Below are positions 1 through 64,000 of a stretch of DNA of 64,000 bases, one piece after another. The stretch is from Malacoraja senta (lineage: Eukaryota), in the NCBI GenBank assembly GCA_038087875.1, contig CM075988.1:2914001-2978000 (forward strand), written 5' to 3'. The position numbers and the translations under genes are program-made. The notes under the pieces are model-generated. The model did not search any database. It saw only the letters and a program-made list of their open reading frames with translations, and had not been told where the DNA came from. Numbering within the stretch: the stretch's first letter is position 1; the number at the start of each line of letters is the position of its first letter.

Positions 1-135
1 TATGTGAAACACCATTCAAAGTTGCAAAAATTTAAGTTTTATAATCAGGTTTCCAGAAACTCAAAATAGACACTTACTGAAGAATCACCCGTATACCAAG
101 ATACTGTGGACAACTTTGTTTGCACGCTATCCGAT

Positions 136-1386
136 CAACTGCAACTGCAACTTTATTTATATAGCACATTTCATACATGAGGCAGACTCAAAGTGCTTCA
201 CATAAAAACATGTCATACAATAAAATGAAATAATAAAATGAAATAAAATAGAAGAATTAAAAGAAAATAAAAGCAAAGTTAAAAATGCATTATAGAAAAG
301 TGCCAAAGTTAAAAGTGCAATGTAGTTAAGATTTAGCTGAAAGCTAAAGTAAACATAAAAGTTTCAGTCTTGTTTTAAAAGTGGTGAAAGTAGGGGCAAG
401 TCTTAAATCTTCAGGAAGTTTATTCCAGCTATTTGTTGCATAGTAACTAAATCCTGCTTTCCCATGTTTTGTATTTACTCTGGGAATCACTAGCAGATTG
501 GTCTCAGAAGATCTTAGCGGTCTAGAAGGCTTATATAGTGGAAGCATGTCAGTGATATACTTTGGCCGTAAACCATGTATTGATTTATAGGTGAGCAGCA
601 GGATTTTGAAATCAATTCTCTGACATACAGGGAGCCAATGTAAGGATTTAAGAATTGGTGTAATGTGTTCAAATTTTTTGGTCTTTGTTAGAACTCTAGC
701 AACAGCGTTCTGAACAAGCTGTAGCTGCCTGACAGTTTTTTTCGGAAGACCTGCAAGGAGACCGTTACAATAATCTAGCCTACTAGTAATAAAGGCATGT
801 ACAAGTTTTTCTAAGTCTTGAGCTGACATGAGTCCTCTTAGTCTTGCTACGTTTTTGAGGTGATAGTAGGCCGATTTTGTTACTGATTTGATGTGACTGT
901 CGAAATGTAAATCTGAATCCATAATAACCCCGAGATTTCTGGCTTTGTTTGAAGTTTTCAGGGACAGAGAGTGAAGGTGTTGGGTTACTTTAAGCCTTTC
1001 TTTTTTAGCACCAAAAACAATTATCTCCGTTTTGTCCTTATTTAGTTGGAGGAAATTTTGGCACATCCAGTCTTTGACTTGCTCAATGCACTGGCACAGC
1101 AGATCTATGGGGCGATAGTCATTTGGTGATAGCGCTACATAGATTTGAGTGTCATCGGCATAGCAGTGGTGATCAATATTATTATTTTGCATGATTTGCC
1201 CTAGTGGGAGCATGTAGATGTTGAATAAAGAGGGCCCTAAGATCGAACCTTGCGGGACTCCACACGTCACGTTGGTTGGTTCTGATACAAAGTCGCCAAT
1301 GGAAACAAAATAGTTCCTATCTTGTAGATATGACCTGAACCAACTTAAGACTGTGCCTGAAAGCCCCACCCATTTTTCCAACCTGT
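136..1386 (-). mobile_element. L2-clade LINE, 3' part (RT C-terminal half, 3' UTR and tail), cut by the assembly gap
   Basis: Open frame 1386->344 with GVPQGSILGP, YADD and SRLDYCN motifs. The minus strand ends in AATAAA followed by (GTTGCA)n. Confidence 0.88.
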
Positions 1387-1586
1387 NNNNNNNNNNNNNN
1401 NNNNNNNNNNNNNNNNNNNNNNNNNNNNNNNNNNNNNNNNNNNNNNNNNNNNNNNNNNNNNNNNNNNNNNNNNNNNNNNNNNNNNNNNNNNNNNNNNNNN
1501 NNNNNNNNNNNNNNNNNNNNNNNNNNNNNNNNNNNNNNNNNNNNNNNNNNNNNNNNNNNNNNNNNNNNNNNNNNNNNNNNNNNNNN
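1387..1586. other. Assembly gap (200 N)
   Basis: Run of N. Confidence 1.
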
Positions 1587-2646
1587 GGGTCTTCATTCAC
1601 TGGCGGCGGTTGCCTGTCACTGAAACAGGTAGGTGAGATTTCACATCCACCTTGTGTGTGTGTGTGTGTGTGTGTCTCTCCCTCCCTCCCTCTCACACAG
1701 GCTGAGAGACTCTGCCTCTGTGAGTGTATGTCTCTTTCTCCCCCTCTCCCTGGGCTCTTGTTGGTGTGTGAACAACATGGTGAGAATTATGGAATTGTAG
1801 CATCGCCGAAAGAAGCCAAAAGCCTCATCAAATCGCTATCACGTTTTTAAATGATAATTTAGTTAGTTCATTTTTGCCACTGAGCAAGCGGAATAACTTT
1901 CCCTTTGGGTAATGTTTTCCAGTTATTTTTGAAAAACAGGATTGAAGCTTGTTACCATCATTTTTTCAGGCAGTGCGTTCAGAGCCAGCGCCTCTCATTA
2001 TACGCTCATTGTTTCCTATGAGAGACTTTGAAAAATAAGAATCACATTTCACACATTGATTTTAGGACTTTTGATTCTTAACATGACCATAATCACAATC
2101 TAACCTGATGGAAAATAAGAACTCAAAGTGCCGTTTTAAAGTGCAAATGTTCCCGGGGAACATGAAATATTGTTACACAAATTCTGAGATGTAATGATAA
2201 TAGATTAGTGATAATACCAGTAATATTGCGAGTGTCAACAATATGTCGACCTCACAATATTACTGGTATGATCACGAACCCGGAGACGACGGTATCCCGG
2301 CTGGAGTTTTACAACTTGGCAGAGAAATACTAGTCACAGATTCATATCATGACCCTACCCCCCCCCCCCCCCCCATCCCCCATAAACTGGGATGAGGCAG
2401 ACATGGTATTGATATTGGGTTATTTTGTCACCTGAACAAAACTGCAGTGAAAAACTCTGCTTGCGAGTTATGAAATAAAGCCGTACATAAGTGCAATAAA
2501 TAGCTAGCGCAAAGAGAAAAAATACCAGCGTGCAGAATACATTGTCACAACGTTACACCCTTATAGTTACAACACAAAAAAGTGTAGAGTTTTTTTGTCC
2601 AAGAGCTGTAATGGGGTATATCAGGAGATCAGGACTTCAGTTATGA

Positions 2647-2744
2647 GAAGATAGACACAAAATGCTGGAGCAACTCAGCGAGACAGGCAGCATCTCTGGA
2701 GAGAAGGAATGGGTGACGTTTCGGGTCGAGACCCTTCTTCAGAC
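2647..2744 (-). repeat. Short dispersed repeat headed by a minimal hammerhead-like motif (Penelope-associated type)
   Basis: Minus strand reads GTCTGAAGAAGGGTCTCGACCCGAAACGTCACC. Homologous copies lie at about 21174, 24940, 27330 and 49490. Confidence 0.6.
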
Positions 2745-3349
2745 ACCGAAGAACTGCCGTTTCAGCAATCTAATGACAGTGAGGAAGGAGCTGTCCCTGA
2801 ATCTGGTAGTACATGTATGTGAGCGTTTGTATTATCTGCTCACGGGGTGAAAGGAGAGGAAGGAATGGCCGAGGTGTGAATGGTCCTTGGTTACGTTTGC
2901 TGCTTCCCGAAGCAGGGCGAAGTGTAGATTGAGTTGATAGGGGGAAAGCTGGCCTGTGTAATAGACTGCACTACATTTGCAACTCTCTGTAATATATACT
3001 GCGCTCTTGGGCAATAGCCTTCTTGCAGACATGTTTCCAAATGAGCCAATTTAAACAAGGGAGGCTTTTTATAGTGTGTAAAAAAAAGCATGACATTATT
3101 TTTTTACCATATGATGATTTTTCAACACGTCGGTAGACATTGTTGGCTCAAGAGTAACTCGGGAGAGGAACTTGGTAACTCGGGAGACGAACTTGGAACA
3201 TCGCAGAAATGACAAGTAAACGGCAAACTTAGTCATACCCGTGTGGACTCGGTTACAATCTTGATCATACACTTGTAATCTCGTACACAACCACGAGTCT
3301 TTCACTCGGGGTACCTCGTGGGTCAACTCGCACCGTGAGACAGGGCTTT

Positions 3350-4685
3350 AAGGTTGTTGATCACAGAGCTCCCCCTGTGAACCTTATGGAAGCAGAAGCG
3401 TGAGCACATCTCATCCTGCTCCATGTGGCGGACCCTGGATTGGAAGATGATCTTGGAGGATTCAGAGGTAAAGAGCCAAGCTTGCCGGCCCTTCAACTCT
3501 CTAAGTTCCTCCCTTACATCCACCCCTCTCGACTGCAGAAGGAGCAGTTGCTGCAAATCTGTCTGGAGTTGACACAATTCCCTCTGACTGTCTTGCTCTC
3601 TGAACCCCTTTAAATATGAAGAACTTCTTAATGTTCTCCTAGGTTGCTTCCCACCAGTGTGTCGGGGAGTCAAAGAGGGGCTTCACCGTTCTCCAACATG
3701 CGTAGTCCCTCTTTAGCTCCTCAACGTTTTCTGGGGTCAACAGCTTCACATTTAACTTCCACGTCACTCTGCCTGCCTTCCGGTCCCCCTGTAGGTGACA
3801 GGAAGTCTGAAGGAGGCCGTGGTCAGAGAAGAACACCGGCCTGAGGTCGGTGTGTCTGACCGTGACGGCCTTCGACGTGAAGAGGAAGTCTATCCCGGAC
3901 CGGACTGAACCGTCCGATCTCGACCAGGTGAACCGTGACTGGGACCCGCCTGCAGGAGTCGCTGAAGGCGTCGCGCAGCTTTGCTTCTTTGACCGTCTCC
4001 ATCAGGAGCTTGAAGGTGCTGTCCTGTTTGTGGTCGTCCAGCCGCATCAATGATGCAGTTGAAGTCACATGGAAACATAGAAACATAGAAAATAGGTGCA
4101 GGAGTAGGCCATTCGGCCCTTCGAGCCGAATGTGATCATGGCTGATCATCCAACTCAGTATCCTGTACCTGCCTTCTGTCAATACCCCCTGATCCCTTTA
4201 GCCACAAGGGCCACATCTAACTCCCTCTTAAATATAGCCAATGTACTGGCCTCAACTACCTTCTGTGGCAGAGAATTCCAGAGATTCACCACTCTCTGTG
4301 TGAAAAATGTTTTTCTCATCTCGGTCCTAAAAGATTTCCCCCTTATCCTTAAACTGTGACCCCTTGTTCTGGACTTCCCCAACATCGGGAACAATCTTCC
4401 TGCATCTAGCCTGTCCAACCCCTTAAGAATTTTGTAAGTTTCTATAAGACCCTCCCTCAATCTTCTAAATTCTAGCGAGTACAAGCCGAGTCTATCCAGT
4501 CTTTCTTCATATGAAAGTCCTGACATCCCAGGAACGTGCGGCCGGGACGTGGCCAGCAGCGGTGGGAGCTGCTGAAGAACGGCCAGCTGCTCGCTCCGCA
4601 GGGGTGAGGCGTACACATTAATCATCCGGAGCGGTGAGCCCTGGTACATTACATCCACCACAAGGAGACGCCCCCCAACGACCTC
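3350..4685 (-). mobile_element. Tx1/L1-group LINE ORF2 fragment (AP endonuclease and linker), frameshifted and interrupted by CR1
   Basis: Peptides GRLLVVDV..INVYAS, (G)DFNCIID, FSDH and WKLNVKLL occur in successive frames. Confidence 0.75.
4067..4533 (-). mobile_element. CR1 LINE 3' fragment
   Basis: LSYEERLDRLGLYSLEFRRLR..RTRGHSL..FFTQRVVNLWNSLP, with a (TTTCTATG)n tail. Near-identical to 26200-26630. Confidence 0.92.
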
Positions 4686-5126
4686 ACATGGATTCAGTGG
4701 GCTGATAGGCCTGTCTCCATGCTGTATGATGTTGACTCCAGCAAGTCCCAGAATGTGCTGCAGGGCTGCTGGAGCTGAGTATTGACTGGGAATGAGCAGG
4801 GTCTGCCTTACCCTGAGCACAGAATCTGCAGTCACATACGATACTGATGGTCACACACACATAGACACAATGCACACTCACACACAGCAGACATAAGCCC
4901 CTGTCCCACTTAGGAGACATCCTAAGTCACGACCGCCTTGACCTTGGCCAGGCATCTACACACTGCTCACATTTAGTGATGCTATTTTTAGCTCCATTAT
5001 CCTTAAAATGTCGCTGACCGTCATCTTGTCCCCTCATGCCCACCGCTTTGGTGAATTGCAGCACCTTTCCAGGGCTCAGGTACTGGGTGCTGCCATTTTT
5101 ACTGGATGAGCTGTTAGGTTGGTTAC

Positions 5127-5330
5127 TGTAGATGAGATATGCATGTGCCTTTAATATAGTTACCTCATCACTACTAGCCACTCCCCATATCACAAGTATA
5201 ATTACAACCTCCCCACCCACATATCGTTCTCTAGTTTCCGTGACAGACCACGTACAGCTAGTGCTCTCTGTAATGCTGCAGTATGAATAAAATAAGTCAA
5301 GTTACAGTGCGTCGATAACACTTCTTTACA
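5127..5330 (+). repeat. 5' LTR
   Basis: Direct repeat of 9294-9497 with 5 substitutions counted by eye. Confidence 0.97.
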
Positions 5331-5426
5331 TGGTGTCAGTCCTCTTACCCTTGCGCCTCCTGTTTATCGGTTGTTTATTTGATTTTACCCCAGTTTTCTG
5401 TTCCCCCCCCCTCTTATTTCCTCGCT

Positions 5427-6400
5427 ATGGCCACTTCTTGCCGCAAGCCCGATGTGCTAGTTTTCGATTCAGACATTGCCCATCGATGGGATGTCTTTAG
5501 ACGTGACGTCAACCACTATGTCACAATCGCTCATCCTGCCGCCACACCAGAAGTCAAAGCTTCTCTGCTTCTCAACCTGGCTGGTCCCGATGCCCTGGCT
5601 CGGTCAGACTTCTTCGTCTACGATGCGGGTGAATCTGCTCGGGACCCGGTATGTTTGTTGGCTAAGTTTACCGCTATTTGCGACATTCCCTCTAACTGCA
5701 TTTTAGAACGTTTTAAACTGTTCGGGCGGCGTCAGCACCCTGGTGAATCGGCCGAGAACTATGTCACTGCTCTGAGACACCTGGCCAGGTGGTGCCGCCT
5801 TGACATGCTGACCCCCGAGGAACTGACCAGGGACCTTCTGGTTTACGGTCTCCGCGATGAAAAGCTAAGGGCTGAACTTTTGCGCAGGCCCGACCTGCCT
5901 TTTAACGAGGCTATGCATGCCTGCCGTTTAGCCGAAGCTGTCACCTCGGCGGTGTCACCGGCTGATCATGACATTAACTTTGCCAGCGTTACCAGCCGTC
6001 GGCTGAACACGACCCCGCCATGACCCCAGCCACGACCCCCGGGGTCCGGCTTTGCTCCCGGGGGACGCGCCCAGCAGAGGTGCCCCAATTGTAACTTTGC
6101 TACTCATCTGTACAACGTATGCCCTGCTCTGGGTAAAACATGCAATTACTGCAAGAAACTGAACCACATTGCGGCTGCCTGCCGTTCCCGTGGGAAGCCT
6201 GTTGCTGCTCCAAGGCGTATGTTAAACAACTTGGTGCAAGCTGATAGCGAGCTCGGTTCCCAGTACCATTCCAACGAACTCCCTGTGTCTGACTCTGGGT
6301 CCTCACAGGGGGAAACCAGCATATTTTCTCTGTTGGATGCACCTGCTGTGATAACAGACCCTTCAGTTCGTGTAACTGTAAACAACTCGACCTGGGCAAG
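5427..6400 (+). pseudogene. gag: Gypsy gag with premature stop
   Basis: Gag-like ORF. After the in-frame TGA at 6021-6023 the same frame continues into two zinc knuckles (CPNC..H..C and CNYC..H..C). Confidence 0.85.
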
Positions 6401-6429
6401 CTGCCCTGCAACTACAAGATTGTAGTCGA

Positions 6430-9223
6430 CCGCAAGGTCGAGCCAGTGGTCCGTGTGCCACACCGTGTCTCCTTCGCCATGAAGGACAAAGTAGAATCGA
6501 CGCTGCACAGCATGGTGAAATTGGGCATCCTAAAGGCGGTCAGCATACCCACCAGGTGGGTCTCAACCATGGTGGTTGCCGTGAAAAAGGACAAAAGCAA
6601 AATACGCATTTGCATCAACCCCAAGGACCTCAACCTGGCCATCAAACGCCCGCACTACCCTATGAGAACAGTAGAGGACGTCGCTGCACAGGTTGGTCCG
6701 GCCACAATCTTTTCTGTCCTCGATGCCAAGAGCTCCTTCTGGCAGACACCGCTTGACGAGCAGTCCTCCATCCTGACGACTTTCAGCACCCCCTTCGGCA
6801 GATTTAGGTTCCTCTGAATGCCATTCGGAATCAACTCTGCCAGCGAGGTGTTCCAACGGACAATGGAGCAGCTGTTTGCTGGTCGACCCTGCGCCATCCT
6901 GGTTTACGGTAAAGATGTCGCCGAACACGACTTCCACCTCCGCCAAGTCCTAGACCGGGCCCGGAAGATCAATTTGAAACTGAACCCCAAGAAGTGCCGA
7001 TTCGGCGTCCCAGAGGTCACATATGTTGGACATGTATTCACAGCCTCGGGGCTGAAACCCGACCCGCAGAAAACGGCTGCCATCTCCGGATGTCTTCACC
7101 CACTGATGTGCCCAGCCTGCAACGTTTCCTAGGCATGATAAACTATCTGGGGAAGTTCATCCCCGACCTCAGCAAGCTCAGCGCACCCCTGAGGGAGTTG
7201 ATAAAGAAGGACACGGCCTGGGCTTGGTTCCCTCAACACCAGAAAGCCTTCGACATCCTTAAATCTAAGCTAATCAGTACCCCCACACTTAAATTTTTGA
7301 CCTGCAGCGTCCCATTATCCTCACCTGCGACGCCTCTAAGTTCGGGCTCGGTGCCGCTTGCCTACAGCTCCATGACGTCTGCAGCTGCCGGTTTCCTTTG
7401 CGTCCCGCACCATGACCCCTGCCGAACAGCACTACGCACAGATCGAGAAGGAGCTACTGGCCGTGGTGTTTGCCTGCTCCAAATTCAAGGACTACATTCT
7501 AGGCAACACTTTCACCATCGAAACTGATCACCAGCAGCTTGTCACCATTCTCAACAAATCGATCCATGTTGCCTCATCCCGACTGCAGCGCATGATGCTG
7601 CAGCTCCAGCGCTTCACTTTCGAAGTTGTTTATCGTAAGGGCAAAGACATGTTCGTGGCCGACACGCTGTCCCGTGCACCGCTAGCATCCACTGATCGCC
7701 ACCCCTATGAAATGTCTGACCTGATGGTGCTCAATGTGAATATTGTCCCTTCACAGCAGATGAAGTCCCTGGTCGAGCACACTGCCGATGATCCTGCCCT
7801 GCAACAGCTTTCTGCCATCATCCAGCAGGGCTGGCCCGACCGTCGTTCCGCTTTGCCGGCTGGCACCGTGCCCTACTTCCTGGTCCGTGATGAGCTCGTA
7901 CTTCATGACGGCGTGGTTGTGAAAGGTCACAAGGTTGTTGTGCCTGCTGCGCTGCTCGACCACTATTTTCAGGCCGCTCACCGCGGTCATCCTGGGGCCG
8001 AAGCCACCTTGTCTCACGCCCAGAGCCAGTTCTACTGGCCTGGTATGGCTCAATACATCCGGGAGAGGGTCTCCTCGTGTTCCACCTGCAACAGTCTCGC
8101 CCCCCACCAGCAACGTCAGCCGTTTCTGCAGCAGCCTGCCCCCGAACTGCCCTGGATGGCGGTTGCAACTGACATTTTCGATTGGCGGGGCAAACACTTC
8201 CTGGTCGTGGTCGACTCCTACTCCAGCTGGTTTGAGGTCGACCAGCTGCACTCCCTCACCTCTTCGGCCATTGTCGATAAGCGGCGCCGCCATTTCTGTA
8301 CCTTTGGCACCCCGGCCAGCCTGCAGTCGGACAACGGCAGCCAATTCACGAGCTCCGAGGTTAGGGCTTTCGCAACCCGCTGGAACTTCCGCCACTTCAC
8401 CAGCAGCCCTGAGTATCCGCAAAGCAACGGTCTGGCCGAGCGCGCCGTCCGCAGTGCAAAGAACTTGCTGGAACAATGTCACTTGTCTAACTCCGACTTT
8501 TTTCTGGCCCTCCTTAACCTTCGCAACATCTCCCGCGACCCTGTCATGGGCTCCCCTGCTCAGCGGCTCATGTCTCGCACGACCAGACCACCGATCCCGG
8601 TGGCCCAGCGCTCCCTCATCCCCTCTGTCCTCAAACCCGCTGCTGTCCAGGAATGCATTGCCTTTAAGCACGATGTTCAGAAGCGCTCCCATGACAAGTC
8701 CTGCCGCCCCCTGCCGCGCCTTTTCCCCGGTCAGGTCGTCCGCATGCAGACCCCCTCTGGTCATTCCCGGCTCGCTACCGTCGTCGCCTCTGCTGGGTCG
8801 CGCAGGTCCTATCTCGTCGACCATGCTGGAACGGTCTACCACCGGTCCCGCCAACACCTGCGGCTCGTCAATGTGCCACGGCCGCCGCCCGCGGACCCTT
8901 TTGCTCCCCCTCTGCAATTTCGGCACCCGGGCGGTGCTCTGCCCGCCACTCCTCGCATGCCACGGTCTCTACCCTCGCAGCTCTATCAGTCCAATCCTCC
9001 TCCGGCTCTCCCTCCCTCGCCTGCCCGCGCGCTGCCCGCTGCTGAACCCGCATCCCCTCCTGCCTTTCTGCCCTTGTCTTCTCCGTCCCCTCCCGGCTCC
9101 CCCATTCCAGTTCGGCCGTCCGCACCTGTTCCTCTTCTTCCTGCCGGGAGGGAGGATGGCGAGATGCGAACCCGGTCGGGAGGTGTTGTCAAGCCGCCTG
9201 TCCGCTATGGTGACTTTGCTTAA
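6430..9223 (+). pseudogene. pol: Gypsy pol (RT-RNase H-integrase) with stop and frameshifts; RNase H C-terminus and integrase open at 7412-9223
   Basis: Motifs IRICINPKDLN, LDAKSSFWQ, MPFG, YAQIEKELLA, integrase HHCC and D..SDNG..E. Confidence 0.93.
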
Positions 9224-9293
9224 CCATTTCTAGTGCATGAGACGTGGTCGCCCTGCCACTACCTTGTTTGCCTTTCGTTTCCAAGGGGAAGGA

Positions 9294-9497
9294 TGTAGAT
9301 GAGATATGCATGTGCCTTTAATATAGTTACCTCATCACTACTAACCACTCCCCATATCACAAGTATAATTACAACCTCCCCACCCACATATCGCTCTCTA
9401 GTTTCCGTGACAGACCACGTACAGCTAGTGCTCTCTGTAATGCTGCAGTATAAATAAAAGAAGTAAAGTTACAGTGCGTCGATAACACTTCTTTACA
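9294..9497 (+). repeat. 3' LTR
   Basis: Preceded by the PPT and followed by TSD GTTAC. Confidence 0.97.
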
Positions 9498-9734
9498 GTT
9501 ACCCACCCAGCATGGATCCACCTCTAAGCCAGCAACTGACAGACTCCTGGTCACCTCCAATTTCAATCCATCCTAGATCAGTGATCCACGATCCTCTTCC
9601 TTAATCTGGGAGAACTGACAGATCTGTTCTGATAAGAACCTTATTGATCACAGTCTCTCCCCTGCCCGGTAAGTATCAGGTACAATCAATCCGTGCACAA
9701 GTACAACAGTTGGTGAAAAGAGAAAAATACCAAA

Positions 9735-10031
9735 GTTTAGAGAAACAGCATGGAAACAGGCTCTTCGGCCAATTGAGTTCACATTGAATACTGATCGCCC
9801 ATTCACACTGGTTCTACATTATCCCACTTTCTCATCCACTCCTTAAACAGTAAGGGCAATTTACAGAGGACGGTCAAACCTGCAGGTCTTTGGCATGTGG
9901 GAGGAAACTGGAGCACCCAGAGGAAACCCACACAGTCACAGAGAAAAATTAAAAACTCCACATAGACAGCTCTGGATCCGGTCTCTGGCACTGTAAAGCA
10001 GTGGCTCTACCAGCCACGCTACTGTGTCGCC
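9735..10031 (-). mobile_element. tRNA-derived SINE (V-SINE/HE1-like)
   Basis: tRNA-like head, a core shared with the copies at 16676, 22157 and 23580, and a CR1-like 3' tail. Confidence 0.65.
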
Positions 10032-10592
10032 ATAGCATGCAGAATACAGTGTTATAACGTTCTAGCATGACAGTTACAGAGAAAGTATAAATAAATTAAA
10101 AGTGCAAGTGCTATAATGAAGTAGGTTGGGAGAATGGGACTACTGTAGCTAATGGGAGGTCTGAGCAGCAAAATAGGATCACAAACTGCAGATGCTAGAA
10201 ATCTGAAATAAAATGGAAACATTTAAGGGCCTGTCCCACGGGCGGGCGATTCCATGCGGCAAGCGCGACCTCCCTGGAAGCGGGGCCCGCGCGGGGGCCG
10301 AATGATCAACGTACGGCCTGTCCCACGAGCATGCGAATTCATGCGGCAAGCGCAACCTAACCGGAAGCGGGTGCCGCATGGAGGCCGAGTGATCACCGTA
10401 CGGCCTGTCCCACGAGCATGCGAATGCATGCGGCGAGCGCGACCTAACCAGAAGCGCGGGGTGCGCGGACGTCCATTTTGAGCGAAGTCGGTTGGAAGCT
10501 CGAGCCTGACGCCATTTTAATCATTGAAACGGGTGTTGCAGGCTGGAATTTGATCATCATCTCCATTTAAACGGGTGTTTATCATCAACGCA

Positions 10593-11900
10593 ATGGAAGA
10601 GATTCAGATTGCATTGCTGCTACACCAAGAGAGACTTCTGTTAGCAGCAGCCCTCGTGCTTGCAGGTCAGCTGGGCAGGAGTTCAACAAGGAAGGTTATG
10701 AAGAAGCCCAGGAAGAGGTCTGTGTGGACGAGGTCCTTGTTCCGGATGAGACCCACTTTGGGCCAGTATGAGATCATGATGACGGATCTGCAGCAAGTAG
10801 ATGATGCTGCCTTTAGAAATTTCACCAGGATCCCCCCTGACCTGTTTCAGGAGCTCAAGACACGAGTCGGACCTCTTCTGCAGAAAACGGACACCGTCAT
10901 GCGGAAGTCACTGGAACCAGGCCTGCGCCTAGCCATCACCCTCCGCTACCTTGCATCAGGGGATTCCTACAAGAGCCTCTCGTATAACTTCCGTGTGGCT
11001 CACAACACCATCAGCGGTGTAGTCCGAGAGACCTGTGACGCAATCAACAAGACATATGATGAAATGATTGACTGCCCCAGTACACCAGGCGGGTGGAGGA
11101 GAGTGGCGCACGGCTTTCAAAGCAGATGGAACTTCCTGCACACATGTGGGGCTGTTGACGGGAAGCATGTGGCCATCCGGTGTCCACCCAGGGGAGGTTC
11201 TGTGTACTTCAACTACAAGAAGTTCCATTCCATCGTGCTGTTAGCTGTGGTCGATGCCAACTACAACTTCCTGTTTGTGAATGTGGGCACACCTGGCAGT
11301 GCCGCAGATGGAGGGATCTGGAGAGAGACCTCCCTTGGGCAAGCATTGGAAGAACAGGGAGAGCAGGCCTTCCGGATCCAGAACCTCTGCCGGGAGAAGA
11401 CAACCCTGACATCCCCTACGCACTGGTTGGTGATGATGCCTTCGCACTCAGGCCATGGATGATGAAGCCATACCCTCACAGGCAGATGTCAAGGAGCAAA
11501 GGATCTTCAATTACAGGCTGTCCAGGGCTAGGAGGGTCGTGGAAAATGCTTTTGGTTTCCTTGCTAGCAGATTCAGCTGCCTGCTGACAACAATGGAGCA
11601 GGAGCCCGAGAATGTGCAGACCATTGTCTACGCGGCATGTGTCCTCCATAACCTGATCCGCACCAGAGGTGCAGCAGCAGCCATGGTGGAGGGTGACACG
11701 ATGGACAAACAGACAGGAGAAGTCACACCAGGTTCATGGAGAGCTGCAAGACAGGCTGCACCGATGGTGGCACTAGGCGCATTACAAAGAAACACCAGCA
11801 ACAAAAGAGCAAAGGAGCAGAGGGACCGTCTCTGTGCTTACTACAACCGAGCGAGGCAGTGTACCCTGGCAGAACAATATGTGATGAGGATCAACAGCAA
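10593..11900 (+). pseudogene. Harbinger (HARBI1/DDE_Tnp_4-like) transposase, frameshifted
   Basis: LAITLRYLASG, GAVDGKH, YFNYKKFHSIVL, LVGDDAF, FNYRLSRARRVVENAFG and CVLHN are spread over three frames. Confidence 0.92.
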
Positions 11901-14347
11901 ACAGGGGATGTCAGGGTTGTCTTCTTACGGCAGAGGTACCGGATCAGGAAGGCCCCAGATCTAATAAAAGGAGGATCTATGTATGTTAATGGATGGTTTT
12001 TGTTTGTGAAATTAGTAATACTGTGATAATAATAATAATACCTCACACATCGCACTTTCTTTGAAATGGCATAATTTAAAAAGTGGTTAAATGCCTTTGT
12101 TTGCTTTATATGGCGTTTCATGACACATTTTGCAATTCAATGAAGTTCAATGCCTGTGTGTGTTTATTTATCTAATAAATCAAGGCTTTTATATGTGAGA
12201 TGCATTCCATTATTAGACTGGTTTCCATATGAGAGATCAATGCCATGATTAACAAACTGCTTTTTCCACTACACGAAAAGGTTACACTGAAGTTTAATAA
12301 TCAAGTTGTGGGTGAGGTTATTTGCGATAAATACAAAGACCCATGACGTTATAAGAATTAATTTGTTTATTAAGTGCAAACAAACAAATAACATATTGAC
12401 AAAACAAGAAACTAATTTTTAATGTGCAACACAAGTCAACAGAATATTGTTTATTTAGTGCAAGCAAACAAATGACGTAGTGAAAAACAACAGGGAATAA
12501 AACGTTAATGTGCAACACACAAGCAAACAGAATAGTGAATGTTGGAGAGAGCATCACTCTTTACGGCCCATGTACACTGGTTAATCCTCCATTTAATAGT
12601 CAGAGAGATCTGGGCCGGAGTTGCCGCTTGGGTCTGGACCCTCAAATTGCACAGGGAAATCTGTTGCTCCGAGCCTATCCATGCCGCGTGACGCATGATG
12701 TGGCGGTGAGCTGTCTACCCTGACATAGTGTGGGGGGGGGGGGGGCCTGCCATCCATGGGTATGCCATAGGCCGGGATTCCATCCTTGCCTGTGGGCAAA
12801 ACACATAAGTGTATCAATATGTATGGGAGCCAAACAAATCATATAAAACAAATCACAACCTTTCACAAGCTGTGTCAGAGACAATCTTGAGTCAGGCTGA
12901 AAACTCACAAAGGTTTCACAGTGTACCTGGGGAGAATATTGTGGTGGCATCATCCCCGTTTGTTGGTGTGGCATTATTGGCATGGGCCTCATCGGACTCT
13001 GCAACACCAAGGAAATCGTAGTGAATGATTCATAAACAGCATTAAAGTAAAACGTTTATAAATTCAATAAACTTTGATTAAAAGATTTTACTGGGAGAGG
13101 AAGTCTGTGCGCCCTTGCCAAGGCCAAGCCCTCTATGCAGAGGTGGTGCCATTGTGACTCAGGGATCTGTAACATCTCCTCCCTCAGTAGCGTTGAGTGC
13201 GCATAAACGATTCTTTCGTGCGACGTCCTTGGCTGCGACAATACATTTATAATATTTGCAGTGGTCTTAGCCTGTTGCATGATCTGCAACAAGAGAGTAC
13301 AATCCTGGTAAATATTTTTTGGGAGGCGATGGAGAAACGTGGACGTAGGGCGGAGTGAATGAGAAATTTGCTGAAGGTTCACCCGAAAGCACTTACATCT
13401 GTGAACATCTCCTGCTTAAGTGTTTCAACAGGCACATCGCAATCTGCCGCAGTTGTGCAGGCCCGCTTCCACATGGCGTGCTGCTGCTGTTTGACCGCAG
13501 TGCCGGACCCAGAGGGTCCATCTGAGGGTTCCTCTGGGGGTCCCTCTGGCGGATCAGGCTCACCCTCACTCGAGTCAGCGCACGATGATACCCCCACGGT
13601 AAGCTTGAAGAAAGTAAATGTGTATCATAAATGTGCAAGGCCATCAGGACATAGCAAGCAAAGTGACCACCAAGTTATCATTGTCAAATATCATTTTGAC
13701 TGACTTTCCAACAAATTTTAATTGTCGCATAATTTTCTTAACTATTCACCTTCCTGCCACTATCCTTCCTCTGCACTCGTACTATGTGGTTCCGCACGAA
13801 CCCCCATTTCTCCAATATCCACCGGTCTCTGTCAGTCATTGGCCTACTGGCGGAGCCAGACTTGTTAAGACTGCTCGACAGTTTCCCGAACCGTGTCCTC
13901 TGACTCTTGAGCCATTGACACAGTTGTTCATCTGTGAAAACATAGAATAAATGAAGATCAGTGTTGAGCAAATTATAATCTTAATTGGAACTGCAATTAC
14001 AACCACAGAAATATAGACAAACTACAAATTATGTACTTACAAGAGCAGTCAGGGAACTCCTTCGCCTTGTCTTCAAGAATGACGTTGCGGAGATCCTTGC
14101 TCCTGAATTCACGATGGCTCTTATCGTACAGTTCACGGTGGGCCTGATAACATTCCACCAGGTCTCCCTCTTGTTCCCTGGAAAAATTATAATGCCTTGT
14201 GCCCAACCTGTTCTTCGCCGGCGCAGATGGGGCATCAGTCTCCTGAGCCAAATCCGAGTCCCATGCAGGGACAGACGCTGGAGCAGGAGATGGGGCAGAT
14301 GGGGCAGCAGATGGGGCAGCAGATGGGGCAGCAGATGAGGCAGGAGA

Positions 14348-15620
14348 TGTAGAGCCATGCATGTTCCTTTAACATAATGACCTCACCACTACTAACCACT
14401 CCCCATTATCTTCAGTATAATTGTAACCTTCCCACCCCTAGCTCGCTCTCTAGCTCCGGTAACGGACCACGAACAGCTAGGGCAATATGTGTGTATACGA
14501 ATACAATGTATGCAATAAACTAAGAGTGATGACTATGTGTTTGACAAGTCTTTACATGGTGTCAGAAGTGGGATTCGAACCCACGCCTCCAGTTGGAGTT
14601 GCAGCATCATACGCTGCAAACGGGAAGAAGCCACGTGGATCGGTTTGTTCAAGATCGTGACCAGCGGCTGGTGGTCGGTTTCGATAGTGAAAGTGTTACC
14701 CAGAATGTAGTCCCTGAACTTCGAGCAGGCAAACACCACGGCAAGGAGCTCCTTCTCGATCTGAGCGTAGCGTTGCTCGGTAGGGGTCATAGTGCGGGAG
14801 GTGTAGGAGACAGGTAGTTGCAGGCGGTCGTAGATTTGCAGGCAGGCGGCACCGAGACCGAAACTTGAGGCATCGCAGGTAAGGACGATGGGGCGCTTTA
14901 ATTCGAAGAACTTGAGAGTGGGGGTGCGAACCAGCCGGGATTTTAAGTCATCGAAGGCTGCCTGATGCAGCGGGTACCAAACCCAGGCGGTGTCCTTCTT
15001 GGTCAGTTCCCTCAGGGGCGCACTCAGGTCGCTGAGGTCGGGAATGAATTTCCCCAGGTAGTTCACCATGCCCAAGAAGCGCTGCAGGCTGGGCACGTTG
15101 ACGGGAGCTGGCATCCCAGAGACCGCAGCTGTCTTCTGCTGGTCTAGTTTCAGACCCTCAGCCGTAAAAACATGGCCCACGTAGGTGACCTCCGGGACGC
15201 GGAAGCGGCACTTCTTGGGATTCAGTTTGAGGTTGATCTCCCGAGCCCGATCCAGGACTTGGCGGAGGTGGAGGTCGTGCTCAGCGACGTCCCTCCCGTA
15301 CACCAAGATGTCATCGACGATGATAGCACACGGCAGACCTGCAAATAGCTGCTCCATGGTGCGCTGGAAAACCTCGCTGGCAGAATTGATCCCGAAAGGC
15401 ATGCGGAGGAAACGGAACCTGCCGAAAGGTGTACCAAACGTGGTGACTACCACTACTAACCACTCCCCATTATCTTCAGTATAATTGTAACCTTCCCACC
15501 CCTAGCTCGCTCTCTAGCTCCGGTAACGGACCACGAACAGCTAGGGCAATATGTGTGTATACTAATACAATGTATGCAATAAACTAAGAGTGAAGACTAT
15601 GTGTTTGACAAGTCTTTACA
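14348..15620 (+). mobile_element. Rearranged Gypsy element: LTR, extended tRNA-Leu copy, inverted RT/RNase H, 5'-truncated LTR
   Basis: LTR 14348-14556 and partial LTR ~15449-15620. TSD GGAGA is confirmed by the empty site near 19571. The pol peptide is on the minus strand. Confidence 0.92.
14557..14598 (-). other. Reverse-transcribed 3' part of mature tRNA-Leu (extended PBS, includes CCA)
   Basis: Minus strand CTCCAACTGGAGGCGTGGGTTCGAATCCCACTTCTGACACCA shows variable arm, T-arm, acceptor stem and CCA. Confidence 0.88.
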
Positions 15621-16138
15621 GGAGATGGGGCAGGAACTGGGAATGGAACTGGTGAAGGTGCTGAGGCAGAAGATAGGGCAGGAGATGGGACAGGTACTGA
15701 AGCAGGGGCAGGAACAACAGCACGGACAGAAGCAGTGGCTGGACCCTCCAGTAGTTTAATGTTCTCTATAATTACTTTTTTTACTTTTTCCTGCATCGAT
15801 TTTTTCATCCTAGTTCTCCTCATGGTCCTGATATTATGTTTATGTCTCAAGATCTTGCGCGGTTTTAATGTGACCCGGTAAAAGGCGGGCCGACTGCGAA
15901 TGGACGTCGCGCAGCGTCGGGTGATGACGTCATCGCGCAACGCAACGCGCTAGGCCTACTCCGTCGAGACGGTGCGCGGCGTCGAGACACGGGATTTTTG
16001 AACAGTGTCAGTTTTACTGAGGTGTCGGGACCAACTCAATACGGCTCCGGCGATCTACGTGGGACCGACCCCACGCCGACCAGTGATCCCCGCACATTAA
16101 CACTATCCTACATCCACTAGGGACAATTTTTACATTTA

Positions 16139-16333
16139 AGGGCCTGTCCCACTTAGGCGACTCTTTAGGCGACCGCCAGGGACTAGTTTTAATGGAATTC
16201 ACCTACGACACCTGGCGACAACCTACGACAGCAAAAATTATCACCACTGTCGCCGAAAAAAGTTCAACATGTTGAAAATTTTGCGGCGGTTGCCTGTAGT
16301 CGCTCAAAAAATCGCCTAAGTGGGACAGGCCCT
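16139..16333. mobile_element. Harbinger-type MITE
   Basis: TIR AGGGCCTGTCCCACTTAGGCGA, TTA TSD, inserted in a SINE tail. Confidence 0.9.
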
Positions 16334-16675
16334 TTACCAAGACAATTAACCTACAAACACAGAATAAGAGTCACAGACGTTTTGATCCCAGAAGTTTGGG
16401 AAATGTTAATATTTTAGGGTACCTGAGTGTCCTTGTACACAGAGGACAGAAAGCCAACACACAGGGGCACCAGGAGATTACAGAAAGCAGGCGACAGTTA
16501 GCCGATACTGCAAGAGGATTTGATTACAGGGGTAAAGATGTCCATCAGCAGTTATTTGGGGCCTTGTTGACACTGCACCTGGAGCATTGGGTACAGTTTT
16601 GGTTTCCTTGTCTAAAATAGATTGTAATTGTTCCAGATGTGTGAATATTTACCCGGCAGTTGCTGAGATGCTGGG

Positions 16676-16975
16676 TTTAGTTTAGTTTAGTTTCGAGTTA
16701 CAGCGTGGAAACAGGCTCATTGGCCCACTGAGTCTGACTGACCAGCAATCCCTGTACACTCACACTAGGGACAATTTACAATCTTTATTGAAGCCAATTA
16801 ACCTGCAAACCTGCATGTCTTTGGAGTGTGGGAAGAAACCGCAGCACCCGGAGAAAACTCACGTGGTCACGGAGAGAATGTACAAACTCCATAGAGACAG
16901 CCCCTGTAGTCATGATCGAACCCGAGTCTCTAGCGCTGTAAGGCAGAAACTCTACCGCTGGGTCACCATGCCGCG
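16676..16975 (-). mobile_element. tRNA-derived SINE (V-SINE/HE1-like)
   Basis: A/B-box-like head (GGTTCGATC) and (CTAAA)n tail. Confidence 0.7.
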
Positions 16976-17146
16976 TCTTGAAATGTTCTTTTAAATCATA
17001 ATCTGCGTTGCAGTCATATTCATGCTGTTATAGGAGTCTGTTATATGAGAGAAGGTGTATAATTTAGAAAAATGGGAGGTCATCTCATTGATGTGTACAA
17101 AATACTTGGAGGGCTGGAGAGGTTCAATGGGGGAGGATGTTGGCCC

Positions 17147-17219
17147 GTGAACGCTAATGTCGCGCATGCGTGCTGGACGGGTTCTTCACGTAGTCACTCA
17201 CGTGACTCCGAAGTAAAAT
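17147..17219 (-). mobile_element. Isolated terminus of a DIRS element
   Basis: TTCTTCACGTAGTCACTCACGTGACTCCGAAGTAAAAT matches the DIRS end at 55183-55220. Confidence 0.8.
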
Positions 17220-17906
17220 GGATGGTTTTTGTTTGTGAAATTAGTAATACTGTGATAATAATGATAATACCTCACGCATCGCACTTTCTTTGAAATGGCA
17301 TAATTTTAAAAGCGGTTAAATGCCTTTGTCTAATTTATATGACGTTTCATGACACATTTTGCAATTCAATGAAGTTCAATGCCTGTGTGTTTTATTTATC
17401 TAATAAATCGAGGATTTTATATGTGAGATGCATTCCATTATTAGACTGGTTTCCATATGAGAGATCAATGCCATGATTAACAAACTGCTTTTTCCACTAC
17501 ACAAAAAGGTTACACTGAAGTTTAATAATCAAGTTGTGGGTGAGGTTATTTGCGATAAATACAAAGACCCATGACGTTATAAGAATTAATTTGTTTATTT
17601 AGTGCAAACAAACAAATAAATAACATATTGACAAAACAAGAAACTAATTTTTAATGTGCAACACAAGTCAACAGAATATTGTTTATTTAGTGCAAGCAAA
17701 CAAATGACGTAGTGAAAAACAACAGGGAATAAAACGTTAATGTGCAACACACAAGCAAACAGAATAGTGAATGTTGGAGAGAGCATCACTCTTTACGGCC
17801 CATGTACACTGGTTAATCCTCCATTTAATAGTCAGAGAGATCTGGGCCGGAGTTGCCGCTTGGGTCTGGACCCTCAAATTGCACAGGGAAATCTGTTGCT
17901 CCGAGC

Positions 17907-19890
17907 CTATTCATGCCGCGTGACGCATGATGTGGCGGTGAGCTGTCTACCCTGACATCGTGGGGGGGGGCCCTGCCATCCATGGGTATGCCATAGGCCG
18001 GGATTCCATCCTTGCCTGTGGGCAAAACACATAAGCGTATCAATATGTATGGGAGCCAAACAAATCATATAAAACAAATCACAACCTTTCACAAGCTGTG
18101 TGTCAGAGACAATCTTGAGTCAGGCTGAAAACTCACAAAGGTTTCACAGTGTACCTGGGGAGAATATTGTGGTGGCATCATCCCCGTTTGTTGGTGTGGC
18201 ATTATTGGCATGGGCCTCATCGGACTCTGCAACACCAAGGAAATCGTAGTGAATGATTCATAAACAGCATTAAAGTAAAACGTTTATAAATTCAATAAAC
18301 TTTGATTAAAAGATTTTACTGGGAGTGGAAGTCTGTGCGCCCTTGCCAAGGCCAAGCCCTCTATGCAGAGGTGGTGCCATTGTGACTCAGGGATCTGTAA
18401 CATCTCCTCCCTCAGTAGCGTTGAGTACGCATAAACGATTCTTTCGTGCGATGTCCTTGGCTGCGACAATACATTTATAATATTTGCAGTGGTCTTAGCC
18501 TGTTGCATGATCTGCAACAAGAGAGTACAATCCTGGTAAATATTTTTTGGGAGGCGATGGAGAAACGTGGACGTAGGGCGGTGCGAATGAGAAATTTGCT
18601 GAAGGTTCACCCGAAAGCACTTACATCTGTGAACATCTCCTGCTGAAGTGTTTCAACAGGCACATCGCAATCTGCCGCAGTTGTGCAGGCCCGCTTCCAC
18701 ATGGCGTGCTGCTGCTGTTTGACCGCAGTGCCGGACCCCGAGGGTCCATCTGAGGGTTCCTCTGGGGGTCCCTCTGGCGGATCAGGCTCGCCCTCACTCG
18801 AGTCAGCGCACGATGATACCCCCACGGTAAGCTTGAAGAAAGTAAATGTGTATCATAAATGTGCAAGGCCATCAGGACATAGCAAGCAAAGTGACCACCA
18901 AGTTATCATTGTCAAATATCATTTTGACTGACTTTCCAACAAATTTTAATTGTCACATAATTTTCTTAACTATTCACCTTCCTGCCACTATCCTTCCTCT
19001 GCACTCGTACTATGTGGTTCCGCACGAACCCCCATTTCTCCAATATCCACCGGTCTCTGTCAGTCATTGGCCTACTGGCGGAGCCAGACTTGCCAAGACT
19101 GCTCGACAGTTTCCCGAACCGTGTCCTCTGACTCTTGAGCCATTGACACAGTTGTTCATCTGTGAAAACATAGAATAAATGAAGATCAGTGTTGAGCAAA
19201 TTATAATCTTAATTGGAACTGCAATTACAACCACAGAAATATAGACAAACTACAAATTATGTACTTACAAGAGCAGTCAGGGAACTCCTTCGCCTTGTCT
19301 TCAAGAATGACGTTGCGGAGATCCTTGCTCCTGAAATCACGATGGCTCTTATCGTACAGTTCACGCTGGGCCTGATAACATTCCACCAGGTCTCCCTCTT
19401 GTTCCCTGGAAAAATTATAAGGCCTTGTGCCCAACCTGTTCTTCGCCGGCGCAGATGGGGCATCAGTCTCCTGAGCCAAATCCGAGTCCCATGCAGGGAC
19501 AGACGCTGGAGCAGGAGATGGGGCAGATGGGGCAGCAGAAGGGGCAGCAGATGGGGCAGCAGATGAGGCAGGAGATGGGGCAGGAACTGGGAATGGAACT
19601 GGTGAAGGTGCTGAGGCAGAAGATAGGGCAGGAGATGGGACAGGTACTGAAGCAGGGGCAGGAACAACAGCACGGACAGAAGCAGTGGCTGGACCCTCCA
19701 GTAGTTTAATGTTCTCTATAATTACTTTTTTTACTTTTTCCTGCATCGATTTTTTCATCCTAGTTCTCCTCATGGTCCTGATATTATGTTTATGTCTCAA
19801 GATCTCGCGCGGTTTTAATGTGACCCGGTAAAAGGCGGGCCGACTGCGAATGGACGTCGCGCGGCGTCGGGTGATGATGTCATCGCGCAA
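17907..19890 (-). CDS. Harbinger ORF2, spliced Myb/SANT/MADF-like DNA-binding protein, copy 2 (start and later exons tentative)
   Basis: FSREQEGDLVECYQ..ELYDKSH..F | YEQLCQWLKSQRTRFGKL joined in frame by a GT-AG intron (19268-19160). Further GT-AG bounded exons lie downstream. Confidence 0.65.
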
Positions 19891-20678
19891 CGCAACGCGC
19901 TAGGCCTACTCCGTCGAGACGGTGCGCGGCGTCGAGACACGGGATTTTTGAACAGTGTCAGTTTTACTGAGCACCGCGCGGTGTCGGGAACAACTCAATA
20001 CGGCTCCGGCGATCTACGTGGGACCGACCCCGCGACCACATGCGCGGTCCCCGCGCGGCCCCCGCTTCCTGTTAGGTCGCGCTTGCCGCATAGAATCGCC
20101 CGCCCGTGGGACAGGCCCTTAACTCTGTTCCTCTTTTCACAGATGCTGCCTGCTCTGCTGAAGGTTTCCTGCATGTTGTGTGTTCCTGTATATAGATGAG
20201 GATATGGATACTACAGCCATGATCTCCGCTGCTCCTTCCTGTCTGATGCTGATCATTTCAGGGGTTCTACCATGGAAATGTGAGAGCAATAGACAAAATA
20301 GACTTTTAGAACCCTCATACCTGTTTTGTCAAATGTTTGGTCTCTATCTTAACTCCATACATTTGATTCATAGAGTCATACAACACGATCTTGGGCCCAG
20401 CTCGTCCATGCCAACCAAGATGCACCATCCAAGCTAGTCCCATTTCGCCATGTTCAGCCCATATCCCTCTAAACCTTCCCTATCCAATTATCATAGTCAT
20501 ACAGAGTCGTTTGCTTTGGTCTCAATATCTTTGTCGAAAATAATTTAATCTTTGCGTTGAAATTTAAGAAAGGAATTGCAATTTCCCTCCAGCTTTTGTG
20601 TGAAGCAATGTTCCTGACAGCACTGGAACAGTGCAAAATGTTATGGTTATGTCCTGGCCTCTCTGATCTTATGTTCAC

Positions 20679-21080
20679 TTGGAATTTAGAAGGATGAGAG
20701 GAGATCTTGTAGAAACGTATACAATTCTTAAGGGATTGGGCAGGCTAGATGCAGGAAAAATGTTCCCGATGTTGGGGGAGTCCAGAACCAGGGGTTACAG
20801 TTTAAGAATAAGGGGTAGGCTATTAAGGACTGAGATGAGGAAAAACTATTTCACCCAATGAGTTGTGAATCTGTGGAATTCTCTGCCACAGAAGGCAGTG
20901 GAGGCCAATTCACTGGATGAATACAAGAGAGAGTTAGATATAACTATTAGGTCTAGTGGAATCAAGGAGAAAGGAGGATTGAGGTACTGATTTTGGATGA
21001 TCAGCCTTGAACATATTGAATGGCATTGCTGGCTCGAAGGGACGAATGGCCTACTCCTGCATCTATTTTCTATGTTTCTA
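20679..21080 (+). mobile_element. CR1 3' fragment
   Basis: EFRRMRGDLVETY..SRTRGYSL, with a TTTCTATG tail. Confidence 0.85.
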
Positions 21081-21171
21081 GCTCCCTCACAATACATGCC
21101 TATGAAGTGTCTCTATGGTCTGGAGCTCCCGCCCAATGCCACAATACAGAGACCACAGTTGGGGGAGGAGA

Positions 21172-21270
21172 TTCTGAAGAAGGGTCCCCACCTGAAACAT
21201 CACCTATCCATGTTCTCCAGAGATGCTGCCTGTCCCGCTGAGATACTCCAGCATCTTGTGTCTATCTTGG
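21172..21270 (+). repeat. Hammerhead-headed short repeat (degenerate copy)
   Basis: CTGAAGAAGGGTCCCCACCTGAAACATC followed by the shared body. Confidence 0.55.
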
Positions 21271-21641
21271 GAGAGGAGAGGTTTGATATAAATGTTCCTC
21301 AGATTTCACGTTGGTGAATGCTGCATTTCCTACCACCTGTCCAGGTGTTTGCTGGTGACAGGAAACTGAGAGGGAATGTGATGAGGATGAGGATTCAAAG
21401 AGATGTCACAGTCTGTGGACATGTTGAGTGAGTTGGCAATGATTTGGTAGATGGTTTACAACGTGGAAGAGGTGAGGTTATCAACATAGGTGGAGAAGCA
21501 GGAGTGCTGAATATATATATATATTTTATAGTTTAGAGATACAGCGCGGAAACAGGCCCTACGGCCCACCAGGTCCACGCCGACCAGTGACCCCGCACAT
21601 TAACACTATCCTACACCCACTAGGGACAATTTTTACATTTA

Positions 21642-21816
21642 AGGGCCTGTCCCACTTAGGCGACTCTTTAGGCGACCGCCAGGGACTAGTTTTAATGGAA
21701 TTCACCTACGACAGCAATAATTATCGCCACTGTCGCCGAAAAATGTTCAACATGTTGAAAATTTTGCGGCAGTTGCCTGTAGTCGCTCAAAAAATCGCCT
21801 AAGTGGGACAGGCCCA
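21642..21816. mobile_element. Harbinger-type MITE (duplicate of 16139-16333)
   Basis: Same TIRs, TTA TSD and flanks. Confidence 0.9.
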
Positions 21817-22156
21817 TTACCAAGCCAATTAACCTACAAACACAGAATAAGAGTCACAGAAGTTTTGATCCCAGAAGTTTGGGAAATGTTAATATTTTAG
21901 GGTACCTGAGTGTCCTTGTACACAGAGGACAGAAAGCCAACACACAGGGGCACCAGGAGATTACAGAAAGCAGGCGACAGTTAGCCGATACTGCAAAAGG
22001 ATTTGATTACAGGGGTAAAGATGTCCATCAGCAGTTATTTGGGGCCTTGTTGACACTGCACCTGGAGCATTGGGTGCAGTTTTGGTTTCCTTGTCTAAAA
22101 TAGATTGTAATTGTTCCAGATGTGTGAATATTCACCCGGCAGTTGCTGAGATGCTG

Positions 22157-22458
22157 GGTTTAGTTTAGTTTAGTTTAGATTTACAGTGTGGAAACAGGCT
22201 CATTGGCCCACTGAGTCTGACTGACCAGCAATCCCTGTACACTCACACTAGGGACAATTTACAATCTTTATTGAAGCCAATTCACCTACAAACCTGCATG
22301 TCTTTGGAGTGTGGGAAGAAACCGCAGCACCCGGAGAAAACTCACGTGGTCACGGAGAGAATGTACAAACTCCATAGAGACAGCCCCTGTAGTCATGATC
22401 GAACCCGGGTCTCTAGCACTGTAAGGCAGAAACTCTACCGCTGGGTCACCATGCCGCC
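22157..22458 (-). mobile_element. tRNA-derived SINE (duplicate of 16676-16975)
   Basis: Sequence matches the first copy. Confidence 0.7.
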
Positions 22459-22834
22459 TCTTGAAATGTTCTTTTAAATCATAACCTGCTTTGCAGTCAT
22501 ATTCATGCTGTTATAGGAGTCTGTTATATGAGAGAAGGTGTATAGTTTAGAAAAATGGGAGGTCATCTCATTGATGTGTACAAAATACTTGGAGGGCTGG
22601 AGAGGTTCAATGGGGGAGGATGTTGGCCCTGGTAAAGGAGTCAAGAACTAGGGAGCAGAAACAAGGGGCAGGCTGGGAAACACTGAGATGAGGAGAAAAT
22701 TCCTTAACCAGATGGTGGTGACATTTTGGAATTCGCTATCCCGGAATGTACAAGGATACTCAGGTACCCTAAAATATCAACATTTCCCAGTCGTCTGTCA
22801 TTAAAGAATATTCAGCCTTTCATGATGAAAGGAG

Positions 22835-23270
22835 AAGATTTATGAGGATGCTGCAAGGACTCGAGGGCATGAGCTGTAGGGAGAGCTTGAGCAGGCTAGG
22901 ATTCTATTCTTTGGAGCGCAGGAGAGTGAGGGGTGATCTTACAGAGGTTTACAAAATCATGAGAGGAATAGAACAGGAAGACAGACAGAGTCTCTTGCCC
23001 AGAATAGGGTAATCGAGAACCAGAGGACATAGGTTTAGGGTGGGGGGGAAAGATTTAATAGGAACCTGAGAGATAACTTCATCACACAAATGGTGGCAGG
23101 AGTATGGAATGAGCTGCCAGAGGTGGTGGTGATTGGGACAGGTACTAGCTCAACGTTTATGAAATATTTAAAAAGGTACATGGATAGGACAGGTGGAACT
23201 AGCATAGATAGGGCCTGTAGGTCGGTGTGGACGTGGATCAAAGGGCCTATTTCCACGCTGTATGACTGTT
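22835..23270 (+). mobile_element. Old CR1 3' fragment
   Basis: Degenerate LGFYSLERRR..RGDL and WNELP coding. Confidence 0.7.
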
Positions 23271-23579
23271 TTTCCACCTATGATGCTAACCACATGTCTT
23301 CTGCATTTTGCACTATCTGTCATTCATTCTGAACCAAAATCAATAGGATTCCACATACATAGAGGATTAGAACAATATGTGAATGGTGCAGGAAAATGGA
23401 ACCCTGGTGGAAGACTAACCACGATCATTGACTGGCGGGGTAGGCTCGAGGGGCTGAATGGCCCACCCAGCTTCTAATGTTGTGACACCAGCTGCGCAAA
23501 AGACCTGCCTCATTCTATTTGGAAATTCCACTATAAAGCTGAACGAGCTTGTGGATAAACGTTTGGTAAATGAAGCCTG

Positions 23580-23863
23580 TTTTGTTTGGAGATACAGAGT
23601 AGAAACAGGCCCTTCGGCCCACCAAGTCTGCGCTGACCAGTGATCCCGTCACACTTACACTATCCTGCATGCACTTGGGACAATTTGCCATTATACCATG
23701 CCAATTAACCCACAATGTCCTTGGAGGATGGGAGGCAACCGGAGCACCCGGAGAAAACCCATTCAGGTCAAGGGGACAATGTGCAAACTCCGTACAGACA
23801 GCACCCGTAGGATCGAACCCGGGTCTCTGGTGCTGTAAGGCAACAAATATACTGCTATGCCAC
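23580..23863 (-). mobile_element. tRNA-derived SINE
   Basis: GGTTCGATCC B-box-like motif and shared core. Confidence 0.6.
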
Positions 23864-24149
23864 CTTGCTGCTTCCTGTTTTAAATCATAATCTGATTTGT
23901 AGTTATATTCATGCTGTTATAGTGCTTATTTATCATGTGCTCTGGATATGAACCAGAACAATTACATTTTTATTTGCTGCAGTTCTACAGGCACTCTAGG
24001 TGCCATGACAACAACAATAGATGATAAATGATCAATTATTCTTAAATAAACTAGACCATGACACTGCAAAAACCAGACTACGTAGAGCAGCCACAGTAGT
24101 GCAGTGGTTCGTTAGGGTTGCGGTGATTGAGGTTGGGTTGTGGTTAGGG

Positions 24150-24930
24150 TCATGGAAGGAGGTTCAAGAACCCAAAAGTTGATGGGAAGAAGCTGGTCTT
24201 GAACCTGGAGGTCACTGTCCTCAGGCACCTGTACCTTCTTGGTGGTAGTGAGAGGAGAACAAGGCCAGGGTGGTGTCAGTCTTTGATGATAATAGCTGTC
24301 TTTTTGAGGCAGCACTTTCTGTATGGTGCAGAGGTCAGTACCTGTGATGGACTTGGCAATGGCCATCACATTCTGCAGGCTTCTTTGTTCTTGAGTATTC
24401 GAATTTCCACAAACTTCTGAGAAGGTTGGCAAGCTTTATTTGTGACTACACCAATGTGCGTGGTACAGGTCAGATCTTCAGAGATGTGTATGAACTGGAA
24501 CCTAACGCTGTTAACTCTCTCCACCGCCATCCAACTAATGAAGTCAGGTTCATGAATCCCAGGCATTCCCCTTCTGAAGATAACAATCTGCTTCTTGTCT
24601 TGCTAACAGTGAGAGCAAGATTATTGTTCTGGCACCATTCAATTTATTGATTATTGATCGCCCTTCTGCACTCTAACACATTGTTAGTGGTTATTCCTCC
24701 AACTATGATGGTATCATTGGAGAATTTAAAGATGGGGTAGGAGCTGTGTATGGCTACACGGTCATGTGTGTAGAGAGAGTAGAGCAGGGGACAGAGCACG
24801 CAGCCTTGAGGTGCCCCTGTGCCGATGGTCAGAGAGGAGGAGATGTTGCTGCCAATTCGTGTTGATTGTCTGACGATGAAGAAATCAAGGGTCCAGTTGC
24901 TTAGGGACGAGCAGACCCAGTTTTTTGCAT
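24150..24930 (-). mobile_element. Decayed Rex1/Babar-like RT 3' fragment
   Basis: VERVNSVRF..IHISEDLT, plus GAPQGCVLCP-like coding near 24790-24820. Confidence 0.6.
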
Positions 24931-24936
24931 TTGATG

Positions 24937-25067
24937 TGTAGGAAGGAACTGCAGATGCTGGTTTAAACCGAAGATAGATACTAAAAGCTGGAGTAACTCA
25001 GCGGGACAGGCAGCATCTCTGGAGAGAAGGAATGGGTGACGTTTCGGGTCCAGACCCTTCTTCAGAC
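24937..25067 (-). repeat. Hammerhead-headed short repeat
   Basis: Minus strand GTCTGAAGAAGGGTCTGGACCCGAAACGTCACC. Confidence 0.6.
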
Positions 25068-25402
25068 TTCATTGAAGTAGGGCCTCACCCATTCTTTGCA
25101 TTTAATGATGAGTTTGCATCCAAGATTTTTACTGTACCTCAGTACATGCAACAATAAACTAAACTAAAGTACATACCAGAGCGAGGTGTTTTGTAAAAAT
25201 TCCACATTGCTTTAATGCAAACGACATAAGTGCTAATGATCTGGGCCTGTGAAGAACCATGTAACATGCACCATTCAGAGCAGTTGAAGTGGGGCTGAGA
25301 GCCCACGCATGCTATCAACACAGTCCTGATGACCCCAGCAAACCTGATGCTGGCTCACTGTAGGCGGTTTAATTGTGTGGAATTTAAATACAGTGGTCAC
25401 CG

Positions 25403-26860
25403 CAATAGACAATAGGTGCAGGAGTAGGCCATTCGGTCCTTCGAGCCAACACCGCTATTCAATATGATCATGGCTGATCATCCACAATCAGTACCCGTTC
25501 TATCTATAAAAGCCCCATCTAGCTCTGTCTTGAAAGTATCCAAAGAACCGGCCTCCACCGCCCTCTGAGGCAGAGAATTCCAAAGACTCACAACTCTCTG
25601 TGAGAAAAAATGTTTCCTCGTCTCTATTCGAAATGGCTTACCCCTTATTCTTAAACTGTGGCCCCTGGTTCTGGACTCCCCCACCATAGGGAACATGTTT
25701 CCTGCCTCGAGCGTGTCAAAACCCTTAATAATGTTATATGTTTCAATAACATTCCCTCTCATCCTTCTAAACTCCAGAGTATACAAGCCCAGCCTCTCAG
25801 CATATGACAATCCCGCTATCCCTGGAATTAACCTTGTAAACCTACGCTGCACTCCCTCAATAGCAAGAATGTCCTTCGTCAAATTAGGGGACCAAAACTG
25901 CACACAATACTCCAGGTGTGGTCTCACTAGGGCCCTATACAACTGCAGAAGGACCTCTTTGCTCCTATACTCCTCTTGTTATAAAGGCCAACATGCCATT
26001 CGCTTTCTTCACTGCCTGCTGTACATGCATGCTTACTTTCATTGACTGATGAACAAGGACCCCCCAGGTCCCGTTGTACTTCCCCTTTTCCCTTGACACC
26101 ATTTAGATAATAATTAGATATTATTTAGATAATAATGTGGATAATCTCACATTTATCCACATTAAACTGCATCTGCCATGCATCTGCCCACTCAACCAAC
26201 CTTATACTCGCTAGAATTTAGGAGATTGAGAGGGGATCTTATAGAAACGTACAAGATTCTTATGGGGATGGACAGGCTAGATGCAGGAAGATTGTTCCCG
26301 ATGTTGGGGAAGTCCAGGACAAGGGGTCACAGCTTAAGGATAAGGGGGAAATCCTTTAAGACCGAGATGAGGAAAAACTTTTTCACACAGAGAGTGGTGA
26401 ATCTCTGGAACTCTCTGCCACAGAGGGTAGTTGAGGCCAGTTCATTGGCTATATTTAAGAGGGAATTAGATGTGGCCCTTGTGGCTAAAGGGATCAGGGG
26501 GTATGGAGAGAAGGCAGGTACGGGATACTGAGTTGGATGATCAGCCATGATCGTATTGAATGGCGGTGCAGGCTCGAAGGGCCGAATGGCCTACTCCTGC
26601 ACCTAATTTCTATGTATCTATGTATCTATGTCCAAGTCACCCTGCATTCTCATAGCATCCTCCTCACAGTTCACACTGCCACCCAGCTTTGTGTCATCTG
26701 CAAATTTGCTAATGTTACTTTGAATCCATCTAAATCATTGATGTAAATTGTAAATTGCTGCGGTCCCAGCATCGAGCCTTGCGGTACCCCCTAGTCACTG
26801 CTTGCCATTATGAAAGGGACCCGTTAATCCCTGCACTTTGTTTCCTGTCTGCCAACTGCA
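25403..26860 (-). mobile_element. CR1 fragment, interrupted by a younger CR1 3' end
   Basis: YRALVRPHLEYCVQFWSP..WNSLP. The RT portion resumes after 26630. Confidence 0.85.
26200..26630 (+). mobile_element. Young CR1 3' fragment
   Basis: LYSLEFRRLRGDLIETYK..GY*, with a (TATCTATG)n tail. Confidence 0.92.
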
Positions 26861-28095
26861 TTTCAGTGATCACCAGCCATTCCTATCGCAAGGGTAGGTC
26901 CCCAGTTGTGAGGGCAGGATTAGGCTGGAGTTACCACTCTGGGAGCAGCCTGTTGAGGCTCACCCTCAGGCAGCTGTACCACCCGCTCTGTATCCCTGCT
27001 TGACCATCACAGTTCACACAGCCCCTGCTCCAGTCTCAGGGTGCAAGGATCCTCTGCTCCATTGTCGCCAGAGACCTTTGTGTCCCAACAGCTCCTGGCT
27101 GAAGGAGGAGTAAAGTAATTGAAGCAGTCTTCTTGTTTTTAAAAGTAAAACTTGGTAAGACATGGGATAAACAGAACGTCCTGGATTCAGTCAACAGGTC
27201 CGGCTCGTCAGTGAGGGGAGAACGAGAACATGCTTCATTCCAACCCTGGGCCTAAACCTTTTGGCTGGTTTACCAGAACGCTGCCTGGATTAGAGGATAT
27301 CGGCTACAGGGAGGCTCTGAAGACCTGCTTGAAGAAAGGGTCCAACACAAAACATCACCTATTCCTTTTCTCAGAGATGCTGCCTGACCCGCTGAGTTAC
27401 TCCAGCACTTTGTGTCTATCTTCGGTGTAAACCAGTATCTGCAGTTCCTTCCTAAACAGGGAGAGGATGGACAGACTTAGTTGAACATAGGTTGGATTGT
27501 TTTCTCTGGAACAATGGATATTGAGGGGAGACACCAGAAGTGTATACAATTATGTGAGGCATAGATCGCATAGACAGAAACTTTTTATGGAAATGTCAAA
27601 TACTGGAGGACATAACTTTAAGGTGAGAGAGGTAAAGTTTAAAGAATATGCACAGGGGAAGTTTTGTGGGGAAAGGGGGTGGGGGAGAACAAACGAGGAG
27701 CCAGTGTGGGGGAACCGTCATGGGGGGGGGACATAGAATATCACTGTTACTTGTCACATGTGACAATAAAGTTTCACTAATTTATACAGAGCTTGGTGGG
27801 TCCCTGCAACATACTGCCAGGGGTGGTGATGGAGACAGATACGATGGTGGCATCTAAGAGGCTTTTAAGTAGGCACATGGATATGCATGGAATGGAGGGA
27901 TATGGATCACGTGCAGGCAGAGGAGATTGGAGTAACTTTGCGTCATGTTCGGCACAGACATTATGGACTGAAGAGCCCATTCCTGTGTTGTACTGTTCTT
28001 GTTATTTGTTCTTGTTCCTCAGGTTCTCAAGTTTTGAGCTTCAGGTTCCTTGGCCTTAATATTACCAATGATCTGTCATGAACTAACCACTAGAC

Positions 28096-28848
28096 CAGGG
28101 GTTGGGAACCTTTTCATGTTGGAATGCCGCATTAAGTTAGCTGTAATCTATTAAGGCCGCATCCAAGAAACTTCAATTAGATATACTTCAAAATGTACAT
28201 TATTTTGTAAAAATCTAAGTACTATGTACTAACTTCAAGAAAATGAAAAAAAAATCTTAATTCTAAAGTTAACTAACCTTTTAATGAGTTTATTGTGACT
28301 GCTTTTTGTGGGAATGTATTTGAATATTTGGTTGCAACATGGAAGTACGCAGTTTCAGCTGATCTTCTAGATGGGTATCCATCATTTGTGACCTTAAGGG
28401 CATCTTGATTTGGGTTAGGTAGGAGAACGTTGATTCGCAGCAATGTGGGTGAAAAGCAAGAAAGCATTTTTCGTGCATGTTGCCGAAGACGTGGTATTCT
28501 ACTGCATTTTTCCATATTTCAATCGGATATTTCTTAACGTCAAATAAGAACTTTAAAATTTCATCTTCTGAGAGCTCAATCAATTCCATCTGTAGTTCTT
28601 TAGGAGCCTTGGAGACATCAACCAGGTGAGGTTGAAATGCTAAATTGAATGCTAAAAAAATGCTAATTTTGTTTAATCATATTTTACTCTTTGGTATTTT
28701 AAATACGTTCATTTTAAGATTAAAATAAAAATAATAAAAGACGAACAAAAATATATTGATAAAAATAAAAGGATTTGTTCTACAAAATTTGGATTCATTC
28801 AAAAGGCCGCATTTAATGGCCCAGAAGGCCGCAGGTTCCCCACCCCTG
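28096..28848 (-). mobile_element. hAT (Charlie-like) internal-deletion derivative retaining the transposase C-terminus
   Basis: TIRs CAGGGGTTGGGAACC / GGTTCCCCACCCCTG, 8-bp TSD CACTAGAC/CACTGGAC, and the dimerisation-domain peptide CESTFS..IK..LRS. Confidence 0.88.
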
Positions 28849-29895
28849 CACTGGACACTTCCCCTCTGTTATCAGGCTTCTGAACGGTTCTCCCCTAAGC
28901 AAGGGCACTGTCCGATTCAGCTCTACCCCATTGCGGACATTGGACTTTGTCTCTGGAACACGTGCACTACAATGCTGAGAACTATTATCCGCACCCTGTA
29001 TCTTCCCCCTTCGTTTTACCTATTGTACTGAGGCTTGATGGTACTGTATTATCTAACCTAATTGAATAGCATGGAAAACAATGCATTTTCACTGTAACTT
29101 GGTACGTGTGACAATAATAAACCTAAACCTAATCTGAACCTTTGTCCTTTATTCTATGGTGAGAAATCCAGCAGACTTTACTTCTGCTAAGCAATGGGAT
29201 TCTGTCCCTAACTTCCAGATTGCTACTCTGCCTGTGATTGCAGGTGAAGTTTGGGTGCTCGACACATTTGGCATGACCTGGATCACCTCCCAGTCTCTGC
29301 CCGGGTCAGTGAGCTGACCACTTCCCAAGGGGAAGACAGAGGAACGTCAATCTGAATCTGACTCTCCAAAATCAGCCGGGATCGTGTCGGCCTCCCGCCC
29401 GGCCCCATCGTTGATCTAATGCTGCCCGTCTCAGTGCGGGTGGAGAGGAGTGAGATCTGTATCCCCTCCCTTTCAGTTTCAGTTTAGTTTATTGTCACGT
29501 GTACCGAGGTACAGTGAAAAGCTTTTGTTGCGTGCTAACCAGTCAGCAGAAAGACAATACATGATTATAATTGAGCCATTCACAGTGAACAGATACACGA
29601 TAAGGGAAAAAGTTTAGTGCAAGATGAAGCCAGTAAAGTCCGATCAAAGATAGTCACCAATGAAGTAGATAGTAGTTCAGCACTGCTCCCTAGTTGTGGT
29701 AGGATGATTCAGTTGCCTGATAACAGCTGGGAAGAAACTGTCCCTGAATCTGAAGGTGTGCGTTTTCACACTTCTACACCTTTTGCCCGATAAAAGTGGC
29801 CAAGGTGCGACTTGTCCTTGATTATGCTGCTGGCCTTGCCGAGGCAGCGTGAGGCATAAATGGAGTCAATGGAAGCTGACGTTGGTTCGTGATAT

Positions 29896-32800
29896 TGTTG
29901 ATTTAGAGTCCTCATAATAATAATGTCCTCACACCATGTCAGGTTATACACAGTTTATTAGAAATAAGCAACCACAACTTCTCACTTGAGAGTTCACTTT
30001 TAGACTAACGGAGGGCAGTAGACCGCAACGCTAACAAGCTAGAGGGGGCGTAACTACAAATTCATGACTCATAGCATGAGCCACTAATCTACATCCCCCC
30101 TCTTAAAGAATCAATAACGCTGTATACCCACAACTAAGCAAAGCAAATATCGCAACCGATGACCAATGTATATAAAGTCAAACATAGTCCGGATACTTCA
30201 CAACCGGCCAGCAAACACGACCGGCATGTGTACGATAGAGGCTCCATTCCCCATTCTTTTTCTCCTGCATCACTTATCTCCTTTAATGGTTCAGCACTAC
30301 ACCCTATCGGCCAACTAAAGTTACGTTGCCGTCTCAACGCGCGTGACCACATCCTGGATTTCTACGTGGTACGCAAGAAGGTACCATCCATACTGGGTTC
30401 CGATGCATGCCATGACATGGGTTTGATTTCCTTCAGCCCTTCAGTCTGTCCATTGACTATAGGCTGTGATTTTACACATCACATTTTAACACAATACAAG
30501 GATTTGTTTAACGACGAGCTGGGCAGGTTGCCTGTGAGATACACGATTACTATTGACCTTGAGGCAATCCCAGTTGTTCGTGCAGCTCACAGGATTCCCC
30601 ATGCCATGCGGGATCACGTACAAAGTGAACTTAACAGAATGGTGGCTCTTGGTGTGATTACTCCCGTAACTGAACATTCAGACTGGGTCTCCTCAATGGT
30701 TGTTACTACTAAGAAGAATAAAGATGAGATACGGATTTGTATTAACCCCAAGGACTTAAATACTGCAATTAAGAGACCACGTTATCCAATGCGTTCAGTG
30801 GACGAGATTGCGGCGCAGATGGCCGATGCAACTGTATTCACAGTGCTAGATGCCAAGAGTTCATTCTGGCAGATTCCACTGGAACATAAATCCTCCAAGC
30901 TGACAACTTTCAGTACACCGTTCGGACGATATACATTTTTGAGAATGCCCTTTGGTATAAGTCCTGCCAGTGAAGTGTTTCAACAATCCATGGAGCAATT
31001 GTTTTCCGGATACCCTTGCTCCATCGTAGTTGACGATATCCTCATTGCTGGGAAAACGATCGAGGAACACGACGCCAATCTGACAAAAGTATTGAAGCGT
31101 GCTGAGGCCATCCATCTAAAACTCAATCCCCAAAAATGCAGATTCAGAGTGAATGAGATAAAATACCTAGGCCATATATTTACCAAGGATGGCCTGAAAA
31201 CCGATCCAGTGAAAACCAGTGCCATTAATGAAATTCCAGCACCCACGGATGTGCCCAGCTTGCAGAGGTTCCTTGGCATTGCGAACTATTTGAGCAAATT
31301 CATTCCAGATTTCAGTGAAACGTCAGCCCCATTACACCATCTCACACACAAAGACACTGCTTGGACCTGGCATGAACAACAACAGACAGCATTTGACACT
31401 CTGAAACGGCAGATGTCGCCCACCCTTACTCTAGCATACTTTGATCATAGACTGCCTATTACACTTACATGTGACGCCTCACAACATGGCCTGGGTGTGG
31501 CATGCCTTCAAAATGATGGTCATGGCCATAAGCCTGTCGCCTATGCCTCGCGCACCTTGTCTGACACAGAACAACGATACGCCCAAGTCGAAAAGGAGTT
31601 GCTAGCGGTTGTTTTCGCCTGCAAAAAGTTCAACGATTTCATCTTTGGTCGCACTGTTACAATTGAAACCGACCACCAACCTCTTATCAGCATTTTCAGT
31701 AAACCTATTCATAACTCTCCTGCGCGCCTTCAACGGATGTTACTGCAACTTCAAAAATATGACATAGTCCTCACCTACAAACCTGGCAGACACTCTTTCA
31801 CGTGCACCTCGGAAGACCTGCGAGAATCTGCCCTCACAGGATGATGACTTTTTCGTGATGTCCGTATCCTTCATCCCTTCATCATGGATGGAGGACCTGG
31901 TTGCCCACACTGCCGCCGACAAGATCCTACAGTCGCTAACTTCTATCATTAAGCGGGGCTGGCCAGACAAGCACTACAAGCCACTTCCATTGCCAGTCCG
32001 ACCTTTCTTCCCTGTTCGGGACGAATTAGTGCTACAAGACAGAATTGTTTTAAAAGGACACAAGGCCGTGGTTCCTGTTTCGCTGCGTCACCGGTATTTT
32101 GACACTGTCCATGCAGGACACCCATGTGCTGAAGCCACTGTTTCACAGGCAAAAAGCATGTTTTACTGGCATGGCATAGCTGAATACATCAATAAAAATG
32201 TGGCAGCTTGTGCTGTGTGCGATAGCCTGGCACCTCATCAACAAAAGCAACCACTTCTGCCACATCCTGTACCTGCGCTCCCATGGCACGGCAAGCAGTA
32301 CCTGGTGCTCGTGGATTCATATTCAGGGTGGTTCGACATTGATTTTCTCAGCAGCCCCACTTCCAGCGGCGTGATTTCAAAATTATCTCATCATTTTTCA
32401 ATCCATGGATCTCCAGGCAAGCTGTTGACTGACAATGGCAGCCAGTTCACCAGCCAACAATTCAGAGAGTTTGCCAGACGCCGGAATTTTCACCACATCA
32501 CCAGCAGCCCTGAGTATCCACAGGCTAGCTGAACGGGCTGTCAGAAGTGCAAAACAAATCATGGAGCACTCTCACAGGGCCAAATCTGATGTATTCCTGG
32601 ATTTGCTCAACTTACGTAACATTTCCCGTGACCCTGCCTTGGGTTCACCTGCTCAACGATTATTGTCAAGGCAGACCCGTACCCCATTGCCCGTCGCAGA
32701 ACAAACTTTAATCCCACTTCTGACACCATGTTGATTTAGAATCCTCATAATAATAATGTCTTCACACCATGTCAGGTTATACACAGTTTATTAGGAATAA

Positions 32801-32924
32801 GCAACTACAAGTTCTCACTTGAGAGTTCACTTTTAGACTAACGGAGTGCAGTAGGCCGCGACGCTAACGACCTAGTGGGCGTAACTACAAATGCATAACT
32901 CATAGCATGAGCCACTAATCTACA
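29896..32924 (-). mobile_element. Gypsy element with minus-strand LTRs, PBS and PPT but plus-strand (inverted) pol; gag absent
   Basis: LTRs 29896-30093 and 32729-32924. PBS TGGTGTCAGAAGTGGGAT on minus (32711-32728), PPT on minus (30094-30102). GTGAT on both flanks, with a 2-nt offset on the left. Confidence 0.92.
30245..32715 (+). pseudogene. pol: Gypsy pol segment (protease C-terminus, RT, RNase H, integrase core), frameshifted
   Basis: SILG, IRICINPKDLN, RMPFG, VVDD, CDAS, EKELLA and TDNG motifs. Confidence 0.92.
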
Positions 32925-34589
32925 GTGATGGTCAGGGTTGTGTCCAGAACTCTGCAATTTCCTGCGGTCATGGATGAAGCTGTTCCCAAACCAAGTGGAG
33001 ATATCTGATCTCAACAAAGGGAGATCCGGTGGCTCTCCAGATCCCTCTGCTGGGCAGTTCTCTCATTGCTGTTCTCACTGACTCTGCTCCATCATCTTAC
33101 TGGGCTCCAAATAGCCTTTGGGGGCCAGTATTTTGGGGCCATACATTGTGCCTCAACCTTTTTGAAATCAAAGAATTGGGTCAGAGAAGCAGAGGACCAA
33201 ACCTGAGAAAAAAATGATCAGAATAGTGAGACTGAAGTGTGAGGGAAATAAAATATTGTTTAGTTTAGTTTTTCTCTTCCAATTTTCCTCTTCCAATTAA
33301 GAGGAAGATGGCGGTGCGCGTAAGTACAGCGGCTCAGCATTCCCCGAGTTGTGGCTCCTTGTTAGTTATTTTATTATTAGTTTATTTACTTTTAAACGCC
33401 ACTAATGCATACGGGAATGTATCGCACAGCTGACACAAACTACTGGAAATCGGTGTGACGCTCGGTGTCAGCTGTGTTTTACACTAAACTAAATTCGACC
33501 ACAACATATCTGTAGAGCTTGTTAAACCACCGGGGTCTCCATGGATTACAATCCCTCCCAGAAGGTGACGATGGCGACACAGAGAAAGGGAACAGAAGCG
33601 AGGCCACCGGGCTGGGATACACGGTAGGATGGAAAAAACCCCGAACAAACCTGCACTGCCAAGCCTTTTCATCGTGAACGTAAAATCACTTTCTAACAAG
33701 GTGGACGAATTGGAACTCGTCACAACAACACAGAAAAGCTTACAGGACTGCAGCGTTACGATTATCACAGATACGAGGCTCAACCCGATGATCCCAGATG
33801 AGGCTATCAGGCTAGCGGGCCATGATAGGAACAGTGACTCCGGTAAGAGCGGTGGGGGGGGTGGTTGAGGGAGGGGGGTTGGGGGGGGGGGTGGACTTTG
33901 TATATACACAAATAACAGCTGGTGCACAGATGTTAAGGTCATTGATGACCACTGCTCTCCGCACCTGGAATATTTATCCATCAAATGTCGCTCCTTATAT
34001 ATGCCACGGGGATTCACGGTTGTCATAATCACGGCGGTATATATACCGCCAGATGCCAATACCGCTCTCTGCTTACTGTCATTAGCAGACAACAGAGCGC
34101 CCATCCTGACGGGGTCTTCATAATAGCAGGGGATTTCAACCAAGTGAAACTAACGACTGTCCTCCCTAAATTCTATCAACATGTGCAATGCCCCACAAGA
34201 GGTAAAAACAAACTGGACCATGTCTATAGCAACATCAAACATGGGTACAAAGCATCACCTCTCCCCCATCTGGGCCATCTGACCACATCTCCCTATTTTT
34301 AACCCCAGCATATAGACCACTCATCAATGCAGTCAAACCAGCTGCTAGGGACATTCAAGTCTGGCCTGAGGGAGCTTCTGGGCAATTTAGGCTGTGGGCA
34401 TCAAAAATTGTCATTAAAAAATTGTCATAAAAAATGTGTCTAGAAATTAACTTTCGTGACCCATGTCTCACAACTGCATGAAATTTTGCACAGATTTAGA
34501 TAAAATATAATTGAGAAGTCATAACTTGTCAATGCCAAAAGTTGCACATTAAATAATTAAACTAATTAGAAAATGAGATCGAAAAAGTA

Positions 34590-35625
34590 AGAGGGGACTC
34601 ACCTCCTTTCAAGAATTGCAGGAGAAATACGATCTGAACACTAATCATTTTTTCAGATACCTCCAAGTTAGGAACTACATGAGAACATACAGGCAAGACT
34701 GCTCCTCTGCAGGTCCAGACAAACTCGATGAGTGTTTGAATAGACATGCAAATACAGAGAAGTTGATATCGCACATTTACAATGCCCTCCAAAACATCGA
34801 CACCCCATCATCTGAGGTTTATAAGCATTCATGGGAGGATGAGATGGTTCAACAAATCTCCAACGATATATGGGAGGAAAGCCGACAATACATCCACTAT
34901 TTCCCCTTAAATGCCAGACACTGCCTGAAACAGTTTAAAGTGCTGCACAGGCTATATTACTCAAATACCAAATTGAGCAAGATTTTCCCCAGTGTTTCCC
35001 CTCTTTGCGATAAATGTCAGTCTCAAGAAGCCACCTTAACCCTTTTGTACTGTGTACAAAAATAGAAAGTTTTGGGATGGAAGTATTCAGCGTCACCTCC
35101 AAACCCTGAAAACTCCATTAGAGCCAGACCCAAAATTGATAATACTGGGAATATCAGAGGCATGTAGCAACCTAACGGTTTCTCAAAGACTCTTTCTCGA
35201 TTACGGTCTAATATCAGCAAAAAAACATACTTAAATTCTGGAAAAAGACTGCAGTCCCCTCAGTGAAGATGTGAATTACTGAAATGACGGATACACTACA
35301 TCGAGAAAGAATTAGGTTTATCTTGAATGACAAACCGGAATTTAAAAAAAAAATATGTTCTCCTTTTATTGATTTTCTTGAGCAATAGAATGGTTGAACA
35401 CAAATTAGAAATTGATCGTAGGGCTGGGTGAGCGGACACATGGGTGGGTCGACGGACATATCATTTTTTATCATTTTTCTCTTTCCTTTTTCTCTTTCTT
35501 CTCTTTTCAACAATGTTTGGTTTCTAAAATGTAAAAATTGAAGCTGTGCTAGATTTGTAGAACTGTCAAGTCCTTTTTTTGTGCAATTGCTTCCAATATA
35601 ATATATATTAAAAAATGAAAAAGTA
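34590..35625 (+). mobile_element. L1 3' fragment, decayed
   Basis: FFRYLQVRNY..QFKVLHRLYYS..CDKCQSQEAT, homologous to the C-terminus of the intact L1 ORF2. A-rich end. Confidence 0.85.
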
Positions 35626-36354
35626 AGCGCCATCTAGTGTCCAATGCCCATATTACGCCATGGGGGAGCCTATTTCCGTGTTGCAGTCTATTTAAACTAT
35701 GTATTATTATACTATATATACATATACATATATAATATAGTATAATAATATATAGTATAATAATATATGGTTTATATATATATGACTTGTGAATATGACT
35801 GTAATCATATACAATTATGCATAATTATATTATATAAAATAATATAATGAATATAATTGTGAGTGTGTATTTTTAATGAGACTGCCGCAGAGGTCCGGCT
35901 CCTGAACCAGCCTAATTAATGGATGAGGGCAGTTCCTCTGGGTTCCCCCATTTATTGAACCCCACTGACTGCCAGTGTGCAGAGTGGGGGTCAAGGCCAT
36001 AATGGGACTGGAGCAGTGCCAGGCTGGGGGAAGACTAAAGCATCTTCCACTGACAGGAAAATGCCTAACCCTAACCGTAACTCGCCCCCCTTTCAGAGCT
36101 GCTCACAGCTGGAGCTGGAGCCATTTTGGGACCGGCTGCAGGCTCCGTACTTGTGGCCGGTGGGTCCACGTTGGTCAGCATGCCCTTCTTGATCATCATG
36201 GTGATGATGGTGGGGAGCAGCACTGCTCTGCACGCCGCCCGGGCCGCTTTCAGCACCCCCATAGCGCCGGCTCCATCAGACTGCCCACACGCTCACTGCA
36301 ACACCGGCCTACCAACAGCCCGACCAATGATTCGCAGCACCCACCGGCCATCCG

Positions 36355-36480
36355 ACCACTCGCAGCACCCAACGGAGGCCCGGCCCAACTCTCACAACCC
36401 AACAGAGGTCCGGCCCAACTTTCGCCACCCAACGGAGGTCCGGCCCAAATTTCACTACCCACCGAAGGCCTGGCCCGACC
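36355..36480 (+). repeat. Minisatellite, ~30-bp unit
   Basis: Repeated CCCAACGGAGGTCCGGCCCAACT... Confidence 0.7.
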
Positions 36481-38559
36481 GACCACTCTCACCACCCACC
36501 GGAAGCCCAGCCTAACTCTCACCACCCAACGATGGCCTGACGGCCTGACCGATCCTCCACTGCATCCATCGGCCTACCGACAAGCCCAACCGACAGACTG
36601 ATCCATTGACCGATTGACTGACCGGCTGACCGACCCTTATCCTAATCATAACTCTTGCTCTACATTTGTTATATATTATTTTTATTGAACAGTTCACATC
36701 ATAACTTTATAAAGATAAATCTATTGAAAAACAAAATGATCAGCAAGGTGAGCATAACCTTTATTACTTGGAAACCTCGCTATTGTTTTGATGTAACTAG
36801 GAGATCCACGATCCCAGGGTCCTCGCTTCCAAGCGACCATAAAACAAAGCACAGAATTGGTCAATTTGCGTCCGACCTCAATTCATGCATTGATTGGGCA
36901 ATTACTACTCGGAAAATTTGAGGTTTTTCTTATATTTTAAAAAAATGTACATGTTTTGGTCTTGACGAGTTTCAGGTATGATTTATATAATATTTATATA
37001 ATATTTTTACACAATATGTTAAAAATTCAGGGTCACGAACTTGAACGAAAAAGCTCCTCGGCCCAGCCTAATTACAGGACAGCTTTAACCGAACTGACTG
37101 GGACTTGTTTGAAGACGAGGAGATTGAAACCTACACCTACACTTTACTTTTTTTACATAAAAAGCTGTGTGGACAATGTCACTAACACTAAACGCATCCG
37201 TATCCCTCCCAACAATAAACCATGGATGACCAAAGGCATCCGACTCCTTTTAAAAGTCTGCAATATGGCTTTTTGGTCCGGCAACACAGAGCTGGATAGT
37301 GTGGCCAGGTCCGACTTGAAGGGGGGCATCAGGAATGCCAAAGCAGCCTATAAGTGAAGGATCAAGAGTCATTTCAACAACTCAGACTCCCGTCACGTAT
37401 GGCAAAGTATACGCCACATCACCAACTACAAAAACGGTACCAACTCATCCACCAGCAACAGTGCCTCTCTGGCAAAACAACTCAACCACTTCTTTGGCCG
37501 CCATGAAGGAGAGAGACGGTCATGCCCATTACTCCTGCTCCAACACCGGTACCCGGACGTGGTGTCGAAGGATGAGAAGCCGAAGCAAAGAAGTGTAAGC
37601 CAAATAACTAAATGGAACAAAGCCAAAAAGCCAAATAACCGAAAGCGTACAAAGCCGAAAATCCAACTAACCGAAAGAGCGGGACGCCTAAAAGCGAACT
37701 AACTGAAAAGGTGGGATGCCTAAAAGTGAACCAACTGAAGGGTGGGATGCCCAACAGCCAACTCATCGAAAGGCCATCATGCCGAAACGGCAACTAACCG
37801 AAAGGCTGCGTCGCCCAGAAGCCAAATCACCGAAAGGCCGCTGTGCCGAAAAGCTAAATAACGGACATGATGTCGCGGGGGGGGGGGGGGGACTTGTCAA
37901 CGATTGGTCCAGACCCATGCTACCGTCACATCACTGGCCGGGGAGATGGGAGGGTGGGGGTCATTTTCCCCACACAAGACCGCCCTGGGCTGGACTGGGC
38001 ACGCTGAACCCAAGCACCAAGTTGTAAGCGACTGAAGGAGCGCATCCCTCGGGACAGCCCCACTCTCCCACAGCCATAAAGATGTCATTATATTAAATTG
38101 ATGATCATTTGTTTGTAAAACTGTCAACATAGGCAGTCTTTGATTGTGCAAATTTGTATGTTTATTTTTATTTTTTGAATAAAAGTATTTGTGTAATAAA
38201 AAAAACCAGCCAGACACTCATCATACAATCCTCTGATGTCACACACACACACTTCGGAATGTGAACATACGGAAGGCAGCCGGTCTGGACGGAGTCCCAG
38301 GACGGGTTCTCAGGGATTCTACTGATGAGTTAACTGACGTATTTACAATGAACGATCTTCAATCAATCCCTAGCTCAATGCATGGTCCCCACATGCCTAA
38401 AATCATTGGAAATAGTGTCAGTCCTGAAGCAGACAGCCATAACCTGCCTCAATGACTACAGGCTGGTTGCACTAACACCAATAATCATGAAGTGCCTGGA
38501 GAGATTGGTCCTTAAGCACATCAAGGCTGCTCTCCCATCAACCCCGGACCCACATCAAT

Positions 38560-38791
38560 ATGAACCAGACAGAACAGTCTGTAGCTGCAAACGTCAATAC
38601 TTCAATAAGAGTGCCCACAAGGGTGATGGACAGGAAAGTATCATTTAAGAAATGTATTCGGATCCAATACAAAATGACCGCGGTGATCACGGCCAGTAGA
38701 TCGGTCGCTGCCATGGCCACCAGGTAGCAAGTGGTGCAGGTGGAGAGGCCGCACTTTCCCCGGGACAGCATCACAATTGCCACTAAATTCA
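38560..38791 (-). pseudogene. Truncated exon of a class A GPCR (GPR139/GPR142-like), end of TM1 to TM3
   Basis: [36 protein letters not shown], preceded by a pyrimidine-rich CAG acceptor. It breaks just before the DRY-equivalent motif. Confidence 0.75.
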
Positions 38792-41700
38792 CTGCGGAGA
38801 GAGAAGGCGTGATTGTAAAGGTGAAAATTGGGAGTAGGGAGTATTAGAGAGTATAGGCAGCTGCAGAAACAAGAAGGCTCTATTGTTAGATAAGAATGTA
38901 TCAGAATGTCTAACCACAGAGAAACAATTTCTTATCAGTGTTTCTCTAGCATAGTGAAGGTCGGTCTGTGAAGCCTGCTTGTCTACTAAATTTATTACCG
39001 TTAATAATCGACAAAAAGCGGTGGCGGCAGAGGGAGGAAGAGGGGAATGAGGAAGGAAGGAGGTGGACAGACATGGATAAAGGAAGACACAGAGGGAGAG
39101 AGAGGGAGGGAGAGGGGGAGACTGCGGCACCGGCTACGCGAGCCCAAGGCTTCGTGCCTACTTCGGAACTCCAGGCCTTTGAGCTGAGAAGGGGTACAGA
39201 CGCCATGCCATCAAAAAAAAATCCCGCATCTGCTGAGGAGGTTGACGATATCAAGAAATCGCTCGACATGCTGACGGAGGAGGTTTCTGTTGTTAGACAA
39301 CAGCAGGAAACCATCATGAGAATGGTGGAAGAAGTTAAAGCCCTGAGGCTACAAAACTCCGAGAAGGACAAGCGGATTATGTTGCTGGAGAACCAGGTGG
39401 CTGATCACCAGAATGAACGATATAATTGTCACTGGTCTGGAGACAAAACCCTGCTCATATGCACGGGCGGTGACAATGCTGAACGGAGAGGAGACGAGCG
39501 AGCATGACGCTCCATCTGTGGAGCAACAGGTGACGGCGTTCCTCCACTCAAAAGGGATTGAGTTGGACCGGGACAACATCGAGGCTTGTCACCCGCTCTC
39601 ACGGAGATGCAAGACGGATAAACCAGCCATAATAATTCAGTTTGCTAACAGGAAAAATAAAACTGAACTGCTGAAACAGGGAAGACGGCTAAAGGGCTTG
39701 GATGTGTATTTGAATGAACACCTGACAACGAAAAATGCTGACATTGCCAGAAAGGCCCGACTCCTGAGAAAGAAGAAGAAAATTCAATCTACATGGACTG
39801 CAAACTGCAAAATATTCATCAAGCTGAACAGAACACCAGCACAAGCCAAAGTATTAGTCATTAGGGACCTGGATGAACTGGATAAATACCAATGAGACAA
39901 ACCATAACAAGGTAATGGAATACACTTAGTAGCAAATAAAGAATATATAAAATAAAAACCACAACCATGATAATTCCTGACCAAAAATATACATCTCTAT
40001 CAGGACTAGAAACCTTTGCATATACAGAGCAGAACACACAGGACATAGAAAATGATATTGATCCGGAAGATAACTTACTTAACAATATCAACAACAGCTG
40101 CAGTTAATACACAGATGAGCAATTCAATATAACTTTCCAATCAGAACATAACATATCAATTATCCACTTTAATAGCCGAAGTCTATATGCCAACTTCCGC
40201 AACATAAAAGAATATTTAAGACAGTTCAAGAACCCATTTAGCATTACAGCAATATCAGAGACATGGATCAGCATTGCGAAAGGTGTGGACTTTGACATGG
40301 ATGGCTAAGAACTGAATTATATAAACAGAAGGAAAAAAAGTGGAGGAGGTGTGGCGATCTATGTGGATAAAAGATGGTGGAGAACATGACAACAGCCGTT
40401 GATGATTTGTTGGAATGTATTACAGTAGAAATTTGTATGGAAAAGACCAAAAATGTTATTGTGAGCTGTATATACAGAACTCCCGGATCGAGTATTGAAA
40501 TATTTAAAGATGTTTACAAAATCATTACAAAGGATTGTGATCATCTGTGGGGATTACAATATTGACCTGTTGAATCCACAAAAGCACAAAATGACAGAAG
40601 AATTCATCAATACTATGCACAGTATGGGTTTATATCCTAAAATAACCAGACCTAGTAGAATTACTTCTCATTGTGCCATATCCAATAGACAACATATTCA
40701 CAAACATTATGGAAAACAATACAGTAAGCGGACTATTATATAGTGACATCAGTGACCATTTACCTGTTTTTATTGTTTATCACTGTAGTTATAGGAAACC
40801 TAAAAACACAAGTCATTTCAAATACAAAAGGGTGAGAACCGAAGAAAACATAAATGCATTTAAGAATGAATTACTGAAATAGAATTGGAGGGTAGTATAT
40901 GAGGGTAAAGATATCGACAAAGCATACAATGGATTTCTAAATATTTTTAAATCACTTTATGACAAAAACTGTCCTGTGAAACAATATAGAGATAGACAAA
41001 AACAAACAAATAGTCCATGGATCACTAAGGGTTTAAAAAATGCCTGCAAAAAGAAAAACACACTATATAGACAATTCATAAAATATCGAACTTCAGAAGC
41101 AGAAAATAAATATAAAAAATATAAGAATGTAAAAAAATATTAAGAAAGAAATTAGAAAAGCTAAAAGAAGATATGAGGTTGCTTTGGCAAGTAAGGTGAA
41201 AGTAAATCCAAAGGGTTTCTACAGCTATATTAATAGCAAAAGGATAACAAGGAATAAAATCGGTCCATTAGAGAGTCAGAGTGGACAGCTATCTGCAGAG
41301 CCAAAAGAGATGGGGGAGATATTGAACAATTTCTTTTCTTCGGTATTCACGAAGGAGAAGGATATGGAATTATGTGAGGTAAGGGAAACGAGCAGAGTAG
41401 CAATGGAAACTGTGAGATTCAAAGAAGAGGAGGTGCGGACACTTTTGAAAAATATGAAAACGGATAAGTCTCCAGGTCCTGGCAGGATATTCCCTAGGAC
41501 ATTGAGGGAAGTTAGTGTAGAAATAGCAGGGGCTATGACAGAAATATTTCAAATGTCATTAGAAACGGGAATAGTGCCGGAGGATTGGCGTACTGCGCAT
41601 GTTGTTCCGTTGTTTAAAAAGGGTTCGAAGAGTAAACCTAGCAATTATAGACCTGTTAGTTTGATGTCAGTGGTGGGAAAATTAATGGAAAGGATACTTA

Positions 41701-42641
41701 AAGATAATATATATAAGCATCTGGATAAGCAGGGTCTGATTAGGAACAGTCAACATGGATTTGTGCTTGGAAGGTCATGCTTGACTAATCTACTTGAATT
41801 TTTCGAAGAGGTTACTAGGGAAATTGATGAGGGTAAAGCAGTGGATGTTGTCTATATGGACTTCAGTAAGGCCTTTGACAAGGTTCCTCATGGAAGGTTG
41901 GTTAAGAAGATTCAATTGTTGGGTATTAATGGTGGAGTAGCAAGATGGATTCAACAGTGGCTGAATGGGAGATGCCAGAGAGTAATGGTGGATGGCTGTT
42001 TGTCAGGTTGGAGGCCGGTGACTAGTGGGGTGCCTCAGGGGTCTGTGTTGGGTCCACTGTTGTTTGTCATGTACATCAATAATCTGGATGAAGGTGTGGA
42101 AAATTGGATTAGTAAGTATGCAGATGATACTAAGATAGGTGGTGTTGTGGATAATGAAGTAGATTTTCAAAGTCTACAGAGAGATTTAGGCCATTTGGAA
42201 GAGTGGGCTGAAAGATGGCAGATGGAGTTTTTTTATTTTTTTATTTTTATTTTTATTTATTAGAAGTACATTACATTACAACCACATACATTAATACTCG
42301 TCATTTATATCTTCTTACAATTAATGTACTCCCTTTATTTATTTTTTTTACACTAGAAAAAGAAAAGATTGAAAGAAAGAAGAAAGTGAAGGAAAAAGTG
42401 TAAGTGTAGAAAAGTGTAGAAAATGTAACAACAAAAAAGGACGAAGACCCTATAAGAGCGAAATTAAAAACAAAAAGAAAAAGAGTTAAGAAATAGGCCC
42501 TAAGAAAAGAAAAGAGAAAGAGAAAAAAAGAGAAACAAATGTTTTTTTTGAGCATCACGTAAATAGGACATACCAACTCTTCAACTATCATCCCCCCTTA
42601 CCTGACCTCAATTTTTTATTTTTTTAAAGTACTTTTGCACC

Positions 42642-45600
42642 CTATGTTTGTAATAATTCTATAAATGCAGACCACGTCAGGTGGAAGTGATCTGGTTTAC
42701 CTGCTAGGAGGAGTCTTATCTCTTCTAGATGTAATGTTTCAAACATATTTGAAATCCACATATTTATAGTTGGTATTGGAGCCTTCTTCCAAAATTTTAG
42801 AATTAGCTTTTTTCCAGTTATTAACCCATAGTCCATTAATTTCTTTTGAAACACATTTAGTTCTGGATCATCTTCCGTTATTCCGAAGATAATCCATTCT
42901 GCTTTGGGTATCAGTCTTGTTTTAAATAACTTTGTAAAGATTTCAAAAATTTCATTCCAAAATTTTTGAATTTTTGTACAGAAGACAAATGAGTGCGCTA
43001 TAGTTGCTTCTTGGGATTGACATTTATCACAAGTAGATGATACGTTCGGGAAAATTTTATGAATTTTAGTTTTCGAATAATATAATCTATGTAAAATTTT
43101 AAATTGTATTAAAGTGTGTCTTACATTAATCGAGCATTTATGCACGTTTAATAAGTATTCATTCCAACTTTCCTTTGAAATTTTAATAGCTAACTCTTGT
43201 TCCCAGTCTCTTCTGATACCCTCCGTAGGTGGTATTTGTACATTTAAAATAATATTATACAAATATGATATTAAGTTTGCTGATTCCGCTTTTATCTGCA
43301 TTGCCTCGTCCAATACATCTACTGGATTATTATAATGATCTTTTGTATATTTTTTCAAATAGTCGCATATTTGAAAATATTTAAAATATTGATTATTTCC
43401 GAGTTTATATTTTATTTGTAATTGTTGAAATGCAAGTAATTTTCCAGTTTCATACAAGTCACCAAGCGTTTTAATTCCTAGTCTATCCCATTGTGTATAA
43501 GCTTTATCTATAATAGAAGGACTAAACGAAGGGTTATTGACTATAGGTAATAAAAGTGATAAGTTTCTTAATTTTAAATTTTGTTTTATTTGTTTCCAAA
43601 TACGGATTGTACTATGGATAATTGGGTTCTTATTATAGTTTATGTTATTCAGTTTCATTGGAGAGAGGAGGATCGCTCCAATGTTTCTAGAGGAGCAATC
43701 CTCTTTCTCCATTACAATCCAGTCTACTTGCTGGGCGGAGTTATCCATCAGTTGAATCATGTTTTTAATATTTACTGACCAATAATAATACATAAAATTA
43801 GGTAGTGCTAGACCCCCCAATACTTTAGGTTTATTCAGATGGGTTTTTTGTATTCTATGTGATTTATAGTCCCATATAAAATTAGTGATATCTGAGTCGA
43901 GTTTTTTAAAAAACTTCTTAGGTAAGTATATAGGAATTGATTGAAATAGGTATAAAATTTGTGGTAAAAAGATCATTTTTATTGCGTTTATTCGGCCTAT
44001 TAAAGACATCGGGAGCGTTTTCCAGAATTTAATTAATGTATTTAGTTTATTAAGTAGGGGGTCAAAATTTGCCCTGAACATACCTTGATATGTTCTGGTA
44101 ATTTCGATTCCCAAATATTTAAATTTTTCTGTAGCTATTTTAAAAGGGAATTTTAAAAGATGTGTTGAATCTTTCGGTTTTATTGACATAATTTCACTTT
44201 TATTCCAATTTATTCTATATCCAGAAAAAGATCCGAAGTCTTCAATTAAATTTAATATATTTGGTATAGTGATTTGAGGTTTTGTAATATACAATAATAT
44301 ATCATCCGCGTATAAAGATATTTTATTATATGAGTCTTTAGTATTATATCCATGAATATCAGGGTGTATTCTAATTTTTTCTGCTAGCGGTTCAATAATG
44401 AGAGCAAACAGCTGTGGTGATAATGAGCATCCTTGTCTATTTCCCCTTGATAGTTGAAATTTCGAGGATAATATGTTATTAGTAAGTATTCTAGCTGTAG
44501 GTTTGTTATATAGTAACTTAATCCATAAAATAAAATTCTCTCCCAGTTGAAATTTTTGTAATACTTTATCCATATAATTCCATTCTACTTGATCAAATGC
44601 TTTTTCAGCATCCAGCGAAATAATTGATAATTCTTGATCTTCAGATTTGTGTGAGTGCATTATGTTGAGTAGACGTCTCATATTATTAGAAGAGTATCTC
44701 TTAGGGATAAACCCTGTCTGATCTGGGTTTATTAATTTACTAATGTATTTACTTAATCTTCTAGCTAATGTTTTCGCTAATATTTTTTGATCTGTGTTTA
44801 ACAATGCTATCGCTCTATATGAGCCAGGTTCTTCTAAATCTTTATTTTTCTTAGGTATTAATGTAATCGTTGATTCCGCTAATGTATCAGGTAGTATTCG
44901 TTTTTTAAAAGCGTATTGGTACATTTTTTGTAATCTTGGTATTATTTTATCATAAAAGCTTTTATAAAATTCATTAGTAAATCCATCAGGGCCTGGTGTT
45001 TTTCCATTTTTTAATGAGTTTATTGTATCTTCTAATTCCTTAATTGAGATTTGTGCACCCAGTTCCTCTTGTTCCTTCAGCTCTAACTTTGGAAGATTAC
45101 AGGTATCCAAGAACTTTGTGATATTATTGGAATCAATTATCGTTTTAGATGTATACAAATTCTCGTAAAATTGCGCAAATCTTTTATTAATATCCTTCGG
45201 TGTTGTTAATAATTCCCCTTTATCTGATTTGATCTTTGGTATAGTATGTTCCTTTTCTCGTTTTTTTAGCTGGCGAGCCAAAAGTTTATGCGGTTTATCC
45301 CCAAATTCAAAGTGCTCTTGTTTTGTAATTTGAAAAAGTCTTATAAGTTTGGCAGATAATAATTTATTTAATTTAAATTTTAAAATTATTATTTTATTAT
45401 GTTTATCTATTGATGGATCTTTAGCATTATCTATATCCATTTGTCTAATAAGTTCTTCTAACTGTCTTTGTTCATTCTTATTCTTTTTATTTTGAAAAGC
45501 TTGATATGAAATTATAATACCCCTAATGTATGCTTTAAAAGATTCCCAAAGTAAAGTAGGCGATATATCTGAAGTATCATTTGTTTGAAAAAAGACCTCC

Positions 45601-46433
45601 ATTTGTTCTTTTAAATATATACTCGCTTGTGGATCTTTTAAAATTTGAGAGTTAAATCTCCAGAATGATTTATTCTTAGACAATCCTTCCAGTTTTAAAA
45701 AGAAAGTTAGTGGAGAATGGTCTGAAATTGAATTTGTATGGTATATTGCATTAGATGTTTGGGGGATTAATTTTGTATCCAGCAGAAAGTAGTCTATACA
45801 TGAGTATGTCTTATGTACCATTGAGTAAAACGAATATTCCCTGCCAGTTGGATTCACAATTCTCCAAACATCTGCTATATTAGTGTTATTTATATAGGTA
45901 TTGAGGAGTTCCCCAGTTTTCGATTTCATATTCCCTCTCTGTTTTTGACTTGATTTATCTAAGTACGGATCTAAAACACAGTTAAAGTCTCCGCCTATTA
46001 TAACATTTTGATAGTTTGACTCTGCAATTATATTGAAGATTTTATTGAAAAAGTGGGGGTTATCAAAGTTAGGGGCATATATATTTACCAAAGTAAGTGG
46101 AGTGTCATGGATTTCTCCATTAACTATTAGGTATCTCCCTTCTATATCTGTTATAATATTCTTTGCTTTAAATGGTATACCTTTTCTTATGATAATTGAC
46201 ATGCCTCTAGATTTTGAAGTAAATGAAGAGTGGTATGTTTGACCTATCCATTTCGCCCTCAGCCTAACTTGATCCTGAGGTTTTAGGTGTGTTTCTTGTA
46301 GGAAGGTAATGTCAGAATTGTACATTTTTAGCTGAGCTAATATCTTACCCCTTTTGATAGGTTCGTTAATACCTCTTATATTCCAACTACAAAATGAGAT
46401 TCCTCCTAGGTTCTTTTGTGTGGTGTCATGCAT
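42642..46433 (-). CDS. L1 ORF2p (AP endonuclease, RT, C-terminal zinc knuckle), 1263 aa
   Basis: SWNIRG, LQETH, GGDFN, SDH, PGPDG, RQGCSLSP, LYADD and CDKC..H..C motifs with no stops. Confidence 0.97.
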   Translation of the reverse strand: MHDTTQKNLGGISFCSWNIRGINEPIKRGKILAQLKMYNSDITFLQETHLKPQDQVRLRAKWIGQTYHSSFTSKSRGMSIIIRKGIPFKAKNIITDIEGRYLIVNGEIHDTPLTLVNIYAPNFDNPHFFNKIFNIIAESNYQNVIIGGDFNCVLDPYLDKSSQKQRGNMKSKTGELLNTYINNTNIADVWRIVNPTGREYSFYSMVHKTYSCIDYFLLDTKLIPQTSNAIYHTNSISDHSPLTFFLKLEGLSKNKSFWRFNSQILKDPQASIYLKEQMEVFFQTNDTSDISPTLLWESFKAYIRGIIISYQAFQNKKNKNEQRQLEELIRQMDIDNAKDPSIDKHNKIIILKFKLNKLLSAKLIRLFQITKQEHFEFGDKPHKLLARQLKKREKEHTIPKIKSDKGELLTTPKDINKRFAQFYENLYTSKTIIDSNNITKFLDTCNLPKLELKEQEELGAQISIKELEDTINSLKNGKTPGPDGFTNEFYKSFYDKIIPRLQKMYQYAFKKRILPDTLAESTITLIPKKNKDLEEPGSYRAIALLNTDQKILAKTLARRLSKYISKLINPDQTGFIPKRYSSNNMRRLLNIMHSHKSEDQELSIISLDAEKAFDQVEWNYMDKVLQKFQLGENFILWIKLLYNKPTARILTNNILSSKFQLSRGNRQGCSLSPQLFALIIEPLAEKIRIHPDIHGYNTKDSYNKISLYADDILLYITKPQITIPNILNLIEDFGSFSGYRINWNKSEIMSIKPKDSTHLLKFPFKIATEKFKYLGIEITRTYQGMFRANFDPLLNKLNTLIKFWKTLPMSLIGRINAIKMIFLPQILYLFQSIPIYLPKKFFKKLDSDITNFIWDYKSHRIQKTHLNKPKVLGGLALPNFMYYYWSVNIKNMIQLMDNSAQQVDWIVMEKEDCSSRNIGAILLSPMKLNNINYNKNPIIHSTIRIWKQIKQNLKLRNLSLLLPIVNNPSFSPSIIDKAYTQWDRLGIKTLGDLYETGKLLAFQQLQIKYKLGNNQYFKYFQICDYLKKYTKDHYNNPVDVLDEAMQIKAESANLISYLYNIILNVQIPPTEGIRRDWEQELAIKISKESWNEYLLNVHKCSINVRHTLIQFKILHRLYYSKTKIHKIFPNVSSTCDKCQSQEATIAHSFVFCTKIQKFWNEIFEIFTKLFKTRLIPKAEWIIFGITEDDPELNVFQKKLMDYGLITGKKLILKFWKKAPIPTINMWISNMFETLHLEEIRLLLAGKPDHFHLTWSAFIELLQT

Positions 46434-47235
46434 TTTGAATAATTATAGTACCTTTGAATCTTGTGGTGCGTCCATGTCCCAGGTCTTTAGGTATTGGGGG
46501 AGTTTTTGAATTATTAACTTTTGCTGGTATGTCCATTTTACTCTTATCACTAAACACAAAACACAAACAAGTGATTTTATGTGATAAAAAAAAAACTAAA
46601 AAAGTGAGGCTACAGTGTCTGATATAGTCGGCACTGTAGCGAGTGTCCCACCTGCAGGTGGGAAAAAACCTTGTTTTGACTTCCATTGCGTTGTTACTCA
46701 AATAGCTCCGCTCTCTTAGTTAATCATAACATATTAAAATATTAAAACAAGGCCTCACATTCAGATATATAATACAATTTTACCCTGATATTTCCTTATA
46801 ACATATATATATATCGGAGTTTAATTATTAAACCAATATTTTTGATTTCAATAAGAATCAACTGTTGGTTGAAGGGGTTAACGAGACGTGCTCCTGGACA
46901 TAAGCCAGGAGCTCATTTCTCATCCCCTCCTCCCGCTTATAGACAAGGTTACAATTTATTAAAAATTCATATTAGTATGTTAGTTCATTATTTTTTTTTG
47001 TTAGTATTCTAATCTAACCTGCATAACTTTTTAAGTTGTTAATAGGATAAGTTCTTACAATTGGTTATAATATTTTAATCAATAAGCAATTATTTTCTGA
47101 TTCATATTCCAACTGTTAAGTTGTTTACACGTTTTGAACAGAAAATGTCCTTGATTCAACATTCCAGAGATAACAGTGTAACTATCCCCAGACCAAACAT
47201 AGCTGAGAATGGTTCGGATCTGCCAAAGCTCCCTT

Positions 47236-48297
47236 TCATTTCTGTTTTTCAACGATCGTTTGGGCATATTTGAATGCGTCTTCAGGCTTAACAAATGACT
47301 TTTCAAGACCATTAAAGGAAATACGCATTTTCGCGGGATAAAAAACCCCAAATCTGACCCCTTCTCTCCCTCTTAAAAGATCTTTAACCTTATCAAATTT
47401 GTTTCTTTTTTGCACAATTTCATACGGGTAGTCCCTGAATATCTTAATAGTGTCCTTGTCCAGCCGCAATTGTACACCATATTTGATTTTGCTCATAACA
47501 TATTCCAGTTCTGCAGTATCTCGAAATTTCACTATAATATGTCGTGGATAAGCTTTTCCCGCACCAGATCTTTTTCCAAATCTTGGGACACGATGAGCCA
47601 CTTCGATTTTCGGTTCCTTGGAAAGATTCAACAGTTGTTTCAACAAGCCCATGGCGAATTCACGTACCTGTTCCCCTTCTGCCCCCTCTGAAACACCAAG
47701 AATTCTCAAATTCTGGCGTCTAGAGCGAGCTTCCAGGTCCAGGCATTTGACTGAGACTTTCTCTAATTGAGTCCCCATTTGTAGTGACGCTTGTTCATTT
47801 TCTCGCCTCATTTGCTCATGTTCTTGCCTCAATTTCGCCATGTCTTCAACCAGTCGAGCCGTGTTTTTCTCCAATTCCGTAATTGTGTGCATACTTGCAG
47901 CTACTGTTTCAAGTACAGCCGTGAACTTATCCGTAGTAATTACATCCATCTTATCCATTTTCTCTGATAGTCCATCTTTCACCTCATCAATTCGTTTATT
48001 CATAATGTCCAGTAAATCCGTCATATTCTTCTGGTTACCAGCATTTAAATCCTTCATCATCTTCTCCATTCCTTCCATCATTTTTGCCGAATTTTCCTTC
48101 ATTTCCTTCTTATCTTCCACCCTATTATCCGAAATCTCATCTTTCAAATTTTTCATTGATTTCTTCAAATCATCAAAGTCTTTCTTAGATCTTGTATCCA
48201 TTTCTGCAGCCACTTCAGAGGTAACTTCTGCTTCAGACTTTTTCGACAGCTTATTCACTGTTCTCTGAGGGCTCACAGCTGGAGGCAATTTACTCAT
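47236..48297 (-). CDS. L1 ORF1p (coiled coil, RRM, CTD), 353 aa
   Basis: DLEARSRRQNLRILGV, AHRV, PRHIIVKF and YPAK motifs. Confidence 0.95.
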   Translation of the reverse strand: MSKLPPAVSPQRTVNKLSKKSEAEVTSEVAAEMDTRSKKDFDDLKKSMKNLKDEISDNRVEDKKEMKENSAKMMEGMEKMMKDLNAGNQKNMTDLLDIMNKRIDEVKDGLSEKMDKMDVITTDKFTAVLETVAASMHTITELEKNTARLVEDMAKLRQEHEQMRRENEQASLQMGTQLEKVSVKCLDLEARSRRQNLRILGVSEGAEGEQVREFAMGLLKQLLNLSKEPKIEVAHRVPRFGKRSGAGKAYPRHIIVKFRDTAELEYVMSKIKYGVQLRLDKDTIKIFRDYPYEIVQKRNKFDKVKDLLRGREGVRFGVFYPAKMRISFNGLEKSFVKPEDAFKYAQTIVEKQK

Positions 48298-49490
48298 TTA
48301 AAGGGCTTCAAACCACCGTTTAAAACATCGCGTTTAACGATGACGTCATCAGCGCGGTAACCAGAAGCTCCGGTAAGGTTTTTAAAAACAATCCCGATTT
48401 CTGGACCCGTTTTACACGATAAATCGTGAAGTTTTTCGGGAGTGGAGCTAGGTGCACGTCTGTTAGTCCAACATGACGCCACCGGAAGTCATGGCAGATG
48501 GAGTTTAATGCTGACAAATGTGAGATGCTACATCTCGGCAGGACAAATCAAAATAGGACGTACACGGTAAATGGTAGCGAATTGAGGAATGCAGTTGAAC
48601 AGAGGGATCTAGGAATAACTGTGCATAGTTCCCTGAAGGTGGAATCTCATGTAGATAGGGTGGTAAAGAAAGCTTTTGGTGTGCTGGCCTTTATAAATCA
48701 GAGCATTGAATATAGAAGTTGGGATGTAATGTTAAAATTGTACAAGGCATTGGTGAGGCCAATTCTGGAGTATGGAGTACAATTTTGGTCGCCTAATTAT
48801 AGGAAGGATGTCAACAAAATAGAGAGAGTACAGAGGAGATTTACTAGAATGTTGCCTGGGTTTCAGCAACTAAGTTAAAGAGAAAGGTTGAACAAGTTAG
48901 GTCTTTATTCTTTGGAGCGCAGAAGGTTAAGAGGGGACTTGATAGAGGTCTTTAAAATTATGAGCGGGTTAGACAGAGTGGACGTGGATAAGCTTTTCCC
49001 ATTGAGAGTAGGGAAGATTCAAACAAGGGGACATGACTTAAGGGACAGAAGTTTAGGGGGAACATTAGGGGGAACTTCTTTACTCAGAGAGTGGTAGCTG
49101 TGTGGAATGAGCTTCCAGTGGAAGTGGTGGAGGCAGGTTCGATGTTATCCTTTAAAAATAGATTGGATGGGTATATGGACGGGAAAGGAATGGAGGATTA
49201 TGGTCTGAGTGCAGGTAGATGGGACCAGGGGGAAGTATTTATTTTTAATTTATTTTTAATTTTTTTAAAAAAATTTAAAAATGTTCGGCACGGACTTGAA
49301 GGGCCGAGATGGCCTGTTTCCGTGCTGTTATGGTTATATGGTTATATAAGAATAAATTAACCAATATTATGAGGATATGTAAGAAAGAATACTATAATAA
49401 AATATTAGAGAATAATAAAAAGAATATGAAAGGTTTATGGAACGTGCTAAATAGTATTATTAGAAATGGATAAAAAAATACAGGGCAGAC

Positions 49491-49578
49491 AACAGTGCTG
49501 GAGAAACTCAACGGGTGCAGCAGCATCTATGGAGCGAAATAAATAGGCAATGTTTCGGGCCGAAACCCTTCTTCAGAC
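49491..49578 (-). repeat. Hammerhead-headed short repeat inserted in LINE ORF2
   Basis: Minus strand GTCTGAAGAAGGGTTTCGGCCCGAAACATTG. CAGAC occurs on both sides. Confidence 0.6.
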
Positions 49579-50045
49579 CTACCCTGAGTAATTTATTGAG
49601 AAAGACGAGACAATAAATAATATGGATGATGCGGTTAATGGTTTTAACAAATTCTTTGTAAATGTGGGACCAGATTTGGCAGAAAAAATTAATGACCCAG
49701 AAACAAAAGAAGGGGCAGATACTGATCTTTGAGATAGAAATACTAGCTCTATCTTCCTTAGAGCAGTCGAAGGAAAATAAATCATAGACACTGTAAGAAA
49801 ATGTAAAAGCAAATCCTCTACTGATTGGAATGATATTAATATGATTATAATAAAAAACGTTATTGAAGAAATTGCAGAACCATTAACTCATATCTGTAAC
49901 TTGTCTTTTCAATCTGGTAAATTTCCAAACAAAATGAAAATAGCAAAAGTAATACCATTATATAAAACTGGGGATAGACACAATTTCACAAATTACAGGC
50001 CTGTTTCTTTACTCTCCCAATTCTCCAAGATCCTTGAAAAACTCA

Positions 50046-53000
50046 TCGTAACTCCTCATAAAATAAAGATCAAACTTCAAACTGGTAAGTTCTCATTTAA
50101 TCTTACTATTTTACTTCGGAGTCACGTTGAGGTCCAAACGAAAAGTCGTTTCTGCAGTCATACATTACAAAACGAAAAAGACCCGAGTCACAACACAATT
50201 TACACATACATCCATCACAGCGCTGTGATGGAAGGCAAAAAAAACGTATCTCTCCACTGCACTCCCCCCCCCCATGTCAGAGTCAAAGTCAAAGCCCCCG
50301 GCGGGCGACGGTGATTGTCCCGCGGCCATTAAAGCCACGCCGGGCGATGCAAGGTCGCGCACCGGGTCTTGGTGTTAGAGCCCCGGCGCGCGCTCGCAAA
50401 GTCCCGCGGCCATTCCAAGCCGCGCGGGGCGGTGATGTAAAGCCCCGCTCCAGGTGCTCTTCAACCCCGCAACTCGGGCGGGAGAAGTCGCCGCTGCGGA
50501 AGCCCCGAAGAACGGTCTCCCACCAGGGACCCGCGGGCTTCCGGTGTTGCCGTCCACCAGACCCGCGGTTGTAGCCTCCGAATCTCCGGGGGTCGGGTCG
50601 CAGCAGCGCTCCACCACAGCTCCACCCGCTCCAGACTCGGCCAGCCCCATGACGGTGAGTAGTCCGCAGCTCCGCAACTGGAGCCCCAGGTCGTTCCTGC
50701 TGGAGGCCGCTCCACGTTGCCCAGCCCCAACGACAACGGAGACCCGACAAAGAAAAGGTCAGGTCTCCCGTGCAGGGGAAAGATTTTAATGTCCCCCCCC
50801 CCCCCCACACACATACCCCGACAAAAAACAAAAAAAAAAATAATAATAAAAACTACATAGATACGAGACAAAGATTTCATGCCGGATACGAGTCCAGGAG
50901 TCACACACTGCATCAATTGACCATGGATGAGTGAAAAAGATTAATGCATTCAGCCATGACATAGTTTGTTAAAAATGCTGATGCTTTAATCATCAAAGGA
51001 AAATAATAGTGACCCCTACCATCCTGGGGGAAACTATGAAACAAAACATAAATGGAATTTGGCAAAAAACCCCGGTCTGGCAATGGGTTATTATAAAATG
51101 TTGGAAAGTTCATTCGTTTGACCATCCTGCAGCCGCTAGGATGTGGTCCAGTGGAACGTACATAACCCTAGCTGCTAATATTGTAGCAGCCCTAGTGGAG
51201 TGAGAGAAAAAATATAAGCCAAAACCTGTCTGACCACCTGGAGATGGTCTGGATAGATAAATTTATGAGGTTTTTAGTAACTAACAAACATTGCTAGTGT
51301 AGAGCCTCTAAGGCTCTTGGTGACCTTGACGTATTGTTGTAAATGTGTGACCACAGACAACCAAAGGTCCATGGGGTATGCCATAAAAAATGTTTTTTAT
51401 GGCATACCCCATGTTCTGCTCTGATTAACTACATCATAAACATTAAATATTATATTATTAGCAGATGTAACCATCCTGTCCAGTCACAATTTAGGTAGTG
51501 GCTGGACCCGTAGCGCTGAGACTGGCGCCATGAGCATAACCACTTTGAAAGTGGGTTTGACCAGGGATAGAGATGTAGCTGGGCCCTCCAGGCGAAGCAG
51601 TTAGAAAAATTAATAACATCCCATATCTCCGAGTACCTGGGCCTGGGAGAATTTGCATTCAAGATATCCTTTAGAAATCAGGATATGAGAGGGTGAGACC
51701 CGACAGAGTGGGTCCCTTTCGCTGCAGCAACTATGATAAGAAAGCACGTTGGCACAGTTAATGGTACTGTAACTTAATTAATTGTCAAAGACCCATCTGA
51801 AAATGAACTCCGAGAAGTTAGTTATCCGTGCCGTATTATATGTAACATAGGCATTAAAATAAAACACTTCCCATCTCCTGATGAGGAAAAATGTGTTGCT
51901 TTTTCGGTGCTATCCATGCACTCTGCAGTGAGCATGTACAAAGATCAGTCTGCAACCCGAGCCGCCGGAACGGTCTCTCAGAGTCTGCAAGTCTATAAAT
52001 AGATTTTATCATGCAGAGGAAGGTTTCCCGAGTCACGAGGTTGAACCACCAAATTTTAGTGTTTAGGATAACCATATAAGGTCCTATATATTCCCAACAT
52101 TAGCAGGAACCATGGCTGCATAGGCCAGTCAGGCAGTACAAAATGCCTGAGGCAAGATCTTGCTGGATTTTGTGCAAGACCCGACTGATGAGGCAAAATG
52201 GAGAAAAGTCATAAAGAACATTCCTCCTCAGTGTAGTGAGAATACATCTATTGCCACTGTGCCACATTTTTACAATGGTGATTGAACCTGGATGTAAACA
52301 TATTGATATTCGGTGTTCCATCGAACCACAATGTCATTAAATACTTTGTGATACAACATCCATTCTGTGTTGTCATAGATTTTTACGTGATGATATACCA
52401 GTGCCAAATTAGGTTAGGTAAATTATCACAGAATATTTAACTTGACTGCACCCTTGTGATTAATATATGCCACCACCATAGTTATCAACTTGGTTGAGCA
52501 TGCAGATTAAGCTTATTCGCACAATAAACTTTTAACCCATAGAATACACCTAGTGTCTTATAGGTAGTTGATACCATATAACTGAAAAATGGTAACTCAT
52601 GCAAAGCCCATCCGCCTGCGTAACTAGAGATGGTATTCGTAATTTTTCATCTTTACGTACTAGCATCAGTTTGTAATATAACTGAAGAGTTACTGAGCAA
52701 AAGTTACAGGAGCAATGTTGAATACTGTTCGTCCACCATTGTGACTCTGATAGCTTCAGCCGGTAATAGCATAGGTCTGTTAATAATGACCTATATGGCA
52801 CTGAGGAAGTTACTCCTTTGCACGTTGTAATTTCTGATAATGCCAAGGTCCAAATGCACAGCTGAAAACACAGCCACTATATTGCCAATTACACTTGATG
52901 AATAGAGGCTGCTTCATAACAACAAGGTTGTTGCAGGCTTTTATTAATTCCAATCTCTTGCCGCAGGGCGGAGTCACAGTAAATTAATAGAGTTAAAGAT

Positions 53001-55220
53001 AGATCCCAATAACCAATAACTCTAGTTGGTATCAACTTAAACTTAACTGGATGGATGAGAAACCCCAATTTCTCAAATATAGTGTGCGACTGAAACAGTT
53101 TAATTTTAGCAAAATACAGCGTTTAGAATATCATGTAGATGGGCCATAACAAGTGTTTTTTGAGCTCCAAGCAGCCCAAGCACCGGTTTTAGTAATTTGG
53201 TAAATAGCCTGGGAACTGAAGTTAGCATATTTTGCAACGCTTTAACTTTATCATTGCCCCATCCAGCTAAATTTCAAATATCTCCGGTGATCCCTGTGAA
53301 TGAGAACTGAACAGTATGCATCTTTGAGATCAATGCATGCCATAAAGATCCTATGGAAATTAGTTGTTTAGACAGTAACGAAGTTTGCTATGCTGAAAAG
53401 TTTATACCGCACATGCGAGTTAATCAAGGATGAACCGACATCCTGCATCTTACACAATGATCAGGCCATGCCTGCCATAGTTCCGGGCCTGCCTTGAAAG
53501 AACACTCTGGTCATGTTTCCGAGCCTGTGTCGAAAGGCAATCCTGGCCATAATACTGAGGCTGCTTCGAAAGACAACTCTGGCCACAATTCCAAGCTAGC
53601 TTGGAATCCTAGTATCAACTAATCACATGTTCACTTTGTCATTTGTACAAAAAATAAGCATAAATATTACCAACTTGTAAATGGTCCACATACCACATGT
53701 TTCGGAAAGAACCAGACCCACCTACCTTCATGGTTACCGGTGGTCTGTGGTAAGCCCAAAGGCCCCTGATGCGGGTTCTATTTCCGTCCTTGATTGGAGA
53801 GTAGGACTGGTAGGGTACGTGGATTCCATATTTTTCCTGAGACCGGCTTGGGCCTTGGCCTAAAGACCTCTGCCCAGCTTGCTGGCTGCCACCAGCTTCA
53901 GTGAACCGCTTACTGCCGATGGAGGCATGGGGTGTGTTGTTGCCGAAACGATGAGGCTCTATTCGTAGTTCGACAGCTTTAGCTCCCTCATGCAGGGTTG
54001 AATAGGCTTACCTGAAGAGAAGATTAGGCGGCTAGTTTCCTGGGGTTCCATGCCCCTCCAAATTCACCCCTGATAGCGCTGTTCACTGCCGGCACTTTCA
54101 GGAACAATTTACAGGTGCATGGTATCTCACAGCCGTTACCTGTTACTGTTATGACGTGACATGAGGTTTTGCTGCCAACGGCTGGAACCACTCTTCCTGC
54201 AGCTCTCCTTCTCTTGCGAGGGTGTCGCAAGCCTGGATGTCATGACAGATATTTCTGTACCTCACACACGTACTCTAGTATGTTCCACGGAAATACTTCC
54301 CAGTTTGGAGTCAGTTACACACTGACCCCTCGCACTCCTCTCCATAGCAAGGGCGATAGTAAGCAGCCCTGAAACAGGTGCTGCCGCAGGCCCCCGAGGA
54401 GACCTGCGCTGATATGACCTCTCCACGGACCATACCCTTCATGCCTCGTGGTACCGAACTCCGGGTCAGACAGAACTGACCCTGACTGCTCCCCTCCTCA
54501 GAGAGGGAGACTCTGTGCAGCCCTGTAAACGGGTGCCGCTGCCGCTGCCGCGGGCCCCGAGGAGACCCGCGGTGATAAAACTCCCTCCTTGGAGCATACC
54601 ATTGTGGAGCACCTCTCCATCAGGTGCTCCATGTGGGTTAGACGTCCGAAGACGCTACCCATTGAAGGAGGGGATCCTCAACCATTATGAATCCTGCTGG
54701 CCCGACTCGTTTGAGTCAACGGGCCTCTTCCCTACGCTCCCCTCCTCAGAGAAGGAGATATAATTTCGTGACTACCCTCCAAGCGGGTTTGCCAAGGTGC
54801 TACCAGCACCAGTCTGAAGCCGCTGGCTCCACCGACAGCGACTCGGAAGGCGAATTTGGACCGCCGCCCGCTACCCGCACTTCCGCGGTCTCCGTAGCCG
54901 GTTCCCCGCACTCCGTGGCCGGGTTTCCCCGAGGTCATGACCGGGATTCCCCACGGTCCGTGACTGGGATTGCCCCGCGGTCCATAAAGGTTTTCCCGCG
55001 GCCCGTCCCGACTTCGCCCCGAAATCCAGCAGGAACTCTGTGAGAGGAGATTCCTGTAATAGAAAACATAACCTGGGAAGTTTAAAACTTACCTGCAGGT
55101 TTAAACTTACTGCTGGCAGGCGCAGCGCGCCTGCCAGTCAGCGCGTTGCGCAATGCGCTAGACGTAATGCGTGCTGACGGCCTTCTTCACGTAGTCACTC
55201 ACGTGACTCCGAAGTAAAAT
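50046..55220 (-). mobile_element. DIRS1-like tyrosine-recombinase retrotransposon, decayed
   Basis: Perfect 20-bp inverted repeat at 50108-50127 and 55201-55220. RT IDLKDAY (~53320), methylase-like region (~52100-52320), YR motifs HPLIS, PRYSEIWDV and HSTRAA..AGWS..TF..FY (~51080-51720). Confidence 0.85.
50128..50865 (-). repeat. Unclassified GC-rich insertion within the DIRS 3' end
   Basis: Abrupt CpG-rich block immediately after the 20-bp inverted repeat, with no recognisable protein. Confidence 0.45.
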
Positions 55221-56266
55221 CAACTTACATGAACATAACTTGTGGAGTACCTCAAGGGTCTGTGTTAAGTCCAAACCTTTTCATAATATACATTAATGAC
55301 ATATGCAGAGTATCAAATTTATTGAAATTAATTATATTTGCCGATGATACGAATATTATTTGTTCCGGTGACAATTTGAAGCATCTTTTGGATTTCATCA
55401 CATCAGAAATGAATAAATTAAAACAGTGGTTTGATGTCAACAAATTGTCTCTAAATTTAAGCAAAACAAAGATTTGGAAAACATAAAATCAACCCTCAAG
55501 TACAATTGATAATAGATAACATAAGTATAGAAAGAGTATATGAAAATACATTTCTTGGTGTGATTTTAGACCACAAAATCTGTTGGAAACCACATAGTCA
55601 AAGCAAAACTGGCAAAATCTATAGCAATATTGGGAAAATCAATTCTGGACAACAAAATATTCTGGACCACAAATCATTACATACTCTGTACAATACACTC
55701 ATATTGCCATATCTGAGTTACTGTTTGGAGATATCGGGTAACTCCTCCATAACCAACCTACAGCCGTTATGCACATTACAAAAAAGAGAAATAAGAATCA
55801 TCAATAACGTTGGATATCTTGAACATACCAATTTATTATTCTTAAAGTCACGTACACTGAAGTTCACCGATCTGGTTAAATTTAAGACTGCACAAATCAT
55901 GTACAAAGCAAGAAATAATTTACTTCTGGGAAAGATACAAAAACTGTTTATGGAAACACAGGGGGGGTATAATTTGACAGGGGAACTTAATTAAAAAAAA
56001 CTCAATGTCAGAACAACTCTTAAAAGTATGTGCATAGCAATCTGCGGGGTGAATTTGTGGAATGGTTTGGAACAGGAGATAAAACTTAGCACAAACATAA
56101 TTCAATTTAAAAAGATGTACAAAAACACTTTTTTTTTTAAGATTTTGAGTGGGATATTTGTTATACTGATTGTAATATACTGACCGGAAGGGTGATGGGT
56201 TGTATATATGTCTCAGAGATACTGTATAGTCAAGGAGGGTTTTTAATGTTTTTTTTTATTTTTTTA

Positions 56267-59200
56267 TTTCAGGACGAGAAAAGCAACGAAATTACAGGAC
56301 GCAAAACTCGACAACATTTCAGAACACGAAAGCAATGAAAATTCAGCACGTGAAAAGCGACAAAAGTTCAGCATGCGAAAAGCTACGAAAATTCAGGACG
56401 CAAAACACGACAAAAATTCAACATGCGAAAAGTGATGAAAATTATGTACACGAAAAGCGAGGAACCTTTAGGATGCGAAACGTGACGAAAATTCAGCAAG
56501 TGAAAAGTGACGAAAATTCAGCACGCGAAAACCGGCGAAATTTCAGCAGACGAAAAGCGACAAAAATTCAGCATGCCAAAAGTGAGGTACCTTCAGGACA
56601 CGAAAAGCAACAAAAATTCAGCACGTGAAAAGCGACAAAAGTTCAGCATGTGAACAGCGATGAAAGTTCAGCATGTGAAAATGACGGAAATTCAGCTCGT
56701 GAAAAGCGATGAAAATTCAGCACGTGAAAAGCAACAAAAATTCAAAACGCCAAAAGCGATGTAAATTCAGGACCCGAAAAGCGACGAAAATCCAGCACGT
56801 GAAAAGCAACGAAAATTCAGCTCGTGGAAAGCGCCGAAAATTCAGCACGTGAAAAGCAACGAAAATTCTGCACGTGAAAAGCGATGAAAATTCAGCTTAT
56901 GAAAAGCGACGAAAATTCAGCACGTGAAAAGCGACGAAAATTCAGCACGCGAAAAGTGACGAACCTTCAGGACGCGAAAAGCGACGAATATTCAGCAAAC
57001 AAAAAAATCAACGAAAATTCAGCACGTGAACAGCGACAAAAATTCAGCACCCAAAATGCGACGAAATTTCAGGATGAGAAAAGCGATGAAAATTCAGGAC
57101 GAGAAAAGCGACGAAAATTCAGCACGCAAAAAGCGAGGAAAATTCAGCACATGAAAAGTGACGAAAATTCAGGACACAAAAGACGCCGAAAATTAAAAAC
57201 GCCAAAAGCGATGTAAATTCAGGATGCGAAAAGCGACGAAAATTCAGCACGTGAAAAGCGACGAGAATACAGCACGCGAAAAGCGACGAAAATTCAACAT
57301 GCGAAAAGCGACGAAAATTCATGACACGTAAAGTAACAAGAATTCAGGACCCAAAAAGCGACGAAAATTCAAAACGCGAAAAGCGACGAAATATCAGGAC
57401 GCGAAAGGCGACGAAATACCTGGATGCGAAATTTGACGACATTTCATCACACGAAAAGCAACGAAATTTCAGCACAAGAAAAGGAAAATCAGCACGCGAA
57501 AATCGGCGAAAATTCTGCACACGAAAAGCGACGAAATTTCAGCACACGAAAAGCGACAAAAATTCAGCATGCCAAAAGTGAGGAACCTTCAGGACACGAA
57601 AAGCAACAAAAATTCAGCACATGAAAAGCGACAAAAGTTCAGCATGTGAAAAGCGATGAAAGTTCAGCATGTGAAAACGACAAAAATTCAACTCGTGAAA
57701 AGCGATGAAAATTCAGCACGTGAAAAGCGACAAAAATTCAAAACGCCAAAAGCGATGTAAATTCAGGACCCGAAAAGCGACGAAAATCCAGCACGTGAAA
57801 AGCAACGAAAATTCAGCTCGTGGAAAGCGCCGAAAATTCAGCACGTGAAAAGCAACAAAAATTCTGCACGTGAAAAGCGATGAAAATTCAGCTTATGAAA
57901 AGCGACGAAAATTCAGCACGTGAAAAGCGACGAAAATTCAGCACGCGAAAAGTGACGAACCTTCAGGACGCGAAAAGCGACGAATATTCAGCAAACAAAA
58001 AAATCAACGAAAATTCAGCACGTGAACAGCGACAAAAATTCAGCACCCAAAATGCGACGAAATTTCAGGATGAGAAAAGCGATGAAAATTCAGGACGAGA
58101 AAAGCGACGAAAATTCAGCACGCAAAAAGCGAGGAAAATTCAGCACATGAAAAGTGACGAAAATTCAGGACACAAAAGACGCCGAAAATTAAAAACGCCA
58201 AAAGCGATGTAAATTCAGGATGCGAAAAGCGACGAAAATTCAGCACGTGAAAAGCGACGAGAATACAGCACGCGAAAAGCGACGAAAATTCAACATGCGA
58301 AAAGCGACGAAAATTCATGACACGTAAAGTAACAAGAATTCAGGACCCAAAAAGCGACGAAAATTCAAAACGCGAAAAGCGACGAAATATCAGGACGCGA
58401 AAGGCGACGAAATACCTGGATGCGAAATTTGACGACATTTCATCACACGAAAAGCAACGAAATTTCAGCACAAGAAAAGGAAAATCAGCACGCGAAAATC
58501 GGCGAAAATTCTGCACACGAAAAGCGACGAAATTTCAGCACACGAAAAGCGACAAAAATTCAGCATGCCAAAAGTGAGGAACCTTCAGGACACGAAAAGC
58601 AACAAAAATTCAGCACATGAAAAGCGACAAAAGTTCAGCATGTGAAAAGCGATGAAAGTTCAGCATGTGAAAACGACAAAAATTCAACTCGTGAAAAGCG
58701 ATGAAAATTCAGCACGTGAAAAGCGACAAAAATTCAAAACGCCAAAAGCGATGTAAATTCAGGACCCGAAAAGCGACGAAAATCCAGCACGTGAAAAGCA
58801 ACGAAAATTCAGCTCGTGAAAAGCGCCGAAAATTCAGCACGTGAAAAGCGACGAAAATTCTGCACGTGAAAAGCGATGAAAATTCAGCTTATGAAAAGCG
58901 ACGAAAATTCAGCACGTGAAAAGCGACGAAAATTCAGAACGCGAAAAGTGACGAACCTTCAGGATGCGAAAAGCGACAAATATTCAGCAAACAAAAAAAT
59001 CAACGAAAATTCAGCACGTGAACAGCGACAAAAATTCAGCACCCAAAATGCGACGAAATTTCAGCATGAGAAAAGCAAAGAAAATTCAGGACGAGTAAAG
59101 CGACGAAAATTCAGCACGCAAAAAGCGAGGAAATTTCAGCACATGAAAAGTGACGAAATTTCAGCACATGAAAAGTGACGAAAATTAAAAACGCCAAAAG

Positions 59201-62200
59201 CGATGTAAATTCAGGATGAGAAAAGCGACGAAAATTCAGCACGTCAAAAGCGACGAGAATACAGCACGTGAAAAGCGACGAAAATTCAGCATGCGACAAG
59301 CGACGAAAATTCATGACACGAAAAGTAACAAGAATTCAGGACCCAAAAAGCGACAAAAATTCAAAACGCGAAAAGCGACGAAATATCAGGACGCAAAAGG
59401 CGACGAAATACCAGGATGCGAAATTTGACGACATTTCATCACACGAAAAGCAACGAAATTTCAGCACAAGAAAAGGAAAATCAGCACGCGAAAATCGACG
59501 AAAATTCTGCACACGAAAAGCGAGGAACCTTCAGGACACAAAAAGCGACGAAAATTCAGCACGCAAAAAGCAACGAAAATTCAGCATGTGAAAAGTGATG
59601 AAAATTCAGTACGCGAAAAGCGACAAAATTTCAGGATGCGAAAAGCGACGAAAATTTTCAGGATGAGAAAAGCGAAGAAAATTCAGGACGAGATAAGCGA
59701 CGAAAATTCAGCACGCAAAAAGCGAGGAAAATTCAGCACATGAAAAGTGATGAAAATTCAGGACACAAAAGACGACGAAAATTAAAAACGCCAAAAGCGA
59801 TGTAAATTCAGGATGCGAAAAGCGACGAAAATTCAGCACGTGAAAAGCGACGAAAATTCTGCATGTGAAAAGCGACGAAAATTCAGCTCATGAAAAGCGA
59901 CGAAAATTCATGACACAAAAAGTAACAAGAATTCAGGACCCAAAAAGCGACGAAATTTCAGGATGCGAAAAGCGACGAAAATTCAGGACGAGAAAAGGGA
60001 CGAAAATTCAGGACATGAAAAGCAACGATAATTTAGCATGGGAAAAACAACGAAAATTCATGACGCGAAAGAGGACAAAAAATAAAAACGCCAAAAGCGA
60101 TGTAAATACAGGACCCAAAAAGCGACGAAAATACAGCACGTGAAAAGCAACGAAAATTCAGCTCGTGAATAGCGCCGAAAATTCATCACGTGAAAAGCGA
60201 CGAAAATTCAGCACGCGAAAAGTGACGAACCTTCAGGACGCGAAAAGCGACGAATATTCATCAAACAAAAAATCAATGAAAATTCAGCACGTGAACAGCG
60301 ACAAAATTTCAGCACCCAAAATGCGACGAAATTTCAGGATGAGAAAAGTGAAGAAAATTCAGGACGAGAAAAGCGACGAAAATTCAGCACGCAAACCGAG
60401 GAAAATTCAGCACATGAAAAGTGACGAAAATTCAGGACACAAAAGACGCCGAAAATTAAAAACACCAAAAGCGATGTAAATTCAGGATGCGAAAAGCGAC
60501 GAAAATTCAGCACGTGAAAAGCGACGAAAATTCTGCACGTGAAAAGCGACGAAAATTCAGCTCATGAAAAGCGACGAAAATTCATGACACGAAAAGTAAC
60601 AAGAATTCAGGACCCAAAAAGCGACGAAAATTCAAAACGTGAAAAGCGACAAAATATCAGGATGCGAAAGGCGGCGAAATACCAGGATGCGGAATTTGAC
60701 GAAATTACATCACACGAAAAACAATGAAATTTCAGCACTAGAAAAGGAAAATCAGCACGCAAAAATCGACGAAAATTCATCACGAAAAAAGTAATGCAAA
60801 TTCAGCACATGAAAAGCGACGAAATTTCAGCACGTGAAAAGCGACGACATTTCAGGATGCGAAAAGCGACGAAAATTCAGACTAGAAAAGCTACGAAAAT
60901 TCAGGACGCGAAAAGAGACGAAAATTCAGCATGTGAAAAGCGACGAAAATTCAGTACGTGAAAAGCGACTAAAATTAAGCACACGAAAAGCAACAAACAT
61001 TCAGGATGCGAAAAGCGATGAAAATTCAGCACATGAAATGTGACGAAAATTCAGCACATGAAAAGTGACGAAAATTCAGGACGCAAAAGGCGACGAAAAT
61101 TTAAAACGCCAAAAACAATGTAAGACGCGAAAAGCGATGAAAATTAAGCACGCGAAAAGTGACGAAAATTCAGCACGTACGAAAGCAACGAAAATTCAGC
61201 TCGTGGAAAGCGATGAAAATTCACCATGCGAAAAGCGATGAACGACGAGAAAAGCGACGAAAATTCAGCATGCGAAAAGCGACCAGCTCATGAAAAGTGA
61301 AAATTCAGCACGTGAAAAGCGAAGAAAATTCTGCACGCGAAAAGCGACGAAGATTAAGCACGTGAAAAGCGACGAAAAGCACAGCACACGAAAAGCAACA
61401 AACATTCAGCTCGTGGAAAGCGATGAAAATTCACCATGCGAAAAGCGATGAACAAGGACGAGAAAAGCGACGAAAATTCAGCATGCGAAAAGCGACTTCA
61501 GCTCATGAAAAGTGAAAATACAGGACGCAAAAGGCTATGAAAAATCAAAACAGCAAAAGCGACGTAAATTCAGGACGCAAAAAGCGACGAAAGCAGGACG
61601 AGAAAAGCGACGAAAATTCAGGATGCAAAAAGCGACAAAATTACAGGACGAAAAAGCGACGAAATTTCAGGAAGCAATAAGTGACGAAATTACAAGATGC
61701 GTAAAGCAACGACATTTCAGAACATGAATAGCGACGAAATTTCAGCACACGAAAAGTAACAAAAATTTAGGACACGAAAAGCAACGAAATTTCAAAACGC
61801 GAAAAGCGATGAAATTTCAGGATACGAAAAGTGACGAAAATTCAGGACACAAAAGGCGACGAAAAATTCAACACGCCAAAAGCGGTGTAAATTCAGGACG
61901 TGAAAAGCGATGAAAATTCAGCACGTGGAAAGCAATGAAAATTCATCTTGTGTAAAGCGACGAAAATTAGCATGCGAAAAGCGATAAACCAGGACGAGAA
62001 AAGCGACGGAAATTCATCACGCGAAAAGCGACAAAAATTCAGCACATGAAAAGTGATAAAAATTCAGGACGCAAAAGGCTATGAAAAATCAAAAACCGCA
62101 AAAGCGATGTAAATTCAGAACGTGAAGAGCGACGAAAGTTCAGACAAGAAAAGCGACGAAAATTCAGGACACAAAAAACGACGAAATTTCAGGACTCGAT

Positions 62201-64000
62201 AAGTGACAAAATTACAGGACGCATAAAACAACGACATTTCAGAACACGAAAAGTAACAAAAATTTAGGACACGAAAAGCAACGAAATTTCAAAACGCGAA
62301 AAACAAAGAAAATTAAGCACGCGAAAAGCGACGAAGGTTCAGCATGCAAGAAACGATGAAAATTCCGCATGCGAAAAGTGACGAAAATTCAGCATACGAA
62401 AAGTAACAAAAATTCAGGACACGAAAAGCGCCAGTATTTCAAAAAGTGAAATGCGACGTAAATTCAGGACGCGAAAAGCGATGAAAATTCAGCACGTGAA
62501 ATGTGACTAAAATCAAGCACGCGAAAAGCAACAAACATTCAGGATGCAAAAAGCGACGAAAATTCAGCACATTAAGGGTGACGAAAATTCAGGACGCAAA
62601 AGGCGACGAAAATAAAAAACGGCAAAAACAATGTAGGACGCGAAAAGCGATGAAAATAAAGCACGTGAAAAGCGACGAAAATTCAGCACGTGGAAATCAA
62701 CGAAAATTCAGCTTGTAGAAAGCGACGAAAATTCAGCATGCGAAAAGCGATGAACCAGGACGAGAAAAGCGACGAAAATTCAGCACGCGAAAAGTGACAA
62801 AAAATTAGCACATGATAAGTGATAAAAATTCAGGACGCAAAAATGACGAAATTACAGGACGCATAAAGCAACGACATTTCAGAACACGAAAACGACGAAA
62901 TTTCAGCACATGAAAATTAACAAAAATTTAGGACGCGAAAAGCAACGGAATTTCAAAACGCAAAAAACAAAGAAAATTAGCACGCGAAAAGCGACGAAAG
63001 TTCAGCATGCAAGAAACGATGAAAATTCCGCATGCGAAAAGTGACAAAAATTCAACACAACAAAAGTAACAAAATTTCAGGACACGAAAAGCAACAGAAA
63101 TTAAAGCGTGAAATGCGATGTAAATTCAGGATGCGAAAAGCGATGAAAATTCAGCACGTGAAAAGCGACGAAAATTCAGCACGTGAAAAGCGACGAAATT
63201 TCAGGATGCGAAAAGCGATGAACCAGGACGAGAAAAGCGACGAAAATTCAGCACGCAAAAAGCGACAAAATTTCAGGACGCGATAAGTGACGAAATTACA
63301 GGACGCATAAAGCAATGACATGAAAAATCAAAACAGCAAAAGCGACGTAAATTCAGGACGCGAAAAGCGGCGAAAGTACAGGACGAGAAAAGCGACGAAA
63401 ATTCAGCACGTGAAAAGTGAACAAATTTCAGGATGCGAAAAGCGACGAAAATTCAGGACGAGAAATTTTTTGTTACTTTTCGTGTTCTGAAATGTCGTTG
63501 TTTTATGCGTCCTGTAATTTCATCACTTATCGAGTCCTGAAATTTCGTCGCTTTTTTGTGTCCTGAATTTTCGTCGCTTTTCTTGTCTGAACTTTCGTCG
63601 TTCTTCACGTTCTGAATTTACATCGCTTTTGCGGTTTTTGATTTTTCATAGCCTTTTGCGTCCTGAATTTGTATCACTTTTCATGTGCTGAATTTTTGTC
63701 GCTTTTCGCATGATGAATTTTCGTCGCTTTTCTCGTCCTGGTTCATCGCTTTTCGCATGCTAATTTTCGTCGCTTTACACAAGATGAATTTTCGTTGCAA
63801 TTCCACGTGCTGAATTTTCATCGCTTTTCACGTCCTGAATTTACATCGCTTTTGGCGTTTTGAATTTTTCGTCGCCTTTTGTGTCCTGAATTTTCGTCAC
63901 TTTTCGTATCCTGAAATTTCATCGCTTTTCGCATTTTGAAATTTCGTTGCTTTTCGTGTCCTAAATTTTTCTTACTTTTCGTGTGCTGAAATTTCATCGC
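56267..64000. repeat. Satellite DNA, ~25-bp monomer (AAAATTCAGCACGTGAAAAGCGACG), with a 996-bp higher-order repeat and a strand switch near 63465
   Basis: Read directly from the sequence. Identical or near-identical spurious ORFs recur at 56884, 57880 and 58876. Confidence 0.97.

What the first reader, a model, noticed from the sequence alone, without database searches (positions are those of the whole stretch)
14348..32924. Recurrent 'PBS-junction inversion' architecture in two independent Gypsy elements
Seen: two elements with different LTR sequences (14348-15620 and 29896-32924) are both built as LTR, tRNA-Leu PBS, then immediately ANTISENSE pol with no gag, then a switch back to sense 3' sequence or LTR. 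Both keep TG..CA ends and 5-bp flanking duplications. Both PBS/pol junctions sit on microhomology (TTGGAG; AATCCCA). Known: plus-strand strong-stop DNA ends in a copy of the primer tRNA. Inference: that 3' end mis-primed on sense pol RNA or DNA instead of the minus-strand PBS, and the product was still integrated. Such copies would make LTR-driven antisense pol RNA, a possible self-generated source of silencing small RNA.
Basis: partly seen in the sequence, partly recalled or inferred. Interest (0 to 1): 0.82.

Follow-up and report, generated by a model that had tools for sequence, protein, structure and literature searches.

The report
Primer-tail mispriming inverts Gypsy retrotransposons
Many Gypsy-type jumping genes in this genome carry their inner part backwards, starting exactly at a copy of the host tRNA primer, likely because a normally dead-end DNA intermediate restarted copying on the element's own RNA and was inserted anyway; whether such copies help silence the element is untested.

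Summary
Real, recurrent and not confined to this window. Both elements read LTR, tRNA-Leu copy, antisense pol, sense 3' end, with 7-nt microhomology at each PBS junction. Element 2's target duplication is imperfect. Element 1's tRNA copy is 42 nt long and its 3' LTR lacks 37 nt. Normal copies have a short or imperfect PBS. Of 100 consecutive copies with a perfect 18-nt tRNA copy, 40 turn antisense at once and 38 jump to a downstream sense site (1269 such copies genome-wide; about 500 inversions by extrapolation). The tails come from mature tRNA: 131 of 384 read-through tails mismatch at tRNA position 58, against 3 of 256 at position 59. One hotspot junction recurs in 47 copies. In that family all 37 scored inversions have different second junctions, and the junction is scattered over the LTR tree. 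The sense part restarts downstream of the inversion start in 35 of 37, the geometry of L1 twin priming. Best reading: tRNA-tailed plus strong-stop DNA mis-primes on sense RNA inside the particle. The sense-deletion version is known in HIV; I found no report of the inversion class in 10 searches. Antisense or small-RNA output is untested.

The parts
14343..14347 (+). Element 1 left TSD GGAGA
   Evidence: single copy at the empty paralogous site 19571-19575
14348..14556 (+). Element 1 5' LTR, 209 bp, TG..CA
14557..14598 (+). 42-nt copy of the tRNA-Leu 3' end, read through position 58 into the variable arm; normal copies of this family have an 8-nt PBS
14592..14598 (+). Junction 1 microhomology GTTGGAG (tRNA tail and antisense pol)
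14592..15446 (-). Inverted RT/RNase H fragment, 96-98% identical to normal family copies
15449..15620 (+). Element 1 3' LTR lacking its first 37 nt; no PPT; 98.8% identical to the 5' LTR
15621..15625 (+). Element 1 right TSD GGAGA
32729..32924 (-). Element 2 5' LTR
32710..32728 (-). 19-nt tRNA-Leu copy; its last 7 nt (TGGGATT) are the junction microhomology; normal copies of this family pair about 10 nt
30265..32716 (+). PR-RT-RH-IN (broken frames), antisense to the LTRs
30094..30265 (-). Sense 3' UTR with the PPT at 30108-30094
29896..30093 (-). Element 2 3' LTR, 92.4% identical to the 5' LTR; flanks GATAT and GTGAT (imperfect TSD)
5127..9497 (+). In-window control: normally oriented Gypsy with a split PBS (TGGTGTCAG 5331-5339, then CGCCTCC 5354-5360), gag-like and pol frames in sense, TSD GTTAC

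Best explanation
These are integrated Gypsy copies whose internal part is inverted exactly at a copy of the primer tRNA, and they likely arise during reverse transcription, when the tRNA-tailed plus strong-stop DNA primes a second, backward cDNA on the element's sense RNA and is then joined to the unfinished minus strand. Steps: (1) Shown: normal copies pair only about 8-15 nt, often imperfectly, with tRNA-Leu, followed by a second box matching the T-arm or variable arm. (2) Shown by footprint: rearranged copies carry 18 to about 53 nt copied from mature, modified tRNA. (3) Inferred: this first strong-stop DNA has an unpaired 3' tail and is normally a dead end, as in Ty3. (4) Shown statistically: the tail joins at microhomologies; an antisense acceptor gives a deletion and a sense acceptor gives an inversion. 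(5) Inferred from the order of breakpoints: the sense acceptor is RNA that the minus strand has not yet passed. (6) Inferred: the two nascent ends are joined with little homology. (7) Shown: the ends keep TG..CA and mostly carry 5-bp TSDs, so integrase inserted the product.
For: Anchoring: 40 of 100 consecutive 18-nt-PBS copies turn antisense right after the tail, 38 are sense deletions, 11 continue natively and 11 are unclassified; two pairs are segmental duplicates. 29 of 30 short-PBS copies continue into a normal 5' UTR and gag ATG; 0 of 13 fully read ones are inverted. tRNA origin: position 58 mismatched in 131 against 253 matched, position 59 mismatched in 3. One tail crosses the tRNA-Leu(CAA) intron site without the intron, with mismatches at 37 and 34; another mismatches at 37 of Leu(CAG). 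Microhomology: 36 of 42 inversions scored, mean 3.6 nt, 18 of 36 at >=4 nt (9 of 27 without the main hotspot); null 0.32 nt and 0.5%. The hotspot is the only ATCCCA in the normal family copy used as ruler. Independence: 47 copies share that junction; 37 of 37 scored family inversions have distinct second junctions; on the LTR tree the 29 hotspot copies need 13 changes, at least 6 forced, shuffled mean 15.2. Geometry: the sense restart lies downstream of the inversion start in 35 of 37 (p 6e-6 against a uniform null), two of them only 7-8 nt away. Pre-integration: exact TSD in 20 of 30 inverted copies with a 3' LTR, against 6 of 10 controls; two head-to-head copies ending in two U3 ends have perfect TSDs.
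Against: Microhomology is 0-2 nt in 16 of 36 scored inversions (references were only 78-100% identical). 2 of 37 break the downstream rule, and several copies have three or more jumps. The downstream rule could be inflated if long inverted repeats are lost from genomes or assemblies. Second junctions often show gaps of 8-29 nt instead of overlaps. One antisense run reaches U3 position 33 through a native PBS (L080), which a DNA template would also explain. Frequency differs widely by family: 0 of 30 in element 1's family. Independence of element 2 from the one copy sharing its junction is not shown (AU p 0.17). No read-level confirmation.
Confidence: 0.8

Rival explanations
1. Same timing, but the mis-primed template is plus-strand DNA or the second packaged RNA, not the RNA being copied.
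For: Head-to-head copies and truncated 3' LTRs with intact TSDs (element 1, L064, L089, L119) need more than one nascent strand. L080's antisense run enters U3. Intermolecular transfer giving asymmetric LTRs is proposed for HIV (PMC9278108, passages).
Against: It does not predict the 35 of 37 downstream restarts or the restarts 7-8 nt and 17 nt from the priming site.
Confidence: 0.12
2. One or a few inverted master copies amplified non-autonomously and later lost different internal pieces.
For: 47 copies share one first junction. Deletions across the second junction would also give downstream restarts.
Against: All 37 second junctions differ. The junction is scattered over LTR subfamilies among other classes, and 0% of bootstrap trees give a single origin. 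For the second hotspot the restart can lie upstream of the first hotspot (L097). Many other breakpoints and families are involved.
Confidence: 0.04
3. Inversions happened after integration (repair or recombination), or are autointegration products.
For: A few internal inversions lie away from the PBS (L046, L067, L086). Inversion circles from autointegration occur in plant particles (PMC7197481, passages).
Against: It cannot supply tRNA sequence absent from the native element, modification-type mismatches, or two U3 ends with a TSD. Autointegration consumes the LTR ends and puts breakpoints throughout the element.
Confidence: 0.02
4. Assembly artefact.
For: Repetitive DNA; junctions were not checked in reads.
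Against: Exact TSD with an empty paralogous site, 1-8% LTR divergence, copy-specific junctions, and a position-specific mismatch spectrum.
Confidence: 0.02

Closest known systems
Aberrant (delayed) second-strand transfer in HIV-1 proviruses (PMC12657518; passages seen)
   Same: PBS followed by 7-54 nt of read-through primer tRNA, then a jump; m1A58 not acting as the stop; 5 of 44 had a change at position 58.
   Different: There the jump goes to a downstream minus-strand site (a deletion), and 'inversion' and 'inverted' occur 0 times in the main text. Here half the classified jumps go to the opposite strand, in germline-fixed copies numbering in the hundreds.
Ty1/Ty3 dead-end first plus strong-stop DNA and bipartite PBS (PMC5371799; section 2.2 and passages)
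   Same: Short or split PBS; the first strong-stop DNA copies more tRNA than the PBS can pair; tRNA sequence is not inherited by normal progeny (here 20 of 30 normal 5' ends of one family read TGGCG where the tRNA gives TGGTG).
   Different: In yeast the tailed product is described as accumulating unused; here it is found integrated as deletions, inversions, PBS conversions and head-to-head elements.
L1 twin priming (as summarised in PMC4245944; passages; original paper not read)
   Same: Two primers on one RNA, a 5' inverted segment, loss of sequence at the inversion point, microhomology at the second priming site.
   Different: The second primer is the element's own strong-stop DNA in a particle, not a nicked target strand; insertion is by integrase with a 5-bp TSD.
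Autointegration inversion circles (PMC7197481; passages)
   Same: An inverted internal segment in LTR-retrotransposon cDNA.
   Different: Circular and non-integrating, with breakpoints spread along the element and no tRNA tail.

Membership tests
Ty3/Gypsy LTR retrotransposon | pol order RT-RNase H-integrase | tested here: met
   Pfam on element 2 and the control element
Ty3/Gypsy LTR retrotransposon | TG..CA LTRs, tRNA PBS, PPT, 4-6 bp TSD | tested here: met
   element 1 lacks the PPT, element 2's TSD is imperfect
Ty3/Gypsy LTR retrotransposon | Clade placement by an RT tree with named references | not tested
   no reference set on hand
Aberrant plus-strand transfer products | Breakpoint at or just after the primer-tRNA copy | tested here: met
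   78 of 100
Aberrant plus-strand transfer products | Tail copied from mature modified tRNA | tested here: met
   position 58: 131 of 384; position 59: 3 of 256; one spliced tail
Aberrant plus-strand transfer products | Jump goes to a downstream minus-strand site (sense deletion), as described in HIV | tested here: not met
   not met for the two window elements and 40 of 100; met for 38 of 100 sister copies
Twin-priming inversion | Non-inverted part starts downstream of the second priming site | tested here: met
   35 of 37; element 2 also
Twin-priming inversion | Both primers are target-DNA ends (TPRT) | tested here: not met
   the second primer is LTR plus tRNA copy; 5-bp TSDs
Twin-priming inversion | Both cDNAs made on one RNA molecule | tested here: inconclusive
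   breakpoint order fits; element 1, L080 and head-to-head copies need extra strands
Non-autonomous amplified derivative | Many insertions sharing the same internal structure | tested here: not met
   37 of 37 distinct second junctions
Antisense small-RNA source locus | LTR-driven antisense transcript and small RNAs | not testable with these tools
   needs stranded and small-RNA data

The most novel reading that the evidence does not exclude
LTR retrotransposons with a split PBS have their own twin-priming pathway. The 'dead-end' tRNA-tailed strong-stop DNA is a major productive primer, so in some families inverted insertions match or outnumber normal ones (22 inverted against 5 normally oriented with the same LTR end in 162 Mb; different ascertainment motifs). 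Each burst of transposition would thus seed hundreds of LTR-driven antisense pol cassettes that silence the family, and the tails preserve a datable germline record of tRNA modifications.
Probability: 0.2. Interest if true: 0.9.

Novelty: new variant of a known kind. Interest (0 to 1): 0.72.

Why it matters
It turns a rare retroviral error into a countable genomic class, with a rule that predicts where the inversion starts from the family's sequence. It gives fossil evidence, in an animal germline, for the Ty3 model in which the first strong-stop DNA is not the one normally inherited. It warns that a perfect 18-nt PBS, which LTR annotation tools favour (own knowledge), here selects for defective copies. 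The tails record RT misreading at modified tRNA bases. If transcribed, inverted copies would offer an insertion-site-independent source of antisense RNA, which makes the origin of silencing against new LTR families directly testable.

Tried and rejected
Family frequency (22 of 30 inverted) was first taken as unbiased. It was rejected after one search showed that normal copies of that family mostly read TGGCG and were missed by the pattern; LTR-ascertained samples are the unbiased ones. The idea that element 1's 3' LTR begins at the transcription start was not supported: truncated sense 3' LTRs start at 10, 21, 38, 162 and 185. The tree test of element 2 against the copy sharing its junction was inconclusive (p 0.17). 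One search used a pattern that still admitted LTR copies; two tRNA gene types were recovered from its list. Sequencing runs: no RNA holder listed, and no read evidence was obtained. Earlier findings: none. Paper searches gave no report of PBS-anchored inversions, judged from listings and abstract starts plus passages of five papers. Three classic papers were not held: Pulsinelli and Temin 1991, and Lauermann and Boeke 1994 and 1997. The first is recalled as describing strand-transfer deletions with tRNA sequence; older retroviral literature may mention inversions. No supplements were read; those of PMC12657518 could hold inverted cases.
Full report
Observation. Both elements are as described, with small corrections. 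Element 1 (14348-15620, +) is a 209-bp LTR, a 42-nt copy of the tRNA-Leu 3' end, 855 bp of antisense RT/RNase H, and a 3' LTR missing its first 37 nt. It is flanked by GGAGA, and the duplicated target at 19571-19575 is empty. Element 2 (32924-29896, minus strand) is an LTR, a 19-nt tRNA copy, 2.45 kb of PR-RT-RH-IN running against the LTRs, then sense 3' UTR, PPT and LTR; its flanks GATAT and GTGAT match only imperfectly. Compared with normally oriented copies of each family, both PBS junctions share 7 nt between the tRNA tail and antisense pol. LTR identities of 98.8% and 92.4% indicate events of different age.

What a normal copy looks like. A third Gypsy in the window (5127-9497) has only 9 nt of PBS, a spacer, and a second box matching the tRNA variable-arm region. 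This is the rule in the genome. Of the first 30 of 342 copies with a 9-nt PBS, 29 run on into a normal 5' UTR and gag ATG. In element 1's family, 25 of the first 30 of 161 copies have an 8-nt PBS, 3 are tailed sense deletions, 2 are tailed but continue natively, and none is inverted. Among the 30 best LTR hits of that family, 16 bear a PBS, and only the window copy is inverted. In element 2's family, the 30 best LTR hits include 10 PBS-bearing ends: 3 inverted (one is the query), 4 sense deletions, 1 tailed and unassigned, and 2 normal. One of those inversions (L231) follows only 7 nt of PBS.

The genome-wide class. An exact LTR end plus 18-nt tRNA copy occurs 1269 times. I fetched the first 100 on contig C1 and mapped them on a natural long frame as a ruler. 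40 turn antisense immediately, 38 jump to a downstream sense position, 11 continue natively and 11 could not be classified; two pairs are segmental duplicates. Extrapolated, about 500 inverted copies exist (roughly 380-630 from sampling error; one contig sampled). None of 13 fully read short-PBS copies is inverted. A few inversions away from the PBS exist (L046, L067, L086). Exact 5-bp TSDs were found in 20 of 30 inverted copies with a detectable 3' LTR, 19 of 26 sense deletions and 6 of 10 short-PBS controls.

The tail is copied from mature tRNA. 253 copies read through with the tRNA-matching base at position 58, and 131 with another base there, mostly A, then C, then G; only 3 differ at the neighbouring position 59. 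That m1A58 is the usual plus-strand stop is stated in PMC12657518. Tails cluster at 18 nt, about 33-39 nt and about 45-53 nt (greedy estimates). One tail (L166) crosses the intron position of the tRNA-Leu(CAA) gene without the intron and differs at positions 37 and 34; another (L014) differs at 37 of tRNA-Leu(CAG). The labels m1G37 and modified C34 are recalled, and these are single cases. Conversely, 20 of 30 normal 5' ends of the hotspot family read TGGCG where the tRNA gives TGGTG, so normal progeny mostly do not inherit the tRNA sequence. This is what is reported for Ty1 and Ty3, where the first, tailed strong-stop DNA is displaced and accumulates as a dead end (PMC5371799 section 2.2).

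Where the tail lands. Microhomology was scored for 36 of 42 inversions: mean 3.6 nt, 18 at 4 nt or more (9 of 27 without the main hotspot), 16 at 2 nt or fewer. It was scored for 23 of 38 deletions: mean 2.5 nt. Random sites give 0.32 nt. One junction in RT recurs in 47 copies. It is the only ATCCCA in the normal copy used as ruler, which has no sense TGGGAT outside the PBS; this plausibly explains the bias of that family towards inversion.

Independent events. In the hotspot family, 41 inverted copies were mapped (two distant rows dropped) and 37 had a sense restart; all 37 second junctions differ. On a tree of 48 LTRs, the 29 hotspot copies need 13 changes (at least 6 forced by starred branches; shuffled mean 15.2; no bootstrap tree with one origin). 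The LTR alignment is short. For element 2 and the one copy sharing its junction, the test was inconclusive.

Geometry and timing. The sense restart lies downstream of the inversion start in 35 of 37 (uniform null 0.62, p 6e-6), and in three copies only 7, 8 and 17 nt away. That is expected if the tail anneals to RNA not yet degraded and the minus strand can go no further than that hybrid, as in L1 twin priming (PMC4245944). Loss of long inverted repeats could inflate the ratio. Two copies end in two complete U3 ends with perfect TSDs (L364, L040), which only a pre-integration event explains. Element 1 and other copies with a truncated 3' LTR but an intact TSD need a second, incomplete minus strand, as proposed for asymmetric HIV LTRs (PMC9278108).

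Frequency caveat. The pattern gave 22 inverted, 6 deleted and 2 normal among 30, but it misses TGGCG copies. A 5' UTR motif finds 203 mostly normal copies across related subfamilies. Five with the same LTR end lie in the same 162 Mb as the 22 inverted (19 non-redundant) copies. Both counts are lower bounds from different motifs, so I claim only that inverted copies are at least comparable in number in that subfamily.

Comparison and novelty. tRNA read-through with sense deletion is documented in 44 HIV-1 proviruses, with no mention of inversion in the main text. Autointegration inversion circles differ in anatomy. Ten searches returned no description of PBS-anchored inversions in integrated LTR elements; older virology papers were not available. 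I rate this a new variant of aberrant plus-strand transfer that works like twin priming without belonging to it.

Not shown. Transcription, small RNAs, read-level junctions, and generality beyond this genome.

Verdict. Real; a reverse-transcription origin is very likely; same-RNA priming is likely; the silencing role is speculative. Interest 0.72.

Noticed in passing
L364 (G000:C1:282824300-282828900) and L040: Head-to-head elements: two LTRs in opposite orientation, both outer ends U3, with perfect 5-bp TSDs; L040's second end carries its own read-through tRNA tail.
   Followed up: partly
L130, L204, L213, L351, L358, L392: PBS conversion: the tRNA tail re-joins the native 5' UTR at or near the second PBS box, leaving an otherwise normally ordered element with a continuous 18-33 nt PBS.
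   Followed up: partly
window 15440-15456: At element 1's second junction the pol site and the U3 site carry the same 9-mer in some family copies, so both nascent strands end in the same sequence; another family copy (L080) also breaks at U3 position 33. Unexplained.
   Followed up: partly
window 10554-11964 and 11988-20034: Harbinger-like DDE_Tnp_4 transposase frame plus a weakly MADF-like frame (below the Pfam cut-off); the unit is duplicated at about 98% (11988-14349 and 17217-19577), and element 1 sits in one copy only.
   Followed up: no
window 56220-64000: 25-bp tandem satellite with higher-order repeats and an inversion of orientation near 63400.
   Followed up: no
window 42642-46442 (-): 1266-aa open frame with endonuclease, RT and zf-RVT domains (non-LTR element ORF2); further RT fragments at 344-1786 and 41133-42263.
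   Followed up: no
L171, L172, L175: tRNA-Leu 3' fragments of 31 nt or more, some with CCA, that are not tRNA-Leu genes and do not adjoin an LTR end in the usual way; possibly other captured primer tails.
   Followed up: no

Follow-up and report, generated by a model that had tools for sequence, protein, structure and literature searches.

What becomes of a reverse transcript that runs beyond its primer site and into the primer tRNA itself? The role of m1A58 as a stop for plus-strand synthesis in vivo, and the fate of products that overrun it, have been argued mainly from HIV-1, in vitro and in mutant cells (PMC8599865). The question is raised again by a locus in a 64,000-nt stretch of the Malacoraja senta genome (CM075988.1:2,914,001-2,978,000; hereafter the window), where a long terminal repeat (LTR) is followed by 42 nt resembling the complement of a tRNA-Leu, and then by a piece of pol. 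The initial annotation of the window read this arrangement as the relic of a reverse transcriptase (RT) that had bypassed m1A58, or had copied a hypomodified tRNA, stalled in the variable-arm hairpin and then jumped into pol. Here, we compare the locus with its sister copies, with host tRNA-Leu genes and with similar copies across the genome, and weigh the routes by which it could have arisen.

Results

Structure of the insertion

The insertion (14348-15620 of the window; 1,273 bp) consists, in order, of a full 209-bp LTR, 42 nt of tRNA complement, ∼850 nt of inverted pol and a 5′-truncated LTR (Table 1). One target duplication brackets the whole, and a neighbouring duplicate of the host region has a clean empty site. 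Direct LTRs with TG...CA ends and a 5-bp duplication are those of a Ty3/Gypsy element, and pol of a sister copy (L127) encodes RT (RVT_1, 511-666), RNase H (730-860) and integrase (969-1128) in this order, which is the Ty3/Gypsy order. The insertion is one defective Ty3/Gypsy copy, whose two LTRs show 2 differences in 172 nt. It has neither the polypurine tract nor the complete 3′ LTR of a mobile element: its 3′ LTR is 37 nt short, and 8 of the 14 nt preceding that LTR are purines (11 of 14 in a sister). Because it lacks a polypurine tract, it is predicted to be immobile.

Table 1. Features of the insertion and of its empty site, in window coordinates.
Feature	Position	Strand	Remarks
Left copy of 5-bp target-site duplication	14343..14347	+	Single copy at empty site of duplicated region
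Full 5′ LTR, 209 bp, TG...CA	14348..14556	+	97.6-100% identity to 40 listed genome matches
18-nt complement of mature tRNA-Leu positions 76-59, with CCA	14557..14574	+	Sisters: only ∼8 matching nt
Unambiguous read-through: complement of A58 (correct base), T-arm, start of variable arm	14575..14591	+	
Junction A: 7 nt common to tRNA variable arm and pol sense strand	14592..14598	+	
Inverted pol fragment, RT to RNase H	14599..15446	-	96.4-98.2% identity to sisters
Junction B: inverted pol meets LTR nt 38	15444..15453	.	Short microhomology, possible 5-bp hairpin
3′ LTR without first 37 nt and without polypurine tract	15449..15620	+	
Right copy of target-site duplication	15621..15625	+	
Empty site in neighbouring duplicate of host region, outside element	19571..19575	+	

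The locus and both of its junctions are known from assembly sequence; contigs listed from four public runs covered pol and the LTR as repeats, none of them bridging junction B, and are evidence neither way. The host region forms a tandem duplication of ∼5.2 kb (11988-22629; 96-98% identity), with 1.5 kb of additional sequence in the second copy, where the element is missing; either the region is truly duplicated or two haplotypes have been placed one after the other. Elsewhere, the window contains a 25-bp satellite array (∼56200-64000) with a higher-order spacing of ∼996 bp and an inverted block at ∼63450-64000, as well as an AT-rich stretch with open frames of 1266 codons (42642-46442, minus strand) and 376 codons (41133-42263, plus strand).

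The template was a mature tRNA-Leu

The 42-nt stretch, which starts directly after the CA end of the LTR, matches each of three host tRNA-Leu(CAA) genes (L134, L135 and L136) at 38 of 39 gene-encoded positions, two tRNA-Leu(CAG) genes at 35 of 39, and a diverged gene (L138) at 34 of 39. None of the three tRNA-Leu(CAA) genes, which include introns of 31 nt (L134) and 30 nt (L135), is followed by a genomic CCA. Since the complement of CCA is present in the insertion, the template was a mature tRNA. Chance is excluded, because the first 35 nt of the copy have 173 exact matches in the 1.94-Gb genome and the reversed control has none. The annotation of these nucleotides as a tRNA-Leu complement was therefore correct, and a match to host tRNA-Leu(CAA) extending far beyond 18 nt supports its proposal that RT had read through into the primer.

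The extent of the copy needs revision. Its length of 42 nt is a maximum, of which 35 nt are certain because the last 7 nt also fit pol, and it ends just before position 44, covering most, but not all, of the variable arm region that it had been thought to span. A stall in the variable-arm hairpin is plausible, although unproven because of the same 7 ambiguous nucleotides. The base opposite A58 is correct, so that bypass of the methylated base and use of an unmethylated primer are indistinguishable for this copy, in which the modification signature described below is not visible.

Three pattern searches of the assembly found no host gene matching at all 39 positions. The variable loop of the insertion recurs in 8 of 39 sampled copies that reach nt 42, while the commonest loop among these (14 of 39) corresponds to none of the tRNA genes found by the searches; the assembly probably lacks some tRNA-Leu(CAA) genes. 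In a search of 14300-15700, Rfam gave only a weak tRNA T-arm match, below threshold. ARAGORN, whose intron mode gave spurious calls and misnamed intron-bearing genes, called no tRNA gene in the window or in loci L001-L030.

Sister copies carry a short native primer site

Among the best 30 of 40 listed LTR matches, 16 are 5′ LTRs; one of these is the present locus, two are followed by a perfect 18-nt copy and 13 by a short native primer site. With only this short site in 13 of 16, the tRNA stretch is not a family trait, in keeping with its original description as the fossil of a read-through.

In seven unrearranged leaders, the match to the tRNA extends over no more than 8-11 nt. A second leader box, 10-40 nt after the LTR, is predicted to pair with tRNA positions 44-58 (T-arm). 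The observed pairing energy was reached by 0 (L058), 13 (L027), 14 (L239), 26 (L143), 26 (L285) and 144 (L191) of 1000 shuffles, and by 5 for a leader in the window (5331-5370), that is, by at most 26 per 1000 in six of seven leaders, which belong to related families and in which the box had been noticed before being tested. The second box could be either part of a bipartite primer site or an old, fixed read-through.

The window also contains a third Gypsy element, in normal orientation (5127-9497), with a 9-nt native primer site, LTRs that are 97.5% alike and a pol split into several frames.

A genome-wide class of tRNA-tailed copies

In all 30 of the 173 exact 35-nt matches that were examined, the tRNA copy directly follows an LTR end, and many different LTR sequences are involved. 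The exact 18-nt site after an LTR end has 959 matches (with a pattern allowing three of the four last bases); the first 100 comprise 64 that stop at 18 nt and 36 that continue for 27-60 nt. A pattern for read-through as far as nt 29 or beyond, limited to a purine as last base, has 248 matches; extrapolated, both counts suggest ∼450-500 read-through copies in the genome, duplicates and haplotigs included. Each sample took the first 100 entries of its list, almost all of which lie on contigs C1 and C2 of one genome, and end positions 35-39 are blurred, the variable loop having been left free in scoring. The insertion is one case of a class of hundreds, in many LTR families, whose tails span 18 to 87 nt.

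The longest tail is found in L139 (contig C4936), where an LTR is followed by the complete complement of a spliced tRNA-Leu(CAA) with CCA (87 nt), and then by integrase-like sequence. This copy is correct at A58, G37 and G26, suggesting that its primer was likely unmodified and that such events are likely a route to tRNA retrocopies.

The window itself contains another member of this class: in a Gypsy copy of a different family (29896-32924, LTRs on the minus strand), 19 nt copied from tRNA-Leu precede ∼2.4 kb of inverted pol and a second full LTR (92% alike). At another locus (L279; contig C1:149424500-149426600), two primer-site copies lie face to face on opposite strands, ∼60 nt apart.

Errors and end points coincide with probable modified positions

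The first 100 of the 248 read-through matches were scored for mismatches, positions 13-19 having been left free in the pattern. Nucleotides 13-18 show 0, 2, 3, 2, 0 and 1 mismatches, respectively, compared with 40 at nt 19, opposite A58, a base present in all six aligned tRNA-Leu genes. The wrong bases are A (23), C (11) and G (6), a three-base spectrum that points to misincorporation. Errors at A58 persist when copies with shared junctions are collapsed (37/90), and age does not explain them, because the rate holds in copies with no other change (24/62).

Copies end or are misread at two further positions as well. Position 38 is reached by 27 non-gene loci (27 of 38 non-gene matches were examined for this end point), 24 of which end there, at G37, and three of which cross the spliced anticodon junction; among seven copies that pass G37, five have a wrong base opposite it. 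At G26, where the signal comes from about five copies, L098 and L108 end at or beside the base and L112 and L064 misread it. Judged by their positions, these errors and end points likely mark m1A58, m1G37 and m2,2G26. Speaking against modification as the sole cause, ends also occur at a steady rate across nt 30-48, away from modified bases as well as at them, and about half of these fall in the region of the variable arm.

Human tRNA-Leu isodecoders have high mutation values at m1A58, m1G37 and m2,2G26 (PMC5066629), and the same three modifications are reported in zebrafish (PMC11417395); by analogy, we infer that they are present in this species. The bypass of m1A58 and the use of hypomodified tRNA, which the initial annotation had offered as alternatives, both have counterparts in the genome, in the 40 of 100 copies misread at A58 and in the error-free whole tRNA of L139.

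Junctions and the sequence beyond the tail

Comparison with eight sisters places the pol piece of the insertion, which encodes RT and RNase H, on the strand opposite to the LTR and primer site in every case, and its identity to the sisters (Table 1) extends over the full length in 7 of the 8. Junction A falls at the end of RNase H, in the LQLQ region, whose codons belong to the minus strand. In all five sisters with a matching anchor (eight examined), the final 7 nt of the tRNA copy are identical to the adjoining 7 nt of pol. Allowing up to 2 mismatches, the assembly contains junction B a single time. The tail did reach the LQLQ codons of pol, as had been proposed, but through 7 shared nucleotides, not 6, and on the opposite strand; a single RT jump also leaves out the inversion of pol, the second jump into the LTR and the class of hundreds.

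Across the class, 65 of 100 read-through copies resume inside gag-pol in the sense orientation, 17 are inverted and 18 have no protein match; among 64 copies that stop at 18 nt, 30 are inverted, 29 are sense and five lack a protein match. Orientation was called by the first protein match and can err: L143, L144 and L191 share a junction and were called differently. Only ∼10 of the unselected 100 18-nt sites resume near the start of gag, so that perfect 18-nt primer sites may mark rearranged copies, a caution for annotation.

Junction microhomology, scored where a donor was found (71 of 181), reaches at least 3 nt in 26/47 read-through and 16/24 18-nt junctions, as against ∼2% in shifted controls, and is absent from 12/47 and 3/24, respectively. 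A full 3′ LTR occurs together with a target duplication at 27 of 70 long loci, and a truncated LTR with a duplication at five; 13 have an LTR with no duplication found, and 25 have no second LTR within 5.1 kb.

Some inversion junctions recur, using the same pol or gag sites at unrelated places (L074, L250, L269-L271, L281 and L282; L089, L246, L277 and L278; L140, L141, L151, L204 and L222). They represent either hot spots of tail annealing or small mobile subfamilies.

Origin of the tailed copies

We consider it highly probable that plus-strand strong-stop DNA carrying a tRNA tail was rescued by microhomology jumps and then integrated, and that the class shares this process. The primer appears to pair natively through only ∼8-11 nt of its acceptor end, together with the predicted pairing of the second box to the T-arm; with so short a pairing, even a normal 18-nt copy would leave an unpaired tail with no partner on the minus strand. 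At this locus, the enzyme would have continued for 35-42 nt into the tRNA, the tail would have annealed to the sense strand of pol and been copied backwards for 0.85 kb, a second switch at LTR nt 38 would have supplied the right end, and integrase would have inserted the rescued product. Annealing of a tail on the minus strand would generate a deletion and annealing on the sense strand an inversion, the latter route restoring an LTR end only through another switch, as in this insertion. In a mirror route, the growing minus strand would capture the tailed DNA and yield the same product, the strand extended at each switch not being readable from sequence. The same process probably left several hundred copies in many LTR families. 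Several observations count against this explanation: the lack of a 39/39 host gene in the assembly, the correct A58 base at this locus, the 12 of 47 read-through junctions without microhomology and, among the 70 long loci, the 25 that lack a 3′ LTR within 5.1 kb and the 13 that lack a target duplication.

An origin in two rounds, in which the tail stems from an earlier cycle and a tailed parent with both LTRs and a polypurine tract was retranscribed, with inversion and LTR truncation following later, would agree with the 27 of 70 tailed copies that keep a full 3′ LTR, most of them with a purine-rich tract, and the recurrence of some junctions at unrelated sites (clusters of 5 and 7) could reflect re-mobilisation. 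We nevertheless regard it as improbable: the 7-nt microhomology sits exactly at the tRNA end, junction B is unique, and the loci sampled did not include a parent of the insertion. The members of a recurring cluster, 71-99% alike, mostly diverge once 91-825 nt have passed, in line with hot spots that were used independently. That the locus is an assembly chimera among near-identical repeats is very unlikely, given its exact target duplication, the clean empty site in the duplicate, junctions that join sequences with only short homology, and a class with hundreds of different junctions and a position-specific error pattern; these outweigh the reliance on assembly sequence and a tandem duplication at 96-98% identity, which can mark a mis-joined haplotype. 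Least credible, and largely refuted, is a DNA-level origin, in which recombination or repair acting on the integrated element would have attached a genomic tRNA gene, a tRNA pseudogene or part of a SINE. The window is indeed rich in repeats, and DNA repair too can produce joins with microhomology. Against this origin, only mature tRNA possesses CCA and a spliced anticodon junction, all 30 copies examined begin exactly where an LTR ends, errors cluster at A58, and one target duplication spans the entire unit.

Discussion

As a single locus, the insertion is a dead copy of modest interest. If tailed strong-stop DNA was rescued and integrated as proposed, a broader reading offers itself, in which the insertions of Gypsy families with short primer sites form a germline archive of tRNA sequence and chemistry that can be dated, rescued tailed strong-stop DNA has been a major source of defective copies, and errors and stops report m1A58, m1G37 and m2,2G26 as well as the isodecoders used at the time of insertion; we judge the case for and against this reading to be evenly balanced. 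If it is true, primer methylation would become a testable lever on retrotransposition in the animal germline. The genome holds hundreds of integrated natural outcomes, which lend themselves to counting, to dating through LTR divergence and to sorting by family, and the tailed copies behave like a fossil tRNA-sequencing experiment in germ cells.

Overrun of the primer tRNA has precedents, including older single cases in murine and avian retroviruses. Within the literature searched, which left most subscription journals outside, we found neither a genome-wide germline class of such copies in LTR retrotransposons nor a reading of tRNA modifications from them.

Among the most similar known systems are Helenus/Cassandra-type TRIMs, likewise non-autonomous LTR elements holding small-RNA (tRNA or 5S) sequence; their tRNA-like part lies inside the LTRs, is a presumed promoter and is inherited by the family (PMC10886601). 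At the present locus, in contrast, the tRNA sequence is not found in both LTRs or family-wide: it follows the 5′ LTR, is antisense, includes CCA, differs from copy to copy and is absent from sisters.

Ty1 and Ty3 share with the present families a short primer site that is not inherited from the tRNA, additional T-arm pairing, which is predicted here, and tailed strong-stop DNA as a by-product (PMC5371799). For yeast, that review describes the tailed DNA (12 nt) as a dead end within particles. In the present genome, DNA with tails of 18 to 87 nt appears to have been rescued and to have reached integration, so that these copies test the idea of tRNA-tailed strong-stop DNA as a dead end. In HIV-1, loss or bypass of m1A58 leads to read-through of the tRNA into products unable to pair with the minus strand, which are expected not to integrate and which show a second stop at position 54 (Fukuda et al. 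2021, PMC8599865). The overrun products described here were integrated, and no ends at nt 19-26 were called in the unselected 100, weak short extensions being binned with the 18-nt class.

The same event is described for HIV-1 proviruses attributed to delayed second-strand transfer (Hardy et al. 2025, PMC12657518), which likewise have an LTR and primer site followed by further tRNA complement. In 44 such defective proviruses, the junction of a deletion contains 7-54 nt of primer tRNA; five are changed opposite A58, which the authors read as mutation, and the word inversion is absent from the main text. Our insertion shares with these proviruses a primer complement with CCA that runs past nt 18 directly after the 5′ LTR. 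Its orientation differs, this copy being inverted, whereas 65 of 100 other read-through copies resume in sense. In contrast to those proviruses, the present copies belong to Ty3/Gypsy elements, lie in the germline, derive from tRNA-Leu and number hundreds of fixed copies in many families, with A58 misread in 40%, a further stop at G37 and inversion as a frequent outcome. The event itself is known from HIV-1; notable here are its scale, its fixation in the germline and the position-specific marks of modification.
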